A DNA stretch of 64,000 bases from Candidatus Aenigmatarchaeota archaeon (GTDB lineage: Archaea > Aenigmatarchaeota > Aenigmatarchaeia > GW2011-AR5 > JAGGXF01), in contig JAGGVU010000019.1 in the NCBI GenBank assembly GCA_021157845.1, positions 2,410 to 66,409 on the forward strand, read 5' to 3'. The notes under the pieces are model-generated. The model had not been told where the DNA came from. It saw only the letters and a list, made by a program, of their open reading frames with translations, and searched no databases. The translations under genes and the position numbers were made by a program. Positions within the stretch are counted from its first letter, which is position 1. Each line of letters starts with the position of its first letter. Below are positions 1 to 64,000 of the stretch, piece by piece.

Positions 1-60
1 GGCATGTCATTAAAGGTCTTTTAAATAAATTTTATTTTCTGCCATATCTGATTAAAATTT

Positions 61-342
61 TTACTCTTTCTCAATTTCTGTCGGCATAGAAGTAGGTGTT
101 ATATGCTTCATTATCACTATGTCGCCTATTGATTCAATCATACCAAAAGGAATTACAACGCCCTTTTTATTTCCGACAATACTCTCCAGAAATGAATCTC
201 TGACAGCATCGACCACAAGTGAGCTTATTCTGAATTTCTCTAAGTCAAATATTAGGTCAGTTGATCTTCCGCAATATAGGCCCCTGGTTGTAAACACATC
301 CTTATCCATCATTTCTGATAATGCTTTTATAGTTATCGTCAT
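61..342 (-). CDS. PRC-barrel domain protein (small)
   Basis: 93 aa; RGLYCGRSTDLIFDLEKFRISSLVV resembles archaeal PRC-barrel proteins. Confidence 0.4.
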   Translation of the reverse strand: MTITIKALSEMMDKDVFTTRGLYCGRSTDLIFDLEKFRISSLVVDAVRDSFLESIVGNKKGVVIPFGMIESIGDIVIMKHITPTSMPTEIEKE

Positions 343-467
343 AATTTATCTCCTCCAATAATTATATTTTTTTTCTATATCCCCAACCTTTAAATTATCT
401 ATATTCTATTTTGTTAATAAACATTTAAATCTTTTTAATCACCTTTTTAATCATTAGTTAAAAGAAA

Positions 468-636
468 GCTGGGGTAGCGAAGATCTTCGGATCGCAATCT
501 GGTTTAACGCGCAGGCCTGCTAACTAACCTCTTATGCAGTAAGTCTGTGGCCTTTGTGGCCCCGTGGGTTCAAACCACCCTTTCCACTGACGTGCAAAGC
601 GTGGACGGAAAGGATGTGAAATTCCCACCCCCAGCG
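468..636 (+). tRNA. putative tRNA with multiple introns (isotype undetermined)
   Basis: Acceptor GCTGGGG / CCCCAGC. D-stem GCGA/TCGC. T-stem GTGGG / CCCAC with a ~46-nt insertion inside the T-loop (TTCAAA...ATT), the same architecture as two other tRNAs here. Anticodon arm not resolved. Confidence 0.3.
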
Positions 637-646
637 TATTTTAATC

Positions 647-719
647 GGGTCGGTGGTCTAGTGGTTATGACGCTGCCCTTACAAGGCAGAGATCGCAAGT
701 TCAATTCTTGCCCGACCCA
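647..719 (+). tRNA. tRNA-Val (anticodon TAC), intronless
   Basis: Canonical cloverleaf: GGGTCGG acceptor, anticodon loop CTTACAA, T-arm GCAAGTTCAATTCTTGC, discriminator A. Confidence 0.85.
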
Positions 720-787
720 TTCCAACCTTTAGAAAAGGTTAAACCAAAATAAACTTAAAAAAGTTTTATCAAAAATATGGTGGTAAA

Positions 788-1096
788 ATGGCCAGTATAG
801 AGGAAGACGCAAAAAAGCTGAATATTCGTGGAATATTTACAACAGCCATAGTTTCAGCATTTTCATTTATTGCGGCATTATTTTGGAGAGATGCCATATC
901 CTCCACAATAGATGTGATACTGCCAAGTGGTGAAGGACTATATTATAAATATCTTGCAGCCGTCTTGGCAACAATTATAGCAGGCGTTGCTATTTATTTC
1001 ATATATAAGGCAGAAAAGCTCAAAGAAGAAAAATTTTTAAAAAGGCTACAGAAAATTAAAACAAAAAGTTATGTGAAATTAAAAAAGCTCCGGTAG
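788..1096 (+). CDS. small membrane protein, hypothetical
   Basis: 102 aa; two hydrophobic helices and a K-rich C-terminus. Confidence 0.35.
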   Translation: MASIEEDAKKLNIRGIFTTAIVSAFSFIAALFWRDAISSTIDVILPSGEGLYYKYLAAVLATIIAGVAIYFIYKAEKLKEEKFLKRLQKIKTKSYVKLKKLR

Positions 1097-1250
1097 TCTA
1101 GTCCGGTCAAGGATATCGGCCTTTCGACCAACCTTTAGAAAAGGTTGGACCAAAAAAAAGAAAGCCGACGACACGGGTTCAAACGAACCTTTTTAGAAAA
1201 AAGCTTCAATGGAAAAATCTGAAAAGGCTCTGAAATTCCCGTCCGGAGCA
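1087..1250 (+). tRNA. tRNA-Glu (anticodon TTC) with two introns (canonical 37/38 and T-loop)
   Basis: Acceptor GCTCCGG / CCGGAGC+A. Anticodon stem TCGGC / GCCGA, loop CTTTCG|A interrupted by a ~36-nt hairpin intron. T-stem ACGGG / CCCGT with a 53-nt T-loop insertion. Confidence 0.5.
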
Positions 1251-1260
1251 TTTTTTAGGC

Positions 1261-1688
1261 ATGATGACACAGCATGGAAAACAACTCTTTCCAGAACCAG
1301 TAGTTGGTGTATTAATTTTCAATACAGATGATGAGCTATTTCTGACGAAATCTCAATAAGTGGAAAAATGTCATTCCAGGAGGGCATATAGAACTGGATG
1401 AAAAGATCAAAGATGCCATTAAACGGTAAATTAAAGAAGAGACAGGATTAGATATTTTTGGCATCGAATTTATTTGTTTTCAGTTCATATTTGATGATGC
1501 TTTCTGGAAAAAGAGGCATTTCATTTTTAGACTACGCATGTAAAACAAAACCTAAAGAAATAATTTTGAATTCTGAGGAACAAGAATTTATTTGGATTGA
1601 TCCTAAAGAGGCCCTGAACTTGCCAGTTGAGACATATACAAAGAAAGCCATCGAAAAGTTTATTAAAAAATTTCCAAATGGATTTTAG
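1261..1688 (+). pseudogene. NUDIX hydrolase, disrupted (frameshift plus in-frame stops)
   Basis: MMTQHGKQLFPEPVVGVLIFNTDDELFLTKS, then a stop and frameshift. NUDIX box reads GGHIELDEKIKDAIKR*IKEETGL with TAA inside the box. Intact C-terminal part is ORF 1458..1688. Confidence 0.55.
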
Positions 1689-1900
1689 TTAAATTATTTT
1701 AACCGATTTTTTATTAGATTTTGTGGGCTTGGCTCTAAAAATAGTTTTGACTTGAAATATTTTTTAAGCGCATAAGAAATTAGTCTTTTGTTGGGTTTAT
1801 AAATTTTTTAACGCAAGTCGACAATATTTGTTTTATTAAAATAACAATGTATTAGAATAACTATAACATATTTAAAATTCCTTAAGATATGTTTATTCAC

Positions 1901-2085
1901 GCGGGGATGGCCGAGTCTGGTCAAACCAGCTTTTAAAAAAGTTCGACCAAAAAATTTGGATCAAACCTTTTCAAAAGGGCTGTGTTACAGAAAAAGGTGC
2001 AAGGTTGAGGGCCTTGTCGGTTAGAGATTGGTGCTTTTGCGCCTTTCAGCAAATCCGTTCGTGAGTTCAAATCTCACTCCCCGCA
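1901..2085 (+). tRNA. tRNA-Leu (anticodon GAG) with introns
   Basis: Acceptor GCGGGGA / TCCCCGC+A. D-arm GCC GAGTCTGGTCAAA..GGC with a ~50-nt insert. Anticodon arm CAAGG TTGAGGG CCTTG. Long variable region. T-arm GTGAG TTCAAAT CTCAC. Confidence 0.5.
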
Positions 2086-2108
2086 TTAATAAAAATCGAG
2101 GTTAATTT

Positions 2109-3221
2109 ATGAGTATGCATTCATATAGCGATGACAACGAAGCAAATATCCTTAGCAGGACAGACAATTTTCCTATTCGTTATATTGGTCATATTCATAA
2201 CGGAAAGGTCAGATCTGTTTATTGGCTTTCTCATGAGGACAGCAAAAGAATTATTGACGAGTATAATTACGAAGATATTCATCCAGAATCAAATCTTGGG
2301 GTAATGATTATAAGTGATAGAATATCGGCCTTTAATGTTAACTGGGCTGGCGAGAATGGATATGGGGTTTCTGGTAAAGGGGCATCACTTAATGCCATAT
2401 CAGAATATTGGCTTGGTAAAATATCTGAGCAAGGAATTGCTGAGCATCATATTTTAGATACACCACATCCATTGGTTTGGATTGTGAAGAAGGCCCAACC
2501 AATTAAGATTGAGGCGATTGCAAGACAATATATAACTGGAAGTATGTGGAGAGCATATGAGAGAGGAGAAAGAACCTTCTGCGGCATTTCATTGCCAGAA
2601 GGTCTTGAGAAAAACCAGCGGCTGGACGAACTTTTAATCACGCCAACTACGAAAGGAGTTGTTAGGGAATTGGTGGGTGTTCCTGCAAAGGATGATACGC
2701 CAATTACAAGAAAACAGATTGAAAATAATTATTTTAGGTTGAATTTTTATTCTCCAGAAGATATTGACCATTATGAAACGATAGTCAGAGATGCATTTGG
2801 TTTGATGAATAAAGAACTCTTAGATAAGGAACAAATTCTTGCTGATACAAAGTTTGAGTTTGGATATGTCAGAAAAGAAGATGGGATAGAAATGATTTGT
2901 ATAGACGAAGTCGGGACCCCTGACTCCTCAAGAATGTGGGATAAAGAAAAATACGAGCGAGGAATAATAGAAGAGCGTTCAAAAGAATATTTCAGAAAAT
3001 TTTTGCTTAACAAATTTGGAAAAGATGTGACCAGAACGAAGGTGGCTAAAAAATTAGCAAAAAATTATAAAGTTCCATCAGATGTTTTTGCCGAAGTTTC
3101 GGAGATTTATAGAAAAATGGCAAAAGATATAACTGGAAAAAATATTCCGAATATAAAGAATGCAAGACAAGAAGTGATTGATTCTCTTAAACCTTATGGA
3201 ATTATCAAGAATTTTCAATAA
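2109..3221 (+). CDS. purC: phosphoribosylaminoimidazole-succinocarboxamide (SAICAR) synthase
   Basis: 370 aa; KVRSVYW..., MIISDRISAFN, LADTKFEFGY match the PurC family. Confidence 0.75.
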   Translation: MSMHSYSDDNEANILSRTDNFPIRYIGHIHNGKVRSVYWLSHEDSKRIIDEYNYEDIHPESNLGVMIISDRISAFNVNWAGENGYGVSGKGASLNAISEYWLGKISEQGIAEHHILDTPHPLVWIVKKAQPIKIEAIARQYITGSMWRAYERGERTFCGISLPEGLEKNQRLDELLITPTTKGVVRELVGVPAKDDTPITRKQIENNYFRLNFYSPEDIDHYETIVRDAFGLMNKELLDKEQILADTKFEFGYVRKEDGIEMICIDEVGTPDSSRMWDKEKYERGIIEERSKEYFRKFLLNKFGKDVTRTKVAKKLAKNYKVPSDVFAEVSEIYRKMAKDITGKNIPNIKNARQEVIDSLKPYGIIKNFQ

Positions 3222-3277
3222 ATTACTGCAAATATAATTATATCAGAGGATTGAAATTTATTATATAGAAAAGTTAG

Positions 3278-3562
3278 TTATCTAAATTTATCTAAATAAT
3301 TATTGAGTTTCTCTATTCCATTTCCAAAATTCTTTCTATAACAATCTTGACGTCTTAAATTTAATTTCTTTTCTAAATCTCCAACATCGATTTTACCTTC
3401 GATAAAGCTATTTATTGCATTTGTTTTTTCTTTGGGATATTTTCTAATTTCTGCAGCTTTGTGCATCCCTTTTTGAAGTTCTTCATTTAATTCTTTATAT
3501 TTCTTTTCGGCTTCCTTTGATAACATAAATATATTTAAAATCAGCGAAGCTGATTTTAACAT
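3278..3562 (-). CDS. hypothetical protein
   Basis: 94-aa ORF, K/E-rich, no recognisable motif. Confidence 0.25.
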   Translation of the reverse strand: MLKSASLILNIFMLSKEAEKKYKELNEELQKGMHKAAEIRKYPKEKTNAINSFIEGKIDVGDLEKKLNLRRQDCYRKNFGNGIEKLNNYLDKFR

Positions 3563-3681
3563 ATCAAAATCGAATTTATAAATATCGTAAATTTAATTCG
3601 ATTTAAATATATTAATCCCACGAAGTATTTAAATTATTTTTACTGTTATTTAATATTAATGTAAATTTTTGACGTGATTAT

Positions 3682-3951
3682 ATGGCTAGGGTAAGTGTGT
3701 TTATTTACGGTCGAGTTCAGGGTGTTTTTTATAGAGATTTTGTACAGAAGAATGCAAATCGTTTGGGTTTGACCGGATGGGTAAAGAATCTTGCAGATGG
3801 CCGCGTTGAGGCAGAGCTAGAAGGAGATAAAGAGGTGATAGAGAAAATGCTTATGTTGATGAGACAAGGCCCAGCAGCCGCGAGAGTTGACAGTCTAGAA
3901 ACAACTTGGATAAAAGAAAAAGGAGATGACGCATTTAAGATAATCTATTAA
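3682..3951 (+). CDS. acyP: acylphosphatase
   Basis: 89 aa; YGRVQGVFYRDF and GWVKNLADGRVEA are acylphosphatase signatures. Confidence 0.85.
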   Translation: MARVSVFIYGRVQGVFYRDFVQKNANRLGLTGWVKNLADGRVEAELEGDKEVIEKMLMLMRQGPAAARVDSLETTWIKEKGDDAFKIIY

Positions 3952-3985
3952 GTTTAAATGTTTTATTATTTATTTTTAGTTTATG

Positions 3986-4207
3986 GCCGCGATGGTGTAG
4001 CTAAGTCCCTTTTCGTAAAGAAACAAGTGGTTCTTACAAAGAGGGGCTCTACAATGGTTAGCACAAAGGACTGTGGCAATCCTTTTTGACTTCGCCAGAC
4101 AAAAGAAAGGGTTGCAGACATCCTTTAGGCTGGGTTCAAACGAACCTTTTTAGAAAAAAGCTTCAATGGAAAAATCTGAAAAGGCTCTGAAATTCCCAGT
4201 CGCGGCC
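3986..4207 (+). tRNA. tRNA with multiple introns (isotype undetermined)
   Basis: Acceptor GCCGCGA / TCGCGGC+C. T-stem CTGGG / CCCAG with a 53-nt T-loop insertion identical to the one in tRNA-Glu. 222 nt total implies further introns. Confidence 0.4.
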
Positions 4208-6102
4208 TTTCTTTCTGAACAACGTTTAATACTATCAATTTTTTTCAAATTAAATATAGTCAGCTTGTGTATGGCTATCAAAATAACCTATTAAATTTTT
4301 GGGTAGCCAAACGAAAACTATTTAAGCATTGCCTTCCAAATAAACCATGCTACACTTTGGCGTTTGTTAAGATTTAAGCAGCTTTTGCTTAAAGATGAAG
4401 AACAGTTACCTTTTGTAGTAGAAGTTATGAAGATCTGAATTTATATTTAGGTCAGATATAGTCAAGTAGGTGTTTAACAATATCCGTTAGTAGAACTTCG
4501 TCAATTCCGGTTGATCCCGCCGGAGGTTACTGCTATCAGGATTCGATTAACCCATGCAAGGTTTTGAGATTGACATTCTGTCAAGATCAAACCGAACTGC
4601 TCAGTAACACGTAGTTAATCTGCCCTTAGGTCAGATATAACCTCGGGAAACTGAGGATAATATCTGATAGGAAAAAGATACTGGAAGGTTCTTTTTCTGA
4701 AAGCTTCGGCGCCTAAGGATGAGACTGCGGCGGATTAGCTTGTTGTTGGGGTAAAAGCCCAACAAGGCTATAATCCGTACGGGTCGTGAGAGCGATAGCC
4801 CGGAGATGGATTCTGAGATTTGAAATGAGCGGAATTAATTTATCCGTTCTTCAAACAGAAAACATGAATCCAGGCTCTACGGAGCGCAGCAGGGGCGAAA
4901 CCTTCACAATGCCTGAAAGGGTGATGAGGGAATCCTGAGTGATTTGGCACTGCCAAGTCTTTTGTCTACTCTAAAAAGGTAGACGAATAAGTGGTGGGTA
5001 AGACGGTTGCCAGCCGCCGCGGTAATTCGAATAAACGTAGTGCGTATTCGAACCGCAAATAACCGCGCCACGAGTGGTAATCTCGTTTATTGGGCCTAAA
5101 GCGTTCGTAGCTGGTTTGTTAAGTTTCTGATGAAATCTACTAGTAAACTAGTAGGCTCGTCGGAGATACTAACAAACTAGGGACCGGGAGACGTCGAGGG
5201 TACTCTTGGGGTAGGGGTAAAATCCTTTAATCCTAAGAGGACCACCTGTGGCGTAAATTTTTGGATTAGCCAAAAATTTCCAAACAAGGCGCTCGACGAG
5301 AACGGGTCCGACAGTGAGGGACGAAAGCTAGGGGAGCGACTGGGATTAGATACCCCATTAGTCCTAGCTGTAAACGATGCCCGCTTGGTGTTGCATATCT
5401 CTTGTGGATATGCAGTGCCGGAGCGAAGGTGTTAAGCGGGCCGCCTGGGGAGAGAAAGGTCGCAGCATTTAGTTTAAGAAAAAAATAAATTAAGTCGCGT
5501 GGCCTTTCCCCAAATACGGCCGCAAGGCTGAAACTTAAGGGAATTGGCGGGGGAGCACTACAAGGGGTGGAGGCTGCGGTTTAATTGGATTCAACGCCGG
5601 GAACCTTACCAGAAAAGACAGCAGTATGATGGTCAGTCTGAAGGGCTTACCTGACACGCTGAGAGGTGTTGCATGGCCGTCGTCAGCTCGTGCCGTGAGG
5701 TGTCCTGTTAAACCTTTAGAGCCCAAACTCTAGAGGTACAGATAGTCAGGAAACGAGCGAGACCTGTGTCACTATTTGCTATTACTCTGTCCGCAGAGTA
5801 AGCACTTTAGTGAGACTGCTTCTGCTAAAGAAGAGGAAGGTACAGGCAACGGCAGGTCTGTATGGCCCGAATTTTCTGGGTTACACGCGGCCTACAATGC
5901 GTAGAACAACGGGATGCAACCCTGAAATCATTTGTGCTTTTGCACATATGTCAGTTAGGGAAGCTAAACCCTTAAATCTACGCCTAGTTCGGATCGAGGG
6001 CTGCAACTTGCCCTCGTGAAGCTGGAATCCCTAGTAAGCAGAAGTCATCAAACAATACTTCAGAAGCACTGATGCTTTGGAAGATTGTGTGGAGTCTTTT
6101 GC

Positions 6103-6140
<38 letters not shown>

Positions 6141-6232
6141 GCCATCTGAGTGGAGCTTTGGTGAGGCTTGTTCTAAAGTTGATTTTCAACTAATTGTACA
6201 AGTCGAACCAGAGCCCTACAAGGAGGGCTAAC

Positions 6233-7096
<864 letters not shown>

Positions 7097-7188
7097 AATT
7101 TCTAACATCAAACGCCAAAGGTTCGACGTTAGAAATAGTGTGCCTGCTTACGGATTGTTAAAAAATACCTACTTGGCTGTATCTTAAA

Positions 7189-7332
7189 GGGCCGGTAGAT
7201 CAATGGAATGTCCTTTCCGCTTCGCGGAAATGCGTTAAAGATCGCTACCCTTGCACTGCATTAAAACAATTATAAGGTTTGGACTGTCTACAGGTTAGGT
7301 AGAGGTTGTGGGTTCAAGTCCCATCCGGTCCA
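7189..7332 (+). tRNA. tRNA-Ala (anticodon TGC) in the 16S-23S spacer, with introns
   Basis: Acceptor GGGCCGG / CCGGTCC with the G3:U70 alanine identity pair. Anticodon loop CTTGCA. T-arm GTGGGTTCAAGTCCCAT. 144 nt, so intron(s) in the D-loop and after position 37. Confidence 0.6.
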
Positions 7333-9545
7333 TATGCAGCCTGCCAGCGCAGCTGGTGGGTGAAGTGTTAGATAATGCTTATAGCATTATCAATGAAACA
7401 ATCATAGGTTCAGTTGGAAAGATAGTTAGCTTCCTATATCATCTGGTGGATAACTTGGCTTAGCAACTGATGAAGGTCCTGGCAAGCTGGGATATGTCTA
7501 GGCGAGGCGCATGCAGCCTTAGAACCTAGAATTGCCGAATAGGACATCCTACCCTTTTGGGTACTCACATACGTGAGAAGCAACGCAGGGGATTGAAACA
7601 TCTTAGTACCTGCAGGAAAAGAAAGAAAAAAAATAGATATATGTAGATTTTATCTATATATATCTGACTCGATGCTGTTAGTAAGGGCGACCGAAAGCAG
7701 CACAGAACAAACCGAATCCTTTTTGGAAACAAAAAGGAGATGTGGGGTTGTAGGACCTGCTTCAGCCTAACTAACAAAGTCGAAATCTTTTGGAATAAAG
7801 TGCCAAAGAGGGTGAAAGCCCCGTAGACGTACGTTAGAAGGCCGATATGCAGAGTTCCTGAGTATGGCTGGCTGGATTGCCAGTCAAAATCTGGGAGTCA
7901 TCTACTCCCAATTCTAAATATTTGCTAAGTCCGATAGTGCACTAGTACCGTGAGGGAAAGTTGAAAAGCATCCGTAAAAGGAGTTGAAAAGAGCTTGAAA
8001 CCAGATGGTTACAGTTAGATGGATAGCTTCTGCTTATGCAGAGGTGAACCATCGTCCGTTTTGAAAAACGGGGCAGGGAGTTCATCTTTGTGGCAAGGCG
8101 AAAGCCATAGCGAAAGCGATTGTTCGTAGCTTGCGAAGAACACCGTATGAAAGTGCGGCTAGTCACAAGGATGAGACCAGAAACCAGATGATCTATTCCT
8201 GGGCAGGATGAAATCTTGGGAAACCAAGATGAAAGTCCGCAACCGTTGATGTCGCATACTCTCGGGTGACCTGGGAATAGGGGTGAAATTCGAAGATTAA
8301 ATATCATTTGTAGTTGATAGTCTTCGAACACCAAAAGCCAATCGAATCTGGTGATAGCTGGTTCCTTCCGAAATGTACCTTAGTACAGCCTGCTCTCTAT
8401 AGTCAATGGGGTAGAGTTACTGATTAGATAACCAAGGGAAGAGATTCCCAGTTATCTTGTCAAACTCCGAATCTATTGACATAATAGGAGCAGAGTGAGT
8501 GTATCGGAGTAATTTTGATACACAAGAGGGAAACAACCCAGACTAAAGTTAAGGTCCCTAAATATTGGTTAAGTGTTTTGAAGGTTGTTTTGAACTTAAG
8601 ACAGCGGGGAGGTTGGCTTAGAAGCAGCCATCCTTTAAACAACGCGTAATAGCGGACCCGTCAAAGTTCAAAGCGCTGAAAATAGGCAAATAAACAAAGT
8701 TTATTTGTAATTTTGCCTATCAGCAAAATAGGCGGGGCTAAACCAATTACCGATACTTTAGAAATGTTGTTTAACAACATTTGGTAGGAAGGCGTCCTGT
8801 AAGGGTAGAAGCTATTCTGTAAAGAATAGCGGACCTTATAGGAATGATAATCCTGTCGGGAGTAGCAAGAAGCTGGATTAAAATTCCAGTCGCTGAGAGA
8901 GCAAGGGTTCCCCAGTAAAGTTTATCTGCTGGGGGTTAGTCGGTCCTAAGGCCTTGCTTAACTGACAAGGTCGAAAGGGAAATCGGTTAATATTCCGATA
9001 CTGCTTACCATTTGCTATCCCTTCTTTTAAGTTTTTGGATATTCTGACTGCAGTCATCGCTGTAGCTAACTGTTGAAGCTGGGGGAGTGTTGTAATGACG
9101 AGAACCCAGTGAATGCAGGAATGGGGCGCTGTATAGTGCCTTCAGAAAAGTCCAAGAACCGATGAAAATATAGAAGGTAGAATGATAAGCATCCGTACCG
9201 AGAACCAATACAGGTGCTCTCGCTGAAACTTGAAGGAGCAACCTAATTTTGTTTCTCTTCAAGCAGCAAAAGGCGATGGCGTTCGGGATAATCTAGTTTA
9301 GGGAATTCGGCAAATTGGTCCTGTATCTTTGGTAGAAGGGATGCCTGACTAGAGGTAGTCAGGTCGCAGTGACAAGGAAAACCCGACTGTTTAATAAAAA
9401 CATAGTTGGCTGCTAAATCGAAAGGTTTTGTATAGCCAATGAGTCGTGGCCACTGGCGGTGTGTGATATCTGGTTTCAACCAGAAGAAGCCCCGCTGTAG
9501 GCCGGCCCTAACTCTGAGGGTCTTAAGGTGAAAATTGCCTTAATA

Positions 9546-10306
9546 AAATTTGGCTGTATGCTGAGACATCCAGTTAAGTTCTAGGTCCTGAGTAAGGAAC
9601 AATCCTAGAAATATGGACAATCAGCAGGAAACCGCGAGAGGTGATTTCTATGATAAAAAACAAATACCTTAACTGGTATTTAGTTGGCTTCACAGATGCA
9701 GAAGGTTGTTTTTCAATTTCATTAAAAAGAGAAAAAACAACTAAATTTGGATGGGCATTGGATCCAGTATTCCAAATAACACAGCATAAATCAAATGAAA
9801 AAGTTTTACATTTTTTCAAAAGACAACTGCATTGTGGAAGAATAATAGAAAAATCAGGACAACCAAATATTTTAGTTTATTTGGTTGATAATAGAAGACA
9901 ACTCGTAGAAAAAGTAATACCATTTTTCAAAAGATATAAACTGATTTTGAAAAACAACGATTTTCAGAAATTTACTGAAATTATAACAGACTTGGAAAAT
10001 AAACTGCATTCAAATAAAAAAACATTTATAGAATTAATAAAAAAATGTTTTGAAATGAATTTGAATGGTAAGCAAAGAAAATATGAGCTTGAATTTGTTT
10101 TGAAAAATCTAAAAAAATGAGCGGGATCCCCAGAGACTATACGCCAAACACAAAAATAGAACGGAGAGTATCCTTATTTTTGTGAAGAGATAGTCCGAAC
10201 CTTATGGAGACATAAGGAAACTTGTAGAAATACAAGTTCGCCTTATAGACAAAACATGCTTTGCATGTCAGTCTGTAAAGGTCATAAAGTAACAGATTGA
10301 GCGTAA
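9546..10306 (+). mobile_element. 23S rRNA intron 1 (about E. coli 1915-1930 region) with LAGLIDADG ORF
   Basis: Exon ...GGTGAAAATTGCCTT is interrupted and resumes at CCCTTGCCGGTTAAATGTTGGCCTGCA. Boundaries approximate. Confidence 0.5.
9641..10120 (+). CDS. LAGLIDADG homing endonuclease (single-motif)
   Basis: 159 aa; LVGFTDAEGCF motif. Confidence 0.7.
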   Translation: MISMIKNKYLNWYLVGFTDAEGCFSISLKREKTTKFGWALDPVFQITQHKSNEKVLHFFKRQLHCGRIIEKSGQPNILVYLVDNRRQLVEKVIPFFKRYKLILKNNDFQKFTEIITDLENKLHSNKKTFIELIKKCFEMNLNGKQRKYELEFVLKNLKK

Positions 10307-10804
10307 TCCCTTGCCGGTTAAATGTTGGCCTGCATGATAGATTAACGAGGTTTTCACTGTCCCAAACTAGACCCCGGCGAAACTATCTTTCTGGTGATTA
10401 GACCAGAGACCCCTAATGGGAAGAGTAGACCCCATGGAGCTTTACTGCAGTCTGTTGTTGTTGTATAATTATAATTGTATAGAGTAGGTAGGAGACGTCG
10501 ATATTAGGTCGTTAGATCTAATGGAGTCGCAATGTGTAACACTACCCTTTTATAACTATACAACTAACCTTCGGGGACATCAGCAGATGGGCAGTTTGAC
10601 TGGGGCGGTACGCCTCTGAAAGGATATCAGAGGTGCTCAAAGGTCGGCTCATCAGGGTCAGAAATCCTGAGTAGAGTGTAAAGGCAAAAGCCGGCTTGAT
10701 TGGATTTTGAACATCAAAAAATCCAAAGGCGAAAGCCTGACTTAGCGATACGCATGTTATCCTAGATGGATGCATGTGACATCAGAAAAGCTACCCTGGG
10801 GATA

Positions 10805-11528
10805 GTTTGTAGGTGGTTCTCAGTCGTTCAGCAAGCATATTCTAATTTTCGATCTCAAATACGAAAATTAGATAAGCTTACTTCACCTTAAATAAATCAT
10901 GAAAATTGAAAATTTTCAGTTAAACGCAAGAAATTTAACTAGTAACTATTTTTATGGATTTTTAGTTGGTGCTAGCGAAGACGGAACAGTTTATCAAAGA
11001 AAGAAGAAAAATGAATATATGGTAGAAATCGAGCAAAAATCTAAGTATTGGCTTGAATTTGTTCAGGAAATTATTTTGAGATTTTACAAAAAATCAGTGA
11101 AAATAAGAAAAACTTCAAAAGGATTTTACAGAATAAGAATTTATTCCAAGAAATTTTTCAATCAAATAAAAAAACACAGAATAAATTCCTCATGGATACT
11201 TAGAAAATCCAAAGAATTTCAACTAGGATTTCTTCAAGGAGTATATGATGCAGAAGGAAGTATTAAAAAATCCAGAAATCACATAACAATCAGTTCAAAT
11301 AGAAAAGATTTAATTAGAATATTACAGATTTTATTAACAAATCTTAATTTTAGACTAGGGAAAACTTGGAAAGATTATAATGGTGTTATTACTTTGCCAT
11401 TTTATGGTAAAGATAATCTGAAAAGATTTCAAGAATTAATAAATTTTAGACATCCGAAAAAGAAGGAAAGGCTTGCTGAGCTTCTGAACGATAATTACTT
11501 ACAGACCCCTAAAATGGTGTCGTAGCGG
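10805..11528 (+). mobile_element. 23S rRNA intron 2 (after CCCTGGGGATA, domain V) with LAGLIDADG ORF
   Basis: Conserved AAGCTACCCTGGGGATA is followed by non-rRNA sequence and the ORF. rRNA resumes near GAGAGTTCATATCGAC. Boundaries approximate. Confidence 0.5.
10899..11525 (+). CDS. LAGLIDADG homing endonuclease (double-motif)
   Basis: 208 aa; YGFLVGASEDGTV and LGFLQGVYDAEGSI motifs. Confidence 0.7.
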   Translation: MKIENFQLNARNLTSNYFYGFLVGASEDGTVYQRKKKNEYMVEIEQKSKYWLEFVQEIILRFYKKSVKIRKTSKGFYRIRIYSKKFFNQIKKHRINSSWILRKSKEFQLGFLQGVYDAEGSIKKSRNHITISSNRKDLIRILQILLTNLNFRLGKTWKDYNGVITLPFYGKDNLKRFQELINFRHPKKKERLAELLNDNYLQTPKMVS

Positions 11529-12157
11529 GTGAGAGTTCATATCGACCCCGCGTGTTGCGGCGTCGCTGTCGGCTCGCCCTCTCCTGGCTGTGCAGCAGCA
11601 GCCAAGGGTACCGGAGTTCACGGATTAAAAGGGCACGTTAGCTGGGTTTAGAACGGCGTGAGCCAGTTTGGACTATATCTGTTAGGGGTGCTTTTGTCTG
11701 AGAGTAAGGAAGAACAAGTACGAAAGGAACATTCTTCCGTGGCCTCTAGTCTACCAGTTGTCTGATAAGGCATCGCTGGGTAGCCACGCCACACGCGGAT
11801 AAGGGCTGAAAGCATCTAAGCCTCAAGCCGCTCTCGAAAATAGACAATGAGTGCCAGTAGAAGACTGGTTTGATAGGACAGGGGTGTAAGTATCAAGAAG
11901 AAATTCGAGATATTGAGCCTACTGTTACTAAAACTCACCAAAGCTAACCTTTAAATCAACTGAACCTGTGATTGTTTTTTTCTTTTTTTAAATTGTAGAT
12001 AAGTTTGATATTGCAGAAGCCTTTATAACTTAGAAGAGAAACAAAAAATAAAATCTACAGATAGAGAAGTTGCAATTACTCCGAAAGGTAAATCCTTTCT
12101 ATAAAGATTTATCTTTTACCTCAGTAATTTTTACAACTTTAGCATTTAAATAATTTA

Positions 12158-12604
12158 TTGTTATTAATTAGTGGTATGAGGAAAAAAGAAATTTTCATAA
12201 ATAAAAAATTTCTGGATGAAAATTATTGTGGAGACAATACTATATTTTCTTTAAAAATACCACTTTCCAGGTTTGGGTATATTCCTAAAGATGGGGGCAA
12301 TTTGGATATTGGTGAACGCGGGGTTAGAGAATTTCTTCTCGTCTACGAAAGGAAAATTCCGAGTCCAAAAGACGAACCAGAATTGTTTTCAGCGCCTCAT
12401 TATAAGCAAATTGTGTCTTTGACCGCAACACCCTGCGGAACAAACGGAATAGAAAACTTTTGGGTTAGTGAGATAAACGAACTTTGGCTAAAATATCCGA
12501 ATGCAACTGTTATACTGGCAACAAGAAATGAAGATGATAAATTTAGGAAAGAAAATGAGGAATGGTCAGAAAAAATAGAAGCTATAAGAATTGATTTTGA
12601 CTAA
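12158..12604 (+). CDS. hypothetical protein
   Basis: 148-aa ORF directly after the rRNA operon; no recognised motif. Confidence 0.3.
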   Translation: MLLISGMRKKEIFINKKFLDENYCGDNTIFSLKIPLSRFGYIPKDGGNLDIGERGVREFLLVYERKIPSPKDEPELFSAPHYKQIVSLTATPCGTNGIENFWVSEINELWLKYPNATVILATRNEDDKFRKENEEWSEKIEAIRIDFD

Positions 12605-12669
12605 AATTGGTTAAAATATAGCTTCTATGATAGAAATCTTTTTTAATGTTTCCTGCTCTATATATGTTC

Positions 12670-13004
12670 GGTAACTCGCTGAGCAACCGCCGTGCCTCAG
12701 GTTTTTCTGAGGCATGAGGAAGCTCTGTCCACCCAGAATGGTTTATAGCCATTCTAAAAGTATGGCCAAATTTTGGTTCAGGCGAGAGCCTGAGACTAAG
12801 AACAGAAACGATACTGGCTTCACACTGATTCGTGATGTGTGATTACTCTTCTTTCAAGGGAAGAGCCAGATGAAACGGCTTAGTCCATATGGGTGCAAGC
12901 TGTTTTAAAAGCGCATAGACAAATGGTTGCAACCCTGTTGATGACTTGTTCATAATGTAGAACAATGAAAGGGTTAACAAAAGACGGGCTACATCGAGTT
13001 ACCG
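12670..13004 (+). ncRNA. rnpB: RNase P RNA (candidate)
   Basis: P4-like strands GAGGAAGCTCTGTCCACCC and ACAGAAACGATACTGGCTTCA (compare E. coli ACAGAACCCGGCTTA). Closing helix GGTAACTCG / CGAGTTACC. Followed immediately by TTTTTTT. Confidence 0.55.
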
Positions 13005-13011
13005 TTTTTTT
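13005..13011 (+). terminator. oligo-T archaeal terminator after RNase P RNA
   Basis: TTTTTTT immediately 3' of the closing helix. Confidence 0.4.
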
Positions 13012-13103
13012 ATGTTCGGCAGCAAAAACTATGTGTGGCTGAGCTAGTTACAAACATAGATGCGACATCATTTTTCTGCAGATGTGCTCTAATAGTCGTA
13101 ATT

Positions 13104-13259
13104 TTAAAGAATAAGCGGCAATATTTTAACTAGTATTACAAAACCAATAGAGATAGCCACGACATGAACAGGCTTAAGCTGTATGCCTTCTTTTTCTTCG
13201 TCAAAATATCTTATTAGTCCTGCCTGTGTCATGGGCATTGATTTTTTCTCGGTTGCCAT
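13104..13259 (-). CDS. secG: preprotein translocase subunit Sec61beta (SecG), 51 aa; not in the ORF track
   Basis: Translation MATEKKSMPMTQAGLIRYFDEEKEGIQLKPVHVVAISIGFVILVKILPLIL. The AGLIRYFDEE motif plus a C-terminal TM helix is typical of archaeal Sec61beta. Confidence 0.55.
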   Translation of the reverse strand: MATEKKSMPMTQAGLIRYFDEEKEGIQLKPVHVVAISIGFVILVKILPLIL

Positions 13260-13544
13260 AGTTATCTATGCTCCTTAAAAACTTAAAAAGATTTATTTTA
13301 CCAGATAAATGTATTTGATTCCATATGAATTGCTAGATAATTTAAAATTTCCTGGAATTATTTCAATTTCTAGACAATATGGAAATTCAAGCGCTCCAAG
13401 GATTTTTTTATTTTTTGGATCAGCTTCAGGGCCCCTCTAACTAATTTAATGCAGTATTTCTTTTCTTATTCAGTTAATTCTATACCGCTCATTGTTTAAA
13501 ACGTTTAATTAACTTATTTAAATCGCTTTATAATAATTTATTTC

Positions 13545-14351
13545 ATGGTTCAGAATATATTTCTCGGTCCAGCCGGCTCTCCGGAGAAAAGTACAATAAG
13601 TGGAATTGAGACTATAAGAAAACTTGGGCTTCAGGCCATGGAAGTTGAATTTACATATGGCGTCAGGATGAGCAATGCGCTTGCAAAGAAAATTGGTAAG
13701 ATAAACAAAAAAGAAAAAATAAAACTGAGTGTGCATGCTCCGTATTGGATTAATCTTGCATCTACCGATAAAAAGAAAATTGAAGCAAGCAAAAAAAGGA
13801 TTTTAACATCATGCGAACGTGCACATTACATGGGTGCAAGTCCGGTTGTTTTCCACCCGGCGTTTTATGGAAAGCTAGAGAAAGAAAAAATTTACGATAT
13901 GGTTAAGACTGCTGTTATAGAGATGAACGACATAATTAAAAAAAACAAATGGTCTGTTAAATTGGCACCAGAAACAACTGGAAAACATTCACAATTCGGG
14001 ACTTTAGACGAACTCATAAAACTTTCAAAAGAGGTAAAATGTTTCATCTGTGTAGATTTTGCGCATATCTATGCACGGAATGGTGGAAAAATTAATTATT
14101 CTGATATCTTAAAAAAGATGAAATCATTGCGTCACATCAAACATTACCATTCACATTTTTCTGGTATTGAATTTACAGCAAAAGGAGAAAAAAGACATAC
14201 TATTATGTCAAAACCGGCTTTCAGACCGCTGGCTAAGGAAATTCTTAAGAAAAAAATGAGCATCACGATAATAAGCGAAAGTCCGGTAACGTGGAAAGAT
14301 TCTCAAAAACAAAAAAAGATTTTTGAAGATTTCGGGTATAAATTTAGTTAA
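13545..14351 (+). CDS. nfo: endonuclease IV (AP endonuclease family 2)
   Basis: 268 aa; VHAPYWINL, VVFHPA, LAPETTGK, CVDFAHIYA metal-ligand motifs. Confidence 0.8.
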   Translation: MVQNIFLGPAGSPEKSTISGIETIRKLGLQAMEVEFTYGVRMSNALAKKIGKINKKEKIKLSVHAPYWINLASTDKKKIEASKKRILTSCERAHYMGASPVVFHPAFYGKLEKEKIYDMVKTAVIEMNDIIKKNKWSVKLAPETTGKHSQFGTLDELIKLSKEVKCFICVDFAHIYARNGGKINYSDILKKMKSLRHIKHYHSHFSGIEFTAKGEKRHTIMSKPAFRPLAKEILKKKMSITIISESPVTWKDSQKQKKIFEDFGYKFS

Positions 14352-14377
14352 ATTTATACTAGATATATCATTCTTAT

Positions 14378-15088
14378 GTGATAAAAGTGAAAACACTAAT
14401 TATTGCAGCAGGTAGAGGAAAGCGATTAGCCATGAAAAAATGGCCAAAGTCATTGATACGAGTAAATGAAAAAACAATAATCGAAACTATTTTAGACGCC
14501 TGTAATAGTGTTGGCTTAGACGAGTTTGTTATTGTTACGGGTTATGAAGGAGAAAAAATAAAAGAAGCACTAAAAAATGGTAAAAATAAGATAAAATATA
14601 TTGAGAACCCAAATTTTTCAGAAAAAGAAAATGGGTATTCAGTTTATTGTGCTAAAGATGTTCTTAAAGAGAATTTCTTACTTTTAATGTCTGATCACAT
14701 AGTTGAACCCACTATTTTAGAAAAAATGGTAAATTATGAGATAGCGGATGGTTGTGCACTTTGTATTGACAAAGACCTAGAAAATATATTTGATTTAGAT
14801 GAAGCCACAAAAGTTTATGAGCAGGACAAAAAAATTTTAGATATAGGTAAAAAGATTAAATTATATAATGCTGTTGATACAGGATGTTTTTTTTGTACCC
14901 CATATATTTTTGAATCGTTAGAACAATCGATGAAAAATGGAACAACTAAATTATCTGATGCCATGAAATTAATGGCTTCAGAGGGGAAATTATTTTCTAT
15001 AGATATTACAGGAAACTTTTGGATAGATATTGACACAGAGGAAGATTTACAATGTGCTAGAAATTACTTAAAATCCTTAAAAGCCTAG
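14378..15088 (+). CDS. sugar-phosphate nucleotidyltransferase family protein
   Basis: LIIAAGRGKRL N-terminal NTP-transferase signature; 236 aa. Confidence 0.65.
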   Translation: MIKVKTLIIAAGRGKRLAMKKWPKSLIRVNEKTIIETILDACNSVGLDEFVIVTGYEGEKIKEALKNGKNKIKYIENPNFSEKENGYSVYCAKDVLKENFLLLMSDHIVEPTILEKMVNYEIADGCALCIDKDLENIFDLDEATKVYEQDKKILDIGKKIKLYNAVDTGCFFCTPYIFESLEQSMKNGTTKLSDAMKLMASEGKLFSIDITGNFWIDIDTEEDLQCARNYLKSLKA

Positions 15089-15963
15089 TGTTTAATCCCA
15101 GTCATAATTTTATTTAATATCTTTTCAAATTTTTTTTCAAATTTTTCATCATATTCAACTATAGGTTTTAGACGAACAAGAGCCTCTACGAATTTTTTAT
15201 CATAAGGAAGCTTCCCGAGAATTGATAATTTATTTTTATATGCAAATTGCTCTATTTTTCTGCTGAAATTTCTACTTAGATCATACTTGTTTATAATTAT
15301 TCCACAAGGAATATGAAAATTATCGAGGATCTGGAGACTTCTTTTCATGTCATGAAATGCTGAAGGTGTCGGCTCAGTTACAATCGCTCCATAATCAGAT
15401 CCTTGTATAGAGGATATAACAGGGCACCCAATGCCAGCAGCGCAGTCTATTAACATTATATCAGCGTTCTTTGCTACTTTTGATGCCGTATTTTTTACTT
15501 CTATAATTATTTTACCGCTTCCACTTTCACCCATTTTTAATTTTCCTGTAACTATTGGAAATCCGTGTGTTTGGCTCACACCTATATACGCATTTTTTAC
15601 TTTTTTAAGTTTTATAGCGTTTTCAGGACACACCAATAAACAGGCACCACATCCTTCGCATCGCATTTCGTCGAAGACCGGCCGTTCTTTATCCCACGAG
15701 ATAGCTGAGAAGTTACAAACATGAACACATTTTTTACACCCTATACATCTTTTCTTTATCAATACCGCTTTTTCGTTTGTTGAAATTTCTCTCCACTTAT
15801 AATCATTTTGGCGCAGGCCCAAAACCAGACCAAGATTAGGAGCATCAATATCACAATCAACCGCAATTATCTTCTTTTTTTTGGATAGAAGTACAGCCAA
15901 AGATGCTGTTATTGTTGATTTACCGACCCCTCCTTTTCCTGAAAGTATTGCTATTTTTTTCAT
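15085..15963 (-). CDS. MinD/ParA-family P-loop ATPase with inserted 2x[4Fe-4S] ferredoxin domain
   Basis: ILSGKGGVGKST deviant Walker A; CIGCKKCVHVC and CEGCGACLLVCP cysteine clusters. Confidence 0.75.
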   Translation of the reverse strand: MKKIAILSGKGGVGKSTITASLAVLLSKKKKIIAVDCDIDAPNLGLVLGLRQNDYKWREISTNEKAVLIKKRCIGCKKCVHVCNFSAISWDKERPVFDEMRCEGCGACLLVCPENAIKLKKVKNAYIGVSQTHGFPIVTGKLKMGESGSGKIIIEVKNTASKVAKNADIMLIDCAAGIGCPVISSIQGSDYGAIVTEPTPSAFHDMKRSLQILDNFHIPCGIIINKYDLSRNFSRKIEQFAYKNKLSILGKLPYDKKFVEALVRLKPIVEYDEKFEKKFEKILNKIMTGIKH

Positions 15964-16349
15964 CTAAACACCATACTTTTCATTTTTAGTTTCTTTATTT
16001 TACTTTTATTAATCATAAACAAATGACTTTCACAATTACAATCAGAACATCCAAATCCTTTGATTGGAACAGAAAACCCCATTAATTTTTTTGCAATTAA
16101 GCACTCTAGGTTTTTTGGACCTTTTTTAACCAAAACATCCTTCACGTTTGCATGCTCTAGCAGATAGTCTATATGCCAGTGTTTTTTCTTTCGCCTTTTC
16201 AAATGTCTTTTAACTCTTTGTTCAATTCCATTTTGGGCAGAACCCACGTAAACATACATGCCTCTCTTAAAAGGTATATGACCGAGTGAGCCAACTCTGA
16301 TTTTAATATTTTTCTCCAAATTTATGATAAGCGCATATATCCCTTTCAT
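15960..16349 (-). CDS. DUF123-type GIY-YIG-like nuclease domain protein with C-terminal Cys cluster
   Basis: GIYALIINL...GMYVYVGSA...KKKHWHIDYLL pattern; GCSDCNCESH; start and stop overlap the flanking ATPase genes. Confidence 0.5.
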   Translation of the reverse strand: MKGIYALIINLEKNIKIRVGSLGHIPFKRGMYVYVGSAQNGIEQRVKRHLKRRKKKHWHIDYLLEHANVKDVLVKKGPKNLECLIAKKLMGFSVPIKGFGCSDCNCESHLFMINKSKIKKLKMKSMVFR

Positions 16350-17191
16350 TGTTTGTTCATCTTCTCTATTTTTTCAGCAAGTTTTTCTATATTTTTGTCT
16401 TTTATTAATTCACCTTTGGAATATTGTTGTTGTATTTTTTTGCTATAAGGTATTTCTGATATCATTTCTACTCCGTAATTTTTAGCCATCTGCTTTATTT
16501 TACTTTTTTTTGCTATATCTGATCTATTTAGAATTATCTTTGTCGGTATATCTAATTTTTTTGTAAGTTGCAAAATTAAATCCAAGTCATGCTCTCCAAG
16601 AGGTGTTGGTTCTGTAACTGCTAATGCCAAGTTACATCCATCCAGCGCCGCGATAACATCACAATGTGTGCCTGCGGCAGTGTCTATTAAAATAAAATCA
16701 TAATTGCCTTTTATTTCTTTTTTTAGGGAATCTACAATAAGTTCAGAGATAAGTTCACCGGGCATTAATTCACCACTGAGAAAAGATAGATTTTGGTTTT
16801 TCCCCACAAAAATATTACCGACAGTTTTCGAAGATTTGGTTATAGCGTTTTCAGGACATACCAATAAACAGGCACCACACCCATTACATTGCTCTCTGAA
16901 AAATATAGGATATTTGTTTTTAACTTGGAGGATAGCATTAGCTTTACAAGCTTCAGAACATTTCCCACATTTTATGCACCTATCGAAATTCCATTTCGGA
17001 ATCATTTGTTTTACTTCTTTCAATTTTTTTCTTTCTATAGATAAAATCAGATGATCATTTGGGCAATCTACATCAGCATCTACCAGAAGAACGCTATTTT
17101 TTTTAGAAAGATATCCAGCTAACGATGTAGATATAACTGACTTCCCAGTTCCGCCTTTTCCACCTGTGATTGCGATTCTCATGGTTTTCAT
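16346..17191 (-). CDS. MinD/ParA-family P-loop ATPase with inserted 2x[4Fe-4S] ferredoxin domain (paralog)
   Basis: ITGGKGGTGKSV; CIKCGKCSEAC and CNGCGACLLVCP. Confidence 0.75.
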   Translation of the reverse strand: MKTMRIAITGGKGGTGKSVISTSLAGYLSKKNSVLLVDADVDCPNDHLILSIERKKLKEVKQMIPKWNFDRCIKCGKCSEACKANAILQVKNKYPIFFREQCNGCGACLLVCPENAITKSSKTVGNIFVGKNQNLSFLSGELMPGELISELIVDSLKKEIKGNYDFILIDTAAGTHCDVIAALDGCNLALAVTEPTPLGEHDLDLILQLTKKLDIPTKIILNRSDIAKKSKIKQMAKNYGVEMISEIPYSKKIQQQYSKGELIKDKNIEKLAEKIEKMNKQ

Positions 17192-17763
17192 GAATAATCC
17201 CCAATATTTTTAAAATCTTTGATTAGAATAGCTTTCATGCTCGGATTATATGCAGCAACAGCTGGGTGATACATTGCTACTATTTTTTCAATACCTACAA
17301 GATTAGCCAATGTAAAAACCCTTCCATGTATACTGCTTATTTTTTCTTGCTTCAATCTAAATTTATCAAAAATATATGATAATGCAAAATTTCCTAATGT
17401 AACAATAATCTTTGGTTGAATTATTTTTATTTGTTCATCGAGATAAGGGCTGCATGCCTTTATCTGCTCTGGAGATGGATTTGCATTATCAGGTGGCCGA
17501 CACTTTAATATGTTTGTAATGTAAATATCTTTTCTTTTTAACCCAATTGAGTTGAGTAATTCGTCAAATATTTTTCCTGCCCTGCCTACAAATGGTTTGC
17601 CTTGTTGATCTTCATTATAGCCAGGCGCCTCACCTATAAACATAATATTAGTAGTTAATGAACCTTCCCCGACAACAGGATTAGTTCTGGTTTTCCATAG
17701 ATTACATCGCTTACACAGATAAATCTTTTGTTTCAACGAATTCATTTCATCAATCATACCCAT
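17188..17763 (-). CDS. udg: uracil-DNA glycosylase, family 4 (Fe-S type)
   Basis: CKRCNLW...GEAPG...GKPFVGRAG...HPA family-4 motifs. Confidence 0.8.
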   Translation of the reverse strand: MGMIDEMNSLKQKIYLCKRCNLWKTRTNPVVGEGSLTTNIMFIGEAPGYNEDQQGKPFVGRAGKIFDELLNSIGLKRKDIYITNILKCRPPDNANPSPEQIKACSPYLDEQIKIIQPKIIVTLGNFALSYIFDKFRLKQEKISSIHGRVFTLANLVGIEKIVAMYHPAVAAYNPSMKAILIKDFKNIGDYS

Positions 17764-17801
17764 CTTTTACCATAAATTTCAATTATATTTGATGCCGATT
17801 C

Positions 17802-19268
17802 TCATACCCGTCCCATAACCATTGCTATACCGAGGCAGATTATAATCAATCCAGCGACTAGATGTAAATAGCGAATATTCTTGTCCTTCCATCCGGAAAC
17901 GTCTTCGACCTTCTTAATTCCGGCGTAGACAACTAATGTTATAGCAATCATAGGTAGAACAAAAATTGAGTTATAAATCAATAACCATGGTATGGTTTTC
18001 ATCAGCTCAAGCGCAGATAATATACCACTTGCTATGACATAAGGTCCGATTGTGCAAGGTAAAAGAAACACTGTTACAAACAACCCAACCACAAACGCGC
18101 CCCTCGGTGATGTCACTCTTGATATGATTTTCTTAACCTTCGGTCGCAACATCATAGGCATCTCTGTTCCAAGTCTGCCAGGTTTGTAGTGAAAGAAATC
18201 CCTCAGGTTTAGCAAACCAAGTATCACTGCGAGCAAACCAAGTATTTTATACAACCACAGTCTAATCGCGGCGAGTGCCTGTATAAGCTGGAAGAATCTT
18301 ATAATAACCAAGCCATAGAAAAGATACATGACGAAAACCGATATCGTGAAAGCCAAGCCAGCCAGCAGAACATTTCTTTTCTTTTTCGGATTGTAAGTAA
18401 GTATTGCTATTAGCATCAGTGTAAGCACAGCCAAGGCGCACGGATTCACTGCATCAACAGCTGCCAGCGAAACTATTTTGGGTAGAGTCAAGTCTTTTTT
18501 AGTTTCCTCCTTGTTACTTCTATCTGTCTCGTTTACATCATTAGTCCAGTTGCCACCCGTTCCATTATTCTCCAGACCATTCCCATTCCATTGAAATGTC
18601 CAGCCTTTTAGCTTTATTGCGTTGTCAAATTTCACGCTACTTCCGGAGAGTGGAGCAGGTTTTGCATCAGTTGTCTCATAGCTTTTATTATTCAGCAAAG
18701 AGCAAGGCGTTTCGGTTCCCAACAAATCTTTTAGTAGTTGATTATCTCCCCCTTCCCCTGTCTTTATCAGAATTCTATCCTTGGCCCATATCTTCGGCTT
18801 TCCGGGCAATGATACAATGTCCATCTGACTAAACGGAACAGAAGAACCGTTCAGCAATGGGCAAGGATTCCAGCTAAGATTATTAATTGTTTTTTCCGCA
18901 TTTTGCAAAATCGGGATGTCACCAATAATATGTTTATCCTTGCTAAATATTATTAGAGGAATTCCAAGGCCGGAATTATAGTTAGAATCATAACCATAGA
19001 GCAGTTGAGCATTGTCCCGCTCTTGATAAATTTCATACTCAATTATAACCAGATCATTATATTCGTTGACAAGTTCACTAAGAACGACAGGGTCTGCTCT
19101 TGCACAGTGTGGGCAACCTACACCCGTGAAATAAACAGCACATACAATATTTGTATTATTGGTTATGTTATCAGAATCAGTCGCGAGTGCAAAAGCCGCA
19201 AATGTAGTTATGATTATTGGAATCAAAACAAGTACTGACAAAGTTTTCATTTTTCTCACCCCCCACAT
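17802..19268 (-). CDS. thioredoxin-fold (CPHC) domain fused to CcdA/DsbD-type transmembrane disulfide-transfer domain
   Basis: Signal peptide; GVGCPHCA; C-terminal multi-TM with NPCALAVL and LPCTIGPY. Confidence 0.65.
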   Translation of the reverse strand: MWGVRKMKTLSVLVLIPIIITTFAAFALATDSDNITNNTNIVCAVYFTGVGCPHCARADPVVLSELVNEYNDLVIIEYEIYQERDNAQLLYGYDSNYNSGLGIPLIIFSKDKHIIGDIPILQNAEKTINNLSWNPCPLLNGSSVPFSQMDIVSLPGKPKIWAKDRILIKTGEGGDNQLLKDLLGTETPCSLLNNKSYETTDAKPAPLSGSSVKFDNAIKLKGWTFQWNGNGLENNGTGGNWTNDVNETDRSNKEETKKDLTLPKIVSLAAVDAVNPCALAVLTLMLIAILTYNPKKKRNVLLAGLAFTISVFVMYLFYGLVIIRFFQLIQALAAIRLWLYKILGLLAVILGLLNLRDFFHYKPGRLGTEMPMMLRPKVKKIISRVTSPRGAFVVGLFVTVFLLPCTIGPYVIASGILSALELMKTIPWLLIYNSIFVLPMIAITLVVYAGIKKVEDVSGWKDKNIRYLHLVAGLIIICLGIAMVMGRV

Positions 19269-19323
19269 AATTTGACTTTAAATATTTGTCAAATAAATTT
19301 TAATTTTTTGCTAATCTATGCAA

Positions 19324-19683
19324 CTATATTTTATGTTCGTCGCAACTGTTATCTCTTGTTGCCTTCTCGAGCTTTCCAGATTTCCAAAGATCAAATATTT
19401 CTTTGGCAGTTTTTGCTTGGCTTGTATAAACAACAATTCCAAGCTTTTCACAAAGCTCTATGGCACTTGGGCCAATCCCTTGGCAAAGCAGAATATCAAT
19501 ATTATGCTTCTTAAGCAGTTCTGGCGGAAGTCCTGTTCCTCCCATATGTGCGCTCTCATTATTCAAGGTTTCAACAATTTTTCCATCCTCATCTATAATA
19601 AGATAAAATTCACATCTTCCGAAGTGATACGCGACATCGCTATATAATCCTTTGTTTTCATCGATTGGGATCGCAATTCTCAT
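19324..19683 (-). CDS. NifX/NifB-like (dinitrogenase FeMo-cofactor family) small protein
   Basis: MRIAIPIDE...HFGRCEFYLI...GVD/IL.. pattern; 119 aa. Confidence 0.65.
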   Translation of the reverse strand: MRIAIPIDENKGLYSDVAYHFGRCEFYLIIDEDGKIVETLNNESAHMGGTGLPPELLKKHNIDILLCQGIGPSAIELCEKLGIVVYTSQAKTAKEIFDLWKSGKLEKATRDNSCDEHKI

Positions 19684-20483
19684 TTTAACACCTCTTTTAC
19701 AATAGTATTTACAATATGCTTAAATTCCTCTGCGGATTCAAACGACTCAAGGACAAATGGCTTTTTCTTTTCTGCGCATCTTGCTATCCCCGCATCCAAT
19801 TTCAGCCTGCCTAAAAATTTTACTCCGATATCTGCTGCGGCCTTTTCCCCACCCCCAGTTCCGAATATTTCTCCAGACATGTTTTCTATGATACCCAGGA
19901 CAGGTATCTTAAGTTTTTTTGCCATATTTACTGATTTTTTTGCATCAACAACAGCTACATCTGTTGGTGTTGTTACTACAATTATACCATCTGGTACAAG
20001 CTCTTGCATAATTGTTAAAGAGCTATCGCTTGTTCCTGGCGGAAGGTCAATAACCAAATAATCCAGTTTACCCCATTCAACCTGCTCCAAAAGTTGCATT
20101 ATGGCCTTGGAGAGCATAGGTCCACGCCAGATAATAGGTTGGTCCTCTCTTTCTTGGAGCGACGCAAATGAAACCACATCTATGCCATATTTTTTGATTG
20201 GAATAATTTTTTCATTTTTCACAGATAAATGCTCCTCTATTCCCATAAATTTATTTACATTTGGACAGTCTATGTCAGCATCAAGAAGTGCAACGCGTAC
20301 AGGCTTTGTTGGTTCAGTTTTTGCCAGCGAAACTGCGAGATTGACTGCAACTGTTGTCTTACCAACACCACCTTTGCCGCTCATTACAGCTATTTTATAT
20401 TTTATTTTTTTCATATTTGCTTTTATTATTTCTCTTCTTTTCTGCATCTCTCTGCGCAATTCTAGGATATCCATATCAATCAT
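19680..20483 (-). CDS. Mrp/NBP35/ApbC-family Fe-S cluster carrier ATPase
   Basis: IAVMSGKGGVGKTT, DADIDCPN, DYLVIDLPPGTSD. Confidence 0.8.
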   Translation of the reverse strand: MIDMDILELRREMQKRREIIKANMKKIKYKIAVMSGKGGVGKTTVAVNLAVSLAKTEPTKPVRVALLDADIDCPNVNKFMGIEEHLSVKNEKIIPIKKYGIDVVSFASLQEREDQPIIWRGPMLSKAIMQLLEQVEWGKLDYLVIDLPPGTSDSSLTIMQELVPDGIIVVTTPTDVAVVDAKKSVNMAKKLKIPVLGIIENMSGEIFGTGGGEKAAADIGVKFLGRLKLDAGIARCAEKKKPFVLESFESAEEFKHIVNTIVKEVLK

Positions 20484-20500
20484 CTATTTTTATCAACTTT

Positions 20501-21745
20501 TTAGTCTTTCTTCCTCGTTTGTTTTGTTAATCTTTCAAGTTTATTTTTTAAGAAGTTATCTATAACCTCTTTTGCGGTTCTACCTTTTATCTTGTAGATG
20601 TCAATTAAATTATCTCGCATGCTGTGGAAGGAAATTTCGCCAATTTCTTTTGTTATGAGTATGTCTACTTTTTCTTTCAGAAGAAAATGTACAGTAGATA
20701 GTCCTGCACGGACGCTCTTGCTCTTATTTGGGTTCGGTTTTGAGTAAAATCTGCGGATAGATTTTCTTTCAGTTTCAACAAAGAGAAAATAATCTGCTCG
20801 GCCAAAATGTTCTACGACTACTGAATCCAACCCCTTTGGTTTTTTTATCGGTATCGCAACTTTATGTTTTAAGCTTTCATAAGGTTCTATATGAATAGTA
20901 AAGGAATTGACGTCTTTGAATTTCTTTTTTACTTTTCTTTCAATTTGATCAGCTATTTCATGTGCTTTGTTAACATTAGCAAATTTCTTAATTTTTATAC
21001 TAACCTCCCCAAAAATAAATGGTCCGGACCTCCTAAGTTTAAGATTATTCAAGCTTTCTACACCAGGAGTTAGCTTTATCTGCTTCTCTATGTTTTTAAC
21101 AAGTATTTTATTAGGACTGACATCCATCAATGAAAATATAGAATCCCTTAAACTAAAAAGCCCAAATTTAAGCACAATCATAGAAATTATTATTGTGATT
21201 AGCCCTTCTATATAAGGGATTTTATAATTAGAAAGCAGAATTGTAATAAAAACGATGAAAGAAACAAAAACATCTTTTAGCCGGTCCTTGCTCATTATAT
21301 CAAGGCTCTGGGAGTTTATTTCTTTACTAACTCTTTTTAAATATGCTGAGTTGACAAAGGCCACTAAGCCAGAACTTGCGGCAACGGTTAGTGAGATAAT
21401 AGGATGTTGGATAGTTGCCAGAGCAAAAATTCTCTGATACCCATCAAAAAGTAACCTTATAGCTCCATACGTTATAATTATAGAAATGAATAGGGCCGAT
21501 ATATTTTCAGCCTTATAATAGCCGTAAGGAAATTTTTCATTTGGCTTTCTTTGAGATAACTTGAGGCTAAAAAAAGATGCTAAGCCAGAAATTATATCAG
21601 ATGCTGACTCCAGTGCATCACTTATCAAAACCAATGAGCCAGACAAAAACCCAGCTATTCCTTTTGCTAAAGCTAAGAAAAGGGAAATAGATATAGAGAT
21701 GAGAGAGGCCTTTACTCCCATCTTTAAATCAGTTTCCTTATTCAT
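20501..21745 (-). CDS. cation diffusion facilitator (CDF) transporter fused to C-terminal NifX-like domain
   Basis: TM region with SGSLVLISDALES. C-terminal KVAIPIKK...HFGRADYFLFVE...DILITKEIG matches the NifX-like fold. Start codon uncertain; 21721 is an alternative. Confidence 0.6.
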   Translation of the reverse strand: MNKETDLKMGVKASLISISISLFLALAKGIAGFLSGSLVLISDALESASDIISGLASFFSLKLSQRKPNEKFPYGYYKAENISALFISIIITYGAIRLLFDGYQRIFALATIQHPIISLTVAASSGLVAFVNSAYLKRVSKEINSQSLDIMSKDRLKDVFVSFIVFITILLSNYKIPYIEGLITIIISMIVLKFGLFSLRDSIFSLMDVSPNKILVKNIEKQIKLTPGVESLNNLKLRRSGPFIFGEVSIKIKKFANVNKAHEIADQIERKVKKKFKDVNSFTIHIEPYESLKHKVAIPIKKPKGLDSVVVEHFGRADYFLFVETERKSIRRFYSKPNPNKSKSVRAGLSTVHFLLKEKVDILITKEIGEISFHSMRDNLIDIYKIKGRTAKEVIDNFLKNKLERLTKQTRKKD

Positions 21746-22139
21746 TCCATCTGCCTCTTCTTCCAAAGCCACGTCTAAATCCAAAACCAGCGGTTCTTAT
21801 CTGAGCCTTTTTCAGCTCTCCTCTTATAAATTTTTCTATGTTATCTTTTACAGTTCCGCCAACGCCTTCGTAGATTTCTATTTCAAGTTGCTGCAAAGCT
21901 GCAAAAGCCCTTGGGCCAAATGCCAGCGATATCGCAGCTTTTGCTTCTGTATTACCAACTATTTGCGCTGCTACTATGCCTGCTCCTCCCCTCTGATTTA
22001 TGGCAGGATTCTCTATTACTTCTGTACTTTTTATTTTATTATTTTCTATGTTCACAACTGCAAAATATGGGCATCTTCCAAAAATTGGACTTATCTGGCT
22101 TTCTATATCTTTTCCAGTTGAGCTAATTGCTACTTTCAT
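21738..22139 (-). CDS. NifX-like domain protein with Gly/Arg-rich tail
   Basis: MKVAISSTGKDIESQISPIFGRCPYFAVVNIENNK..., then TAGFGFRRGFGRRGRW tail. Upstream in-frame extension judged unlikely. Confidence 0.55.
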   Translation of the reverse strand: MKVAISSTGKDIESQISPIFGRCPYFAVVNIENNKIKSTEVIENPAINQRGGAGIVAAQIVGNTEAKAAISLAFGPRAFAALQQLEIEIYEGVGGTVKDNIEKFIRGELKKAQIRTAGFGFRRGFGRRGRWNE

Positions 22140-22322
22140 TTTTTTCACCTTCCTAACATACGGGTTCCACACTTTTGGCCCAACTTCTGATTGTATGGAA
22201 TACCCTCTGATGTGTATCTTTATATCCACATTTTGGACATATACATTCGGCTGTTCCAAAATCTTATTCCCACACCTATTCCTTGACCAGTTCCTCTTGG
22301 TATATTAATCATCTCTATATAT

Positions 22323-22565
22323 TTACCATCGCCCTCTTCCATCTCTTGGTCGTGGTAATCCTCTTGGATTTATGTCTGATTGGTGTCCAAATCCTCTGCC
22401 AAATCCTCTTCCACGACCGCGTCCTAGTCCAAATGGTCTGAATCTTGGTCGATAAGTTGGCTCTTTTTTCTCTGTTGTCGGGATTATACAATATCCACGA
22501 CCTCTTCCTGTCATTGGACCCTTTCCTTCTGGACCTGTTCCATCATATCCTGGCATGTTATTCAC
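22323..22565 (-). CDS. DUF5320-family protein (Gly/Arg-rich)
   Basis: MPGYDGTGPEGKGPMTGRGRGYC N-terminal signature followed by RGRGRGFGRGFG repeats. Confidence 0.55.
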   Translation of the reverse strand: MNNMPGYDGTGPEGKGPMTGRGRGYCIIPTTEKKEPTYRPRFRPFGLGRGRGRGFGRGFGHQSDINPRGLPRPRDGRGRW

Positions 22566-22583
22566 CTCCTTTCTAAATAAACA

Positions 22584-22991
22584 TTATTTTCTCCTCATAA
22601 AAGACCCGCATTTTTTACATTTAGTTTTGCTGCAGGGAATTCCTCTTATGTGATATTCTTTGTATCCGCATATAGGGCAGACACAATATTCTGATTTTTG
22701 AGCTATTCTATAATTACCACCCTTTATTTGAATCGCCTTCCCATTAATCAGCGCATCTGAAATCTTCTTTTTAGCTGAGTTCAGTATACGCTGAAAAGTG
22801 CCCCGGGAAATTTTCATCTTTTTGGCGCATGCTTTTTGGTTAAGCCCATTAAGGTCTTTCAATTTTATTGCTTCAAGTTCCTCTATTTTTAGTATAACCT
22901 TTTCTAAATCTGAAAGGGGAATTCTCCTTGGTTTGAAGTAGTTTACCTCTGGTTCATTCTGAACTATTCTTATTTTTCTCGGTCTTACCAT
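22584..22991 (-). CDS. DUF134-family predicted DNA-binding regulator with C-terminal zinc ribbon
   Basis: MVRPRKIRIV..NYFKPRRIP...LEAIKLKDLNGLNQKACAKKMKISRGTFQRIL; CPICG...CKKCG. Confidence 0.6.
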   Translation of the reverse strand: MVRPRKIRIVQNEPEVNYFKPRRIPLSDLEKVILKIEELEAIKLKDLNGLNQKACAKKMKISRGTFQRILNSAKKKISDALINGKAIQIKGGNYRIAQKSEYCVCPICGYKEYHIRGIPCSKTKCKKCGSFMRRK

Positions 22992-23107
22992 ACTGTGCAT
23001 ATGCACATAAATGTTTATAAAGCTATTGTTACGACGATTTTATGCAGAAAGCAATTTTTATGAATTATTTATAAATAATTCGTCATAATCTAATTTAATG
23101 TGATGAT

Positions 23108-23293
23108 ATGAAACTATTGGTTATTTTGTTGGTTATATTAATTTTTGTAAGTGGCTGTGTTACAGGAAACGTGGATGACAATATTTCAGCACAAAAACAG
23201 GCAGCTCAAAACCAAAACAAGTTAATCAACACAACAGAAAATGAGCCAGATTATGAAATAGCTGGTCAGATAAATGTGAGCGGAGTGCCATGA
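23108..23293 (+). CDS. small putative lipoprotein
   Basis: Signal peptide with SGC lipobox-like sequence; 61 aa; weak. Confidence 0.2.
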   Translation: MKLLVILLVILIFVSGCVTGNVDDNISAQKQAAQNQNKLINTTENEPDYEIAGQINVSGVP

Positions 23294-24159
23294 AAGTATT
23301 AGTTACAGGCGGATCTGGGTTTATTGGCTCCTTTTTAGTAAAAGAATTATTAAGAGCAGGTGAAGAGGTTATAATTTTTGACAAAAAAAAGCCACGGTTT
23401 AGAGGAGCTGAATTTATTAAGGGGGACATAAGAGATAAGATAGATTTGCCTCGCGTAAACACAATTTATCATCTTGCTGCCCAGATTTCTGTCCCTTTTG
23501 CTGAAGCGCACCCGGAGGAGAATTATTCTATAAATGTAGAAGGGACCAAGCACGTGCTAATGTATGCGTTGAAAGCCAAAATAAAAAATTTTGTATTTTT
23601 CAGCAGTGCAGCTGTTTACGGGTTGCAGGATAATCCAATAAAAGAAAATGCAATAAAAAAGCCAATAAATAATTATGGCTTGTCAAAATTAGAGGCAGAA
23701 GAAGAATGCCTAAAATATAAAAAATATTTTTCTTTATCCATCTTAAGACCATTCAACGTGTATGGCATTGGTTGTAGCGGTGTTATAAAAAAGTTTATCG
23801 AAGCTGCAAAAAATAATAAAAAGGTCTTTATAGAGGGGGATGGAAAACAAACAAGAGATTTTATTCATGTGAATGACGTTGTTGGTGCAGCTTTATTTTT
23901 ATCAGATAAGCCGGGCGTTTATAACATTGGGACTGGAAAAGAGACGTCTATTAATAAGCTTGTTAAAATTATAGAGAAAGTAAGCTGCAAAAAACTAGAG
24001 AAAGAATACATCAAAGCAAGACAGGCAGACATTAGAAGAAGTGTAGCAGATATTTCCGCCTTGCGACAAGCTGGATTTGATGTTAAAATTTCTTTGGAAA
24101 ATGGAATAAAACAGATATTCAGGGATTATAATTTAGTTGCACGGCAGCTGTCTAAATAA
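23290..24159 (+). CDS. NAD-dependent epimerase/dehydratase (UDP-sugar 4-epimerase family)
   Basis: VLVTGGSGFIGS Rossmann; YGLSK; 289 aa. Confidence 0.8.
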   Translation: MKVLVTGGSGFIGSFLVKELLRAGEEVIIFDKKKPRFRGAEFIKGDIRDKIDLPRVNTIYHLAAQISVPFAEAHPEENYSINVEGTKHVLMYALKAKIKNFVFFSSAAVYGLQDNPIKENAIKKPINNYGLSKLEAEEECLKYKKYFSLSILRPFNVYGIGCSGVIKKFIEAAKNNKKVFIEGDGKQTRDFIHVNDVVGAALFLSDKPGVYNIGTGKETSINKLVKIIEKVSCKKLEKEYIKARQADIRRSVADISALRQAGFDVKISLENGIKQIFRDYNLVARQLSK

Positions 24160-24275
24160 TAAACCTCTAAAAACCCACAATACTCAATTAAAGATTATGC
24201 TTAGCACACTTCATTAAATTAAGGCTTTGCTTTACTTGCTCTGAATCATTTCGGGTTTCGCTTAATCCTCTAACA

Positions 24276-25004
24276 TTACTCAACTAACCATTTAATCATA
24301 CTTCTTGCTGCATGTATTACAACATATTTGAAGTCTTTAAGATATTCCATAATATTCCTTTTTCTTCTCCTTAGCAGGTAGAAAAAATTCCTGAAGCCAT
24401 CAAATACTGTTACGCCCCTTCCTCTTCTATATATAGAAGGGCTTAGGTTTATATTGCACGCCATTATGTTGTGTTTTCCGATTTGAAATATTATATCTGC
24501 AGCTATTTCATATTTTTTCGCCTGAAGTTTTATTTTTTTTAAGCAATTTTTAGAAAATGCCCGATACCCGGACTCTGTGTCCAAAAGAGCTGTTCCTGAA
24601 ATAAGATTGATCATGAACGATAATGAAAGATTACCTAACTTTTTATAAAACGGGTATTTTGACAAATTACGCTTGCCGAGAACAAAATCATATCCTTGGT
24701 TTATTTTTTCTATAAATTTTTTAATATCTTTTGGGTTATGTTGACCATCTGCATCTAGTGTTATTGTAACATCAGCTCCAAATTTTCTGGCCCTTTCCAG
24801 ACCAGTTCTTATAGCTGAGCCGAGGCCCATATTTTTTTTATGTCTTATTACGACTGCTCCGGCTTTTCTGGCTAATTTTGCTGTACTGTCCGATGAGCCA
24901 TCATCTACAACTATGACCTTATTAACATACTGTTTTGTCTTTTTTACCATTTCATATATTGTTTTTTCCTCGTTGTAGGCTGGCATAACTGCAACTATTT
25001 TCAT
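24276..25004 (-). CDS. family-2 glycosyltransferase (Dpm1-like)
   Basis: VMPAYNEE, VVDDGSSD, DADGQH. Confidence 0.8.
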   Translation of the reverse strand: MKIVAVMPAYNEEKTIYEMVKKTKQYVNKVIVVDDGSSDSTAKLARKAGAVVIRHKKNMGLGSAIRTGLERARKFGADVTITLDADGQHNPKDIKKFIEKINQGYDFVLGKRNLSKYPFYKKLGNLSLSFMINLISGTALLDTESGYRAFSKNCLKKIKLQAKKYEIAADIIFQIGKHNIMACNINLSPSIYRRGRGVTVFDGFRNFFYLLRRRKRNIMEYLKDFKYVVIHAARSMIKWLVE

Positions 25005-25158
25005 AAAATAAAGATAAAGGAAAACTAATTAAAGTTTATAATTAACACTTAAATTATAATCAGCCAATAATAATTGACGAATCTGAAACAAAAACTATAA
25101 ATATAATATTTTCCCTAAATATCTCTATTACAAGACCATACTGATACACCGTGGTAAA

Positions 25159-25689
25159 ATGATTGAAATACGCATAAACGGAAGGGGCGGGCAAGGCGCT
25201 GTGACAACTTCCGAGATTTTGGCAATAGCTGCTTTTAAAGACGGAAGATATTCGCAGGCTTTTCCTCATTTTGGGGTCGAGAGAAGAGGAGCACCAGCAA
25301 TGGCATTCTGCAGAATAGACGATAAAGAAATAAAACTGAGGACCCATGTCTATACGCCGGATTATATAATCATCTTGGATCCATCATTGCTTAATCTGCC
25401 GGATACGCTAAATGGGTTGAAAAATAGCGGAATCATCATTCTGAACTCTAAAGAAAAATACATAGAACTTGAAAAAAAATACAAGATTATATATGTTGAC
25501 GCCACCCAGATAGCATTGGATATAATAGGAAAACCAATTGTAAATACAGCAGTACTTGGCGCGCTGTCAAAGAAGACAAGTCTGGTAAGTTTAAACGCAT
25601 TAAAAGATGCTATAAAGGAAAAATTTTCTGGAGAATTGGCTGACAAAAATATTGAGGTTCTGCAAAAAGTTTATGATTCCACTAATTAG
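25159..25689 (+). CDS. porG: pyruvate:ferredoxin oxidoreductase gamma subunit
   Basis: IRINGRGGQGAVT; operon context. Confidence 0.8.
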   Translation: MIEIRINGRGGQGAVTTSEILAIAAFKDGRYSQAFPHFGVERRGAPAMAFCRIDDKEIKLRTHVYTPDYIIILDPSLLNLPDTLNGLKNSGIIILNSKEKYIELEKKYKIIYVDATQIALDIIGKPIVNTAVLGALSKKTSLVSLNALKDAIKEKFSGELADKNIEVLQKVYDSTN

Positions 25690-25968
25690 GTGTGTTTTAT
25701 GGATAAGAAATTTAACGAAGGTGCCTGGGCTGAGCCAGGAACGTCTGTTAAAAATAAGACAGGATCGTGGAGAACTTTTAAGCCGATTGTGACTGATAGA
25801 TGTGTTGGTTGCGGAACATGTACAAAATTCTGTCCTGAAGGAGCTATAAAGATTGTTGAAAAAAATGGGAAAAAAAAGGCAGAGATAAATTATGATTATT
25901 GCAAAGGATGTTTGATATGTTTGAAAGAATGCCCATTTAAGGCTATAGAAAAAGAAGTTGAAAAATAA
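25690..25968 (+). CDS. porD: pyruvate:ferredoxin oxidoreductase delta subunit (2x[4Fe-4S])
   Basis: CVGCGTCTKFCP, CKGCLICLKECP. Confidence 0.8.
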   Translation: MCFMDKKFNEGAWAEPGTSVKNKTGSWRTFKPIVTDRCVGCGTCTKFCPEGAIKIVEKNGKKKAEINYDYCKGCLICLKECPFKAIEKEVEK

Positions 25969-25987
25969 GTTGAAGCGGTGATTTTAT

Positions 25988-27118
25988 ATGAAAAAGGTCA
26001 TAGAAGGAAGCCACGCAGTAGCAGAGGCTGTCCGATTATGTGCACCAAAGGTAATTGCCGCCTATCCCATAACACCGCAAACACATATAGTTGAACGATT
26101 GAGCAAGATGGTTGCTGATGGACAATTGGATAGTGAGTTTTTATGTGTTGAGTCGGAGCATTCAGCTATGTCTGCATGCATAGGTGCTCAGGCAACAGGT
26201 GTTAGAACATATACAGCAACAGCTTCCCAAGGCCTGATGTTGATGCACGAAATGCTGCATGTTGCTTCTGGCATGAGACTACCAATAGTTATAAATGTTG
26301 CGAACAGATCAGTTTCTAGCCCACTTAGTATATGGAATGACTGGCTTGATGCAATGGCTGTTCGTAATTCTGGTTGGGTCCAGTTGTTTGTCGAATCAAG
26401 CCAAGAAGCGTTAGATACCACTATACAAGCTTATAAAATTGCGGAAACAATCCACCTGCCTGTCATGGTTTGCATAGACGGGTTTTATTTGTCTCATACC
26501 TACGAGCCCGTTGATATTCCAGATACGGTAGCTGGATATCTTGGCGACTATAAACCAAAGGTTGTTTTGGATCCAAAAAACCCAATAACACAAGGTATGA
26601 TGGCAGGTCCAAAAGCATTTCAGGAGTTCAAGGAACAACAACATAGGGCTTTGCTTAGCGCTAAAGATGTGATAAAAAATGAGAATAGAGAGTTCAACAA
26701 AAAATTTGGCAGAATATATGGAGATGGGTTGGTAGAAACTTATAATATGGAATCTGCAGATTATGCAATAATTTCTATGGGCTCTGTATGTGGAACAATT
26801 AAGCATATTTTGGATGAGAAAAAAATATCTGATATTGGGCTAATACGTATAAAGACATATAGACCGTTCCCAAATAAAGAAATAATAGATTTAACTAAAA
26901 ATCTAAAAGCTTTGGGTGTGCTTGAGAAGGACATTTCCTTTGGAATTGGAGGAGCGTTGTGGGCAGATGTTAAGACATTTGTAGATAAGCCAGTTTCTAA
27001 TTTTATAGGAGGTCTGGGTGGAAGAGATATTCAGATAGAGGATATAGTCAAAATCTTTGGGACCATAAGAAAAGAAGAAGAAAATATTCATTGGGTCGGT
27101 TCCCAGCTAAAAAAGTGA
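25988..27118 (+). CDS. porA: pyruvate:ferredoxin oxidoreductase alpha subunit
   Basis: 376 aa; GSHAVAEAVRLC..AYPITPQT. Confidence 0.8.
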   Translation: MKKVIEGSHAVAEAVRLCAPKVIAAYPITPQTHIVERLSKMVADGQLDSEFLCVESEHSAMSACIGAQATGVRTYTATASQGLMLMHEMLHVASGMRLPIVINVANRSVSSPLSIWNDWLDAMAVRNSGWVQLFVESSQEALDTTIQAYKIAETIHLPVMVCIDGFYLSHTYEPVDIPDTVAGYLGDYKPKVVLDPKNPITQGMMAGPKAFQEFKEQQHRALLSAKDVIKNENREFNKKFGRIYGDGLVETYNMESADYAIISMGSVCGTIKHILDEKKISDIGLIRIKTYRPFPNKEIIDLTKNLKALGVLEKDISFGIGGALWADVKTFVDKPVSNFIGGLGGRDIQIEDIVKIFGTIRKEEENIHWVGSQLKK

Positions 27119-27122
27119 TATT

Positions 27123-27977
27123 ATGAAAAAATTGCTTTCGTTTGGTACGAGGTCATGCGCAGGTTGTCCAGCATCTTTAGCTGTAAGAAGAATTTTAGAA
27201 GCAGTTGGAGATAATGTTATTATTGTGAATGGAACAAGTTGTCTTGAAGTAACCACAACACAATATCCATTAAGCTCTTGGAATGTTCCCTACATACATA
27301 CAGCCTTTGAATGTACCGGAGCTGTTGCTTCTGGTGTTGAGTCTGCGTTGAAAAAAATGGGAAAAGACACACATGTTGTGGCAATTGCCGGAGATGGTGG
27401 GACATTTGATATTGGATTGCAGTCTTTATCAGGAATGATTGACAGGGGGCATAATGTCTTGTATATATGCTATGATAATGAATGTTACGCAAATACTGGT
27501 TTGCAAAGAAGTTCAGCTACTCCCTATGGTGCAGCTACAACTACCAGCCCCCCTGGCAAATTTTCTATTGGAAATAAAACATTTAAAAAGCCAATTGTGC
27601 AGATGCTTGCTGCACAAAAAGTTCCATATGTTGCCACCGCTTCTTTGGCATACCCAGATGACTTAGAAAGAAAAGTGAAAAAGGCGTTGACAATCAAAGG
27701 CCCGAAATTCATACATATACTTGCGCCATGCCCAATTTCTTGGCGATTTGACAGCTCTGAAACTATACATGTAGCACGGCTTGCTGTTGAAACAGGTATG
27801 TGGATTTTGTGCGAAATAGAAAATGGAAAAATTAAAATAAATGTCACACCATCGGAAAGAAAGCCAGTTAAAGACTATCTTAGTTTGCAGGGCAGGTTTA
27901 AGCATCTAAAGGACGAAGATATAAAAAAAATACAAGAAAAAGTAGACGATGATTGGAAAGCATACAAGAAATATTAA
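27123..27977 (+). CDS. porB: pyruvate:ferredoxin oxidoreductase beta subunit (TPP-binding)
   Basis: CAGCPASL, GDGGTFDIG, TGLQ. Confidence 0.8.
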   Translation: MKKLLSFGTRSCAGCPASLAVRRILEAVGDNVIIVNGTSCLEVTTTQYPLSSWNVPYIHTAFECTGAVASGVESALKKMGKDTHVVAIAGDGGTFDIGLQSLSGMIDRGHNVLYICYDNECYANTGLQRSSATPYGAATTTSPPGKFSIGNKTFKKPIVQMLAAQKVPYVATASLAYPDDLERKVKKALTIKGPKFIHILAPCPISWRFDSSETIHVARLAVETGMWILCEIENGKIKINVTPSERKPVKDYLSLQGRFKHLKDEDIKKIQEKVDDDWKAYKKY

Positions 27978-28013
27978 TTTAAACCTTCACAGCTATTCTA
28001 ATCAGGTGACTTT

Positions 28014-28613
28014 ATGCTTGGAAAATTTATAGTATTTGAGGGTCTGGATGGTTCTGGGATATCGACACAGTCGGGTTTGCTTTATGATTATTTTTCAAAA
28101 AAAGGCAAAAAGACAGTTCTGACAAAGGAACAGACAAACGGTTTAATAGGTGGCTTAATAAAGGCCGGTTTGCGGCATGAATGGAAAACAACTCCTTTAG
28201 CTCTGCAACTTTTATTTGCTGCGGACCGTTCACACCATTTGGATAAACAGATTAATCCAGCTATTAATAATGGAAAGATAGTTATATGTGACAGATACAT
28301 ATTGTCTACGCTGGCATTTGGCTCTTTGGATGTTGATATGCAATTTTTAAAAGAGATTAACTCAAAATTTCCAGCTCCGGATATAACATTCATTTTAGAT
28401 GTTTTGCCAAAAATTTGTCTTCAACGAATTACTAAGTCCAGATTTCACGCAGAATTGTTTGAGGAGGAGGAAAAACTAAATAAAATAAGGAAAGCATATC
28501 TTTCTTTAAAAAATTATTTCCCAAATACATTTGTAATAGATGGCAACAGATCCATAGAAGAAGTTCATAAAGACATAGTTAAAATCGTAGAGGAGCAAAT
28601 CAAAGAGAAATAA
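28014..28613 (+). CDS. tmk: thymidylate kinase-like (P-loop reads GSGIST; canonical Lys missing)
   Basis: FIVFEGLDGSGIST, DRY motif; 199 aa. Confidence 0.65.
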   Translation: MLGKFIVFEGLDGSGISTQSGLLYDYFSKKGKKTVLTKEQTNGLIGGLIKAGLRHEWKTTPLALQLLFAADRSHHLDKQINPAINNGKIVICDRYILSTLAFGSLDVDMQFLKEINSKFPAPDITFILDVLPKICLQRITKSRFHAELFEEEEKLNKIRKAYLSLKNYFPNTFVIDGNRSIEEVHKDIVKIVEEQIKEK

Positions 28614-28664
28614 TAAATAATTGAATCTTAAAAATTATAAATAAACAAAAAATAAAGTGTATCT

Positions 28665-28964
28665 ATGGGCATAAATCGAATCGATAAAATCATAGGTCTG
28701 CTTTCTTTAATTCCCCCCATTTTTACATTTGTTGCGCTTGCTTATGCTTTTACACATTCTTTGAATCTTCCAGGTCCTTTATTTGATTTTTTCATTCCCA
28801 AAGCAACTATTGGTAGTGGTGCAATTTTTTCAATTCTTTTCATAATTTTTTCAGTAAAAGTTTTTTATGAAAAAAAGAGTCTTACTGAAGGAGAAATTTA
28901 TACATTTGTTTTTGTTGGTTTACTATGGACCTTTGTTTTACTATCAGAATTTATATCTTTGTAA
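28665..28964 (+). CDS. small membrane protein, hypothetical
   Basis: 99 aa, three hydrophobic helices. Confidence 0.3.
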   Translation: MGINRIDKIIGLLSLIPPIFTFVALAYAFTHSLNLPGPLFDFFIPKATIGSGAIFSILFIIFSVKVFYEKKSLTEGEIYTFVFVGLLWTFVLLSEFISL

Positions 28965-29056
28965 TTTTATCAATTTCTAGACAGTTGTGTTTTATTTTTA
29001 AGCTGGATGGGCTACAGAAAATGCTCATAAAGAGATTGTGTTAATCATAGAAAAAT

Positions 29057-30991
29057 TTATTGACCAAGAATAAAACTTCCCCTTCTGGAAGGAATTAATT
29101 TCTCTATATCATTCAAATTTATAGATTTCAAAAGATTAGCCTCTTCTTCTGTAACAGCCTTGCTGATAAAGTCTTCTTTTATGCGTCTGGCAAGTTCTGT
29201 TGCAGATGTGTCGCCCGGCTTTATTGTTGTCATGTATTTACATCTGCTTCTTATAGCCTGGGAAGGTCCATATTCAAGTTTTTTGTTTTTTATGTTAAAA
29301 CCTATTGCTATCTTTAATGGCGTTTTTTTCAGGTAATTTCTCTCTCCCTGTATCTGAAAAGAGCCTTTAGGAAGGCCAGGAACTTTTTTTACTTGATTCG
29401 GTCTTATCCAATACATATCAACATTGCCGAGCCCCATTTGCCACGCTTTTGAATATGATGCACCAAATTCTGACGCCTCTCTTATAGCAACAGGTGTTAT
29501 CTCTTTTATTTCCTTTATTCTTGCGTCTATTCTGGATTTTATAACTACAAACGGAGCTCCTTGTATTTCAGCGTGTAAAACGATATCTGTAGGTTCTACA
29601 TACTTTTTAATCAGCTGCTCATTTGTATCCGCATCTTTTCCCGCAACAACTAGAAATCCATCTGACGTCCAAAAATATCTAAACCTTTCATACCATCGTT
29701 TTTGTTTTTTTCGCTCCTTTATTTTTGGGATAAAATCATTTTGTAGTTTAGACAAAATCTTTTCAGGTGACGCTAGGCTTTTTTCTGTTTTTTTCTGTTT
29801 TTTTCTTGCATGCTTTGATTTTTCATATAGCATAGCAGCATTTTCTTCAACAGATTTTGTTATGTCAAGCTCCACGTTCTTTCCATTTAAATCTACCACA
29901 ATTATGCCGTCGTGTTCTCTTATCTCTATAATAGAATTTGCTTCTATGCTGTCTTCTTTTTCTATTATCTGTTTTATTTCGTTCCAGCTATATTTTTGTC
30001 TTGCTTTATTAATTAAATTTAAAATATCGCTAACAAGGCCATAATTTTTGTATATCAAATCTGCTTTAGCTTTTTTTTCTTTTTGTTTTTTTTCAAGTTT
30101 TTTTATCGCCTCTTTATGTTGTTTTATAATAATTTCCCTTTTTTTATCTCGCTCTTCTTCACGATTGTCGGTTTTTTCTAATCCATAATAGCTATCGATG
30201 GCCTGATTAAAGCTAGCCACCTCTTGTATTTGCTTTCCTTCATATACACAAAGCATAAATGGAATTGCATCTATAATTTTATTATTTTCTATTACAATTT
30301 TTGGTTCTGCGTTTTTTGTCATCAGTCTCTTTATTTCGTCAAATAAAATTTTAACCTTTTCTTCTTCAAGTGCTTGGCACATTATCTCTTTATCGATTGC
30401 ACTCTTATTCAGAAGTTCTTCTGCATACAATGACCCAAATCCCAGTCTCACAAGAAAGGATAAGACATCTCTTGGTGAGGCGTATATAATTCTTTTAAAT
30501 TTATTATAATCATCCTCAAACATATTGGTTTTTGGATGTTCATATGTTATGTTTGGAGCAATAATTCTATCTGACCATTTTTGATATTCAAATGCTTTTA
30601 TGATTTTATATGATTTATCTACAAAAATAAAATTGCCGTTATGAAAAAGTTCGATAATTAAAATGTAATCATCAAATATAATTTCAGCTATCCGTTCAAA
30701 ATCATATTGCCGTATCTCTTTTATGCGCTTATTTTTTAATCTCTTTCTGAGAAACATAGAGAATTCTGTCGGTTTTTCTCTTCCTTCTCTGATTTGTTTT
30801 GTAATATGAAACCTGCCAGAAGATGCAAATATTTCAAATGAGCCAATTTTTCTCACATAAACTTTTATTCTTAGATTTCTATCCTTCTTTGTTACGGTGT
30901 CTTGATAAATTTTTTCAACTCTGGCCCCTTCTAGAAATTTCATCTCCTTTATTATGAATTTCAGGTCCAGGCTTGTCATCGCTCTTTGCAC
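29057..30991 (-). CDS. NFACT-family protein (FbpA / Rqc2-NEMF homolog)
   Basis: 644 aa; N-terminal NFACT-N region; C-terminal DUF814-like WYERFRYFWTSDGFLVVAGKDADTNE. Confidence 0.65.
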   Translation of the reverse strand: MQRAMTSLDLKFIIKEMKFLEGARVEKIYQDTVTKKDRNLRIKVYVRKIGSFEIFASSGRFHITKQIREGREKPTEFSMFLRKRLKNKRIKEIRQYDFERIAEIIFDDYILIIELFHNGNFIFVDKSYKIIKAFEYQKWSDRIIAPNITYEHPKTNMFEDDYNKFKRIIYASPRDVLSFLVRLGFGSLYAEELLNKSAIDKEIMCQALEEEKVKILFDEIKRLMTKNAEPKIVIENNKIIDAIPFMLCVYEGKQIQEVASFNQAIDSYYGLEKTDNREEERDKKREIIIKQHKEAIKKLEKKQKEKKAKADLIYKNYGLVSDILNLINKARQKYSWNEIKQIIEKEDSIEANSIIEIREHDGIIVVDLNGKNVELDITKSVEENAAMLYEKSKHARKKQKKTEKSLASPEKILSKLQNDFIPKIKERKKQKRWYERFRYFWTSDGFLVVAGKDADTNEQLIKKYVEPTDIVLHAEIQGAPFVVIKSRIDARIKEIKEITPVAIREASEFGASYSKAWQMGLGNVDMYWIRPNQVKKVPGLPKGSFQIQGERNYLKKTPLKIAIGFNIKNKKLEYGPSQAIRSRCKYMTTIKPGDTSATELARRIKEDFISKAVTEEEANLLKSINLNDIEKLIPSRRGSFILGQ

Positions 30992-31463
30992 TTTTTATCA
31001 CCTTTTTTATAATTTGTTTTTTAACCCCAAAATATTTTTCAAAATTTGGGGTTGTTGTAATGATTTTTGTTCTAGACTTTTTTTCTGTTTTTATAAATCC
31101 CCTCCTTTCCAATTCTTTTATATATTCATATGTTCTATTTCCGATAACTTTGACAATTTCCGATTGTTTTATAGGTTCATAATAAGATATTATAGACAAC
31201 ACGCGCAATACCCCTCTTGACATATCTGCGTGGCTGGTAAGCCTAGAAACCTTTTCGAGGTATTCATCCTTAACTACTAACTTGTACCCGCCAATATTGC
31301 TTAGTTTTATTCCTCTTTCTTCGTTTGCATACAATTCTTTTAAATCATTTAGTAACCACTTAATTTCTTCTTCAGATGTCTTCAATATCCTACTCAGCTG
31401 CTTTATACTGCACGGTTCCTCTGCTGTAAATAAACAGGCTTCAAGCAGGGCTAATTTATTCAT
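30915..31463 (-). CDS. scpB: segregation and condensation protein B
   Basis: ALLEACLFTAEEP.S...L; operon with scpA and smc. Confidence 0.65.
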   Translation of the reverse strand: MNKLALLEACLFTAEEPCSIKQLSRILKTSEEEIKWLLNDLKELYANEERGIKLSNIGGYKLVVKDEYLEKVSRLTSHADMSRGVLRVLSIISYYEPIKQSEIVKVIGNRTYEYIKELERRGFIKTEKKSRTKIITTTPNFEKYFGVKKQIIKKVIKSAKSDDKPGPEIHNKGDEISRRGQS

Positions 31464-32131
31464 TTAACCACCGGGTTTTTTGTAAAAATGAATATCTCAT
31501 CAAAAAATCTCTCCTGAAGATAAAATATCTTTTTTGCATTTAAGAGGTGTAAGAGTGGAAGAAAAACATAAATAATATTTTTTCGTGTCCAGACACCAAC
31601 CAAAGTGGAAAATGCTATTTTTTCATCTGTATAGCTATTTATTTTTTTCATTAAATTATCCGTTCTTTTTTCTATATCCTCCTCATATTTTATAAGCGTT
31701 TCAAAAGTTCTTTTAAGTTTTATCTTTTTCATTTTTTTCTTTTCTTTAAATGCAAATGCCTTCTGCAAGGCCTGTACAAGCTCTGTAATTTTTACTTTCC
31801 TTTTTGGCACCCGCTTTATCGGAGCTTCCAAAGATTTTATATGGCTTATTTCCAGAGGAGTTATTTCTTTCTCCTCTCTTCTTTCTTTCTCCTCTTCCAA
31901 TAATATATCACACTTCATACGAAGCAAAATTGCAGCTACCAAAATAAATCTAGCAGGTATTCTAAAGTCAAAAAATTTTAGTGTATTCAGATATGTTACA
32001 AATGCGTCAGTTAATTTTATTATATCTATTGACCATGGGTCCATATTCTCGTCTATAACTATATTTGTTATGACTTCTTCCCAGTCTGAACTTATTATTA
32101 TATTTTTTATAAGCTCCTGTTCCTTTATCAC
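31460..32131 (-). CDS. scpA: segregation and condensation protein A (kleisin)
   Basis: 223 aa; conserved N-terminal kleisin region; overlaps scpB start. Confidence 0.65.
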   Translation of the reverse strand: MIKEQELIKNIIISSDWEEVITNIVIDENMDPWSIDIIKLTDAFVTYLNTLKFFDFRIPARFILVAAILLRMKCDILLEEEKERREEKEITPLEISHIKSLEAPIKRVPKRKVKITELVQALQKAFAFKEKKKMKKIKLKRTFETLIKYEEDIEKRTDNLMKKINSYTDEKIAFSTLVGVWTRKNIIYVFLPLLHLLNAKKIFYLQERFFDEIFIFTKNPVVK

Positions 32132-32165
32132 TTTAACACCCGGTTAATTTACTTCGGCGACGATA

Positions 32166-34622
32166 CTATTTTTCAGGCATCTTTATCGCAAGTATTTTTG
32201 ACACGCCATCCTGCATAGAAACGCCAAATAATTTATCGGCAACTGCCAATGTTGTTTCATTGTGGGTTATAACTATAAATTGCATGTTTTTTGAATATTT
32301 TTTTATAAGGTTATTAATTTTTTTTGTATTTGCTTTATCCAGAGATGCGTCTACTTCATCAAGCACATAAAATGGTGCAGATTTATATTGCTGTATTGCA
32401 AATAGAAATGCCAATGCTGTTATTGCTTTCTCGCCGCCAGACATGAGATCTATATTTACTAGACTTTTTCCTTTTGGTATTGCCTCTATTACAAGACCAG
32501 AATCTATGTTTTCTCTCTCCTCCAGTTTTAATACGCCTTCGCCACCAGTCAAATCTTTATAAATAACTGAAAAATTTTTTTCTATTTTTTTCAGTGTTTC
32601 CATGAATCTGCCTTTTCTTTTCGATTCTATCTCTTCAGCAGTTTTTAGGATAGCTCCCTTTTCGTCTAATAGTTTATCTAATTTTAGTTTTAGTTCTCCA
32701 AACTCAACATCAGCAATTTTATATTCTTCTATTGCCCGCAGATTTACGGGTCCTATTTTATTTATCTCACTTATTATTGCCCTTATCTTATTTCTAAGTT
32801 CGTCAACGGGTTCGTTATAAAATTTTTTAATGTGCTTGAATTCGTTTTTTTCAATCTTAAGATTATCCAAAATAGCCTCTTTTTTCGCTCTTTTTATTTT
32901 AAGTTCACTTATTTTTCTTTGAAACTCCATCCTTTTTTCAAATAAATCTTTTCTGCTATTTTTTCGCTCTTTTATACATTTTTCAAGTTTTGATATTTTT
33001 TCTTCTAACTCTGATGTTCCTTTAAACTCTTTCTTTTTGAGTTTTTTCAAATTTTCCATCTTTTTTGTCAGAGATTTTATTTCTTCCTTTAATCTTTTGT
33101 TTTCTTCCGCTAACTTTTTCTTTTCTTCCTCAGTCTTTCGAATGCTTATTTTACCCCCCTTTATAATATTATACCCCCCACGAATTGCTCCGCTTGGCTC
33201 AATTACATCTCCGTCCAATGTGACTATTTTTATTCGAATTTTTTTTATTATATGCTTGGCATCTTCGATTGTTTTAACGATAAATGTGTTTCCAAGAACA
33301 TATTCGACAATATTTTTATATTTTGGATCATAGCTGAGAAGGTCTATGGCAAATCCTATTCCTATCTTTTTCAATTCTTCAGGGAGGTCTATCTTTTTTT
33401 TGCCTTTTATCCTATCCAACGGAAGGAAACGCGCCTGCCCAATTTTTTCTCTTTTTAGAAACTTAACCAATTCTATTGCCAAATTGGTGGAATCAACAAT
33501 TATGTCACTTTCATGTCCACGAATGGCTGTTTGTATAGCTGTTTCATATTCTTTTTTTGTAGAAATAATTGAAGAAAATGTTCCATAAACCCCATCCTTT
33601 TTAAGTTCAGCTATCTGTTTTACTGCCCTGTTTTTTGGCACTTCTCCCAAAAACTTTTCAATTCTCTCAATCTCTCTTTTATTAAGCTCTATTTTATCCC
33701 TTTTTCTTAAAATAGATACGCCAAGCTCATCTATTTTTTTTGATGTTGAAAAATCTTTTGTCTTTTTTATTATTTCGCTTTGTAATTTCTGTATTTGTTT
33801 TTCAACATTTTCAACTTCTTTGTCTACAGAAGAAAATTTTTCATTTAATCGTGTAAATTCATTTTCAAGGTTTTTAATTTGGGCAGATATTGTATTCCAC
33901 TCATCTTGTGCATTTTCAAGTTTTTTCTTGACAAGAGAAGCCTTTAATTTTTCTAATTTTTTTTCAAGTTGTAAATATTTTTCAGCATTTCGTTTTTCCT
34001 CCTCGAGTTTTCTTTTTAGCCGCTCCTTTTCGTTGACTATTATAAGCATTTCCCTTACTCTGGTTTCTATATGCTCTAATTCTTGCATGGCCTTTTTCTT
34101 TTTTTCATCAAATTCCGCTATTCCACAGATGTCGTCTATTATTCCTTTCCGTTCCTGTGTATTCATCTCAATAACTCTTGTGACATCACCCTGAACGATT
34201 ATGTTGTAACCATCTGCATAGAGGTTTGCGTTTGCCAAAATATCGACAAATTTTCTTTTTGTCACGTTTTTGCCATTTATTTTATAAACCGAGGTTCCCT
34301 TTCTATTAACCTTTCTTGTTATTTTAATTTCTTCCTCTTTTAGAGGTATTTGCCCATCTTTATTGTCCAGATACAAAGAAACTTCTGCGTAGGAAGCCGG
34401 CTTTCTATCTTTTCCACCGTTAAAAATTAGTGTTTGAAGTTTGTTTGCTCTTATCATTTTTGCAGATGATACACCGAGAACGAACATTATTGCGTCAACA
34501 ATATTGCTTTTTCCAGATCCGTTTGGGCCCGCTATCACGTTGAACCCCGTTGGGAACGGTATGCTAACTTTATCTGCAAAAGATTTGAAACCTCTCAATG
34601 TAATTCTGTTTATTCTAACCAT
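32166..34622 (-). CDS. smc: SMC chromosome segregation ATPase (short, 818 aa, hinge present)
   Basis: GFKSFADKVSIPFPTGFNVIAGPNGSGKSN Walker A; hinge GQARFLPLD; LSGGEK signature; Walker B DE. Confidence 0.8.
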   Translation of the reverse strand: MVRINRITLRGFKSFADKVSIPFPTGFNVIAGPNGSGKSNIVDAIMFVLGVSSAKMIRANKLQTLIFNGGKDRKPASYAEVSLYLDNKDGQIPLKEEEIKITRKVNRKGTSVYKINGKNVTKRKFVDILANANLYADGYNIIVQGDVTRVIEMNTQERKGIIDDICGIAEFDEKKKKAMQELEHIETRVREMLIIVNEKERLKRKLEEEKRNAEKYLQLEKKLEKLKASLVKKKLENAQDEWNTISAQIKNLENEFTRLNEKFSSVDKEVENVEKQIQKLQSEIIKKTKDFSTSKKIDELGVSILRKRDKIELNKREIERIEKFLGEVPKNRAVKQIAELKKDGVYGTFSSIISTKKEYETAIQTAIRGHESDIIVDSTNLAIELVKFLKREKIGQARFLPLDRIKGKKKIDLPEELKKIGIGFAIDLLSYDPKYKNIVEYVLGNTFIVKTIEDAKHIIKKIRIKIVTLDGDVIEPSGAIRGGYNIIKGGKISIRKTEEEKKKLAEENKRLKEEIKSLTKKMENLKKLKKKEFKGTSELEEKISKLEKCIKERKNSRKDLFEKRMEFQRKISELKIKRAKKEAILDNLKIEKNEFKHIKKFYNEPVDELRNKIRAIISEINKIGPVNLRAIEEYKIADVEFGELKLKLDKLLDEKGAILKTAEEIESKRKGRFMETLKKIEKNFSVIYKDLTGGEGVLKLEERENIDSGLVIEAIPKGKSLVNIDLMSGGEKAITALAFLFAIQQYKSAPFYVLDEVDASLDKANTKKINNLIKKYSKNMQFIVITHNETTLAVADKLFGVSMQDGVSKILAIKMPEK

Positions 34623-34740
34623 AATACCAACTATTAATTAGTTGTTTACCTAATTAATAAATTTTATTAATAAAAATTACGCTGCTGATTGTTTATTTGA
34701 TAGAATAGTGAATAGGCCAAAAATAATGAGCAAAGGAGTT

Positions 34741-35928
34741 TTAAAAGCCCAGCTTTTCTTTAATCCCAACTATAGCTAATTTAGATATAAGTTTCATTAA
34801 TTTTGACAGATTGCCACTTGTTATTTCTTCTATCTTCTTTTTGTCAAGCTCGTTTGCAAGTGTATTGAGCTGTCTGTCAGACAACTTTTCAAATAGTGTC
34901 TTGGCTTTTTCCAAGTTTTTTAGCTTGTTTCCACGCTCTTTCCACCAAATCCTGTTATAGTTTGAAAGCCCTCTTCTCGACACGTCATTCTTTGCTATAG
35001 CGTCTGATATGACGGTTCCTGCTATCTTTCCAGCTATTATGGATTCTGCCAAACCACCGCCGTGTAACGGGTTAATTTGGTGCGCAGCATCACCGACAAC
35101 AAGCAGGCCGTTCATAACCATATCATGCATAACCCCACCCAGTGGAATTGCTCCTCCATTGACCTCAATTATGCTCCCTTTTTCAAACTTTCTATTGGTT
35201 TTTATAAATTTGTCAAGATACGCTTTTGCTGTTCTTGAATTTTCAGCTGATATGCCAATGCCAACATTTGCCCTGTCTTCCCCCTTTGGAAATATCCAGA
35301 TATATCCTCCCGGAGCTATTTTCTGGCCAAAATAAAATTCAAGCTTTTTTTTATCTTCTAAATCAATACCAGCCATTTCATACTGGAATCCAGAATCAAA
35401 AAAATTTGGGCTGCTTGGTATTTTCATCCCAGCCTTTTTTGCTATCGTCGATTCTGCCCCATCTGCTGCTACGACAACTTTTGCTCTAATATCAAAATGT
35501 TCAGAGAGAAATTTTGCATGAATACCTTTTACAAAATCACTTTCTTTTATAATACCATCAACAATAGTCTTTGTCTGTATTTGTGCTCCCGCTTTACAAG
35601 CTTCTAAAGCAAGCCATTTGTCAAACTTTTTTCTGTCTATAATATAGCCAACATCTTTCCCATAGTCCATCACTATTTTCTTCCCGTTAGGAGCATATAG
35701 AAGTGCGCCATTTATATATTGATCCACCCACTTTTCATTTCTTTTCAAGCCTATTTGGTTAAGTGCATAATCCCCAAAGCCTTCTCCGCATCTTTTCGGG
35801 CAGCCCAGTTCTTGGTTTCTATCAACTATTAAGACATCAAGGCCACTTCTCGCAATTGCAAGGGCGGTGGACGATCCGGCCGGGCCAGCACCGACAACAA
35901 CAACGTCATATTCGTCTTTTATTATCAT
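34741..35928 (-). CDS. geranylgeranyl reductase family flavoprotein
   Basis: YDVVVVGAGPAGS; GDAAHQINP; 395 aa. Confidence 0.8.
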   Translation of the reverse strand: MIIKDEYDVVVVGAGPAGSSTALAIARSGLDVLIVDRNQELGCPKRCGEGFGDYALNQIGLKRNEKWVDQYINGALLYAPNGKKIVMDYGKDVGYIIDRKKFDKWLALEACKAGAQIQTKTIVDGIIKESDFVKGIHAKFLSEHFDIRAKVVVAADGAESTIAKKAGMKIPSSPNFFDSGFQYEMAGIDLEDKKKLEFYFGQKIAPGGYIWIFPKGEDRANVGIGISAENSRTAKAYLDKFIKTNRKFEKGSIIEVNGGAIPLGGVMHDMVMNGLLVVGDAAHQINPLHGGGLAESIIAGKIAGTVISDAIAKNDVSRRGLSNYNRIWWKERGNKLKNLEKAKTLFEKLSDRQLNTLANELDKKKIEEITSGNLSKLMKLISKLAIVGIKEKLGF

Positions 35929-36098
35929 TTAGACACCTCTAATTTTAACGCCCCAACAGGACAAAAATTTATACATGCTTTACATTTAATACATTTGTCA
36001 TTATCACATTTTAGTTCGCTTTCAAGCTTTAGTGCCTGCACAGGACAAACAGAAACACATCCACCGCATTTCAGGCATTTTTCTTTGTTTATTATCAT
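35925..36098 (-). CDS. 2x[4Fe-4S] ferredoxin, 57 aa; not in ORF track
   Basis: Translation MIINKEKCLKCGGCVSVCPVQALK...CIKCKACINFCPVGAL. Its TGA overlaps the ATG of the reductase (ATGA). Confidence 0.6.
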   Translation of the reverse strand: MIINKEKCLKCGGCVSVCPVQALKLESELKCDNDKCIKCKACINFCPVGALKLEVSK

Positions 36099-36148
36099 AC
36101 TATCACTTATAATTGAACTAACTAAAAGTTTTCGGCAAGGTATATATT

Positions 36149-36793
36149 ATGAATAACATAAAAGAAAAATATTTAAAAAAGATTCAACACGCAGCAGAAT
36201 CTATAATATATCTTGACGAAGTTAATAATCTTGTAATTAAGAAAAGAATTAAAAAAAGATATAGGCTTCCAGAAATTGATGATTCATTAAGAAAATTTCG
36301 CACAAAATCAGAGGCATCTCTTATAAGGAAAGCATCACGCATAGGTATTGATGTTCCAAAAATTTTTTGTGTCGGAGATGATGAAATAAAAATGGAGTAT
36401 TTGGGCAAAAAAAAGATAAGAGATGTTATAACCAAAAAAAATTATGTAAAAATATGTGAGAAAATCGGATTTTTTATTTCGCAGCTGCATAAAAATAATA
36501 TTATTCATGGTGATCTAACAACCTCTAATATGATTCTTAAGGGGGATAGAATCTATTTGATAGATTTTGGGCTTGGGTTTCATAGCAGTCGTATAGAAGA
36601 CAAAGCGACTGATTTACATCTTCTTTTCAAGGCTTTAGAGTCGACACATTTTAGCTTATCGCATGATGCGTGGAATGTTATTATTAACAGCTATAAAGAG
36701 AACTATGGGGACGCAGATAGGGTTTTGAGCCGGTTGAAAAAAATAAAAGAAAGAGGCAGATATAAAAAGAACCCAGATAGAAAAGGTTTTTAA
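36149..36793 (+). CDS. bud32: Kae1-associated kinase Bud32 (RIO-like)
   Basis: IHGDLTTSNMIL, LIDFGLG; 214 aa. Confidence 0.75.
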   Translation: MNNIKEKYLKKIQHAAESIIYLDEVNNLVIKKRIKKRYRLPEIDDSLRKFRTKSEASLIRKASRIGIDVPKIFCVGDDEIKMEYLGKKKIRDVITKKNYVKICEKIGFFISQLHKNNIIHGDLTTSNMILKGDRIYLIDFGLGFHSSRIEDKATDLHLLFKALESTHFSLSHDAWNVIINSYKENYGDADRVLSRLKKIKERGRYKKNPDRKGF

Positions 36794-36882
36794 ACCTTTT
36801 CTCCCTTATTAAAAGCATACTCCTACCGCCCTAATGCCGGTATGTTGGGTTAGCGGAGGTTTTTTGATAATAAGTGAAGAAA

Positions 36883-37332
36883 ATGGCTAGAATGTATTCC
36901 AGAAAACATGGAAAATCAGGTTCGAAAAGACCAGCAAAATACAGCCACAGCTGGGTTATGTATAATAAAGAGGAAATAGAACGGCTTATTATTAAGTTAG
37001 CAAAAGAAGGAAAATCCAGCAGCGAGATAGGAATGATTTTAAGAGATGTGTATGGCATACCTCTTGTAAAAGAGTTCAATTTAAAGATAACTGAAGTTCT
37101 TAAGAAGCACAACCTTGGAAAAGAAATACCAGAAGATTTGTACAACCTGATAAAAAAGGCAGTCAAAATTAGGGAGCATCTTGAAAGAAATAAGCGGGAT
37201 AATATAACAAAAAGAGGGCTTGAACTGACAGAATCAAAAATCAGACGGCTTGGAAAATATTATATTAAAAATAAGAAATTACCGCCCGATTGGAGTTATA
37301 ATCCTGAGAAGGCGAAACTTTTAGTTAAATAA
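36883..37332 (+). CDS. rps15: 30S ribosomal protein S15 (S13e)
   Basis: MARMYSRKHGKSGSKRP; start taken at the second Met. Confidence 0.8.
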   Translation: MARMYSRKHGKSGSKRPAKYSHSWVMYNKEEIERLIIKLAKEGKSSSEIGMILRDVYGIPLVKEFNLKITEVLKKHNLGKEIPEDLYNLIKKAVKIREHLERNKRDNITKRGLELTESKIRRLGKYYIKNKKLPPDWSYNPEKAKLLVK

Positions 37333-37342
37333 GGATGATTTT

Positions 37343-37912
37343 ATGGCTATTAAAAAAGACTGGTATCAGATATTTGCACCACCTATATTTGGAAAAAGAG
37401 TAATAGCAGAAACTTTATGCTCAGAATCTGAGCACATACTGGGAAGAACAGTACATATAAGCCTAGCAGAACTTACGAATAATATTTCAAAATTTTATAT
37501 GATAATGCATTTTAAAATTGTGCAACTAGATGGGCACAACGCGTTTACAGAATTTGTTGGTCACAACATTATGACAGACCAGATATATAGAATGGTGTCC
37601 AAAGGAAAATCACGAATAGATAACGTGGAAGACATGGTAACGAAAGACGGGAAAAAAATAAGGATAAAAATATTAACCATTTTATACAAAAAATCAAAAA
37701 CTTCTGTTAAATCCGCGGTAAGAAAAACTATTTCTAATAAGCTGCAAGAGCTTATAAAAAACAAGACAGTTGGGGATATCGTAAAGATGATAGTTTCTGG
37801 AGATTTGCAAAAGAGCTTAAAGGAAAGCGTAAAAAAGATATATCCAGTACGAACTATTGAGATACGAAAATCCGAGATCATTTCTGGGAAAAATAAATCC
37901 AGTAACGCCTAA
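37343..37912 (+). CDS. rps3ae: 30S ribosomal protein S3Ae (S1e)
   Basis: MAIKKDWYQIFAPPIFG. Confidence 0.8.
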   Translation: MAIKKDWYQIFAPPIFGKRVIAETLCSESEHILGRTVHISLAELTNNISKFYMIMHFKIVQLDGHNAFTEFVGHNIMTDQIYRMVSKGKSRIDNVEDMVTKDGKKIRIKILTILYKKSKTSVKSAVRKTISNKLQELIKNKTVGDIVKMIVSGDLQKSLKESVKKIYPVRTIEIRKSEIISGKNKSSNA

Positions 37913-38036
37913 TAATTTATAACATAAACCGATTTGGGACACAATTTTCTTGCTGCCGAGAGAGAGCCCAACTTAATTTTTAAGTTTAGAAAAAATATGT
38001 GCAAACCATCCGCCGTTAATACCGCTAGCGTTTTAT

Positions 38037-38249
38037 TTATTCGGTTTTTGCATTCACAGCAGCAGAAATCCAAAAAACACCTGCTGAAAGCAGAAGAATA
38101 AAAGTAATCAAAAGCGATAAAATGTAACTAGTTGTGGTTGTTCCTTCTACATATGCAATATTTCCGGCTATCATAGAGCCAAGCAGTAAGCATATGGTTC
38201 CAATTATCCACAATCCATGTACATGAAAATTAAATTTCATATATACCAC
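38037..38249 (-). CDS. small membrane protein, hypothetical
   Basis: 70 aa, two TM helices. Confidence 0.25.
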   Translation of the reverse strand: MVYMKFNFHVHGLWIIGTICLLLGSMIAGNIAYVEGTTTTSYILSLLITFILLLSAGVFWISAAVNAKTE

Positions 38250-38284
38250 CTTACAAATATATTGTTTTTAATTTTTAAATACAC

Positions 38285-39544
38285 TTATTTTTTTCTGCGA
38301 CCTTTTCTTCTTTTAGCTGATCTCTTTTTTTTAGATGAGGTTTTGCCATTTTCAATATCTTCTATTATTTTACTAATGTCTCTTACAAACCTTCTTACAT
38401 ATTCTCTTGCGAGCTGAACATCTTTTTCACTGATTTTATTTTCTTTCTTTTCAGCTACCATTTTCCTCATTGTTATGACTTTCTTGAACAAATCTCTATA
38501 TGAACTTTTTATTAACCCGGTTTCTATCAACTCTTTTTCTATAGCACGTGGAAGATCAGCCGGGTCTTCTGGAAGCTTATCCAGTTTCTTTAGCGTAGCA
38601 ACGACTGCCTTTATCATTATTTCATAGTTTTTAATTATAATATTTTCCTTTTTTTTCTTTTCTAGTGAAGAGAAAATTGACAGCATCTGCTTTAGATATG
38701 ATTTTGAAACTTTGATGAATTTATCTAATTCTCTTCCGCTTATTTTGGTTATTTTCTTATGCTCCACGTCTTTTCTGAATTGTACAATTTTTCTCAGGTC
38801 TGAGAGATATTTTCTTTTTAGTAATTTGTTTTTAACTAAATGCTTTTCAACCCCACTTACAATATGTTTCGGAGCAGGTGCCTCCACGCCCATGTACATA
38901 AGAACTGCTTGTGAAGAGTTTAGCATAGCATAGTAAACATCTTCCGCAACCATATATAACTTGGCCATTTCAACCCTTTGAATTTTTTTAGGTGCCCCCT
39001 CTATTAACAATGAGACTGCCTCTATCGTTCCCGGTATTTTACCAAGTTCCAAGAGTTTTCTTGTTGGTATGAAAAATCCTGTATCATAGAGTGCCCAACC
39101 GTCTCTTACTATCGTGTATAATAATGGATGGCCTATTCGCGCCATTTCCCAAAATTCTGTTAATGTCCACGATGGCTGAACATTTATATCTTTTGAAATA
39201 CTTTTTCCAATCTCCTGTATTTTTTTATCAAACACATTTTTCATCTCTTCTGTAAACCTAGCAGTAGTATCATCGATTATGACAAGAAGATCCACATCGC
39301 TTTTTTCATTAAAATCTCCACGAGCAAAAGAACCAAATATAACAACAGACTTGACAATTTTTCCAAATTTCTTGACAATCTTGTTTTTAAACTCTTCCGC
39401 TGCTTTAAGCTGCTTTTTCTTTAACCTTTCCAACGCTTTTTTTCTTTTCTTTTCCAGTTTTTCAATTTTTTGTTTTTCATCTATTTCCTCTTTTCTCAAT
39501 TTTTGTTCCATTTTTTCATTCAGAGTTGCCATGATAATCACCAA
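38285..39544 (-). CDS. Pol-beta-superfamily nucleotidyltransferase-domain protein with K-rich tails
   Basis: GSFARGDFNEKSDVDLLVI NTase motif; about 300 aa helical C-terminal region; C-terminal KKKRSAKRRKGRRKK. Confidence 0.55.
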   Translation of the reverse strand: MVIIMATLNEKMEQKLRKEEIDEKQKIEKLEKKRKKALERLKKKQLKAAEEFKNKIVKKFGKIVKSVVIFGSFARGDFNEKSDVDLLVIIDDTTARFTEEMKNVFDKKIQEIGKSISKDINVQPSWTLTEFWEMARIGHPLLYTIVRDGWALYDTGFFIPTRKLLELGKIPGTIEAVSLLIEGAPKKIQRVEMAKLYMVAEDVYYAMLNSSQAVLMYMGVEAPAPKHIVSGVEKHLVKNKLLKRKYLSDLRKIVQFRKDVEHKKITKISGRELDKFIKVSKSYLKQMLSIFSSLEKKKKENIIIKNYEIMIKAVVATLKKLDKLPEDPADLPRAIEKELIETGLIKSSYRDLFKKVITMRKMVAEKKENKISEKDVQLAREYVRRFVRDISKIIEDIENGKTSSKKKRSAKRRKGRRKK

Positions 39545-39703
39545 CTATCATATTCAAACATTATTTACTATTAACCAGTAACTATTTAAAGGTTTTTAAT
39601 ACGTTAGTTCTTCCAAATCCTTTAAAACATAATGCATTATATTTTGATGTGTATTTAAGTCTTATGTAAGGCTAGGATAAAGATGAATACGAAATAAAAA
39701 TAA

Positions 39704-41653
39704 TCATTTTAATTCTTCCTTTTTCCACTCAGCGCCTTTCCCCTTTTCCACAGCAGCCCTTGATAAAAACCCGTGCGTTTCTTCAGGTACGGCTAGTAGA
39801 CCTTGCAACGGGTCGAACGCATGCTCCCTTATTGCAATATTTTGTGCAGCTTCAAAATTTTTATTAATGCCGAAAAATTCTGGTGGAAGATCTTCAGGTG
39901 CTATATTTTTTTCAAGCGCGTCAATAATTTTTCTATAAGCTATAGCACTTTGTTTTACACCGTAACTTCCCATTTCCCATATTATGTATGTGTTCTTCAT
40001 TCCAGCTTCTCTAAGCTTGTATATGGTTCTATATAATATGTACATATCATTTGATAATAATGCTATTGGCGCGTGCGCACCTGGAATCGGCCTTGGCGCA
40101 TTCACATGCAGGCATCTTATATATTTTCCGTCACCTGGCATGGTTTTCATTATTTTTTCTGCCTCTTCTTCCGGGCTTATGAAATTTGTTGTTAAGTGTT
40201 CAGTATCCAAACAATACGAGATGTGTTCCGGATCAAGTACTTTTGCGATCTTGATGTGGTCAGTTGCCCGTATTATTCTCAACTTTCCTTCTGCTCCTTC
40301 GCTAGGCATATTTGTTTCTATAAATATATGTACTTTGTTTTTCTTTGCATACTCATACGGTGAAACAAATTTTTTTTCACCAGCAGGAATACCGTATTCT
40401 GGGCCGCTTGCCTTGAGATGTCCTTCTATGTATTTGGCAGCAACAGCTGTTATTATTTCTTTTATACTATCATCTAAACTACCTGTTTGTCCCATTTTGG
40501 TGTTTGCTTCTGAAATTATTTTATCTGGGTCTCTCTGGTCGGTTACTATTGAGGTATATAGCGGGTCTTTATTTTTCCACATCCACTTTGCTGTTGCATG
40601 ATAAACAACATATTCCTCTGCTTCTGAGCCATGTTCTCTCCAATATTCAAATACACTTGGGATATCCAACTGGTATAATGTTATTCTTCTGTAAATTGGA
40701 TATATTTTGTTATATTCACTCTTTCCGTATTTTTCAATTATTTTTTCTTTTATGAACTCAGAGCTATTATTTATAATTCTGCTATATCTTCTATCTTTGG
40801 CCGCTTTTGTTCTTCTTAGCTCGGTTAGCTCTTTAATCAGGTTTTCTCTTTTTTTATTTTCTTCGCTTGTTAACCCCTTTCTCGACCTTTTCAGTTCGAG
40901 CTCTCCCAACTCCTTTTCTTTGTTGCCTGCATCTTTTTCTAGCTGGTCGCTGTCTTCGGCAAGTTTTTTGAGTTCTTCTTTTATCTTGTTTTCAGCTTCT
41001 TCAAAAATTCCGTTTATCCTATCCATTTCCTTTTGAAAATTTTCAATATTATCAAAATATTTGACAACATCCACATCTGGTGGAGAGCCCATAGCAGAGA
41101 ACATAACTCGTATGAATTTTGCCATAAACCACTGTTTAAAATTAAATGATCCTCCGGATTCTTTAACAATCCAGTCCCCAAAATTCATTCCATTCCACGA
41201 TGCCATTTTCGACGGATATTGTCTCTGGCCTGATACAGGGGTTAGATTTGGACGAGGGTTGGACGATGTATGAAAGAGCATGAATTTTGCTTTCATTATA
41301 TCAGCTGCAGCAATGGTTCCAAGTTTAAGCTGTTCCTGCATCGTTGACCATATATAGGCATCTGCAAGACACAAATCCATCCTATAAGGAAGATGTAGGC
41401 CAACTTCTATATTTTGAGCCCTTTTTATATGTTCGACCTGCTGTTTTATATCCGGCTCAAACATTTCAGAAAGCGATTCAAAGTCTATCATTGCAAATTC
41501 AAAGCCAAGACGGGCCGCTTTTGTTATTTTTTTGGCCAGACCCATGAATGTTAGCCTGTTCTCACCTTGTTCAAACTGGGAAAATCCAGGGCTGACGCCA
41601 AGAATATATCCGATTGGTCTGTTTTCTTTGTCCCATTTTGGCATAGTTATCAC
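39704..41653 (-). CDS. xylose-isomerase/Endo-IV-like TIM-barrel protein split by a ~230-aa coiled-coil insertion
   Basis: VGLHLPY, FMLFHTS, ...VHIFIETN, CLDTEHL, YIIWEMG resemble AP-endonuclease-2 barrel motifs; central KE-rich heptad region. Confidence 0.4.
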   Translation of the reverse strand: MITMPKWDKENRPIGYILGVSPGFSQFEQGENRLTFMGLAKKITKAARLGFEFAMIDFESLSEMFEPDIKQQVEHIKRAQNIEVGLHLPYRMDLCLADAYIWSTMQEQLKLGTIAAADIMKAKFMLFHTSSNPRPNLTPVSGQRQYPSKMASWNGMNFGDWIVKESGGSFNFKQWFMAKFIRVMFSAMGSPPDVDVVKYFDNIENFQKEMDRINGIFEEAENKIKEELKKLAEDSDQLEKDAGNKEKELGELELKRSRKGLTSEENKKRENLIKELTELRRTKAAKDRRYSRIINNSSEFIKEKIIEKYGKSEYNKIYPIYRRITLYQLDIPSVFEYWREHGSEAEEYVVYHATAKWMWKNKDPLYTSIVTDQRDPDKIISEANTKMGQTGSLDDSIKEIITAVAAKYIEGHLKASGPEYGIPAGEKKFVSPYEYAKKNKVHIFIETNMPSEGAEGKLRIIRATDHIKIAKVLDPEHISYCLDTEHLTTNFISPEEEAEKIMKTMPGDGKYIRCLHVNAPRPIPGAHAPIALLSNDMYILYRTIYKLREAGMKNTYIIWEMGSYGVKQSAIAYRKIIDALEKNIAPEDLPPEFFGINKNFEAAQNIAIREHAFDPLQGLLAVPEETHGFLSRAAVEKGKGAEWKKEELK

Positions 41654-41660
41654 TTATAAA

Positions 41661-43304
41661 TCAATGGCCAACACCCATTTGGCTCTGTAAAAAGTTGACG
41701 ATTGTGTTAAACCTACCACCAACTGTCATTAGATGGAAGTTAGGTATTCTATCATAGAAGTCTCTTTCATATGGACCGCGTTTCAGAAATTTTAATGGGA
41801 TTCCAAAATAGTTGAAAAAGCTGTGTATAGGGTCTGTAATTTTGGTCAGAAATCCTCTTTTTTTTTCTTTATCTTCTTCCAGTTTGTAAAATTCTTCCGG
41901 ATATTCTTCTCTTAGCTTGTCCATTGTTTCAAATTCTTTTCCTTCTGCAACAAACTTTTTACCTTTTTTTATATAGCGCACTGTTTCTAAATATTTTTCA
42001 GAGCCAACAAGCTGGTTTACATATCGTTCGAATTCCTCATGCTTGGCCTTTATTTCCAGAAGTTTCACAAGAAGGATATTCTTGCTCACCATCTTTCCAG
42101 AGATGTCAAATGTTATATCTTCTAATTCGCTCCCGTCAGGCAACCTATACACATCACGCTGCATTTTTATTGGAAACACACTATAGTAGTCCTGTTCTTT
42201 CCCACTGGTCCAAAACGAGCCTTCAGCAATTAATTCTTTGGTTTTTTGTTCCACCCATTTTTCAGTTATCCATGGAAATTCCTCCACAAGACATTTTTCT
42301 CCATTTTTTCTCAGTTTTTTTCTTATATTTGGAAAATCTGCAGCCAAATCAAATATGAAATTTCTTTTGATAAACTCATCAAGCACAGGCGGTGATTTTT
42401 CTCCAAACAATTCACCAGATGTTTTTTTGAATTCTGCAACATCTATGTAATACCATGCAAATATTTCTATTGAATTCTCAGAAACAGCTTGTGCAGCTGA
42501 TTTATAATATTTGCCCGGTTCTGCTTTTCTAATACTGGGTCTTGACAGCCCTTCTTCTATTAATTTATGTTTTGCTATATATGGTTTTAGCCAGTTTTTA
42601 TATTCTTCTACAGACATTCTTCTGCTTCTCACCAAATTCAAAAGGCTTTTATACCGTTCTTTCACTTCTCTGCTAAATATGTGCTTCCATTGTTCATATG
42701 CTTTCCACTTGACTTTTAACATATCTCGTTCCACCTTTGGCAGGTTTGAAAGATATTTATCTTTTTCTAGGTCTTCCAGTGATTGCATAGACATAAAGTC
42801 TTGAACAATTGTTGGCATAATATTAGCATTGCGCATAAATGCCATGCTAAGCCGGCCCGCTCCTTGTGCAGCACCGCCAGTATAAAAGTCCACCTGATCT
42901 ACAAATATTGCTTTCAGGCTCGCTTCGTCTTTATTTTCAATATAGTTAATAAATTCCCTATATTTTCTTAGGTCATGCTTTAATAATTCTAGGTCTGCGA
43001 CAGCCTGAGATACAGATGCCAGACCCTGCTTTATTTTAGATTCAAGCTGCTCTTTTTGTTGTGTTGTAAGCTGAAAATATTGAGCATGAACAGGAGATAT
43101 ATTTATCCATTCATCTACTTTTATCTCTTTCCAGCCCCATTTTGGAATTTGAAATACAAGAGCATAAAACAGGTTAGTTCCTGTTCCTATTTTTCCTGTA
43201 AAGTCTAATGATGTTTTCGCTTCGTATGGCTGGGCATAACATCCCAACCCATGATGTGGGGCTTCTGGGCCCACCAACGCGTAAATTGCATTCCACGAAA
43301 CCAT
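41661..43304 (-). CDS. hypothetical protein, 547 aa
   Basis: Long ORF with no recognisable motif; 7-nt gap to the downstream gene. Confidence 0.4.
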   Translation of the reverse strand: MVSWNAIYALVGPEAPHHGLGCYAQPYEAKTSLDFTGKIGTGTNLFYALVFQIPKWGWKEIKVDEWINISPVHAQYFQLTTQQKEQLESKIKQGLASVSQAVADLELLKHDLRKYREFINYIENKDEASLKAIFVDQVDFYTGGAAQGAGRLSMAFMRNANIMPTIVQDFMSMQSLEDLEKDKYLSNLPKVERDMLKVKWKAYEQWKHIFSREVKERYKSLLNLVRSRRMSVEEYKNWLKPYIAKHKLIEEGLSRPSIRKAEPGKYYKSAAQAVSENSIEIFAWYYIDVAEFKKTSGELFGEKSPPVLDEFIKRNFIFDLAADFPNIRKKLRKNGEKCLVEEFPWITEKWVEQKTKELIAEGSFWTSGKEQDYYSVFPIKMQRDVYRLPDGSELEDITFDISGKMVSKNILLVKLLEIKAKHEEFERYVNQLVGSEKYLETVRYIKKGKKFVAEGKEFETMDKLREEYPEEFYKLEEDKEKKRGFLTKITDPIHSFFNYFGIPLKFLKRGPYERDFYDRIPNFHLMTVGGRFNTIVNFLQSQMGVGH

Positions 43305-43475
43305 TCTATCGCCTATAATTATATTTCAGCATGATTTATAATATTTTAAATTTTTCATTCACTGGCAATTCACAATGCTCGAGGCATTCTGAACTATCTA
43401 ATTGGCTTTACGTCAATTAAATAAATTTTAGTTGCAGAGTTTATTAAATTTTCATGCTCAGAAATATGACATCAT

Positions 43476-43832
43476 TTAGAAAAATGTCCAGTAAATCCCA
43501 AGTATTATCAAGATAAGGCCAATCAGAATGCCCGTATGCGACAATCCACGATTCGGACCATAATACTGAATTTTCATTGTTGGATATTTCATAGCTAAAA
43601 AACCACCACACAATAATGTTATAATTCCGCCTATCCGCCCAATTAGCTTTGTCTGAACGGCTGAAATCATTTTTAGGCCAATCCATATGAATATGAGAGA
43701 TGTGATTATTATAATCAATAGTTGCCTATCTCCTATTTTTCTGTCATGGCTTGTTAACAAGAACAATGATAATAATGCAAACGCTATAAGGAATGATGCC
43801 ACAAGTTCTAATCCGACGATTTCCAGCAACAT
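43476..43832 (-). CDS. membrane protein, hypothetical
   Basis: 118 aa, four TM helices. Confidence 0.35.
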   Translation of the reverse strand: MLLEIVGLELVASFLIAFALLSLFLLTSHDRKIGDRQLLIIIITSLIFIWIGLKMISAVQTKLIGRIGGIITLLCGGFLAMKYPTMKIQYYGPNRGLSHTGILIGLILIILGIYWTFF

Positions 43833-43896
43833 ATTTATTTATATAGGATTTGATAAATAAATAATTAGTGTTCGCCAATACTAAGAGGGATTAAAA

Positions 43897-44406
43897 ATGG
43901 TATTTACAAGGACGAGGATAACCATATGGGACCAGATTTATAGGCCCAGAAAAAGTTCTATTGTGCGGTATAAAGGTCCTAATACCTCAAAGGCCTACAA
44001 AAAGGTATATAGACTGATTAAATCAATATTCAATGTGCCTTCTGGTTATATTCAAGAAAAGCTCTATAACTGGGAAAATGACAAAGACAAGCAAAGATTT
44101 TCCATAAGGTGGCAAGTTGACAAACCACTTGACCAGTACACATATATAGACTGGGACATTGAGCTGAAGGGGTTTGAAGCAAATAGGACGGGCGAGGTAG
44201 TTATTAGTATAGAGCCAAGGCTTATTACAGAATATCCACAGGATACAATATGGGAGCAAAGCATATTTTACGAGATGCTAAGACGTTTGTGGCATGTCTT
44301 ATTTTACGAAAAGAAACGGGAAGAATTTTTTGAGCTTGGAAAATCCCTAACACAGGAATTTGAAGAAAAGCTTAGAGACGAGTTAAATAAGTTAAAATCT
44401 TCTTAG
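43897..44406 (+). CDS. hypothetical protein (tandem paralog A)
   Basis: 169 aa; shares architecture with the next gene. Confidence 0.4.
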   Translation: MVFTRTRITIWDQIYRPRKSSIVRYKGPNTSKAYKKVYRLIKSIFNVPSGYIQEKLYNWENDKDKQRFSIRWQVDKPLDQYTYIDWDIELKGFEANRTGEVVISIEPRLITEYPQDTIWEQSIFYEMLRRLWHVLFYEKKREEFFELGKSLTQEFEEKLRDELNKLKSS

Positions 44407-44408
44407 TT

Positions 44409-44924
44409 GTGACTATTATGGATGATTTGTTTATATCAGACGATGTCTTGGGACCAGATGAAAAAATACTAATTATTTTTAAAGGCCAGAATCCGATGAA
44501 TATTTTAAAAATAATAAAAGCAGAGATAAAGAGTATTTATCAGATTCCTGGAAAAGACATAAAAACGCTTAAATTAAACTGGGACGCGTCATCTGACAAC
44601 AGAGAAATATATGCACAGTGGTTGATAGAAAAAAAAATGGATAAGTGGTCAAAAAATTGGGTAATTTTTATTGTTCAGGGTCATGTGGATGCTAAAACAA
44701 ACAAAGGAGACATAACCTTTATCATGGTGCCGAGAATACAAACAAAAATCAACTATTCAAACTTTTTACAAAGGGCTTTTTGGTACATATATAATAGATG
44801 GTTTTATAGAAAACAGCGAATGAAATACATCGAAGAGGCAAAGGATTTGGCTTTTAAGTTCAGGGATAAAATAACAGATGAGCTGGGCATTCCGAGGAAG
44901 ATGTATTTTGAGGATAGGGTGTGA
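44409..44924 (+). CDS. hypothetical protein (tandem paralog B)
   Basis: 171 aa; ...GDITFIMVPRIQTKINY... parallels ...GEVVISIEPRLITEY... in paralog A. Confidence 0.4.
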   Translation: MTIMDDLFISDDVLGPDEKILIIFKGQNPMNILKIIKAEIKSIYQIPGKDIKTLKLNWDASSDNREIYAQWLIEKKMDKWSKNWVIFIVQGHVDAKTNKGDITFIMVPRIQTKINYSNFLQRAFWYIYNRWFYRKQRMKYIEEAKDLAFKFRDKITDELGIPRKMYFEDRV

Positions 44925-45319
44925 TTTGCATGTCATTTTTTAATAAAATTTCGGGAAAGATAAAAAATATTTTTTCAAGAGGAAAAAAGGAAGAAATTAC
45001 GCAGATAAAAGAACGGGTTATCAACAAACCGACTCCACCGCTGGAAACAAGACCAAGAAATGACATAGCTATTAATGCAGACTTACCCACTACAAGTGAG
45101 CCAAGACCTGATTCCGTGCCACTGAGAGAGTCGCTTCTTCCAGAACCGAATACAGAGATAGCCAGACCGAGAATAGAATCTCGGTTATTAACACCCCAAA
45201 AAGAGTATAACAGAGAAGCTGATAACAGGGATGATTTAAGAAAACAGCTTCTTGCGATAGAGAAAAGACTGGACGCAATAGACCAAAGACTCAGCTCAAT
45301 AGAATCTAGGATTATATAG
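44921..45319 (+). CDS. hypothetical protein, disordered Pro-rich region plus C-terminal coiled coil
   Basis: 132 aa; ...LAIEKRLDAIDQRLSSIESRII. Confidence 0.3.
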   Translation: MICMSFFNKISGKIKNIFSRGKKEEITQIKERVINKPTPPLETRPRNDIAINADLPTTSEPRPDSVPLRESLLPEPNTEIARPRIESRLLTPQKEYNREADNRDDLRKQLLAIEKRLDAIDQRLSSIESRII

Positions 45320-45815
45320 GAACCAACATCGAAAGCCAGTGAGCAGTTTCTGCTTGCCAGCCTGTAGTTCTCAAGTCCAGATTAGTACATATCATACCTG
45401 ATTTATATATATCAACTTTATGTTTTGAGGTCGAAAGAGATATATAATCAATAGAGTAGGCATCTCTTACAATTTTATTTATCAGTTCTGACAAATTTTC
45501 ATATTTTTCTTTTTTAATTAGTTCATCTATTTTCTTTTCTATTTTTTCATTTTTCGGATTTATTTTAATTTTATTAATCCTTCCCCAGTCGGAAGTCCAG
45601 TATTCCAAAAATTTTGCTATTCTTTTGTCGGGAAATAGTGTGTAAACAATGGGTATGTCTTCATGATATTTTTTCTCAAAAGCTCCTATATTAGAATCAG
45701 GAATTTCTATTGTAACGAACTTCTTATCACCAACATCTATAGGAAACCAGAATGTATCCAATTTTTTATAATCCTCATCTGAAGCAGTTTTTTCGTAAAC
45801 TTGATATGTTTTCAT
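45312..45815 (-). CDS. hypothetical protein
   Basis: 167-aa ORF. Confidence 0.35.
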   Translation of the reverse strand: MKTYQVYEKTASDEDYKKLDTFWFPIDVGDKKFVTIEIPDSNIGAFEKKYHEDIPIVYTLFPDKRIAKFLEYWTSDWGRINKIKINPKNEKIEKKIDELIKKEKYENLSELINKIVRDAYSIDYISLSTSKHKVDIYKSGMICTNLDLRTTGWQAETAHWLSMLVPI

Positions 45816-45844
45816 TTTATCACTAACCTTCAGTCTAAATTTTC

Positions 45845-47584
45845 TTAGGCACCAAGATAATACTCCCCACTTTCTTTTTGTTTTGTATCTTTTTGTGAAC
45901 CAAGCTTATTCGCCCGCGGTCTGTTTGTTTCAACATCTTTTCTAAATGTTACTCCAACCTCTTTTAGAAACGTGTTAAATCCGTCCTTCACTGACATGCA
46001 TTCTGCTTTTCCGATTTTTCCCGGTATTCCTGTAAAAACCATAGCCCGATCTGACAGATAGCTTAAAAACAACAAATCATGATCTATTACAAGGACAGAG
46101 GAATTTTCAGACCGAGTCTTTAAGATTTTAGCCACAGTCAACCTTTGGTCAACATCTAGGTATGCAGAAGGCTCATCCAATAAATATACATCTGCATTTT
46201 TTGCAAGGCATGAGGCTATTGCAACACGTTGTAACTCACCGCCAGACAAATCAGATATATTTTTTTCAAGAAGTTTTGTTAGCTCAAGGGGCTCCATATA
46301 TTTTTGCTTAAATTCCTGTTTTGATTGTACAACTTCTTCAACCTTTCCTTTAAAATCGGAAGAAATGTACTGCGGCTTATATGATATTTTTATTTTTTTA
46401 TCCAGCTCTCCGCTATCCGCGGTCGTCTCACCAGCCAGTATTCTTGCAAATGTCGTCTTTCCAAGCGCATTAGCACCAAATATGCCAAGAACCTCATTTT
46501 TGTAGATTTTATCTGATTTGATATTTAATTCGAATGTCTTAAATCGCTTTTTCAAATCTGTGAATTCTGTTAGGACTGGTTTTTTTATGACATTTTCTGA
46601 TACTGTTGACGAGAACACTGTTTTTTCTCTTATTCTAATATTATCTTCTCTTATATATCCTGATAAAAATGTGTTTATCCCATTTAAGGTGGAATATGGC
46701 TTTGATACAGCACCAAAAACACTTGGCACTCCGTAAAATATATGAATTCTGTCTGCCAAGAAGTCTAGAGTAGCCAAATCATGCTCAACAACCATTACAG
46801 GGCTTTTTTGCGATAATTCCCTTATAATCTTTGCAACGTTCATTCTTTGTCTGACATCCAAATATGATGACGGCTCGTCAAAGTAATATATGTCGGCTTT
46901 CTTTGAAACAGCTTTTGCTATAGCAACGCGCTGTAGTTCTCCTCCAGATAAATCTGCTATATTCCTGTCCAGGCAGTTTTTCAGTTCTAATCTATCTATT
47001 ATTGATTTATCAACGTCTTCTAGCAGTTCCTTGACAACTCCTTTACACACTTTCTTAATCTTGTCAACCTGCTGTGGTTTGTAAACTGTTTTTATCTCTT
47101 CTTTTGACAATTTTTCCAGATAGGTTTGTAATTCATTGCCCCTGTGCATTGTAATTATATCTTTCCATTCTACGTCTCTGTCAAAACATCCAAGATTTGG
47201 TTTTATCTCTCCACTTAAAATTCTAAGAGCAGTTGTCTTTCCGATTCCATTTGGTCCAAGAAGGCCAATAACACCCATCACCGGAATGGGTAACCTAAAA
47301 AGAACAAAACCATTTTGGCCAAAGCGATGTATAGGCGTTTCTTCCAGTGCTTCTGGTGTATTTACAATTGATATGGCCCTTTGACTGCATTTTTTTATAC
47401 ATATTCCACATCCAATGCACAATTTTTCATCTATGACAGGCAGTTGTTTTTTGACACCATTGACTAGCTTTTCCTCTATTCTTATACATTCCTCTCCTTT
47501 CCTGTTCACCGGGCAAAACCGCTTGCATGCATAGTTTGTTTTGGCCGGATTGCACAGGTCATAGTCAATTACAGCTAGTCGCAT
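45845..47584 (-). CDS. abcE1: ribosome recycling ATPase ABCE1 (RNase L inhibitor homolog)
   Basis: N-terminal Fe-S CPV...CIGCGICIKKC; two ABC cassettes with LSGGELQR. Confidence 0.85.
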   Translation of the reverse strand: MRLAVIDYDLCNPAKTNYACKRFCPVNRKGEECIRIEEKLVNGVKKQLPVIDEKLCIGCGICIKKCSQRAISIVNTPEALEETPIHRFGQNGFVLFRLPIPVMGVIGLLGPNGIGKTTALRILSGEIKPNLGCFDRDVEWKDIITMHRGNELQTYLEKLSKEEIKTVYKPQQVDKIKKVCKGVVKELLEDVDKSIIDRLELKNCLDRNIADLSGGELQRVAIAKAVSKKADIYYFDEPSSYLDVRQRMNVAKIIRELSQKSPVMVVEHDLATLDFLADRIHIFYGVPSVFGAVSKPYSTLNGINTFLSGYIREDNIRIREKTVFSSTVSENVIKKPVLTEFTDLKKRFKTFELNIKSDKIYKNEVLGIFGANALGKTTFARILAGETTADSGELDKKIKISYKPQYISSDFKGKVEEVVQSKQEFKQKYMEPLELTKLLEKNISDLSGGELQRVAIASCLAKNADVYLLDEPSAYLDVDQRLTVAKILKTRSENSSVLVIDHDLLFLSYLSDRAMVFTGIPGKIGKAECMSVKDGFNTFLKEVGVTFRKDVETNRPRANKLGSQKDTKQKESGEYYLGA

Positions 47585-47674
47585 TGTGAACACTTTATAA
47601 CTAATTTTTTATTAAAAGTTAATTAGGAATATTAATTAATAAACTTTATATTTAAGTTTCTTTAATAATTCTTT

Positions 47675-48709
47675 ATGGTTGATGAAGATATCAGTGATGA
47701 AAAAAAAGCATGGAAAGAGGCATATTTCAGCGACAATAAAAAAATGGGTTTCTTGAAAAAAATCAAAACAGCAATTTTTCATCCCAATGATTTTTTTGAA
47801 TTAGTCAGAGAAGAAAAGATACATGAAACCATCAAATTTTATGGAATTTTATGTGTCATAGGTTTAATTCTCTCATTGATTTCAGAAAAGGTCAGTGGGA
47901 TTGCTGTTTCTTTGCCCATTAGTAAAATGGTGTTTAGTTTTATATCCGGTCTGGTCTTTTCCTTAGTTACTGTTGCTATTATTCATTTATTTGTTAAATT
48001 GCTAAAAGGAAAAGGAAATTTTTATGATACGCTTAAAGCCAATATTTATTCAGTTATACCACTTTTTGTGCTAAATGTTTTACTATCTCCTCTTATTATT
48101 TTTCTGAATTTAAGGATTTTAAAATCAACGAGTTTTTCATTTTTTATCATAATTATTATAATATTTTTTTTGGGAATTGTTTTGGCAGGTTTGAGTTATT
48201 CAGTTTACTTGTTAGTTGGTGGTTTATCCAAATATCATAAGATTTCCAAGAAAAGGGCTTTGCTAGCTGTTTGTTTACCAATTATATTAATCATGATTTT
48301 AGTCGTGGTTTTATTAGTAGGATCCGCTGTATGGTTTAATAGGGTCACATCTGGTCTTTCAAATATGAGTCTTGAGAGATCAGAACAGTTGTATTGTGCT
48401 ATGGCCGCAATTTCTATTAGGAACGCAACATGTAACTGCGACGGCTCTATTAATATATCAGTATCTAATATAGGAACTGCTAATATAACTATGGATAAAG
48501 TACAAATATCATATAATAATGGAATGAACGTTTCTTTAATAGACCTTCCTAGTACAGAATTTCTGGAGCCAGGAAAAAGTTCATCATTTATAGCAAGAAA
48601 TTTCAATTGTAGAGCCTATAAAATAAGTGCAATTACAGTTTTTGATAAGAATTGTAAACTTGTAGGAGATTTCATAACCGAAGAGTATATAGATTATGAA
48701 AAATGTTGA
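47675..48709 (+). CDS. membrane protein (Yip1-like N-terminal region) with extracytoplasmic C-terminal domain
   Basis: 344 aa; five TM helices then Cys-containing soluble domain. Confidence 0.4.
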   Translation: MVDEDISDEKKAWKEAYFSDNKKMGFLKKIKTAIFHPNDFFELVREEKIHETIKFYGILCVIGLILSLISEKVSGIAVSLPISKMVFSFISGLVFSLVTVAIIHLFVKLLKGKGNFYDTLKANIYSVIPLFVLNVLLSPLIIFLNLRILKSTSFSFFIIIIIIFFLGIVLAGLSYSVYLLVGGLSKYHKISKKRALLAVCLPIILIMILVVVLLVGSAVWFNRVTSGLSNMSLERSEQLYCAMAAISIRNATCNCDGSINISVSNIGTANITMDKVQISYNNGMNVSLIDLPSTEFLEPGKSSSFIARNFNCRAYKISAITVFDKNCKLVGDFITEEYIDYEKC

Positions 48710-49219
48710 TTACTCAAAAACCAGCTCAATATTTTTGTTGCTTAACTCTTTCATAATTTTTCCGAAATTTTCAGGGCTTATACTTATTTTCGAAGAATAT
48801 CTCCTATTTATACATATTCTGAATAATTCACCATCGTTTGTGTATATCGTATCAATCCTATTTATTGGAACATTCCCGAGAAGCGACTTTATAAATCCCT
48901 TAGTCGATCTTGGTATGGCATTTATTCTCACATATTTTTTGACCATATCAGACAATTCCCTGACATATTGGCTACCCGGCCCGATAATTTTTTTTACATC
49001 TTGCGGCTCAACAAACACAAGTATTTTTCCAATATCAATTATATGCTTTATTTCAACTTCATTCAACTCTGGATGTATTTTTGCTAGTTTATAGATAGAT
49101 TTAGCTAGTTCTATTTCTTTTTGAGTTATAATATTATTATCTAGCTTTTTTCTACAATCTTCACAAAGTTTATCTGTTTTCATACATTCGCACGGTTTCA
49201 TAGTCTCATCACTAGCCAA
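48710..49219 (-). CDS. NusA-like KH-domain protein with N-terminal Cys4 zinc ribbon
   Basis: CECMKTDKLCEDC; IGPGSQYVRELSDMVKKYVRIN and KGFIKSLL KH-like segments. Confidence 0.5.
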   Translation of the reverse strand: MASDETMKPCECMKTDKLCEDCRKKLDNNIITQKEIELAKSIYKLAKIHPELNEVEIKHIIDIGKILVFVEPQDVKKIIGPGSQYVRELSDMVKKYVRINAIPRSTKGFIKSLLGNVPINRIDTIYTNDGELFRICINRRYSSKISISPENFGKIMKELSNKNIELVFE

Positions 49220-49312
49220 AAATTTTACACACGCCCCACTTATCTCTTGACTTATAATTATTAGTTTCCACAGATTTTTAAACCTATAACATAATTAATA
49301 TTTGGTAATAAA

Positions 49313-49567
49313 ATGATAAAAATTATGGGCCAGATAGATGAAAAGACTAAAAATTTAACACGAGAATACAATTTATTTTTTGGGCACAAGCTCAAAGAGT
49401 CACGCTACTGTTTTGGCAAAAGAGCTGAAAATATGGTAACAGATAGTGTTATTAAGGATGCTGAGATTAAAGATTTTGCAGGGTTTTTAAAATCCTTTGG
49501 GTTGGCACTCCCATATATATGGGCAAATCCATTCTTATTTGTTTTAAATTTTTGGTTAATTGAATGA
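49313..49567 (+). CDS. hypothetical small protein
   Basis: 84-aa ORF. Confidence 0.2.
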   Translation: MIKIMGQIDEKTKNLTREYNLFFGHKLKESRYCFGKRAENMVTDSVIKDAEIKDFAGFLKSFGLALPYIWANPFLFVLNFWLIE

Positions 49568-50745
49568 TGATAGTTATGATAGAAATCGGCTTGGTAGGAG
49601 TTCCATCATCTGGAAAAAGCACATTTTTCAAGGCAGCCACACTTAAAGATGTTAAGATAGCTTCTTATCCGTTTACAACAATAGAGCCAAATGAGGGGTT
49701 GGCCTATATATCTGTCAAATGCCCGTGTAAGGAGCTTGGACTGAGCTGTTCCTCCTGTATAGATGGTATAAGATTTATTCCAATTAAACTATGGGATGTT
49801 GCAGGGCTTGTTCCTGGCGCACATCTTGGGCGTGGTCATGGCAATGCGTTTTTGGACGATATAATGCAGGCATCTGCTCTTATCCATGTTTTAGATGTTT
49901 CAGGCGGAATAGATTCAGACGGTAACCCAACAGATAATTTTGATCCAGCCAAAAATATACAAATGTTAGAAGAAGAAATTACATACTGGCTTTTGGGAAT
50001 ATTTAAGAAAGATATTCATGCTTATCAAAAAAATCCAGAAAAGTTTAGCGAAATATTTTTAAAGCGCTTTAGCGGGCTTGGTATAACAAAGCAGCACCTT
50101 GATACAACACTTTCATTATCTGGCTTGACGGCAAAAGAACTTTTGGGTTTTGAAGATGAAAATTTGTTTAGATTTATAGATAAAATAAGACAGCTATCAA
50201 AGCCTATAATTATAGCTGCAAATAAAATTGATTTGTCCTCTGCCAAAAATAATTTTATCAGGTTAAAAAAAAGATTTAGCGAAAAAATTATAATTCCAAC
50301 ATCTGCTGAGTGTGAGTTAGCTCTACGTGAAGCATCCGCGAAGCAGATAATAGACTATCTGCCGGGTGCAGCCAGCTTTAAGATTAAGTCAGAAAATATC
50401 ACAGAGCAACAGAGGGAGGCCCTGGAATTTTTGAAAAATTTTTTAATTAAAAATGGCACAACCGGCGTGCAGAATTGTCTTAACAAAATAGTTTTTGACC
50501 TTTTGGATATGATAGTTGTCTATCCTGTTGAAGATGAAAATAAATTTGCACGAAAAGATGGCAAGGTATTGCCAGATGCCCTTTTGGTAAAAAGGGGGAC
50601 AACTGCCAGAGAATTGGCTTATAAGATTCACCAAGAAATAGGGGATAAATTTATAGCTGCTATTGATGCACGAACCAAGCAGCAGGTTTCTGCTGATTAT
50701 GTTTTAAAAAACAATGATATAATATCTATAAGAAGTGGCAGATAA
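49564..50745 (+). CDS. Obg/YchF/Drg-family GTPase with C-terminal TGS domain
   Basis: GLVGVPSSGKST, DVAGLV, AANKID. Confidence 0.7.
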   Translation: MMIVMIEIGLVGVPSSGKSTFFKAATLKDVKIASYPFTTIEPNEGLAYISVKCPCKELGLSCSSCIDGIRFIPIKLWDVAGLVPGAHLGRGHGNAFLDDIMQASALIHVLDVSGGIDSDGNPTDNFDPAKNIQMLEEEITYWLLGIFKKDIHAYQKNPEKFSEIFLKRFSGLGITKQHLDTTLSLSGLTAKELLGFEDENLFRFIDKIRQLSKPIIIAANKIDLSSAKNNFIRLKKRFSEKIIIPTSAECELALREASAKQIIDYLPGAASFKIKSENITEQQREALEFLKNFLIKNGTTGVQNCLNKIVFDLLDMIVVYPVEDENKFARKDGKVLPDALLVKRGTTARELAYKIHQEIGDKFIAAIDARTKQQVSADYVLKNNDIISIRSGR

Positions 50746-52436
50746 TGACATCAGAAATTTTTAAAAAAGAAGTTAAAAGACTACTGAAAGATAAGCTTCT
50801 AGTTGATAATTTAGAAACACCGAAGCTGGAAATAGGTGGAGATGTTGCTCTTCCATGTTTTTTCCTCGCTAAAAAAGAGAAAAAACCACCTTCTGAGATA
50901 GCCAAACGCTTGGCTAAAGATCTTTTGAAGAGGAACAGAAGCAAAATGATAAAAGATATACGCGCAGACGGGTCTTATGTTAATTTTTTTGCAGATAACT
51001 CAATTTTATCTTCTTATATTCTTAAGGTTATACTTGCTGAAAAAGAAAAATATGGCTCTTCTAATATTGGAAAGAGGAAAAGGGTTATGATAGAATTTTC
51101 AAATCCAAACCCCTGCAAAGCTATGCACATAGGTCACGCAAGAACTACGTTTTTAGGTGACGCCCAGTCGAGAATTATGTCTTTTGTAAATTATGATGTT
51201 ATAAGGGCGAATTATTTTAACGACGTTGGAAAACAGGTCGCAAAAGAAGTTTTGGCTTTTAAGTTGTGGGGAAATAAAAAACCAAAAAAGAAGCCAGACC
51301 AATGGCTTGCAGACCTTTATATCAGACTCCATAAGGAGGCGAAAAAAAATCCAGCTCTTTTGAAAGAGGCTCAAAATCTATTATATAAATTTGAGATGAC
51401 TAACGATAAAGCCCTTAAAAAAATATGGAAGCGAGTCGTCTCACTTGCTATAACTGGATTTAAAGAAACGTATAAAAATCTAGGTATAACATTTGATGTC
51501 AATATATTTGAGAGTGAACATAAAGCTCGGGGAAAAGAATTGGTGAAAAGAGCCTTGAAAAAAGGTGTAGCTTTCATAAGCGATGAAAAAACAGTTGTGG
51601 TTGATCTGAAAAAATACGGATTACCTTCCTTTGTTATACTAAGGTCTGATGGAACTGGTGTATATTATACAAGCGATCTAGGTGTGACTGAGTATAAATT
51701 CAAAAAATTTAAGCTGGATAAAGCGGTTTGGGTTGTTGGCGAGGATCAAAAACTGTATTTTAAGCAGTTATTTAAATTGCTAGAGCTCCTTGGATACAAA
51801 TGGGCAAAAAATTGCGTTCACATGTCCTATGGTTTAGTAACCATAAAACATGGAAAAATGTCGTCACGCGCAGGAACATTTGTAACAATAGACGACGTGA
51901 TTGATAAGGTTACCAAGTTGGCCAAAAAAGAAATAGAAAAAAAGAACCCAGCATTAAAAAACAAAGAAAAAATTGCTAACGATATCGGGATAGGCGCGTT
52001 TAAGTTTGCGATTCTGAAGGCAGAGCCAAATAGAGTTGTAGATTTTGATTTGAATGAAATTACAAAATTTGAGGGTAATACAGGCCCATATGTGCAATAT
52101 ACTCATGTTCGTGCGTGCTCCATATTAAAAAAAGCCCGTAAAATTCCAAATGTAAAATTGCTAAACTTTTCTTCTTTTAATGAGAAGGAAGCAAACATAG
52201 TAAAAAAACTTGGCGATTTTCCACTTATTGTAAAAAAAGCATGTGAGGAATACAAGCCATATCTCATAGCCAACTATCTCTTAGATTTATCATCTTTATT
52301 TAACGATTTTTATCACGCATGCAAAGTCATAGGAACAGCTGAAGAAGAAAAAAGATTGTGCATAGTTAAGGGAGTTCAAATAGTTATTCAAAACGGTCTT
52401 AGGCTGCTGGGTATAAAAGCCCTAGAAAATATGTAA
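50745..52436 (+). CDS. argS: arginyl-tRNA synthetase
   Basis: PNPCKAMHIGHARTT class-I HIGH region; 563 aa. Confidence 0.85.
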   Translation: MTSEIFKKEVKRLLKDKLLVDNLETPKLEIGGDVALPCFFLAKKEKKPPSEIAKRLAKDLLKRNRSKMIKDIRADGSYVNFFADNSILSSYILKVILAEKEKYGSSNIGKRKRVMIEFSNPNPCKAMHIGHARTTFLGDAQSRIMSFVNYDVIRANYFNDVGKQVAKEVLAFKLWGNKKPKKKPDQWLADLYIRLHKEAKKNPALLKEAQNLLYKFEMTNDKALKKIWKRVVSLAITGFKETYKNLGITFDVNIFESEHKARGKELVKRALKKGVAFISDEKTVVVDLKKYGLPSFVILRSDGTGVYYTSDLGVTEYKFKKFKLDKAVWVVGEDQKLYFKQLFKLLELLGYKWAKNCVHMSYGLVTIKHGKMSSRAGTFVTIDDVIDKVTKLAKKEIEKKNPALKNKEKIANDIGIGAFKFAILKAEPNRVVDFDLNEITKFEGNTGPYVQYTHVRACSILKKARKIPNVKLLNFSSFNEKEANIVKKLGDFPLIVKKACEEYKPYLIANYLLDLSSLFNDFYHACKVIGTAEEEKRLCIVKGVQIVIQNGLRLLGIKALENM

Positions 52437-52439
52437 ATA

Positions 52440-52946
52440 TTAACGCTTTCTATATAAAAATACAATTTCCATTTCTTTACTTTCTATTGTAAATTCCTTG
52501 ATGAGATCGAGGTCTTTCATTTGCTGTTTTATTTTTTTTATTTTTCTGCCTTTATTTTCTCGGTTGCAAAATGTAGACAATAATAAATATCCATGGTTCT
52601 TCAGGACGCGTTTTATTTCTTTTACATTTTTTATAAGATGTATTGTATCGAGGCAAATTATAAATCCGAATATATTATCTTTAAACGGAAGAGAATTCGC
52701 GTCAGCTATTACATTTTTTAGTTTCACCTTTTGGTTTTTTATCATATTAACATTTTTATCAACGCCTATTATATTTTTTATTTCAATTCCACGCTTTTGT
52801 AAAAATTCTTCAAAAATTCCAGATCCAATCCCGATATCGGCTGTCGGCAGTTTAAGAAGCGGCCGAATATCTATATTTTTGACTATTTGTTTGTATTTTT
52901 CGTTTTGTATAGGTTTCCACGAATTATATATTTTATCTGAATACAT
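52440..52946 (-). CDS. class-I SAM-dependent methyltransferase
   Basis: DIGIGSGIF, FDFIIC-like motif. Confidence 0.6.
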   Translation of the reverse strand: MYSDKIYNSWKPIQNEKYKQIVKNIDIRPLLKLPTADIGIGSGIFEEFLQKRGIEIKNIIGVDKNVNMIKNQKVKLKNVIADANSLPFKDNIFGFIICLDTIHLIKNVKEIKRVLKNHGYLLLSTFCNRENKGRKIKKIKQQMKDLDLIKEFTIESKEMEIVFLYRKR

Positions 52947-52948
52947 AA

Positions 52949-53428
52949 CTATGATGCCAAAGAATTAAATATAGATAATTCTCTTTTTGTAAGTATTTGT
53001 CCGTTTTTTCCATCTATATTGAAGGAATTAATAATCGCTGTTGGATATAAAAGAATATTGACCGTCCAGACATGTTTTTTTAGTTCGCTGTCAAATCTGC
53101 CAATTATTATTATTTTTTTTGTCTTTATCTTGGGATATTTCTTTTTTATATTATTAATTGCAGCAATGGCAGTTATCTTCAATTGGTTTACGTCAATTTC
53201 TTTGGCTTTTTTAATAGCTTTCGATGTTCCCTCAATTTTAGCTTCTTTGTTAACATTTATTGTTATTATTTCATTTTTTTGAGGATTTAAGAAATGAAGT
53301 TTCCAATAGCTTATGCTTTTTGCCTCAATGGTCTCAGCTATCGTCAGCCCAGATACCAAATAAAATCCAGAATGTTTTAGATATTTAAATTTCTCTTCAG
53401 CTTTTTCAACTGCTTCTCTTAATTTCAA
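52949..53428 (-). CDS. hypothetical protein
   Basis: 159-aa ORF. Confidence 0.3.
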   Translation of the reverse strand: MKLREAVEKAEEKFKYLKHSGFYLVSGLTIAETIEAKSISYWKLHFLNPQKNEIITINVNKEAKIEGTSKAIKKAKEIDVNQLKITAIAAINNIKKKYPKIKTKKIIIIGRFDSELKKHVWTVNILLYPTAIINSFNIDGKNGQILTKRELSIFNSLAS

Positions 53429-53492
53429 CTAAAACACCAAATAATAATTATAAAAATAATAAAAATAAAAAGAATACTAAAACAGGAGCTAT

Positions 53493-53729
53493 TTAAACTT
53501 CTTTTAGTTTTTCAGAAATAAAGTTTACTACTTCATTTTCCAAAGGAACTGTGAAAGACCTTTTATATCGTCTTGTTCCATCAGGCAAGAAAAATCCTCT
53601 TGAAAGGGAAATAAACTCATTTTCTCCTTCTTCTGTTATTGCCTTCTTTCTTGCTACTTCGATGAAGTTGTTGTTTCCAAATTTTACTTCTTCCGATTTT
53701 ATGGTTTGAAATTCTACCATTTTTTTCAC
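53493..53729 (-). CDS. possible PC4-like ssDNA-binding transcription cofactor homolog
   Basis: 78 aa; FIEVARKK...ISLSRG...PDGTRRYKRSFTVPLE roughly parallels PC4 C-terminal domain YVSVRDF...IDIREY..PEGEMKPGRKGISL. Confidence 0.35.
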   Translation of the reverse strand: MKKMVEFQTIKSEEVKFGNNNFIEVARKKAITEEGENEFISLSRGFFLPDGTRRYKRSFTVPLENEVVNFISEKLKEV

Positions 53730-54028
53730 ATCCTTTTATTTTTTATATTTATAATGAAGAGAAAGACTTTAAAAGGTTTCCTTTTTTGGTTATGCTTAGT
53801 GAGCATCTGATTAAAATAAAGTCCATTGAGCATATGGTTTTGGCTCAAAAGATATTTTATCTAAAAATATCTTCAGAAGATGTGTTGAATAGTTAAAACA
53901 TAAATGCATCAGGTAGACTTACTGCTGGTATAACACCATTGGTCTGAGTTCATATCTGGCAAGAAATTGAACGAGAGGAATATCGAAAAGTTCAGGCGAC
54001 GAACCGATGCTGACCTTTACATAGCCAT

Positions 54029-55066
54029 CTACTCTGCATCCTCATTAAACCACTTCCTGATTACATCTTCAGCAGGCTTAGTTCTATATTCCCAACCCTT
54101 ATATACTGGGAAGAAATATCCGTCTACATCATTCCACGTTATATTGAAAAACATGTCATAAAACTCAGCCTGTGATTCAGGAGAAACAGTAAAAAAATCT
54201 TCTGGCCACCCATCTGAATTATTTTTCATGTTCTTTGGAGCAATTGGCTCCCACCAGTAATAATCTGGCCCTGTAAAAGCACCGGCGTTGAAGAAGAGAT
54301 ATTTGAATCCCGGGTAGTTTAATTTAAGTGCTAAAAATTCTTCATTAATCATTTCTTCGATCCACTCTGGATGGTCAGCAATATCCTTTGTGCACGTAAG
54401 CCCACCATCTGCAAGATAATCATACTCTGTTAGGTTATACAGATGATCTTTGGCACCCTGAACTTCAAAAACTATCTTTCCTCTGTATTTTTCTCTAATC
54501 TTGGGCAATATTTCCTGTGCCCATTCAGAAACATCATTATCGTTTTTATAAGCTAGCATTTGCGGTTCATTCACAGGGCAAAACATCTCGACACCATATT
54601 CTTCAGCAATAGCTGACCAATTCAGTATAAGAGCTGTGAGTTTATCTAATAAAACTCTTCCCTTTCCTTCTGGAGAATTTGGATCTATTTTACTATCCGG
54701 ATTTGCGGGATTTAAGATTAACAATGTCCTGATGTCATTTTTGTGAAAGTCGTTTATTGAATTCTTTATCTCATTTTCATCTTCACAAATATAGAAATTA
54801 TCATCTTTCTCATTTTTGCATACTTTAATCCCGATTGCGACGATGTTTATACCATCTAGCTTAAGATTATCAATGTCGCCTAAAGCTATCCGAACTTCCC
54901 TTAAAAAGGGCATCCATATTCCTTTATATTTTGTTATACTCGTATCAGAAGGTTTGATAATGACAGAACCTTCGGTGACCTCACTTGTTTGCTTTGTTAA
55001 AAAATAGAAGCCGGCTGTAGCCATAGCCACAATGAGCAAAAGCAAAATCGTTAATTTATTTTTCAT
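54029..55066 (-). CDS. secreted or membrane-anchored GH5-like (cellulase-superfamily) glycoside hydrolase
   Basis: N-terminal TM/signal; CPVNEPQ (NEP catalytic-acid motif); 345 aa. Confidence 0.45.
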   Translation of the reverse strand: MKNKLTILLLLIVAMATAGFYFLTKQTSEVTEGSVIIKPSDTSITKYKGIWMPFLREVRIALGDIDNLKLDGINIVAIGIKVCKNEKDDNFYICEDENEIKNSINDFHKNDIRTLLILNPANPDSKIDPNSPEGKGRVLLDKLTALILNWSAIAEEYGVEMFCPVNEPQMLAYKNDNDVSEWAQEILPKIREKYRGKIVFEVQGAKDHLYNLTEYDYLADGGLTCTKDIADHPEWIEEMINEEFLALKLNYPGFKYLFFNAGAFTGPDYYWWEPIAPKNMKNNSDGWPEDFFTVSPESQAEFYDMFFNITWNDVDGYFFPVYKGWEYRTKPAEDVIRKWFNEDAE

Positions 55067-55129
55067 ATTAAAATCTTATGCAAATTTCTTTTAAAACTTT
55101 CTTTTAGTGCAGCTTCTGAGAGTCTACAA

Positions 55130-56989
55130 CTAGCAACTGCTGTCAAAAAAATTTTTTATGTGATGGTCGGGATGTTTTGTTATTATAGCTCTGAAATCAG
55201 ATGGAAATATTTTCTTATAATTGCCCCACACATACCGCTTATCCATAAAAATGACAACGCCTCTATCAGTTTCTGACCTTATACATCGGCCAGCAGCTTG
55301 CATAGCTTTTATCATGGCCGGATATATGTACGCATAGTCCCACCCTTTTGTAAATTTTTTGTCGTAATAATCTATTATTGCCTTGGTTTCTAATGTCGGC
55401 TTTGAAAGAGGTATTCCCACAATTATTACTGCTCTTAGAAACTTACCTGGAAGGTCTATTCCTTGATCAAAAGACCCGCCTATCACTCCGAACAATGCAG
55501 CACCTTTGTCAGCATAGGAGACAAATTCATCTATAAGATTTTTTCTTTCTTCCTTAGTTGCATCTTTCTTTTCCAATATTATCTCTCTATTTATTTCAGA
55601 GGCCGTGAGAATTGTATAATAAATTTTGTTTCTCATCTCATAGCTAGGAAAAAATACAGCTACATTTCCAGGCACAGTATTGATGCACCTTATTAGATAA
55701 TTTGCTATTTTTTTATATTCATTTTCATTTCTATTTTCATATTTTGTTGTCACATCAGTTAGTATAAGGTTAAGTCTGCTTTTTGCTGGAAAAGACGAGT
55801 GGTATTCTTTTTTTAGTGTTCGCCTCTTTTCCAGTCCCAGAAGATCTTCATACATATTCATCGGTTTTAGCGTTCCTGACATCAAAATGGCAGAATGTAC
55901 ATCATTAAAAATATCTTTCGATATAATAGAGGGGTCGAGACAACTATATGTCAATACTATTTTATTATCTGTTTTTGTTATTATTCTTGTATATCCAAGG
56001 TCGTCTCCAAGCCATCTCTCAAGGAAATTTCCAACAGAGCCTATAAATGATTTCTTTTTTTCTTCTCTTATCTCGTTACCTGCAACATGAAATTTTTCAA
56101 TAAGTGAGTAGTAGTCATCAATTTCTTCCACCAGCTTTATAAATACATCTTTCTTAATATATGCTTCTTCATCAGACCTTCCCGCAAGTTTTGTAATTAC
56201 TTTTTCAAGTTCTTGCAGATTTTCCTTTATTATAGGTGCTTCAAATTCTTCTGCCTCTTTCATAGCAGCTTTCAGCAAAAAGGAAGAGAGCTTTAAGGTA
56301 AGGAGCGATCTTATTCTGTTTGGAAGGTTATGTGCTTCGTCTATTACTAATATAATATCACCCAACGGCTTTTCTACGTTTTCCAATATTGGCGCACTTG
56401 CCGAGGAAAATATATGAAAATAATCTGCTACTATGACATTTGCTTCTTTTGCCATTCTCATCGTAAGTTCATATGGGCACAGGCGTTCATCCTTACAATA
56501 GTAATAAACATCTTCTGTGTGGAGAGGCTGCTTTATTTTTAGGTTCCTGATTACATTTCTGGCTTTTTTTCTTAGCTTGCCGTCTTTTATCGTATTTTTA
56601 TAAAACATACACTTATTATCTTTTCGCATAATTTTGCAATATTCTGTAAAATCGCTATTTGATAATTTATCTATATAAGGAACAGGACAGAGCCATTTTT
56701 TACCTATCAGGTCAACGGCAATGAAATCTTCATCAGAGGAATTTTTAATCATCTTCAACGTTTCTATTGCTAAGAGATGCTGAGAATGTCTGGGTGTTAG
56801 AAAGAAAATAATTTTTTCATTGTCTAGTGCATATTTTAATGCTGGTGCGAGAACAGCCACTGTTTTTCCTATCCCGGTAGGCGCATGTGCCAATAATATT
56901 TTTTTGTTCGCCAGACATAAATTAACATCGTTGAGAAATTCTTTTTGGCCCGGTCTGATTTTTTTAAACGGAAAGAAAGATGTACGCAT
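55130..56989 (-). CDS. xpd: XPD/Rad3-family Fe-S DNA helicase
   Basis: AHAPTGIGKT; four-Cys Fe-S domain; DEAH box VIDEAHN. Confidence 0.8.
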   Translation of the reverse strand: MRTSFFPFKKIRPGQKEFLNDVNLCLANKKILLAHAPTGIGKTVAVLAPALKYALDNEKIIFFLTPRHSQHLLAIETLKMIKNSSDEDFIAVDLIGKKWLCPVPYIDKLSNSDFTEYCKIMRKDNKCMFYKNTIKDGKLRKKARNVIRNLKIKQPLHTEDVYYYCKDERLCPYELTMRMAKEANVIVADYFHIFSSASAPILENVEKPLGDIILVIDEAHNLPNRIRSLLTLKLSSFLLKAAMKEAEEFEAPIIKENLQELEKVITKLAGRSDEEAYIKKDVFIKLVEEIDDYYSLIEKFHVAGNEIREEKKKSFIGSVGNFLERWLGDDLGYTRIITKTDNKIVLTYSCLDPSIISKDIFNDVHSAILMSGTLKPMNMYEDLLGLEKRRTLKKEYHSSFPAKSRLNLILTDVTTKYENRNENEYKKIANYLIRCINTVPGNVAVFFPSYEMRNKIYYTILTASEINREIILEKKDATKEERKNLIDEFVSYADKGAALFGVIGGSFDQGIDLPGKFLRAVIIVGIPLSKPTLETKAIIDYYDKKFTKGWDYAYIYPAMIKAMQAAGRCIRSETDRGVVIFMDKRYVWGNYKKIFPSDFRAIITKHPDHHIKNFFDSSC

Positions 56990-57000
56990 GGTAATAGATT

Positions 57001-57318
57001 TTGTTTAACGTATTTAAATTTATAACTATGAGTTTAATAGTGATTTACATGAATTATAAGAAGAATGAAGCCGATGATGAAATTTCGCTTCTGGATATGA
57101 AGCCAGGATATGCGACGATAAAAGAGATTCGCGGCGGCATAGGAATGAGACAACGATTAACTAAAATGGGCATACAAATAGATGAATATGTCAGGAAATT
57201 ACCATCACGGATTGGTCCATGCTTGGTAGAAGTTAAGGGCAGCCAGATAGCTATCGGGCGCGGAATAGCAAATAAAATAATTATGGATAAAAATTCTTAT
57301 AAGAAGACGATGGATTAA
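57001..57318 (+). CDS. FeoA-domain protein
   Basis: ...TIKEIRGGIGMRQRLTKMGI..G..V...GP..VEVKGSQIAIGRG.A; true start probably internal (about 57049). Confidence 0.5.
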   Translation: MFNVFKFITMSLIVIYMNYKKNEADDEISLLDMKPGYATIKEIRGGIGMRQRLTKMGIQIDEYVRKLPSRIGPCLVEVKGSQIAIGRGIANKIIMDKNSYKKTMD

Positions 57319-57645
57319 TTAGTCAAGGATTTTCGGTAATCCCAGTGAAAGAAGTGAGATGCAATCATTTTCTATTTTTGGCAATCCTATAGAAAGAACT
57401 GATATATCTTCATAAGTTGTCCATGGAGGAATAATTATGTCAACCTCTTTACCATTAATATCTTTTTTACCGATTACAGCTAAATATCCTTCGCCGGTTT
57501 TTTCTTTGGTTTGCGTGTAAAATGCAATTGCTCTGTTAATAAGCTCTCCCACGCTAATACCTTCTTCTTCTGCTTTCTTTACGAGATATCCATTATCCTG
57601 AAACCTTATTTCTTCATTTGGGAACTTCAGGGTATACATTGTCAT
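57319..57645 (-). CDS. hypothetical protein with C-terminal tandem repeat
   Basis: 108 aa; SVLSIGLPKIENDCISLLSLGLPKILD. Confidence 0.35.
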   Translation of the reverse strand: MTMYTLKFPNEEIRFQDNGYLVKKAEEEGISVGELINRAIAFYTQTKEKTGEGYLAVIGKKDINGKEVDIIIPPWTTYEDISVLSIGLPKIENDCISLLSLGLPKILD

Positions 57646-57665
57646 CTTATCACACTACTATTTAT

Positions 57666-58859
57666 TCAATAATCTTTTAATGTCTTTTGTTTTAACTGTC
57701 TCAGAAGCCAGCTTTTTTCTGTCCATTGCGGAATTTTTCTTGTATATTTTATTACGTTTTCCAAGCTTTTAAATTTTATTGCTTTTTTATTAAAGCAACC
57801 CCTTACAGTTTCGCGAACCACCCACACGCCAAGCGGAATAAAATATTCGTCTGATATTTTTCTTAATATCAGCACAGATGCCTGCCTTTTTATTTTATTT
57901 AAATATTCTGCAACACCAAGCCGGGCTGCGTAATAACCGCCTGTGACATTTGATGCATAATTTTTTCTGCCAAAATAGGCTTCATAATCCTGACTGATAA
58001 AGTATTCATTTCTTCTATTCCATACAGAATTCTTTTTCCAGAATTCCATGATTTCAAAGCTCCACAAAGATGGAACTAAGATTATAAGAAAATAGTTTCC
58101 CAGATAGCTATTTTCAAATATTTGGTACTCGTTTATGAGTGGATATTTTTTTATATTTTCAATAAGATTCTTGGATATAACATCATCTGTTGCTGTTATA
58201 GACCAGCGGGTTGGAACAATCTTTTTTTGTGTCTTTGTGCCAAGCAGACCGGCTGAGAATATTTTTTGTATTTGGTTAATATCTGTCAATTTATAGAGTT
58301 TGGTTAGTTGCTCTTCTGCCTTTAAATCATCTCTGACAACATATTCAATTTTTGATGATATTTTTGTGTTTTCGGTTATTACGATTTTTTTTAACTTAGC
58401 AGATGAGCCAATTGGTGCCGTTCTTGTGTCCAAAGATACAACTATCTTTGGTCTTTTACTAAGGATTATTTCACTGGTAACTGGTCTTTTTGCAAGAGCC
58501 ACTTCTTGTACAACTTCTAAAAATTTTTTATCTAGTTTAGCCGGCTTTATGTTTCCTGGTTTTTTGGAGTTTATTAGTTGGTACCTTGTTTCAAGAACAC
58601 TTTGTATCTCATATCTTTTCTTATACCAATAGTCTGGGCTATCCATCGTCCAAGAATTTTTATCTACAACCGGCGGACCAACAATTCCTATATTTACATT
58701 CGGGTATGAATATGTTCCAACAAATACTGAAGGTAATGAGCTGTTGAAATTTTCTTTCACAGATTTGACTTTTTGAACGGAATCAGCAATTCTTTTTAGA
58801 ATTTTACACGGCTTTCCGCACAGACCCTTTCCTTTGCAACGTATACACAGATAATCCAT
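57666..58859 (-). CDS. Nre-family (archaeal DNA-repair-associated) protein
   Basis: N-terminal CIRCKGKGLCGKPC zinc-finger signature; about 400 aa. Confidence 0.45.
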   Translation of the reverse strand: MDYLCIRCKGKGLCGKPCKILKRIADSVQKVKSVKENFNSSLPSVFVGTYSYPNVNIGIVGPPVVDKNSWTMDSPDYWYKKRYEIQSVLETRYQLINSKKPGNIKPAKLDKKFLEVVQEVALAKRPVTSEIILSKRPKIVVSLDTRTAPIGSSAKLKKIVITENTKISSKIEYVVRDDLKAEEQLTKLYKLTDINQIQKIFSAGLLGTKTQKKIVPTRWSITATDDVISKNLIENIKKYPLINEYQIFENSYLGNYFLIILVPSLWSFEIMEFWKKNSVWNRRNEYFISQDYEAYFGRKNYASNVTGGYYAARLGVAEYLNKIKRQASVLILRKISDEYFIPLGVWVVRETVRGCFNKKAIKFKSLENVIKYTRKIPQWTEKSWLLRQLKQKTLKDY

Positions 58860-58890
58860 AATAATGAGCCATGAGAAAAATAAATAAAGT

Positions 58891-59877
58891 TCAATACCAG
58901 ATGGTTCTTGTAAGATGGTGTGGTTTTTTTATTTCGCCATTTCTTCCCACACTCCATAGAGCATAATCTACATGAAGCGCATTCACATTATAGTCAGAGT
59001 CAATTTCTTTTATTAACTTATCTGCTGCATGAATGGTGGCTGCCCTAATTTCTAGTTCTTCCCTTGAGCCAGCATCTATTGGGATTTTATTGTCGACCTT
59101 TTCTCTCAATTCTTTGGTATAGTTAAGCATTTTCATTTCTCGCAATGCTTTGGGCAGTTCATAATCAGCAAATACTGTTAGTTTGTCAATATCTTGAAAT
59201 GGTTTTTTGTCCTGCAATCTTCCATAAATCATTCCAGCAGCCAGCTGTGCCCTTTTATTAAAGTGAACTATTCTTGCGCGGATTCCATCATAGGCCACAC
59301 ACGAATCATTATATGATGGAAAATCATTTACCAGCCTTTCTACAAATCCATCTCCATTGTTAAAAAGCTTTCCATTTGCTTTGTCAAATAAATTATAAAA
59401 GTGTCCGCCGTATTTATCTACAAGAATTTCACCGGCTTCTTGAAGAATTATTTGTCTTTCCTCCAGCATTGGCATCGGCGGATTGCCAGCAAATATTTTT
59501 TCAACATCTTTTTTTGTTAATGCCTTCAGATAATCTCCGCAAAGTATTTGTTCATCTGTTTCTTTCAACGCTCTTTTAAGAGCAGCCCACATGCCGAATG
59601 CTCCGAACCAATGGCCATTATAGTTGACAGAGAATGTTTCGCCGGTTTCAAAATCTGTAAAAGCAAAATTTACAAGATTTCCGACACACAAGAAATCTAC
59701 TATTGTTTCGATATCATCAGTTTCAGGAAAAACAGGCGCATCCCACCTTGGTATTTTTAGTTCCTCTTTCGCGAATTCTTTACCCACCTCTTTGACTTTA
59801 TGGTTGTTTATAAAAACGTATTTTGGATGTTCCACCAAAAATCTTGTCGATTCCAAAACGTTATTCATGTTTACCAT
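58891..59877 (-). CDS. Qng1/DUF2419 queuosine-salvage protein homolog (queuosine-5'-phosphate N-glycosylase family)
   Basis: MPMLEERQIILQEAGEILVDKYGG, FPSYND, FNKRAQLAAG, FADYELPKAL, EELEIRAA, DYALWS, PHHLTRTIWY follow the conserved blocks of human C9orf64/QNG1. Confidence 0.75.
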   Translation of the reverse strand: MVNMNNVLESTRFLVEHPKYVFINNHKVKEVGKEFAKEELKIPRWDAPVFPETDDIETIVDFLCVGNLVNFAFTDFETGETFSVNYNGHWFGAFGMWAALKRALKETDEQILCGDYLKALTKKDVEKIFAGNPPMPMLEERQIILQEAGEILVDKYGGHFYNLFDKANGKLFNNGDGFVERLVNDFPSYNDSCVAYDGIRARIVHFNKRAQLAAGMIYGRLQDKKPFQDIDKLTVFADYELPKALREMKMLNYTKELREKVDNKIPIDAGSREELEIRAATIHAADKLIKEIDSDYNVNALHVDYALWSVGRNGEIKKPHHLTRTIWY

Positions 59878-62388
59878 TCACACAACAGAATTTTCAAAAA
59901 GGCGGTTAAAATCAATCTTTTTTATAAACTCATCGCCCTCTTTTGCATATTTTTCCAACGTTTTCGGAAATATGTCTATAGATATTAATGGACCGGTTTC
60001 CGGTCCTCCAACAGGCAGACCCAATATTTTTGCACCGTTGACCGTACGAGGATAATCATTTGCTTCCCCATACGGGGTATTTGTCTGTCCAAGACAGTAA
60101 CATTTTTGGTGAAAAACATTTCTGCCCAAACTTTCTCCTCCATGATGGCTATGACCAGCACGATTTATCGTAAATTTTTTGGTTACTATGGCTGAAAATG
60201 CACCCCTATTTCTAAATTTATCCCGCATAGTTTTTACATCATCTTTAGTTTTTGACGTGCCTTGTTTATGCTTGTTGTACTCTGAATATGTTTTTTCTTT
60301 TATACCAAAAAGGCCGGCATAAACACCAATTTTACCATATATAGGTGCGCGTATCCTCTCTTCCGGTATACCATGTTGTTTTAGCTCCCTTGCTATTTCT
60401 TTTGGCAAGAAGGACATTCCACTATCGTTTCCTTTTGGAGTTTTTTCTCCATGGTTGCCACCGATTATTACTATAGATGGGCCCACAAGCCCTGCCTTTT
60501 TACCACGTTCAACAACACTTTTGAAGAAATCAATATCCATTATATCTCTGAACTCAATCCCCTGGTCCTGCGGAACAATTATACCGTGCTTATATGAGCT
60601 CATCGCCCCAAGTTTTTTTAGTTTAATTGCCTTTTCTTTATCAGAAATTGGCTCGTTTAAAATTTCATCGGCCTTCTCGCGAAATTGATACGGGGTTAAT
60701 GGTAAATCTGTTTTACCTTCTTTCCATGTAGTTTCTCTCTCGTTTTCAGTGTCTCTATTTTTATATTCTATCAAATCTCCCAAATCATTTACTCTTAAAA
60801 TAGGTGCATTTTTAAGAAAACTTTGTAAAACTTCAAACGAGTACTTTACATCATCTTCTGTCTCTATAACGTATGGAAATTTTGAGCCTATGTGAGTATC
60901 AGCATAATCTAGCTCATACATAATTTTTTCGTCTAAATCTTCACGGCTAAAGATATTTTCATTTGTTAGAAATTCGCTTAGCAGTATTTTTCTTTTCGGA
61001 ATCTCATTTACAAACTCTACAATTATCGCACCAGATGAAAAATCACTTTTTTTTGCCAATTTGTCCATTTTTGTTACAGATCGGTTTTCTCTTTTTCTCA
61101 TTTCGCGGAGTTCTTCCTCATCTAAACATGTTGGTAATTGTATGAGAAGTGTTTCCTTCTGTCCGTCTTCTGTGTCAAACGTAATTGGGTGCATCGTATA
61201 GGTTGGTGACAACCCTCCTTGTACAACTACATCATAAGAAATTCCAGAACTAAGTTCGTCCTGGACTCTTTTTATAAGATTATTTATCATAGTAGAGGAT
61301 GGTTCGTCAGTAGATTTTCGTGTGTCATATATAACGTTAAGCTTATAATCTCCTATATTTATTACAGATTCTCCAGAAGGAATTACCTTAAGATTAGGTA
61401 ATATGCTCTCTAATTTTTTGGATATGTATTCTTTCATTTCATTCGCAAGAAGATTTTTAAAATCATCATCTGTATTTGTCATCATCACGCGGGATAGGTA
61501 CTGATGGCACTCGTTAGTTGCGTTTTCTATATAGCGAATTATATTTTCAGGGTTTCCATCTAAATTATATAGTTTTCCTTTTTTATCAAAATATTTTTTT
61601 ATTTCTTCCAGTTCGTTTTCGTTCTCTTCTATGATATTTTTCATTTTTCTTATTTTATTTTTAAGTTTCTTCTTCTTTTTTTTATCTTTTGTTATAGAAA
61701 ATGTGTATTCTAACAGCGGAAGAATCTGTTTATTGAAAGAAGTTATTTCTGTTAATTTAGTTGCTTTTAATAAATATTTTTCCACCTCTCTCTTTTCTCG
61801 GTTTAGGTCATTAATTAAAGACTTTGTCAACTCTTTTTCTTTAACAGTGGCATTTCTAACTTTTTCATTTATATGTTGCCTAAGCAGGTCATCTTCCATA
61901 TCACCGAAAATTAGATAAATATCTTTATCAAATAGCTCCTTTTCAGTTTCGCCTTTAAACACATGTTCTATATAATCTATTACCATGTCAAATTTTTCTT
62001 TAAAAGTTATAAATAGCGGTTTTCGGTCTTTGGAATTTATTATTTTTTCCGGGTTGCTTATAGTTTTTTTGATTGTTTTCGGGTAGTTTATTTTTTCAGG
62101 GTCTATGCGTATGTGAGACTTTCTTGCCCTATCTGGAGCATATTTTGAATATCGCATCATATCTATATAGAACAAGTTTCCGGTTATTACGATTGCATCA
62201 ACGTCATCATGTTTGCAATATTTAAGAAAATTTTTAACTAGGCCTTTATTTGTTTTTCCTCCGACATAAATAGTATTTATAAATCCAACTTTTGGATTAT
62301 GTTTAACAGAAGGCTTTATATGAATTTCATAATTTTTCAATAAACCGTTTGAATATTTTCTAACTTCTTTCTCTGTTACAATACTCAT
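59878..62388 (-). CDS. 836-aa protein: uncharacterised K-rich N-terminal half plus C-terminal Mre11/PolD-DP1-like calcineurin-type metallophosphoesterase domain
   Basis: Motifs in order: DYADTHIGS (I), NDLGDLIE (II), IIGGNHGE (III), GHSHHGG (V). Confidence 0.5.
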   Translation of the reverse strand: MSIVTEKEVRKYSNGLLKNYEIHIKPSVKHNPKVGFINTIYVGGKTNKGLVKNFLKYCKHDDVDAIVITGNLFYIDMMRYSKYAPDRARKSHIRIDPEKINYPKTIKKTISNPEKIINSKDRKPLFITFKEKFDMVIDYIEHVFKGETEKELFDKDIYLIFGDMEDDLLRQHINEKVRNATVKEKELTKSLINDLNREKREVEKYLLKATKLTEITSFNKQILPLLEYTFSITKDKKKKKKLKNKIRKMKNIIEENENELEEIKKYFDKKGKLYNLDGNPENIIRYIENATNECHQYLSRVMMTNTDDDFKNLLANEMKEYISKKLESILPNLKVIPSGESVINIGDYKLNVIYDTRKSTDEPSSTMINNLIKRVQDELSSGISYDVVVQGGLSPTYTMHPITFDTEDGQKETLLIQLPTCLDEEELREMRKRENRSVTKMDKLAKKSDFSSGAIIVEFVNEIPKRKILLSEFLTNENIFSREDLDEKIMYELDYADTHIGSKFPYVIETEDDVKYSFEVLQSFLKNAPILRVNDLGDLIEYKNRDTENERETTWKEGKTDLPLTPYQFREKADEILNEPISDKEKAIKLKKLGAMSSYKHGIIVPQDQGIEFRDIMDIDFFKSVVERGKKAGLVGPSIVIIGGNHGEKTPKGNDSGMSFLPKEIARELKQHGIPEERIRAPIYGKIGVYAGLFGIKEKTYSEYNKHKQGTSKTKDDVKTMRDKFRNRGAFSAIVTKKFTINRAGHSHHGGESLGRNVFHQKCYCLGQTNTPYGEANDYPRTVNGAKILGLPVGGPETGPLISIDIFPKTLEKYAKEGDEFIKKIDFNRLFENSVV

Positions 62389-62815
62389 TCAGACACCCCA
62401 CAACTACTCTTTATTAATTTTCTATATCAAATATAATTACTATTGTCTCCTAACTATAAATTCATTCAGATGATATTTTATATATTTTAGAATATATATC
62501 GGAATGTATAGAAAAATATTTAATTAACTAGTAAATACAAAAAAGTTGGACAGAACAGCGGTTTAATAGCCGATTCTCGCTTAATTTAGCTAAATTAATC
62601 ACCGGTTTCTATCAAAATGCCAAGGTATTCGGAGACATCTGGTCAAGATATGCTGAATAGTTAAAGCAAACATAAATGCATTATACCTTCAGGACAGAAC
62701 TTGCGAGGACAAGCCTGACTGTAAGAAGTTGTCTAAATTCACTTAAGAATCAGATTATAATAACCTACCCGAATTTAGACAAAAAATAAATTTTTCTTCA
62801 TTTAGGCCCTGCTTA

Positions 62816-63046
62816 CTACCTTTTTCTTCTTTTTGGCTTTTTTTCTTCCATTTCCCATTTCAGGTCTTCATATTCTATCCACGCAACTAGGACGCCAAAG
62901 AAAATCAGGCAAAGTCCGATACTGCCTATAACTACCGTTTTTAATGATCCCAGTGGATTTATGCCATATATTTTGTCAACTGTATACCAGTATATACCGG
63001 CAATAGCTATTAACAGCCCGATAATAAATTTTGCAAACGTCTTCAT
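62816..63046 (-). CDS. small membrane protein
   Basis: 76 aa, two TM helices, KRRKR tail. Confidence 0.3.
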   Translation of the reverse strand: MKTFAKFIIGLLIAIAGIYWYTVDKIYGINPLGSLKTVVIGSIGLCLIFFGVLVAWIEYEDLKWEMEEKKPKRRKR

Positions 63047-63146
63047 ATCATCACCTATATAAATCTTTTGTAGATAAGTTAAATAACTATTTAAAAAAAG
63101 GTTTTTATAGTTTTATTTTAATTAAAAGATAATTTGATAAGATGGG

Positions 63147-63656
63147 ATGATTGCAGTGAAAAGTTTTTATAAATTTTTAAGCAGTATCTGGAGAAAATCC
63201 CCCAGCATAAAGGAAAGGGTAATAACGTGGAGAAAAGGGCCTGTTATAACACGTGTTGAAAATCCGACAAAGCTCCATAGAGCGAGAGAGCTTGGTTATA
63301 ATGCAAAACAAGGATTTGTTATAGTTAGAGTTAGGATAAAAAAGGGAGGAAGAAGAAGAAAAAAAATAAGAAAAGGGCGAAAGCCAAAAACAAGAGGAAG
63401 AGTTAGATTTACAACACAGAAGTCCCTTAAACGGATAGGTGAAGAGAAGGTAGCAAGAAAATATCCTAATATGGAGGTTTTGAATTCTTATTTTGTCGCT
63501 GAGGATGGCCAATATAAATATTTTGAAGTTATTTTAGTAGATAGAAGCCACCCAGCAATTAAGAAAGATAAAAAAATGAAATGGATAACAAAACAAAGAA
63601 GAAGGGCTTTGCGAGGAAAAACATCCGAAGGCAGGAAAAACAGAGGCATTAGATAA
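63147..63656 (+). CDS. rpl15e: 50S ribosomal protein L15e
   Basis: KSFYKF...W...PVITRVENPTKLHRARELGYNAKQGFVIVRVRIKKGG. Confidence 0.85.
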   Translation: MIAVKSFYKFLSSIWRKSPSIKERVITWRKGPVITRVENPTKLHRARELGYNAKQGFVIVRVRIKKGGRRRKKIRKGRKPKTRGRVRFTTQKSLKRIGEEKVARKYPNMEVLNSYFVAEDGQYKYFEVILVDRSHPAIKKDKKMKWITKQRRRALRGKTSEGRKNRGIR

Positions 63657-63776
63657 ATTTTACATTCTAAAATCGCTGGATAAAATCAACGGACATGTAC
63701 ACTATTTAGTTTTTTAAAAAGTTTCGCTTCTAATTATAACTAGGATAATATATAATATAGAGTACGAGCTGAAATT

Positions 63777-64000
63777 ATGAAATATTATGATTTGCATGTC
63801 CATACAAATGTATCTGTTGGTGAAAATTCGCTGGAAGAAATAGTGGAACAAGCAAAGAGGCTTAATATTGATGGATTGGGCATAACAGATTATTTTTCAA
63901 CAGTTGACGAATTCATGCGGCGCAAGAAAGTCAAACGGCCAGATATAGATATAGTTTTTGGCGTTATAATAAGAGCAGAAACAGAGTCGCAACTAAAAAA
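63777..64000 (+). CDS. rnp3: RNase P protein subunit Rpp30 (Rnp3), 5' partial at window end
   Basis: MKYYDLHVHT...SLEEIVEQAKRLNIDGLGITDY; classic rpl15e-rnp3 neighbourhood. Confidence 0.6.
   Translation, partial: MKYYDLHVHTNVSVGENSLEEIVEQAKRLNIDGLGITDYFSTVDEFMRRKKVKRPDIDIVFGVIIRAETESQLK

Follow-up and report, generated by a model that had tools for sequence, protein, structure and literature searches.

How do two tRNA genes of different identity come to carry the same insert in their T-loops, and are genes interrupted in this way still functional? The question is raised by six tRNA genes located between positions 468 and 7332 of a 64,000-nucleotide stretch of archaeal DNA (hereafter the window), five of which are interrupted by two or three inserts each, 12 in total (table 1). 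Our reading of the sequences, to which we give a probability of roughly 85%, is that these loci are functional tRNA genes with predicted BHB introns, that intron cassettes were recently copied between unrelated tRNAs, and that an intron remnant lies next to tRNA-Val.

Judged from its sequences, the lineage is Aenigmarchaeota (DPANN). A "Thermococci" affiliation, based on the label of one related MAG and on the best PDB hits, was rejected because ABCE1 neighbours are Aenigmarchaeota throughout. Five orthologous tRNAs were compared with those of a more distant relative, R2 (L032/L033). PurC was discarded as a synteny probe: its matches include DPANN and bacterial sequences, and identity drops from 100% to 58%.

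Interrupted tRNA Genes and Their BHB Motifs

We defined strict motifs (hBHBh') as two 3-nt bulges around a 4-bp helix and relaxed motifs as hBH, HBh', or BHL. A motif of one kind or the other, which an initial annotation of this DNA had proposed to look for at exon-intron junctions, lies in register at the junctions of all 12 inserts, four being strict and eight relaxed. In silico excision yields cloverleaf tRNAs (Ser-GCU, Glu-UUC, Leu-GAG, His-GUG, and Ala-UGC) that ARAGORN accepts as full-length, and before excision ARAGORN and Rfam detect, among the six genes, the intron-less tRNA-Val alone. Because standard tRNA finders catch one of six tRNAs here, tRNA counts, completeness estimates and claims of "missing" tRNAs in MAGs will be badly wrong without BHB-aware tools. 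The exons of all interrupted tRNAs are colinear and lie within 144-223 nt, which distinguishes these loci from split or permuted genes. A scan that needs an intact T-stem found no credible further interrupted tRNA in the 64 kb. The description of the loci as multi-intron tRNAs is thus borne out by the BHB motifs, the canonical spliced products and the gaps of the R2 orthologues at predicted splice sites.

Table 1. tRNA Genes, Predicted Introns and Putative Intron Remnant in the Window (H, helix of the BHB motif; a hyphen within a bulge stands at the splice site)
Feature	Position	Strand	Evidence
tRNA-Ser(GCU), three introns	468..636	+	ARAGORN on spliced product; R2 orthologue gapped at all three inserts
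Ser D-arm intron, 15 nt, ~15/16, relaxed BHB	483..497	+	H GCGA/TCGC 4/4; bulges AG-A, AA-T; 15-nt gap in R2
Ser anticodon-loop intron, 19 nt, canonical 37/38, hBH	523..541	+	H CTGC/GCAG 4/4; exon helix 7 bp; 19-nt gap in R2
Ser T-loop intron, 48 nt, 59/60, strict hBHBh'	575..622	+	H TTCA/TGAA; bulges AA-C, AT-T; 48-nt gap in R2
tRNA-Val(UAC), intron-less	647..719	+	ARAGORN, Rfam
Putative fossil of Val anticodon intron, entire Val-to-ORF spacer	720..787	+	Alignment with R2 Val intron; similarity to Glu anticodon intron
tRNA-Glu(UUC), two introns	1087..1250	+	ARAGORN on spliced product; anticodon and T loops intact in R2 orthologue
Glu anticodon-loop intron, 36 nt, 37/38, hBH, family A	1127..1162	+	H CTTT/AAAG 4/4; exon helix 5 bp; fold z = -3.85
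Glu T-loop intron, 53 nt, 59/60, strict hBHBh'	1184..1236	+	Identical to 4141-4193; missing from R2 Glu
tRNA-Leu(GAG), two introns	1901..2085	+	Spliced forms are full-length tRNA-Leu
Leu D-loop intron, 70 nt, ~20a/20b, relaxed BHB	1923..1992	+	Boundaries +/-1 nt; H CTG/CAG 3 bp; interrupted 7-bp intron stem
Leu variable-arm intron, 27-31 nt, relaxed BHB	2022 or 2026..2052	+	5' site 2021/2022 or 2025/2026; 3' site 2052/2053
tRNA-His(GUG), encoded G-1, three introns	3985..4207	+	Spliced product full-length, 8-bp acceptor stem
His D-loop intron, 52 nt, ~17/18, HBh'	4003..4054	+	H GTAG/CTAC 4/4; intron stem 10/10; fold z = -3.31
His anticodon-loop intron, 43 nt, 37/38, strict hBHBh'	4077..4119	+	H CTGT/GCAG; intron stem 10/10; exon helix 6 bp; z = -3.17
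His T-loop intron, 53 nt, 59/60, strict hBHBh'	4141..4193	+	Identical to 1184-1236; fold z = -2.82; missing from R2 His
tRNA-Ala(UGC), 16S-23S spacer, two introns	7189..7332	+	Spliced product full-length, G3:U70
Ala D-loop intron, 31 nt, ~20/21, relaxed BHB	7208..7238	+	H AATG/CGTT 4/4; flanking helices 3 and 4 bp
Ala anticodon-loop intron, 41 nt, 37/38, hBH	7256..7296	+	H CTTG/CAGG 4/4; exon helix 5 bp

One may ask whether the inserts are spliced at all, or whether the loci are tRNA pseudogenes broken by small insertion elements or repeats, as could be supposed from their being missed by standard finders and from the repetition of the element families, one copy of which is extragenic. This is very unlikely: the strict or relaxed motif is in the correct register at every insert, and the exons are kept across genomes with compensatory changes. 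Moreover, the synteny of the cluster, including the tRNA-Ala of the rRNA spacer, is preserved in three lineages, no intact duplicate of an interrupted tRNA was seen within the 64-kb window, and the BHB-forming ends of the introns are kept even as their cores drift.

Several individual motifs are also reproduced by MFE folding: the helix and 3-nt 3' bulge of the Ser anticodon intron, the Ser T-loop intron (T-stem as outer helix, intron stem of 9/10 bp), and the helix with a UUA 3' bulge of the Ala anticodon intron, whose overall fold is weak. The D-loop and anticodon introns of tRNA-Ala are both found where they had been announced. For tRNA-Leu, the D-loop intron of the initial annotation stands and its anticodon intron does not, the second insert being located in the variable arm. 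The Leu anticodon stem covaries with that of R2 (CAAGG/CCTTG in the window versus CGAGG/CCTCG), which implies that the anticodon arm is intact; an "anticodon intron" at 2011-2033, with a 10-12-bp exon helix, was rejected because this helix is not kept in R2 and the uninterrupted stem covaries. In L001 and R2, the Leu D-loop site contains another insert, of 32-36 nt, which fixes the exon junction as GGTC-AAAGGTG. The variable-arm intron has three of four H pairs in the window and four of four in R2, where its own stem has 8/8 bp, and either 5' boundary gives a tRNA-Leu after splicing. Brute-force deletion with ARAGORN accepts nearly any deletion pair in Leu and thus cannot fix its boundaries; a non-recursive BHB solver resolved Gly, but its solutions for Leu, Arg and L005 were spurious, and these cases were settled by hand and by comparison, apart from the D-region inserts of Arg (L006) and the 5' inserts of Trp (L005).

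A T-Loop Intron Family Common to Unrelated tRNAs

The identical T-loop insert that had been reported for two different tRNAs is that of Glu and His, identical at 53 of 53 positions while the exons of the two tRNAs are 61% identical. The 51-mer quoted by the initial annotation occurs exactly twice (1184-1234 and 4141-4191, none being expected from shuffles), so that the repeat itself is confirmed, with sub-coordinates that were a few bases off. The exact repeat covers 66 nt (1175-1240 = 4132-4197), made of GGGTTCAAA, the 53-nt insert and TCCC, and the identity tract stops exactly at the limit of the T-arm bases common to Glu and His. The proposed 59/60 position holds, and there each of the three T-loop introns forms the strict motif, which unconstrained MFE folding recovers in all three. 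The insert of the third element (468-636) had been rightly placed at the same position and credited with a different core; its ends, however, are homologous to those of the Glu/His intron. In the same population, tRNA-Arg(CCU) is a third host, with a copy 94% identical, and tRNA-Ser, Gly (L010) and Trp (L005) contain diverged members. In an alignment of seven sequences whose register was fixed by hand, base pairing is found in 93% of cells (31-63% in slid controls), and five pairs of the intron stem have both partners changed. T-loop introns had been called rare, in agreement with the literature consulted, in which 59/60 is named only as the BHB junction of permuted tRNAs (PMC3218864).

The identity between the Glu and His introns indicates a recent intron transfer, in keeping with the initial annotation: the copies are 100% identical against 61% for the exons, Arg is a further host, R2 Ser, Glu and His are devoid of the T-loop intron, and alleles differ among strains. 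An ancient T-loop intron, inherited from the common ancestor of the tRNAs, would agree with the recurrence of the 59/60 break point in distant organisms (PMC3218864). The contrast between intron and exon identities, together with the absence of the intron from orthologous genes of a relative as close as R2, nevertheless effectively refutes it already, and we hold it to be next to impossible. It is also extremely improbable that the identical 66 nt stem from a repeat collapsed during assembly or from contig chimerism. Chimeras do occur in metagenome assemblies, and L001 and L004 have odd junctions exactly inside tRNA/intron repeats, but the Glu and His arrangement recurs, with small sequence differences, in assemblies made independently by different pipelines from different samples (L003/L009, L004/L007, and L036, which is GCA_053938065.1).

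Intron Turnover between Strains and Sister Species

Over the five orthologous tRNAs, six intron sites are specific to the window, four are specific to R2, and four are common to both, so that at least 10 gains or losses separate the two. At six sites (D, anticodon and T in Ser, anticodon and T in Glu, T in His), R2 is intron-less, and its alignment gaps coincide exactly with the predicted junctions; R2 exons are 85-96% identical to those of the window and show compensatory stem changes. At the His D-loop site, the junction is identical in R2, where the intron measures 85 nt, and the core is altered in strain L003. The His anticodon junction is likewise identical in R2, with a different intron (39 nt). 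At a finer scale, strains that are 97-98% identical have differing alleles. The His T-loop intron exists in three of them, with two changes in L003 and, in L036, a 69-nt form with the same ends and a new core. The same arrangement was recovered in the independent assemblies L003, L007 and L036.

The Anticodon-Loop Family and the Spacer next to tRNA-Val

A second family (family A) occupies anticodon loops. Over its first 23 nt, the Glu anticodon intron is identical to the R2 Val intron, and the 3' pairing tetramer suits each host loop (AAAG with CUUU, UAAG with CUUA). The spacer downstream of the intron-less tRNA-Val of the window is related to the same family: positions 722-753 are 91% identical to the Glu anticodon intron, and the spacer aligns with the 52-nt 37/38 intron of R2 tRNA-Val in two blocks (19/19 and ~19/22), R2's own Val spacer being unrelated. 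All five pairs of the window tRNA-Val anticodon stem differ from those of the intron-containing R2 orthologue, and the fossil hairpin is decayed in strains L007/L036. The spacer is probably an intron left over after an intron-less version replaced the tRNA-Val gene, a scenario drawn from about 40 aligned, AT-rich bases. The L004 haplotype has the appearance of a product of unequal crossing-over of the fossil with the Glu intron.

Proposed Splicing and Spread

Each pre-tRNA is able to fold in such a way that a 4-bp helix with flanking 3-nt bulges bounds every insert. By analogy with the established archaeal pathway, EndA would cut in both bulges and RtcB would join the exons. Relaxed, noncanonical motifs can be cut by the alpha2beta2, epsilon2 and loop-bearing alpha4 types of EndA, and DPANN genomes are expected to have an enzyme of this capacity (PMC5829648, in its discussion of DPANN). 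No tRNA_int_endo match was found among the 50 window ORFs scanned.

The T-loop intron appears to be a self-contained cassette, the 3' end of which (UGAA + AU) would pair with T-loop bases 54-57 (UUCA); the T-stem would provide the outer helix and the intron's own 9-13-bp stem the inner one. Because GG-UUCAAAU-CC is present in the T-arm of almost every tRNA, any tRNA could form a valid splice site with the same cassette. Both this cassette and the anticodon-loop family were probably copied recently, at the DNA level, between unrelated tRNA genes, most likely by recombination or gene conversion at the short stretches of conserved exon sequence on either side of the introns. Intron gain, loss and exchange would occur over the times that separate strains and sister species from one another.

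The data fit de novo insertion as well as gene conversion between pre-existing introns, and it may be asked whether concerted evolution suffices, the Glu, His and Arg T-loop introns having all been present beforehand and then homogenised without any new insertion. The short conserved T-arm sequence flanking the identity tract is what conversion predicts, and since the L036 His intron has the same ends around a different 69-nt core, a Glu sequence could have replaced the original His copy in the window. We consider this explanation unlikely, if a serious one: the lack of T-loop introns in R2 Ser, Glu and His requires either some insertions or three independent losses, and the host of family A is Val in R2 and Glu in the window, which requires a move to a new host. 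Conversion between nonhomologous tRNA genes would, besides, itself count as intron transfer.

Beyond recent copying, we propose tentatively, and with somewhat less than even confidence, that the BHB introns of this Aenigmarchaeota population are active mobile cassettes and recombination substrates that remodel the tRNA cluster, rather than passive relics. Any tRNA would then be open to the T-loop cassette, since the exon-side T-stem and UUCAAA are universal, and the anticodon-loop cassette would hop among neighbouring tRNAs, retuning its 4-nt pairing segment to each new host loop. The Val fossil and the L004 haplotype are consistent with copies acting as recombination substrates. If this proposal is true, the cluster would be the first natural series, from strains to species, to let archaeal tRNA introns be traced stepwise as they are gained, exchanged and lost.

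Relation to Known Systems

BHB introns and "intron transposition" are already known from Thermoproteales, and the present cluster is, on the sequence evidence, an unusually clear instance in a new lineage. As in Thermoproteales, similar or near-identical introns are found in unrelated isoacceptors, orthologous sites differ by the presence or absence of introns, and gain is placed at the DNA level under the guidance of the BHB requirement. The present case differs in that the host is an AT-rich member of Aenigmarchaeota (DPANN) and not of Crenarchaeota, in that the clearest family lies at T-loop position 59/60, where universally conserved T-arm bases provide the exon half, and in that turnover can be seen from strain to strain and from one sister species to the other, alongside an extragenic intron fossil. 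To our knowledge, "intron transposition" has been documented only in Thermoproteales, from comparison of distant species, and the mechanism of archaeal tRNA intron spread has remained unexplained since 2010. The cluster would show transposition in DPANN at much finer resolution, owing to identical copies in one genome, strain alleles, a sister species with a largely different intron set and an extragenic leftover, a series that makes recombination through conserved tRNA sequence testable against an RNA-mediated route.

Disrupted tRNAs and broad-specificity EndA have been described in DPANN, of the epsilon2 type in ARMAN (PMC3239211, PMC3488258) and as an L3-loop alpha4 type (PMC5829648). Multiple noncanonical introns, relaxed BHB motifs and genes missed by tRNA finders, against which one of these papers already warns, are features in common with our cluster. 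The sections of these papers on disrupted tRNAs give counts and enzyme types, not intron families common to unrelated tRNAs (PMC3239211, PMC3488258, PMC5829648). Permuted tRNAs joined at 59/60 are described in Thermofilum pendens and Cyanidioschyzon merolae (PMC3218864, in its account of permuted genes); they have the BHB at the same position, with the T-stem as outer helix, whereas here the halves are colinear, with a 48-69-nt intron between them. The HBh' D-arm intron of Methanopyrus kandleri pre-tRNA-Glu(UUC), mentioned in PMC5829648, is another relaxed BHB D-arm intron outside Crenarchaeota, but an isolated case in that genome, whereas five of six neighbouring tRNAs are multiply interrupted here.

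Other Intron and RNA Classes

With lengths of 15-70 nt, the inserts are too short for a group I or II ribozyme core, and no Rfam match to a self-splicing core was found in 400-4300, even at E <= 1. Viral-DNA similarity has been reported for some Thermoproteales introns; it could not be established for the introns of this cluster, for which a viral link is unproven. A structure-aware T-loop pattern had no viral match, and the short intron cores match AT-rich palindromic repeats in giant-virus bins (controls: 0, 0 and 2 matches). Box C/D guides of the tRNA-Trp type were defined by C (RUGAUGA) and D (CUGA) boxes and a guide complementary to the exon; reading of the window introns revealed no C box, and these introns had no Rfam match. 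The Trp intron of L005 carries CCUGGAGC-UCUGA, which is complementary to its own anticodon loop.

Multi-Intron tRNA Genes

With a GC content of 35%, this archaeal window is AT-rich; Rfam locates in it an RNase P RNA and an rRNA operon that carries large insertions. ARAGORN and Rfam both call a single tRNA, the intron-less tRNA-Val(UAC). By scanning both strands of all 64 kb for acceptor-stem and T-arm geometry, we identified six credible tRNA loci, all inside the first 7.4 kb. A search for the bulge-helix-bulge (BHB) splicing motif (a 4-bp helix between two 3-nt bulges, cut after the second base of each bulge), complemented for tRNA-Leu by comparison with relatives, brought the number of introns to 12, spread over five of these six genes. 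When the inserts were removed in silico at the BHB matches and the products run through ARAGORN, tRNA-Ser, Glu, His, and Ala were all recovered as clean cloverleaf tRNAs.

Positions of tRNA genes and introns in the window, and introns present only in R2, a more distant relative with a syntenic tRNA cluster
Feature	Position	Introns	Remarks
tRNA-Ser(GCU)	468-636	483-497, 523-541, 575-622	
tRNA-Val(UAC)	647-719		intron-less
tRNA-Glu(UUC)	1087-1250	1127-1162, 1184-1236	
tRNA-Leu(GAG)	1901-2085	1923-1992 (D-loop); variable arm, 5' site 2021/2022 or 2025/2026, 3' site 2052/2053	
tRNA-His(GUG)	3985-4207	4003-4054, 4077-4119, 4141-4193	encoded G-1
tRNA-Ala(UGC)	7189-7332	7208-7238, 7256-7296	
R2 tRNA-Ser	variable arm	32 nt	
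R2 tRNA-Val	D-loop	17 nt	
R2 tRNA-Val	37/38	52 nt	
R2 tRNA-Glu	variable loop	31 nt	strict BHB; excision leaves exactly the window's sequence

The T-loop introns of tRNA-Ser, Glu, and His all lie at position 59/60. Their UGAA pairs with the T-loop UUCA between the bulges AA/C and AU/U (cuts marked by slashes), the outer helix being the T-stem and the inner helix an intron stem of 9-13 bp. Unconstrained minimum free energy folding, both of whole pre-tRNAs and of introns with 14-nt flanks, recovers the strict motif (hBHBh') of all three. The same strict form is seen in the His anticodon intron, and the remaining eight introns are relaxed (hBH, HBh', or bulge-helix-loop). The inserts are thus BHB introns whose splicing itself is predicted. 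No window intron matched an Rfam family or contained C/D boxes, and no EndA gene was found within the window.

For tRNA-Leu, a D-loop and an anticodon intron had been proposed, of which the first stands and the second has to be moved to the variable arm. Because contig L001 and R2 hold another, shorter insert at this position in the D-loop, the exon junction is GGTC/AAAGGTG and the D-loop intron of the window is therefore one 70-nt unit. The second insert allows two readings, a 37/38 intron (2011-2033), supported by a 10-12-bp helix, or an intron in the variable arm. Comparison with R2 settles the matter in favor of the latter: the long helix is not kept there, the anticodon stem, read without interruption, has changed in a compensatory manner (CAAGG/CCTTG vs. 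CGAGG/CCTCG), and the BHB in the R2 variable arm combines a perfect 4-bp helix with an intron stem of 8 bp. Splicing at either candidate 5' site yields tRNA-Leu(GAG).

In L001 (1318-1470, aligned to window 1901-2085), the tRNA-Leu 5' half and all sequence upstream of it derive from another lineage, with an R2-like D-loop intron and the acceptor GCAGGGG; from AAAAAGGTG on, the contig is identical to the window. L001 represents a recombinant haplotype or else a chimera joined within tRNA-Leu.

A T-Loop Intron Family in Unrelated tRNAs

The 51-mer quoted in the initial annotation, which lies in the Glu and His genes, indeed occurs twice only in the window (0 expected by chance), within an exact repeat of 66 nt (1175-1240 and 4132-4197). 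The two T-loop introns are identical at 53/53 positions, whereas the exons are 61% identical, the usual tRNA-tRNA background. A structure-aware pattern search over metagenome contigs revealed a 94% copy in a third host, found on L006/L008 from the same Guaymas population (GC 35%). Its anticodon loop CUCCUAA leads us to read this gene as a putative tRNA-Arg(CCU), which also holds a 67-nt 37/38 intron with flanking helices of 5 bp and 7 bp. Diverged members of the family lie in a tRNA-Gly(GCC) (L010), as the sole intron of that gene, and in a probable tRNA-Trp(CCA) (L005). Among seven distinct members, in a small alignment whose register was set by the analyst, the share of BHB and stem pairs that form is 93%, compared with 31-63% when the partner is slid; in the same alignment both partners have changed in five intron-stem pairs, and UUCA/UGAA never varies. 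The His intron exists in three strain alleles: that of the window, that of L003 with two changes, and a 69-nt form in L036 that keeps the BHB-forming ends around a new core.

No orthologous intron pair between the window and R2 comes close to the similarity of the Glu and His copies, and R2 lacks these T-loop introns; at least one copy was therefore inserted or overwritten once the window and R2 lineages had diverged. Together with the exon background and the Arg(CCU) host, this bears out the earlier proposal that identical introns in unrelated tRNAs result from intron transfer.

Intron Turnover between Strains and Species

The same tRNA loci are found, with small differences, in close strains that are ~97-98% identical to the window (L003/L009, L004/L007, and L036, i.e., GCA_053938065.1). 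R2, represented by L032 (a 140-kb Guaymas scaffold) and L033 (GCA_029932645.1), was located via a small DUF5654 open reading frame (ORF) between Val and Glu (64% identical) and has the same gene order as the window: Ser-Val-ORF-Glu ... Leu ... acylphosphatase-His. Its sequence is intact in the Ser D-arm, in the Ser and Glu anticodon loops, and in the T-loops of Ser, Glu, and His. Pairwise alignment to the window leaves gaps of 15, 19, and 48 nt in Ser and of 53 nt in each of the Glu and His T-loops, and the gaps in these three genes coincide exactly with the predicted splice junctions. Every spliced product of the window and R2 is a full-length tRNA, with exons 85-96% identical. Only four intron positions are common to both (Leu D, Leu variable arm, His D, and His anticodon), which implies at least 10 gains or losses between the two across five orthologous genes.

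A Second Intron Family and a Proposed Extragenic Remnant

The first 23 nt of the Glu anticodon intron, which defines a second family (family A), are common to the anticodon intron of R2 tRNA-Val, and the 3' tetramer differs between the two so that it pairs with each host loop (AAAG/CUUU in Glu, UAAG/CUUA in Val). A 91% family-A copy begins 2 nt past the intron-less tRNA-Val of the window, where the whole 68-nt spacer to the ORF (720-787) aligns to the R2 Val intron in two blocks; the corresponding spacer of R2 is unrelated. Moreover, all five anticodon-stem pairs of Val differ between the window and R2, which is not so for the other orthologous pairs. An ancestral intron-bearing Val may thus have been displaced by an intron-less copy, its old intron staying behind as the spacer. 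The hairpin of this presumptive fossil is decaying in strains L007/L036. Related hairpin-plus-ACCAAAA modules, with weaker similarities, are present in the Leu D-loop intron, the R2 His anticodon intron, and the L005 Trp intron.

On its reverse strand (1-110, compared with window 700-800 and 1105-1150), L004 opens with the 5' half of a tRNA-Glu (D-loop to anticodon loop), joined via a Glu-intron/Val-fossil hybrid to the normal spacer, the ORF, and a full tRNA-Glu. This would be the product expected if the fossil and the Glu intron, 400 bp apart, had undergone unequal crossover; the junction lies at a contig end and could alternatively reflect a chimeric assembly.

The 19-nt family-A core CCAACCTTTAGAAAAGGTT (window 722-748 and 1128-1154) has 14 exact matches in viral contigs, mostly giant-virus MAGs (L016-L029, e.g., L027 5817-5870 and L023 4086-5020), where control 19-mers have 0, 0, and 2. 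Twelve of the 14 share an extension, G-NN-CCAAA, that was not part of the query. The viral element is a non-coding palindrome of 27 nt, repeated in tandem or dispersed, and its variants retain complementary stems. Chance, convergent AT-rich hairpins, or a real link could account for these matches.

The probable L005 tRNA-Trp (reverse strand, 613-886) is a 274-nt pre-tRNA whose 97-nt 37/38 intron holds CCUGGAGC followed by UCUGA, a segment complementary to the anticodon loop. Archaeal tRNA-Trp introns classically house a box C/D guide, and the complementarity seen here is alike. Further elements of this pre-tRNA are a T-loop intron of 68 nt, a module resembling family A, and a 5' insert.

Lineage and Relation to Known Systems

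A Thermococci affiliation is suggested by the title of L003 (QMUB01000120.1, "Thermococci archaeon isolate B89_G9," 97-98% identical to the window) and by the best PDB matches, from Pyrococcus and Thermococcus. It is ruled out by the nearest named ABCE1 homologs (98%, then 57-64%), all from Candidatus Aenigmatarchaeota/Aenigmarchaeota, the 98% match lying on a syntenic contig of GCA_053938065.1. The organism is therefore a DPANN archaeon, and, judging from these sequences, the taxonomic label of MAG B89_G9 looks wrong.

The system is of a known kind. In Thermoproteales, tRNAs with several introns have been described, as have near-identical introns shared by unrelated tRNAs, the latter under the name "intron transposition" (PMC4090602, PMC4033280). 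The position of the T-loop introns, 59/60, is that of the BHB junction in permuted tRNAs of T. pendens and a red alga (PMC3218864). DPANN lineages are reported to show more tRNA gene disruption, tied to EndA variants with an inserted loop, and according to the same paper undetected disrupted tRNAs require manual curation (PMC5829648). A literature search for tRNA introns of Aenigmarchaeota specifically found no paper. What is new here is the lineage, a T-loop cassette family common to at least three unrelated tRNAs, intron turnover at the strain and species levels inside a single syntenic cluster, and a presumptive intron remnant outside its gene.

Other Features of the Window

Large insertions with LAGLIDADG homing-endonuclease ORFs lie at the 3' end of the 16S rRNA gene (6237-7064) and in the 23S gene (9641-10120 and 10899-11525), the latter being 4.5 kb long vs. 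3.0 kb for the model. Strain L003 lacks the 16S insertion; in the window, the conserved GTCGTAACAAGG beside it reads CTCGACAAACAAGG. Several short inserts also occur in the 16S gene, for example around 4819-4860, 5026-5060, 5256-5285, 5455-5510, and 5708-5745. A NUDIX hydrolase frame (1261-1688) is broken twice, by an in-frame TAA (~1436-1438) where the RE motif of the Nudix box has its glutamate and by a frameshift near 1525, and represents either a pseudogene or sequence errors. PurC (2109-3221) is of the long form (370 aa); its next-best homologs, in DPANN-labelled MAGs, Verrucomicrobia, and Gammaproteobacteria, are only 58% identical, which suggests that it may have been acquired horizontally.

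What the first reader, a model, noticed from the sequence alone, without database searches (positions are those of the whole stretch)
15085..17763. Overlapping four-gene operon: family-4 UDG, MinD/Fd ATPase, DUF123 GIY-YIG-like nuclease, MinD/Fd ATPase
The four minus-strand genes overlap by 4 nt at each junction (ATGA-type). This implies translational coupling of a Fe-S uracil-DNA glycosylase, a small GIY-YIG-like DUF123 protein with a C-terminal Cys cluster, and two paralogous MinD/ParA ATPases carrying 2x[4Fe-4S] ferredoxin inserts. This operon ends 1.4 kb before the Fe-S/metal cluster at 19324-23006, with only the thioredoxin::CcdA gene between them, and the MinD/Fd ATPases share the same DUF134/DUF5320/NifX family association. 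That suggests a larger module linking Fe-S handling to DNA base-excision enzymes. The function of ferredoxin-inserted MinD ATPases is unknown.
Basis: partly seen in the sequence, partly recalled or inferred. Interest (0 to 1): 0.6.

Follow-up and report, generated by a model that had tools for sequence, protein, structure and literature searches.

The report
Repair nuclease embedded between Orp-type ATPases
In this small anaerobic archaeon, a uracil-removing DNA repair enzyme and an uncharacterised ancient nuclease are built into one tightly overlapping operon with two iron-sulfur ATPases of the poorly understood "orange protein complex" type; the nuclease-ATPase pairing recurs in other lineages and even occurs as one fused protein, which gives a testable lead on two families of unknown function.

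Summary
Four minus-strand genes (family-4 UDG, MinD/Fd-A, DUF123, MinD/Fd-B; 15085-17763) are joined by three ATGA overlaps, and every family assignment is confirmed. The window comes from a Candidatus Aenigmarchaeota MAG. The operon is the 3' end of an 11-gene same-strand run (to 23006): DUF134, DUF5320, NifX-like, CDF::NifX, a split MrpORP-like Mrp+NifX pair, and a Trx/DsbD-like membrane protein. This matches the Desulfovibrio "orange protein" (ORP) cluster, so the MinD/Fd pair is Orp3/Orp4-like by architecture. The conserved core is A-DUF123-B. It recurs in at least six other lineages, often with the same 4-nt overlaps. Two related MAGs encode A and DUF123 as one 402-aa polypeptide, and A::B tandem fusions also exist. 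UDG4 is a recurrent but optional member, found in the same operon at different positions in two other lineages. Elsewhere DUF123 pairs with an Ogg glycosylase, UDG4, MutS or SfsA, and the literature reports EndoIII fusions. The A-B slot is variable (MBL plus radical SAM, DnaJ plus methyltransferase, or empty). Best reading: an Orp3/4-type ATPase pair physically partnered with a GIY-YIG repair nuclease. The mechanism is inferred, not shown. I rate it a new variant of a known kind, moderately interesting.

The parts
17188..17763 (-). Family-4 uracil-DNA glycosylase ([4Fe-4S] type), first gene of the overlapping unit
   Evidence: PF03167 E=1.9e-37. TIGR00758 228 bits, above its cutoff of 125; Arch_udg 246 bits against a cutoff of 250. 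Best PDB match 4zbx, E=2e-56, with CxxC...C...C, GEAPG and HPA motifs aligned.
16346..17191 (-). MinD/Fd ATPase 'A' (Orp3/Orp4-like): deviant Walker A P-loop with an inserted 2x[4Fe-4S] ferredoxin domain
   Evidence: CbiA, ParA and Fer4 families. More than 3267 homologues at E<=1e-20. The A-type orthologue always precedes DUF123 in other loci. Fused to DUF123 in P0327 and P0391.
15960..16349 (-). DUF123 / COG1833 'Uri' GIY-YIG-type nuclease with an invariant Cys3-His site
   Evidence: PF01986 E=3e-30. Invariant over 157 sequences: Y32, Y34, R45, H49, H59, D61, E82, C83, D103, C104, C106, H109; Y5 is 156/157. AF2 model pLDDT 92.8. Weak fold matches to T5orf172 and GIY-YIG endonucleases.
15085..15963 (-). 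MinD/Fd ATPase 'B', paralogue of A (40% identity)
   Evidence: The B-type orthologue follows DUF123 in L003/L081, L005, L021, L032 and L037. Tandem A::B-type fusions of about 610 aa exist.
17188..17191 (-). ATGA overlap UDG/A
   Evidence: Read directly.
16346..16349 (-). ATGA overlap A/DUF123 (same overlap in L003, L005, L021, L032, L167)
15960..15963 (-). ATGA overlap DUF123/B (same overlap in L003, L095, L167)
17764..17801 (-). 38-nt spacer with a TATA-like AAATATAA (17783-17790) about 24 nt upstream of the UDG ATG; a possible own promoter with a leaderless transcript (inference only)
17802..19268 (-). Membrane protein with an N-terminal CPHC thioredoxin-like motif and a DsbD/CcdA-like C-terminal domain; a recurrent member of these clusters (L005, L044, L117, L161)
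   Evidence: DsbD_2 E=5.6e-5, just below cutoff; tblastn recurrences.
19324..19683 (-). NifX-like protein matching the C-terminal domain of MrpORP (Orp9)
   Evidence: PF02579 E=1.9e-16; NF041136 positions 265-360.
19680..20483 (-). Mrp/NBP35-type ATPase matching the N-terminal domain of MrpORP; overlaps the NifX-like gene by 4 nt (a split Orp9); lacks the CXXC motif
   Evidence: PF10609 E=1.7e-79; NF041136 positions 1-251, 254 bits; sequence read.
20501..21784 (-). CDF metal efflux transporter fused to a NifX-like domain
   Evidence: The same fusion precedes A in L005, L021, L174 and L176.
21738..22259 (-). NifX-like protein (Orp5/Orp8-like domain)
   Evidence: PF02579 E=5.6e-20.
22323..22565 (-). 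DUF5320 RG-rich small protein
   Evidence: PF17253 E=2.7e-12.
22584..23006 (-). DUF134 HTH protein with a Cys-rich C-terminus; likely regulator at the head of the cluster
   Evidence: PF02001 E=1.5e-27. Present in most DUF123-containing clusters.

Best explanation
The four genes are one translationally coupled unit at the 3' end of an ORP-like ('orange protein complex'-like) metal-cluster gene neighbourhood of an anaerobic Aenigmarchaeote. A and B are Orp3/Orp4-type MinD-family ATPases. Each carries a 2x[4Fe-4S] ferredoxin insert, and they most likely form an ATP-dependent heterodimer. DUF123 is a catalytically intact GIY-YIG nuclease that acts as a stoichiometric partner of the A subunit. UDG4 is co-produced as the upstream glycosylase. 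Proposed working: UDG4 removes uracil and leaves an abasic site, and DUF123 incises DNA at or next to the glycosylase product. The A/B pair gates or recruits the nuclease, in the way other MinD/ParA ATPases recruit partner proteins when ATP-bound, with the ferredoxin domains making this dependent on redox state. SHOWN: gene identities, the overlaps, recurrence of A-DUF123-B, A::DUF123 and A::B fusions, intact catalytic residues, and repeated DUF123-glycosylase neighbourhoods. INFERRED: complex formation in this organism, the DNA substrate, and gating by ATP and redox state.
For: Identities. ORP likeness: Orp3/Orp4 are described as paralogues with two [4Fe-4S] motifs, Orp5/Orp8 as metal-cluster proteins and Orp9 as Mrp/NBP35. 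The window's Mrp plus NifX pair covers the MrpORP model at positions 1-251 and 265-360. Recurrence: A-DUF123-B occurs in L003/L081/L167, L005, L021, L032 and L037, with L004 partial. These carry labels from Iainarchaeum, Nanoarchaeota and 'Methanosarcinales' MAGs, and the 4-nt overlaps recur. An unbiased neighbour census puts MinD/Mrp ATPases as the top same-strand neighbour family, in 12 of 77 loci. 7 of 81 well-flanked loci have a MinD/Fd-query hit within 2 kb, one of them (L058) a ferredoxin-domain match only. Fusions: P0327 and P0391 (402 aa, 71% identical to each other, in two MAGs plus separate Logan contigs assembled from one run, SRR32938011) are A::DUF123 in the same NifX, CDF::NifX, [A::DUF123], B context. 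About ten tandem MinD/Fd::MinD/Fd proteins of roughly 610 aa were listed, two confirmed by Pfam. Nuclease and repair link: catalytic residues are invariant in 157 sequences. DUF123 overlaps an Ogg glycosylase gene in L164. UDG4 sits in the same operon in L005 and L021 and close by in L156. MutS follows DUF123 in Brocadiaceae, and SfsA::DUF123 fusions occur. EndoIII::COG1833 fusions are reported in the literature.
Against: There is no biochemical evidence for any DUF123 protein, and no solved relative. Foldseek against the PDB gave nothing, and the viral library gave only weak GIY-YIG-type hits. The A-B slot is variable, and 0 of 4 randomly sampled A homologues carried DUF123 or UDG. DUF123 also sits in DUF134 clusters with no MinD/Fd at all (L161, L044), which fits shared regulation as well as a complex. 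The fusion represents a single evolutionary event. UDG4 co-location is only marginally above chance by count: 3 of 82 loci against an expected 0.7, by my own rough estimate. Most DUF123 genes, about 80%, have no such neighbours. An EndoIV-like gene nearby could already supply AP-endonuclease activity.
Confidence: 0.4

Rival explanations
1. Shared regulation only. UDG4 and DUF123 are ordinary repair enzymes that have been recruited into a DUF134-controlled, redox- or metal-responsive regulon. They are made together with the ORP-like proteins under reducing conditions, with no physical or mechanistic interaction with the ATPases.
For: DUF134 is the commonest shared element of DUF123-containing clusters, including clusters without MinD/Fd (L161, L044). 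The position of DUF123 and UDG4 inside clusters varies. The A-B slot holds unrelated genes elsewhere. In Desulfovibrio the orp operons are switched by a redox sensor.
Against: The A::DUF123 fusion is maintained over 29% sequence divergence. ATGA coupling on both sides of DUF123 recurs in several lineages.
Confidence: 0.22
2. Client maturation. The ORP-like machinery (Mrp, NifX-like carriers, A/B ATPases) builds or inserts the metal centres of UDG4 ([4Fe-4S]) and DUF123 (Cys/His site), and the repair genes sit in the operon as clients.
For: UDG4 has the four Fe-S cysteines. DUF123 has invariant C83, C104, C106 and H109. MrpORP transfers Fe-S clusters to apo-proteins. MinD/Fd::NifU_N fusions exist. 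In Thermoplasmata, DUF123 directly follows a HypA plus Mrp-type ATPase metallochaperone pair in 12 loci.
Against: The conserved DUF123 site is Cys3-His, which is more typical of zinc; the fourth Cys (C101) is present in only 63% of sequences. Both fused versions have lost C101 and C104 yet keep the catalytic residues, which is odd if the ATPase's job were to load that site. The window's Mrp lacks the CXXC motif. Stable fusion of a chaperone to its client is unusual.
Confidence: 0.2
3. Chance packing in a compact DPANN genome. Unrelated genes are squeezed into operons with 4-nt overlaps, so the arrangement carries no functional meaning.
For: 4-nt overlaps are common in this window, 6 of 37 junctions. 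The exact four-gene order was found only here.
Against: The A-DUF123-B arrangement recurs across distant lineages far above expectation, and fusions exist.
Confidence: 0.06
4. DUF123 is a selfish free-standing GIY-YIG homing endonuclease that has inserted between two conserved paralogous genes.
For: GIY-YIG enzymes include free-standing homing endonucleases. DUF123 occupies an intergenic slot that is empty in some relatives (L173, L034, L078).
Against: It is about 130 aa with no DNA-binding module. Residues are invariant across 157 sequences and the family has 4548 representative clusters. It is embedded in operons by translational coupling, fused to host proteins, and sits in stable lineage-specific synteny in Bathyarchaeia and Thermoplasmata. 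No second copy occurs in the window.
Confidence: 0.03

Closest known systems
[quoted passage not shown]
   Same: Two adjacent paralogous MinD-like proteins, each with two [4Fe-4S] ferredoxin motifs and about 40% related to each other. NifX-like metal-cluster proteins. An Mrp/NBP35 ATPase joined to a NifX-like domain. Restricted to anaerobes, with an archaeal origin proposed.
   Different: No nuclease or glycosylase is reported in the Desulfovibrio operons orp3-4-5 and orp7-8-9. Here Orp9 is split into two genes and lacks CXXC. The likely regulator is DUF134, not sigma54/OrpR. Additional CDF::NifX and Trx/DsbD-like genes are present. I made no direct sequence comparison with the DVU proteins.
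COG1833 / DUF123 'Uri' GIY-YIG family, including the EndoIII::COG1833 fusions MJ0613 and MMP0538 (Dunin-Horkawicz et al. 2006)
   Same: Same family (PF01986), same C-terminal His/Cys cluster, and the same suggested link to a DNA glycosylase and base-excision repair.
   Different: The partner here is a family-4 UDG encoded separately. The nuclease is sandwiched between, and elsewhere fused to, MinD/Fd ATPases. That link is not mentioned in the paper or in any paper found by my searches.
UvrC N-terminal GIY-YIG domain (3' incision in nucleotide excision repair)
   Same: Same superfamily and catalytic residue set (Tyr, Tyr, Arg, Glu). It is a damage-directed nick made only after an ATPase partner (UvrB) has prepared the site.
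   Different: No UvrB-binding or EndoV/HhH domains. The Asn metal ligand is replaced by Asp plus a Cys/His cluster. The ATPase partner belongs to a different class.
MinD-MinC / ParA-ParB type partnerships and Nbp35-Cfd1 / ApbC Fe-S scaffolds (SIMIBI P-loop ATPases)
   Same: Deviant Walker A with the signature lysine in both A and B. Dimer-dependent partner binding or cluster handling is the family's usual way of working. The best PDB sequence matches are MinD and Mrp-type HypB.
   Different: A and B score far below the MinD cutoffs (84 and 56 bits against 202). They carry an inserted di-cluster ferredoxin domain, and no solved structure has this architecture.

Membership tests
Family-4 uracil-DNA glycosylase | Family HMM above the curated cutoff | tested here: met
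   TIGR00758 227.7 bits against a cutoff of 125.3. The archaeal equivalog NF040953 scores 246 against 250, just below.
Family-4 uracil-DNA glycosylase | Four Cys ligands of the [4Fe-4S] cluster and the GEAPG / HPA motifs | tested here: met
   C17, C20, C88 and C104, plus GEAPG and YHPA, align with 4zbx (S. tokodaii UDG4), E=2e-56.
DUF123 / COG1833 | PF01986 above the gathering score | tested here: met
   104.9 bits against 25, E=3.1e-30.
DUF123 / COG1833 | C-terminal His/Cys-rich cluster replacing the GIY-YIG Asn motif | tested here: met
   The FGCSDCNCESH motif is present. D103, C104, C106, H109 and C83 are invariant in 157 sequences, consistent.
GIY-YIG nuclease superfamily | GIY and YIG motifs, catalytic Arg and Glu | tested here: met
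   G3-I-Y5 and Y32-V-Y34-V-G are present. Y32, Y34, R45 and E82 are invariant, and Y5 is 156/157. The secondary-structure order beta-beta-alpha-alpha-beta-alpha fits the fold.
GIY-YIG nuclease superfamily | Significant sequence or structure match to established members | tested here: inconclusive
GIY-YIG nuclease superfamily | Nuclease activity | not testable with these tools
   No biochemical data were found for any DUF123 member.
Orp3/Orp4 (ORP complex MinD/Fd ATPases) | MinD-like P-loop plus two [4Fe-4S] ferredoxin motifs, as an adjacent paralogous pair | tested here: met
   (40% identity), matching the description.
Orp3/Orp4 (ORP complex MinD/Fd ATPases) | Encoded with NifX-like (Orp5/Orp8) and MrpORP (Orp9) genes | tested here: met
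   19324-22259 encodes three NifX-like domains and an Mrp that matches NF041136.
Orp3/Orp4 (ORP complex MinD/Fd ATPases) | Direct sequence orthology to DVU2103/DVU2104, and membership of a physical ORP complex | not tested
MrpORP (Orp9) equivalog | Full-length match above the NCBIfam cutoff, and a CXXC Fe-S motif | tested here: not met
   The match is split over two genes: 254.5 bits for positions 1-251 and 41.6 bits for positions 265-360, against a cutoff of 450. The Mrp has only C73 and C236 and no CXXC.
MinD (cell-division) proper | TIGR01969/TIGR01968 above cutoff | tested here: not met
   83.5 bits (B) and 55.7 bits (A) against a cutoff of 201.75.

The most novel reading that the evidence does not exclude
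Orp3/Orp4-type MinD/Fd ATPases are DNA-directed machines. As an ATP- and redox-gated heterodimer they bind and deploy a GIY-YIG nuclease (DUF123), together with glycosylases such as UDG4. On this reading the enigmatic ORP system of anaerobes has a DNA-processing role, which could underlie its cell-division phenotype in Desulfovibrio, and COG1833 is the incision enzyme of an ATPase-controlled archaeal base-excision or alternative-excision pathway.
Probability: 0.17. Interest if true: 0.8.

Novelty: new variant of a known kind. Interest (0 to 1): 0.58.

Why it matters
Two widespread families still lack a function. COG1833/DUF123 has 4548 representative clusters and was flagged as a putative repair nuclease by 2006. 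The Orp3/Orp4-type MinD/Fd ATPases have more than 3000 close homologues, and the role of the ORP complex has remained unclear since 2011. Conserved translational coupling, and above all a natural A::DUF123 fusion, give a concrete and inexpensive experiment: co-express A, B and DUF123, with or without UDG4, and assay for complex formation and incision of uracil or abasic DNA. This could assign a function to both families. It may also matter for how genome-reduced anaerobic archaea carry out base-excision repair. If the link turns out to be only regulatory, the finding is a modest note on operon organisation.

Tried and rejected
2. An NJ tree of 157 DUF123 sequences was too poorly resolved to say whether the sandwich DUF123s form one clade.
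3. I tested whether the variable fourth cysteine (C101) tracks the ORP context: 11 of 15 against 74 of 126, no clear difference.
4. I tried to build a combined alignment for modelling the A::DUF123 fusion. MAFFT placed the stand-alone DUF123 sequences on the N-terminal domain, so the prediction was not run.
5. Literature searches for DUF123 with GIY-YIG, COG1149 and DUF134 returned nothing relevant. The Fievet 2011 paper is not held.
7. The sigma-70 promoter scanner was not used because the organism is archaeal. A simple TATA-like pattern search was used instead and is only suggestive.
8. The homing-endonuclease and chance-packing readings were considered and given low weight, for the reasons listed under the rival explanations.


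Full report
**1. Observation**

The window is archaeal. It carries an rRNA operon and an archaeal RNase P RNA. The DUF123 protein is 100% identical to a protein from a Candidatus Aenigmarchaeota MAG.

- UDG: 17188-17763
- MinD/Fd-A: 16346-17191
- DUF123: 15960-16349
- MinD/Fd-B: 15085-15963

Each junction is an ATGA with a 4-nt overlap.

Family assignments all hold:
- The UDG is family 4. TIGR00758 scores 228 bits against a cutoff of 125. It aligns with the S. tokodaii enzyme 4zbx, including all four cluster cysteines.
- DUF123 matches PF01986 at E=3e-30.
- A and B are MinD-type P-loop proteins with two CxxCxxCxxxC motifs each, and they are 40% identical.

Four-nucleotide overlaps are common in this genome: 6 of 37 same-strand junctions. 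On their own the overlaps only indicate a compact operon.

**2. Surroundings**

The unit is the 3' end of an 11-gene same-strand run with gaps of at most 63 nt:
- DUF134: 22584-23006
- DUF5320: 22323-22565
- NifX-like: 21738-22259
- CDF::NifX: 20501-21784
- Mrp/NBP35: 19680-20483, overlapping a NifX-like gene (19324-19683) by 4 nt
- A membrane protein with a CPHC motif and a weak DsbD_2 match: 17802-19268
- Then UDG, A, DUF123 and B

The Mrp and the NifX-like gene together cover the NCBIfam MrpORP model, at positions 1-251 and 265-360.

The literature describes the Desulfovibrio ORP complex as follows. Orp3 and Orp4 are paralogues with two [4Fe-4S] motifs. Orp5 and Orp8 are metal-cluster proteins. 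Orp9 (MrpORP) is an Mrp/NBP35 Fe-S carrier. The role of the complex is still unclear. It may involve cell division, and an archaeal origin has been proposed.

By architecture and neighbourhood, A and B are therefore Orp3/Orp4-like. I could not compare them directly with the DVU sequences.

A TATA-like octamer sits about 24 nt upstream of the UDG start codon. The four genes may therefore have their own promoter and a leaderless transcript. This is inference only.

**3. Is the arrangement conserved?**

I collected 160 DUF123-centred loci from reference genomes and metagenomes. I added targeted look-ups.

*The A-DUF123-B sandwich.* It recurs in six other lineages:
- L003/L081/L167 (A -4 DUF123 -4 B)
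- L005
- L021 (with a radical-SAM gene added)
- L032
- L037 (with an extra 156-aa ORF)
- L004 (partial)

A-type and B-type orthology and gene order are preserved throughout.

*Other positions in DUF134/NifX/Mrp clusters.* DUF123 also sits elsewhere in such clusters:
- L044: DUF134-DUF123-Trx/DsbD
- L078: Mrp-DUF123, in a Dehalococcoidales bacterium
- L095, L117, L055 and L034
- L161: another Aenigmarchaeote, with no MinD/Fd at all

*Counts.* An unbiased clustering of neighbours found MinD/Mrp ATPases to be the commonest same-strand neighbour family, in 12 of 77 loci. Among 81 distinct loci with at least 2 kb on both sides:
- 7 have a hit to the MinD/Fd queries within 2 kb; one of these, L058, is a ferredoxin-domain match only.
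- 10 have some ORP-like marker.
- 7 more, all Thermoplasmata, have a HypA plus Mrp-type ATPase pair directly upstream.

*The reverse view.* The slot between A and B is variable. Four A homologues chosen only for contig length showed:
- MBL plus radical SAM (L170, L171)
- DnaJ plus a methyltransferase (L172)
- nothing (L173, a Parcubacteria MAG)

None had DUF123 or UDG. DUF123 is therefore a recurrent accessory of these clusters, not a core part.

**4. Fusions**

A profile search of 1.84 billion representatives found 4548 DUF123 clusters at E<=1e-10. Nearly all are stand-alone proteins of about 130-160 aa.

P0327 (402 aa) is a MinD/Fd ATPase fused to DUF123. A second protein, P0391, has the same architecture and the same junction sequence (ESLGGVYA). 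It is only 71% identical to P0327. The two lie in two different MAGs and on separate Logan contigs assembled from one run (SRR32938011). Both sit in the same context: NifX, CDF::NifX, [A::DUF123], B. An assembly artefact is therefore unlikely, although the fusion is probably a single evolutionary event.

The same search listed about ten proteins of roughly 610 aa. Pfam showed that the two I checked are tandem MinD/Fd::MinD/Fd fusions.

These fusions argue that A pairs with B and that DUF123 associates physically with A.

Both fused DUF123 domains keep the catalytic residues but have lost C101 and C104.

**5. What DUF123 is likely to do**

Across 157 sequences the GIY-YIG catalytic set is essentially invariant: Y5 (156/157), Y32, Y34, R45 and E82. 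So are D103, C83, C104, C106 and H109. C101 is Cys in only 63%. The conserved metal site therefore looks like Cys3-His, not a four-cysteine Fe-S site.

The AF2 model is confident (pLDDT 92.8), and its topology fits the GIY-YIG fold. Independent fold evidence is weak.

The neighbourhood and fusion partners point to nucleic-acid repair:
- UDG4 sits in the same operon here, in L005 (UDG -4 Mrp ... A -4 DUF123 -16 B) and in L021.
- UDG4 lies two genes upstream in L156.
- An Ogg-type 8-oxoG glycosylase gene overlaps DUF123 in another Aenigmatarchaeote.
- MutS lies downstream in Brocadiaceae.
- SfsA::DUF123 and DUF123::HAD fusions occur.
- EndoIII::COG1833 fusions are published, and they led to a base-excision proposal in 2006.

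By count alone, UDG4 co-location is only marginally above chance.

**6. Mechanism**

I favour, at about 0.4, a physical module. An Orp3/4-type A/B ATPase heterodimer has DUF123 as a partner on the A subunit, and UDG4 supplies abasic sites for DUF123 to incise. The ATPase gates or recruits the nuclease in an ATP- and redox-dependent way.

The rivals:
- **Shared regulation under DUF134 only (0.22).** This is supported by DUF123 in clusters without MinD/Fd and by the variable slot.
- **Metal-centre maturation of UDG4 and DUF123 as clients (0.20).** This is supported by the HypA/Mrp neighbourhood and by NifU fusions. It is weakened by the Cys3-His site, by the loss of cysteines in the fusions and by the Mrp lacking CXXC.
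- **Chance packing (0.06).**
- **A selfish homing endonuclease (0.03).**

**7. Novelty and score**

All the parts belong to known families, and the ORP cluster type is known. What appears new is the embedding of a GIY-YIG repair nuclease between the Orp3/4-type ATPases, its fusion to one of them, and the recurrent presence of UDG4. None of my literature searches found this. That search library is incomplete.

I rate the finding a new variant of a known kind, with interest about 0.58. It is not startling, but it turns two long-standing function-unknown families into a directly testable pair.

Noticed in passing
window 4504-6256 and 7423-11950: The archaeal SSU and LSU rRNA genes are much longer than the Rfam models (1753 nt against 1478, and 4528 nt against 2987). 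They probably carry large insertions or introns, as is known in some DPANN lineages.
   Followed up: no
window 13545-14351 (+): An AP_endonuc_2 TIM-barrel protein (PF01261, E=1.6e-25) whose best NCBIfam hits are deoxyribonuclease IV, though far below cutoff. It is a possible AP endonuclease lying 733 nt beyond the end of the operon on the opposite strand.
   Followed up: partly
window 15612-15664 and 16840-16892: A 53-nt stretch in the second ferredoxin motif is 89% identical between the A and B genes, although the proteins are only 40% identical overall. This may reflect local gene conversion or strong constraint.
   Followed up: no
window 15085-15088: The stop of MinD/Fd-B and the end of the convergent nucleotidyltransferase gene (14378-15088, +) overlap by 4 nt. 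This leaves no room for a terminator between the two convergent genes.
   Followed up: no
window 19680-20483: The Mrp/NBP35-type ATPase has no CXXC motif (its only cysteines are C73 and C236). It cannot bind a bridging [4Fe-4S] cluster in the canonical way, despite its strong match to MrpORP and ApbC.
   Followed up: partly
window 22989-23021: A TATA-like TTTATAAA at 23014-23021 lies only about 15 nt upstream of the annotated GTG start of DUF134. The real start may be the internal ATG at 22991, with a leaderless transcript.
   Followed up: no
L007, L019, L023, L040, L047, L050, L104, L120, L123, L140, L146, L151: In 12 loci, those with organism labels being Thermoplasmata-type, a HypA gene (PF01155) and an Mrp-type ATPase gene (PF10609) lie upstream of DUF123, directly so in most. 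In at least six of them (L007, L009, L019, L039, L040, L047) conserved 103-aa and 209-aa genes follow DUF123. This is a second, independent link between DUF123 and a metallochaperone ATPase.
   Followed up: partly
L170, L171, L172, L173: The slot between the two MinD/Fd genes is variable, and its contents are usually joined by 4-nt overlaps. It holds an MBL-fold hydrolase plus a radical-SAM gene, or DnaJ plus a methyltransferase, or nothing. The clusters also carry ZIP, ArsP, thioredoxin and NifU genes.
   Followed up: partly
P0218, P0236; P0420, P0424, P0427, P0434 and others: MinD/Fd proteins fused to NifU_N (about 397 aa), and tandem MinD/Fd::MinD/Fd proteins of about 610 aa.
   Followed up: partly
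L035, L063, L075; P0317, P0360, P0390, P0294: Other DUF123 fusions: SfsA (OB domain plus restriction-endonuclease-like domain)::DUF123 in bacteria, DUF123::HAD hydrolase, and PterinBD-DUF4346::DUF123.
   Followed up: partly
L068, L071, L076, L079: In Brocadiaceae (anammox bacteria), mutS lies shortly downstream of DUF123 on the same strand.
   Followed up: no

Follow-up and report, generated by a model that had tools for sequence, protein, structure and literature searches.

A conserved aenigmarchaeal operon that contains a CDF transporter fused to a NifX-fold domain, with a possible role in iron-sulfide homeostasis

What does a gene cluster that joins a metal transporter to NifX-fold proteins and iron-sulfur ATPases do for a DPANN archaeon? 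The cluster lies in a 64,000-nucleotide stretch of DNA (the window) from a Candidatus Aenigmarchaeota MAG. All six minus-strand open reading frames that an earlier note had described as a unit are present where it placed them, and each of its domain assignments exceeds the Pfam gathering score; the unit itself is larger, comprising 11 co-directional minus-strand genes (15085–23021), several of which overlap their neighbours by 4 nt. The further members are a thioredoxin-DsbD membrane protein, a family-4 uracil-DNA glycosylase (UDG), two MinD-ferredoxin ATPases and a DUF123 gene; the 3′ limit is at 15085, past which a convergent gene begins. We identify the operon as the form that the ORP (orange protein) cluster, which is specific to anaerobes, takes in DPANN archaea and Patescibacteria, with IssA-type NifX-fold proteins at its centre. 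The earlier statement that the unit is without an assigned function holds only in part: the operon matches the ORP cluster and IssA-type storage proteins, but the function of ORP was itself still called unclear in 2021 (PMC8359166).

The CDF transporter fused to a NifX-fold domain is encoded at 20501–21784 (minus strand), with ATG 21745 as the likely start judging from homologue N-termini. It matches Cation_efflux (1.9e-42), ZT_dimer (3.5e-17) and Nitro_FeMo-Co (PF02579, 2.5e-14), arranged as a transmembrane domain (residues 25–220), a cytoplasmic C-terminal domain (CTD; 225–302) and the NifX domain (305–427; 20504–20872). The fusion is real, lies at the cytoplasmic end of the transporter as the earlier note had it, and defines a large and uniform conserved family: there are 783 matches at E ≤ 1e-10, the best 120 of which all carry PF01545, PF16916 and PF02579, and the fusion is found in 278 species genomes, mostly of DPANN archaea and Patescibacteria. 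As in YiiP/FieF and MamM/MamB, six transmembrane helices are followed by a ZT_dimer cytoplasmic domain; the four polar transport-site residues occupy positions equivalent to those of YiiP, and its site-C ligands have aligned, conserved counterparts in H275, H298 and E300 of the CTD. Unlike solved CDFs, the fusion has a C-terminal NifX-fold domain on a linker of about 3 residues (3 in the AF2 model, pLDDT 81.7), and no PDB chain spans all three domains. Glu or Asp replaces His as the first ligand in TM5, and some members end in RW-rich cationic tails (e.g. RRRGPWWRR).

The metal specificity of CDFs is not reliably readable from sequence. Site A here, as aligned to YiiP, is an all-carboxylate E-D-D-D (E59, D63, D167, D171); most homologues have H-D-E-D or H-D-E-H sites, with no known iron signature, which counts against a role in iron export. 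The fusion scores 215.6 bits against TIGR01297 CDF, and its best equivalog-type matches are MamM, MamB, MntE and FieF (154–118 bits), with ZitB at 61 and DmeF at 37 bits. Its NifX domain is basic (pI 10.1) and, like that of 61/86 homologues and most IPR003731 proteins, has no Cys.

Immediately upstream, at 21738–22139 (minus strand), lies a 133-residue NifX-fold protein (PF02579, 5.6e-20) ending in a 21-residue cationic Gly/Arg/aromatic tail with a pI of 12.0. A longer, 173-residue frame from TTG 22259 was rejected, since its first 40 residues read through a decayed small gene in the wrong frame. Among solved structures the best match is MTH1175 (1eo1, 2.3e-29), which has been placed in the IssA clade (PMC5524996); by way of this match the tailed protein is labelled putatively IssA-type. 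As in Pyrococcus furiosus IssA and the "IssX" clade, an IPR003731/PF02579 globular domain leads into a cationic, unstructured tail with many Gly and aromatic residues, and pI is high and Cys few. IssA stores Fe-S as thioferrate, which its tail is proposed to bind (PMC5524996). That tail is 70 residues long, whereas the one here is shorter and has no Pro-rich segment; thioferrate binding is experimentally supported for IssA and putative for the present protein, which, in contrast to IssA, shares an operon with a transporter carrying a second, related domain. Equivalent tails occur on 53/96 single-domain NifX reading frames of related loci and on 11/86 fusions. Four kinds of member have RG-rich segments: the NifX protein in its tail, DUF5320, the 6-Cys protein in its head, and some of the fusions. 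The DUF5320 protein (22323–22565, minus strand; PF17253, 2.7e-12; pI 11.5, with 19 Gly and 14 Arg) pairs a conserved MPGYDGTGP..GRGRGYC head with an RG/FG-rich tail; it matches only positions 1–54 of the 99 in the model, and the coiled-coil half is absent.

A third NifX-fold domain, acidic and bearing Cys and His, is encoded at 19324–19683 (minus strand; PF02579, 1.9e-16; pI 5.3, 4 Cys, 4 His) in a gene that shares 4 nt with the Mrp gene. Its match to the MrpORP model falls in the C-terminal domain there (positions 265–360), and the protein ends in a conserved Cys..His motif, seen in orthologues as, for example, EESCGH or SCDEHK; with its neighbour it mirrors the two-domain layout of MrpORP. 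That neighbour, a P-loop ATPase of the Mrp/NBP35 family (19680–20483, minus strand; PF10609 (ParA/NUBPL), 1.7e-79; 254.5 bits against NCBIfam MrpORP, under the cutoff of 450), shares the deviant Walker A motif (GKGGVGKT) and PF10609 fold family with MrpORP, ApbC and Nbp35, but the CXXC loop that in those proteins ligates the bridging [4Fe-4S] is deleted. In alignments to ApbC (8zkc) and 2ph1/3kb1 the region reads ENMS-G-EIFGTGG, and a Cys is found instead past the Walker A region, as part of a DADIDCPN motif. Both the deletion and this motif are common to the closest related loci, L006 and L007, and the deletion also occurs in L029. The protein lacks the cluster-binding CXXC, and therefore one presumed transfer step would proceed without the usual chemistry. 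Nor does an Mrp/NBP35 carrier complete the set, as had been suggested: the gene is accessory, present in only 7/84 fusion loci, and the role of core ATPases falls to the two MinD-ferredoxin genes, which lie beyond the span first described.

These two genes, at 16346–17191 and 15085–15963 (minus strand), the latter being the last of the operon, encode MinD-type ATPases with an inserted 2x[4Fe-4S] ferredoxin domain (CbiA, ParA, Fer4); the first copy, which is Orp3/Orp4-like, has two CxxCxxCxxxC motifs. Between them, overlapping each by 4 nt, lies the gene for a GIY-YIG-like DUF123 protein (15960–16349, minus strand; PF01986, 3.1e-30). The UDG (17188–17763, minus strand) scores 227.7 bits against TIGR00758 UDG_fam4 (cutoff 125.3) and 246 against NF040953 Arch_udg, just below the cutoff of 250; it recurs inside the cluster in 14/84 loci, Patescibacteria included. 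The membrane protein (17802–19268, minus strand) has an N-terminal thioredoxin-like region with a CPHC motif and a DsbD/CcdA-like transmembrane domain with two membrane PC motifs. Its DsbD_2 match (5.6e-5) falls just under the cutoff; homologues are encoded no more than 8 kb from the fusion in 32/84 loci, and the one from L003 matches PF02683 DsbD_TM.

At the other end of the operon, the DUF134 HTH regulator (22584–22991, minus strand; PF02001, 1.5e-27) carries a C-terminal 6-Cys and His module (about 22608–22688; CxCPxCG-x4-H-x2-G-xPC-x4-CxxCG) that resembles rubredoxin knuckles. No Pfam model covers this module, which defines a family of over 1000 small proteins and in related loci stands alone or is fused to DUF134, NifX or a DUF5320 head. 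A stand-alone copy is represented here by a decayed remnant (22145–22312, minus strand), recognised by synteny and DNA-level alignment with the intact L006 and L007 genes: its start ATG has become ATA, two Cys codons are replaced, 8-nt and 1-nt deletions have occurred, and tblastn recovers one piece (E 2.5e-9) in one frame and a second in another. Upstream of the regulator, a TATA-like box, TTTATAAA (23014–23021, minus strand), probably marks the promoter and is aligned identically in L006 and L007. Between it and the start codon lies a perfect 14-bp palindrome, TGTGCATATGCACA (22994–23007), found exactly once in the window. L006 and L007 have TTATGAACATATGTTCATAA at this position, and both half-sites have therefore changed together. 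Related palindromes match 12 times in 1.26 Mb of loci (0.2 in shuffles), always at the 5′ ends of clusters. From these patterns we regard the palindrome as a conserved putative operator; GTG 23006 falls within it, and ATG 22991 is the probable start of the DUF134 protein by homology.

Gene order is conserved as well, with neighbours recurring far above chance across archaeal and bacterial phyla. Among 84 fusion-bearing loci, each from a different species, 70 have a NifX-like gene at most 8 kb from the fusion, 64 have MinD-ferredoxin (the pair being the commonest downstream neighbour) and 59 have DUF134 or its Cys module. The typical order is [DUF5320]-DUF134-NifX(RG tail)-CDF::NifX-[NifX]-MinDFdx-MinDFdx, which bears out the co-occurrence of DUF134, DUF5320, NifX-like and MinD-ferredoxin genes that the earlier note had described. 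FeoAB, ZIP and EncFtn/rubrerythrin genes adjoin related clusters.

The ORP cluster of Desulfovibrio vulgaris Hildenborough (orp3-4-5 / orp7-8-9; PMC6345978, PMC8359166) shares with this operon the pair of MinD-type 2x[4Fe-4S] ATPases (Orp3/4), several small NifX-fold proteins (Orp8, and Orp5, which is homologous to the NifX-like Dde_3197; PMC6345978, PMC10533852), an Mrp-type ATPase tied to a NifX domain (Orp9/MrpORP) and restriction to anaerobes. In ORP, however, Mrp and NifX are fused, two divergent sigma54 operons are controlled by the PAS-AAA+ regulator OrpR, and the host is Desulfovibrio; here Mrp, without its CXXC, and NifX are separate genes of a single operon, the regulator is DUF134 with its 6-Cys module, and the hosts are DPANN archaea and Patescibacteria. 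Added here are the CDF::NifX transporter, the Trx-DsbD membrane protein, DUF5320, UDG4 and DUF123. Published findings favour a role in iron-sulfur handling: MrpORP passes clusters on to Orp proteins (PMC6345978), expression of orp genes is confined to low redox potential (PMC8359166), Dde_3197-3199 of D. alaskensis co-vary with feoA and flavodoxin (PMC10533852), and IssA homologues rise in M. voltae grown on FeS2 (PMC8516115). The linkage of the ORP complex to cell morphology, not iron (PMC8359166), counts against a role in iron metabolism.

We tentatively propose, at slightly under an even chance, that the operon manages a labile pool of iron and iron sulfide and couples efflux to the state of the store. 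By analogy with IssA, the basic tailed NifX-fold protein would sequester iron and sulfide as anionic Fe-S species, and the RG-rich DUF5320 protein would probably contribute. The two MinD-type ATPases may load or transfer clusters, as the ORP and MrpORP work suggests, partnered by a split MrpORP-like pair, the CXXC-less Mrp ATPase and the Cys/His NifX protein. The YiiP-like CDF antiporter would export excess divalent metal, with Fe(II) or Mn(II) as the likeliest cargo, gated by whatever its basic, Cys-free NifX-fold domain has bound; a coupling of metal transport to a cofactor-binding module, as first suggested, remains the best reading of the fusion. The thioredoxin-DsbD membrane protein may pass reducing power outward. 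Judging from the position of the palindrome, the DUF134–6-Cys protein would bind there and could switch the operon according to iron, Fe-S or redox status. The UDG, DUF123 and MBL genes fall outside this scheme, except possibly as Fe-S clients or hitch-hikers, and the missing CXXC of the Mrp-like ATPase and the shortness of the NifX tail beside that of IssA also count against it.

It is unlikely, in our estimate, that the system instead serves generic homeostasis of a non-iron divalent metal (Zn, Mn, Co or Cd), exported by the CDF and imported by the ZIP of relatives, with the fused NifX domain as no more than an added sensor or buffer of metal in the cytoplasm, comparable to the His-rich loops of ZnTs, or with the exporter metalating extracytoplasmic enzymes such as the lipoprotein-type MBL of relatives. 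The nearest solved structures are indeed the Zn-transporting YiiP and ZnTs, most homologues have His in TM2, and ZIP and MBL-fold genes occur in 11/84 and 15/84 loci, the L001 MBL starting with a signal or lipobox-like sequence. However, MamM, MamB, MntE and FieF outscore ZitB, DmeF and Cdf31, NifX-fold domains are known to bind Fe-S-based cofactors and not free Zn (PMC5524996), and this reading leaves unexplained why IssA-type NifX proteins, the 6-Cys module and the MinD-ferredoxin pair are so tightly linked to the transporter in both domains of life. Handling of a heterometallic Mo/W-Cu-S or nitrogenase-type cofactor, after the orange protein Mo-Cu cluster and NifX/NafY, is very improbable. 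All three NifX-like domains match PF02579 and the orange protein 2wfb (3.5e-10, 9.1e-3 and 3.2e-4), and Orp8 homologues bind S2MoS2CuS2MoS2 (PMC6345978), but MTH1175 and TM-type proteins are matched much more strongly. Moreover, CDFs carry divalent cations and neither oxyanions nor thiometallates, the DPANN and CPR hosts have small genomes, and there are no nif, mod or Moco genes in the window or among the conserved neighbours of the fusion.

As proposed for the Desulfovibrio ORP complex, the core ATPases, members of the MinD/ParA superfamily, might together with their partners help to place the septum or shape the cell, and the metal clusters would then be redox sensors only; the ORP complex has been described as "putatively involved in cell division", loss of OrpR leads to morphological defects (PMC6345978, PMC8359166) and MrpORP localises to the poles (PMC6345978). 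We nevertheless think this improbable, since the role of ORP is termed unclear by its own authors (PMC8359166) and the conserved CDF, ZIP, FeoAB, DsbD-like proteins and IssA-type tails would have no reason in a positioning machinery. We see the slightest of chances that the RG/FG tails serve to bind RNA or to form protein condensates in a nucleic-acid-linked system, as the earlier note had raised. Four kinds of member do carry RG-rich segments, and the operon includes UDG and GIY-YIG-like genes as well as a DNA-binding regulator, but the sole experimentally studied NifX fold with a cationic Gly/aromatic tail, that of IssA, binds the inorganic polyanion thioferrate (PMC5524996). The conserved neighbourhood also has no RNA-metabolism gene, although DNA-repair genes do recur (UDG, joined in the window by DUF123), and no Rfam element was found in the operon region. 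The RG tails appear to fit the thioferrate-binding tail of IssA better than RNA or condensate roles.

The operon is real and strongly conserved, and it belongs to a tiny anaerobic archaeon. Its unusual trait is a metal-export pump fused to an iron-sulfur-cofactor-binding domain, through which, on our tentative proposal of a managed iron and iron-sulfide pool, such organisms may tie the export of metal to what they hold in store.

Six co-oriented ORFs lie on the minus strand at 19324-23006, as an earlier note had described, and each of the domains proposed there scores above Pfam's own threshold. These comprise DUF134 (PF02001, 22584-22991; 96.4 bits against a gathering threshold of 27), DUF5320 (PF17253, 22323-22565; 48.2 bits against 27, the model being matched in its N-terminal half only), three Nitro_FeMo-Co (NifX-like) domains, Cation_efflux with ZT_dimer, and the Mrp/NUBPL ParA family. 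The unit does not end at 19324. Five further genes follow on the same strand, no more than 55 nt apart or overlapping by 4 nt. The first encodes a thioredoxin-like/DsbD-like membrane protein (17802-19268); after it come a family-4 uracil-DNA glycosylase (UDG; 17188-17763), a MinD-type ATPase with a two-[4Fe-4S] insert (16346-17191), a DUF123 GIY-YIG-like gene (15960-16349) and a second MinD-ferredoxin ATPase (15085-15963), beyond which a convergent gene begins. The expectation that MinD-ferredoxin genes are the usual partners of this set is borne out here by both copies, which sit within the same operon. Plus-strand ORFs overlapping the cluster match no family and were set aside as spurious. 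Rfam and tRNA scans of the whole window returned only the archaeal rRNA operon, RNase P and one tRNA, none of them inside the cluster.

The most distinctive member is the CDF::NifX fusion (20501-21784), a protein that by sequence belongs to the cation diffusion facilitators, with antiport and substrate as predictions. For Cation_efflux (PF01545) the score is 145.7 bits (cutoff 26.6), for TIGR01297 (CDF) 215.6 bits (cutoff 82.35), and the best NCBIfam matches are to the MamM, MamB, MntE and FieF models. The cytoplasmic C-terminal dimerisation/regulatory domain is present (PF16916, 3.5e-17). In an alignment to Shewanella YiiP, the D/D and H/D positions of site A are occupied by E59/D63 (TM2) and D167/D171 (TM5), respectively. 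Among 86 homologues, HDED (36) and HDEH (32) are the commonest quartets, followed by DDED (7), EDDD (5), DDDD (5) and HDDD (1). The family thus has H-D-E-D, H-D-E-H or all-carboxylate sites, so an acidic residue takes the place of His as first TM5 ligand. In the cytoplasmic domain, H275, H298 and E300 are invariant or nearly so. An AF2 model (pLDDT 81.7) shows six TM helices followed by a CTD that resembles that of YiiP, with alpha-beta-beta-alpha-beta topology (residues 226-302), and the fused NifX domain, which is confidently folded (pLDDT 85-92), starts about 3 residues past the last CTD strand. No chain in the PDB spans all three parts. The fused domain (pI 10.1) lacks Cys in 61 of 86 homologues and forms a subfamily of its own, with 138 clusters at E<=1e-10; about half of the 150 entries listed in that search are proteins of 400-460 aa that carry the domain at about 290-415. 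RW/RG-rich cationic C-terminal tails occur on 11 of the 86 fusions.

The fusion is widespread. There are 783 relatives in the database at E<=1e-10, and the same three Pfam domains are present in all of the top 120. When one genome per species was scanned, 278 genomes encoded the fusion. By record title, these hosts are mostly Aenigmat-, Woese-, Micr-, Iain- and Parvarchaeota and Patescibacteria; a handful bear the names Bathyarchaeia, Thermoplasmata or Actinomycetota, and a few are nominally Gammaproteobacteria or Pseudomonadales. Among database records, the 427-aa protein MCD6216141.1 from a Ca. Aenigmarchaeota MAG has the same length as the window's transporter and falls in its 90% cluster.

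Conservation of gene order in related genomes, which the earlier note had named, next to domain support from HMM searches, as a point on which its proposal could fail, was assessed in 84 fusion loci: six-frame ORFs were searched with the proteins of the window, and matches no further than 8 kb from the fusion were counted. The order proved to be conserved, so the proposal holds on both points. A NifX-like gene lies near the fusion in 70 of the 84 loci, MinD-ferredoxin in 64, DUF134 or its Cys module in 59, the Trx-DsbD protein in 32 and DUF5320 in at least 22, a lower bound because the query is so short. An MBL-fold gene (15 loci), UDG (14, bacterial loci included), a ZIP transporter (11) and an Mrp-type gene (7) are less frequent. 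The common order is [DUF5320]-DUF134-NifX-CDF::NifX-[NifX]-MinDFdx-MinDFdx. Called genes with precomputed Pfam matches agree, and FeoAB also adjoins one bacterial cluster. The Trx-like (CPHC) and DsbD/CcdA-like protein, a frequent cluster member, is found at 9223-10410 in locus L001 and 8066-9253 in L004, and in some relatives its homologue has no precomputed Pfam match at all.

Two types of stand-alone NifX protein accompany the fused domain. The upstream protein (21738-22139, 133 aa) matches PF02579 at 5.6e-20; its closest solved relative is MTH1175 (E 2.3e-29), and it matches the orange protein 2wfb at 3.5e-10. Its full-length pI is 9.8, and it ends in a short tail, QIRTAGFGFRRGFGRRGRWNE (pI 12.0), with 5 Gly, 6 Arg and 4 aromatic residues. 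The tail is conserved among orthologues, and among 96 single-domain NifX ORFs of related loci 53 bear equivalent tails, nearly all of these 53 being of the upstream type. The downstream protein (19324-19683) is acidic, with 4 Cys, 4 His and a conserved C-terminal Cys..His motif. MTH1175 has been assigned by Vaccaro et al. to the IssA clade of the IPR003731 tree (PMC5524996). IssA stores Fe and S as thioferrate, and the same authors propose that this polyanion is held by the protein's cationic, Gly- and aromatic-rich, unstructured tail; an "IssX" clade comprises uncharacterised proteins from non-thermophiles with Gly-rich tails (PMC5524996). The NifX-tail protein shares with IssA a PF02579/IPR003731 globular domain, a cationic Gly/aromatic tail and a high pI. 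RG-rich segments also fill the DUF5320 protein and head the small 6-Cys proteins described below, a recurrence of chemistry that fits a shared polyanionic partner. Because of the IssA precedent, an Fe-S polymer is the economical candidate for that polyanion.

On gene content, this set is the DPANN/CPR counterpart of the Desulfovibrio ORP (orange protein complex) cluster, which encodes two MinD-ferredoxins (Orp3/Orp4), NifX-fold proteins and an Mrp+NifX protein (PMC6345978). The Orp3/Orp4 pair is matched here by the MinD-like ATPases at 16346-17191 and 15085-15963, each with two [4Fe-4S] ferredoxin motifs, and most related loci also have such a pair. The small NifX-fold proteins (Orp8, the orange protein, and Orp5) are matched by the operon's PF02579 domains, two in stand-alone genes and one fused. 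The Mrp gene (19680-20483) and the Cys/His NifX gene (19324-19683) match the two halves of the MrpORP model (NF041136) with 254.5 and 41.6 bits; whereas MrpORP is a single Mrp+NifX polypeptide, these are separate genes overlapping by 4 nt, and both fall far below the curated cutoff of 450. The regulation also differs. The ORP genes form divergent operons that depend on sigma54 and OrpR, whereas here there is a single archaeal operon that encodes a DUF134 regulator and is preceded by a TATA box and a palindrome, and no EBP is found in it.

The Mrp-like protein itself departs from its family. Proteins of the Mrp/NBP35/ApbC family carry a Walker A motif of the deviant type, GKGGhGK[ST], and an essential CXXC that binds a bridging [4Fe-4S] cluster (PMC6345978). 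The protein matches PF10609 at 1.7e-79 and retains the Walker A motif (SGKGGVGKTT), but the CXXC loop is absent when it is aligned to ApbC (8zkc) and the archaeal structures 2ph1 and 3kb1, the sequence there reading ENMSGEIFGTGG. The same deletion occurs in loci L006, L007 and L029, and the Mrp-like proteins of two of these three relatives share a DADIDCPN motif. Conservation of the deletion in three related genomes argues for a real, CXXC-less subfamily. The label "Mrp/NBP35 Fe-S carrier" hence holds for the family domain only: with its defining CXXC loop deleted, this protein should not be filed as a canonical carrier.

The 183-nt stretch between the DUF5320 and NifX genes is a decayed small gene, intact at this position in the closest relatives. 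The pseudogene (22145-22312, minus strand) has lost its start codon, suffered two frame-shifting deletions and had two Cys codons replaced; the 173-aa NifX ORF of the earlier note had borrowed 40 residues from it. The gene encoded a stand-alone 6-Cys and His module, CxCPxCG-x4-H-x2-G-xPC-x4-CPxCG, with the invariant form CxCPxCG..H..G.PC....CPxCG..M.R, an intact copy of which forms the C-terminus of the adjacent DUF134 protein (22608-22688). This pairing looks like a recent fusion-and-decay event. Related loci carry the module alone in 26 ORFs, fused to the DUF134 HTH in at least 7, on a NifX protein with an RG tail in 2 (L014, L016) and on a DUF5320 head in 1; in L013, L020 and L022 a NifX domain bears a DUF5320-type coiled-coil tail. 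Such swapping of modules among NifX, DUF5320 and 6-Cys members indicates that these small proteins work together. The small genes (3491-3661 in L006, 1421-1546 in L007, 5001-5216 in L087, and others) have an RG-rich head. A profile search retrieves more than 1000 clusters of 44-80 aa "hypothetical proteins" with the module and no Pfam domain. The family shows tight linkage to CDF::NifX clusters, and two of three sampled members directly adjoin a CDF::NifX gene. Pfam gives only sub-threshold, generic zinc-ribbon matches to the module, and Foldseek with an AF2 model (pLDDT 75.9) gives no significant match (all E > 0.1). The resemblance in these matches is faintly zinc-ribbon or rubredoxin-like, and the CPxCG knuckles recall both folds. 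We considered whether the module might be Orp5/Dde_3197, the "small [2Fe-2S] protein of the ORP operon", and rejected this identity, as Dde_3197 is reported to be similar to NifX-type proteins (PMC10533852). The Cys/His NifX gene (19324-19683) would be the likelier counterpart of Orp5.

The 5' end of the operon suggests how it may be controlled. Upstream of DUF134 stand, in order, a TATA box TTTATAAA, a perfect palindrome TGTGCATATGCACA and the ATG used by homologues. The closest relatives, L006 and L007, carry TTATGAACATATGTTCATAA where the window has TGTGCATATGCACA, so the half-sites differ in a matched way. The strict palindrome pattern occurs 12 times in 1.26 Mb of loci, compared with 0.2 in shuffles, and all 12 matches are at the 5' ends of clusters; the consensus (ATGAAYATATRTTCAT, ATGAACATATGTTCAT) recurs at this position in several DPANN lineages. 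Further copies sought across the window gave only chance-level mismatched matches inside the rRNA. The classic position of an archaeal repressor operator is between the TATA box and the start codon, and we propose that the palindrome is a candidate DUF134 operator, on a transcript that is probably leaderless. Autoregulation by DUF134 would be the obvious, if unproven, inference. The TATA box and palindrome span 22994-23021 in the window, about 2590-2620 in L006 and 488-515 in L007. An 18+18 nt AT-rich inverted repeat (23054-23089; 83% complementary, no spacer) falls in the intergenic region that separates the operon from a small, divergent lipoprotein-like ORF (23108-23293).

Other features of the operon and window deserve mention. 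The UDG and DUF123 genes are translationally coupled within the operon. Family-4 UDGs carry a [4Fe-4S] cluster, and the recurrence of UDG in the cluster, bacterial loci included, hints at an Fe-S client relationship or, alternatively, at transfer of the block in its entirety. On the other strand, about 2 kb from the operon, lies a putative four-gene 2-oxoacid:ferredoxin oxidoreductase-like set (25159-28613; gamma, delta-ferredoxin, alpha and beta by ORF content), of which the delta ferredoxin alone gave a match, a weak cross-match; this Fe-S-rich enzyme is a possible client of the operon. The archaeal LSU rRNA match (7423-11950) is 4528 nt long although its model has 2987 positions, and the SSU match (4504-6256) takes up 1753 nt where the model has 1478, spans that suggest large insertions, either introns or expansion segments, in both genes.

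What, then, might the operon do? A role in generic Zn/Mn homeostasis, in cell division, or in Mo/W-Cu cofactor handling would each offer an alternative to an iron-centred reading, and the RG/FG tails had been suggested to mediate RNA or condensate interactions. Nothing was found that points to RNA, and for the tails the IssA precedent points instead to an Fe-S polymer. The ORP cluster was still of "unclear" role in 2021; its expression is confined to very low redox potential, and most of its products are Fe-S proteins (PMC8359166). In D. alaskensis, feoA and flavodoxin co-vary with ORP genes (PMC10533852), and in pyrite-grown M. voltae IssA homologues rise, and thioferrate-like signals accumulate (PMC8516115). 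These links to iron are circumstantial. Together with the ORP likeness, they lead us to favor management of an iron or iron-sulfide pool, with CDF activity coupled to NifX-domain cargo, to which we would give somewhat less than an even chance.

A bolder and, in our estimation, unlikely extension is that the operon builds a membrane-associated iron-sulfide storage body. CDF::NifX, anchored in the membrane, would then serve as a gate or as a nucleation site; Gly/Arg/aromatic segments of NifX, DUF5320, 6-Cys proteins and some transporters would be a shared address tag for an anionic Fe-S polymer; and the DUF134/6-Cys protein would sense the state of the store at the conserved operator. If such a body exists, a system for organising iron that is typical of ultra-small DPANN archaea and Patescibacteria has so far gone unrecognised; it would be a functional analogue of ferritin or of ferrosome/magnetosome iron handling with sulfide-based chemistry.

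The ORP cluster type and tailed NifX proteins are already known kinds. Our literature search found no paper on a CDF-NifX fusion or on the function of DUF134, DUF5320, COG1342, COG1433 or COG1149, and in the searchable literature we did not find the CDF::NifX family, the CXXC-less Mrp subfamily, the operator, or the 6-Cys small-protein family, including the history of fusion and decay seen here. Little is understood of the ways in which strict anaerobes take up, store and get rid of iron and sulfide, above all in DPANN archaea and Patescibacteria, where much of standard metabolism is missing. To our knowledge, IssA is the only characterised Fe-S storage protein, and the ORP cluster, reportedly described in 2011, is said to have resisted functional assignment since. 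Four concrete parts are now open to testing, namely a transporter whose putative sensor domain is detachable, a 6-Cys family that lacks annotation, an Mrp subfamily without CXXC and a candidate DUF134 operator. The occurrence of a predicted metal exporter fused to an IssA/NifX-type domain in hundreds of species, beside ORP-type genes, provides a Rosetta-stone link of ORP and IssA to transmembrane metal flux.
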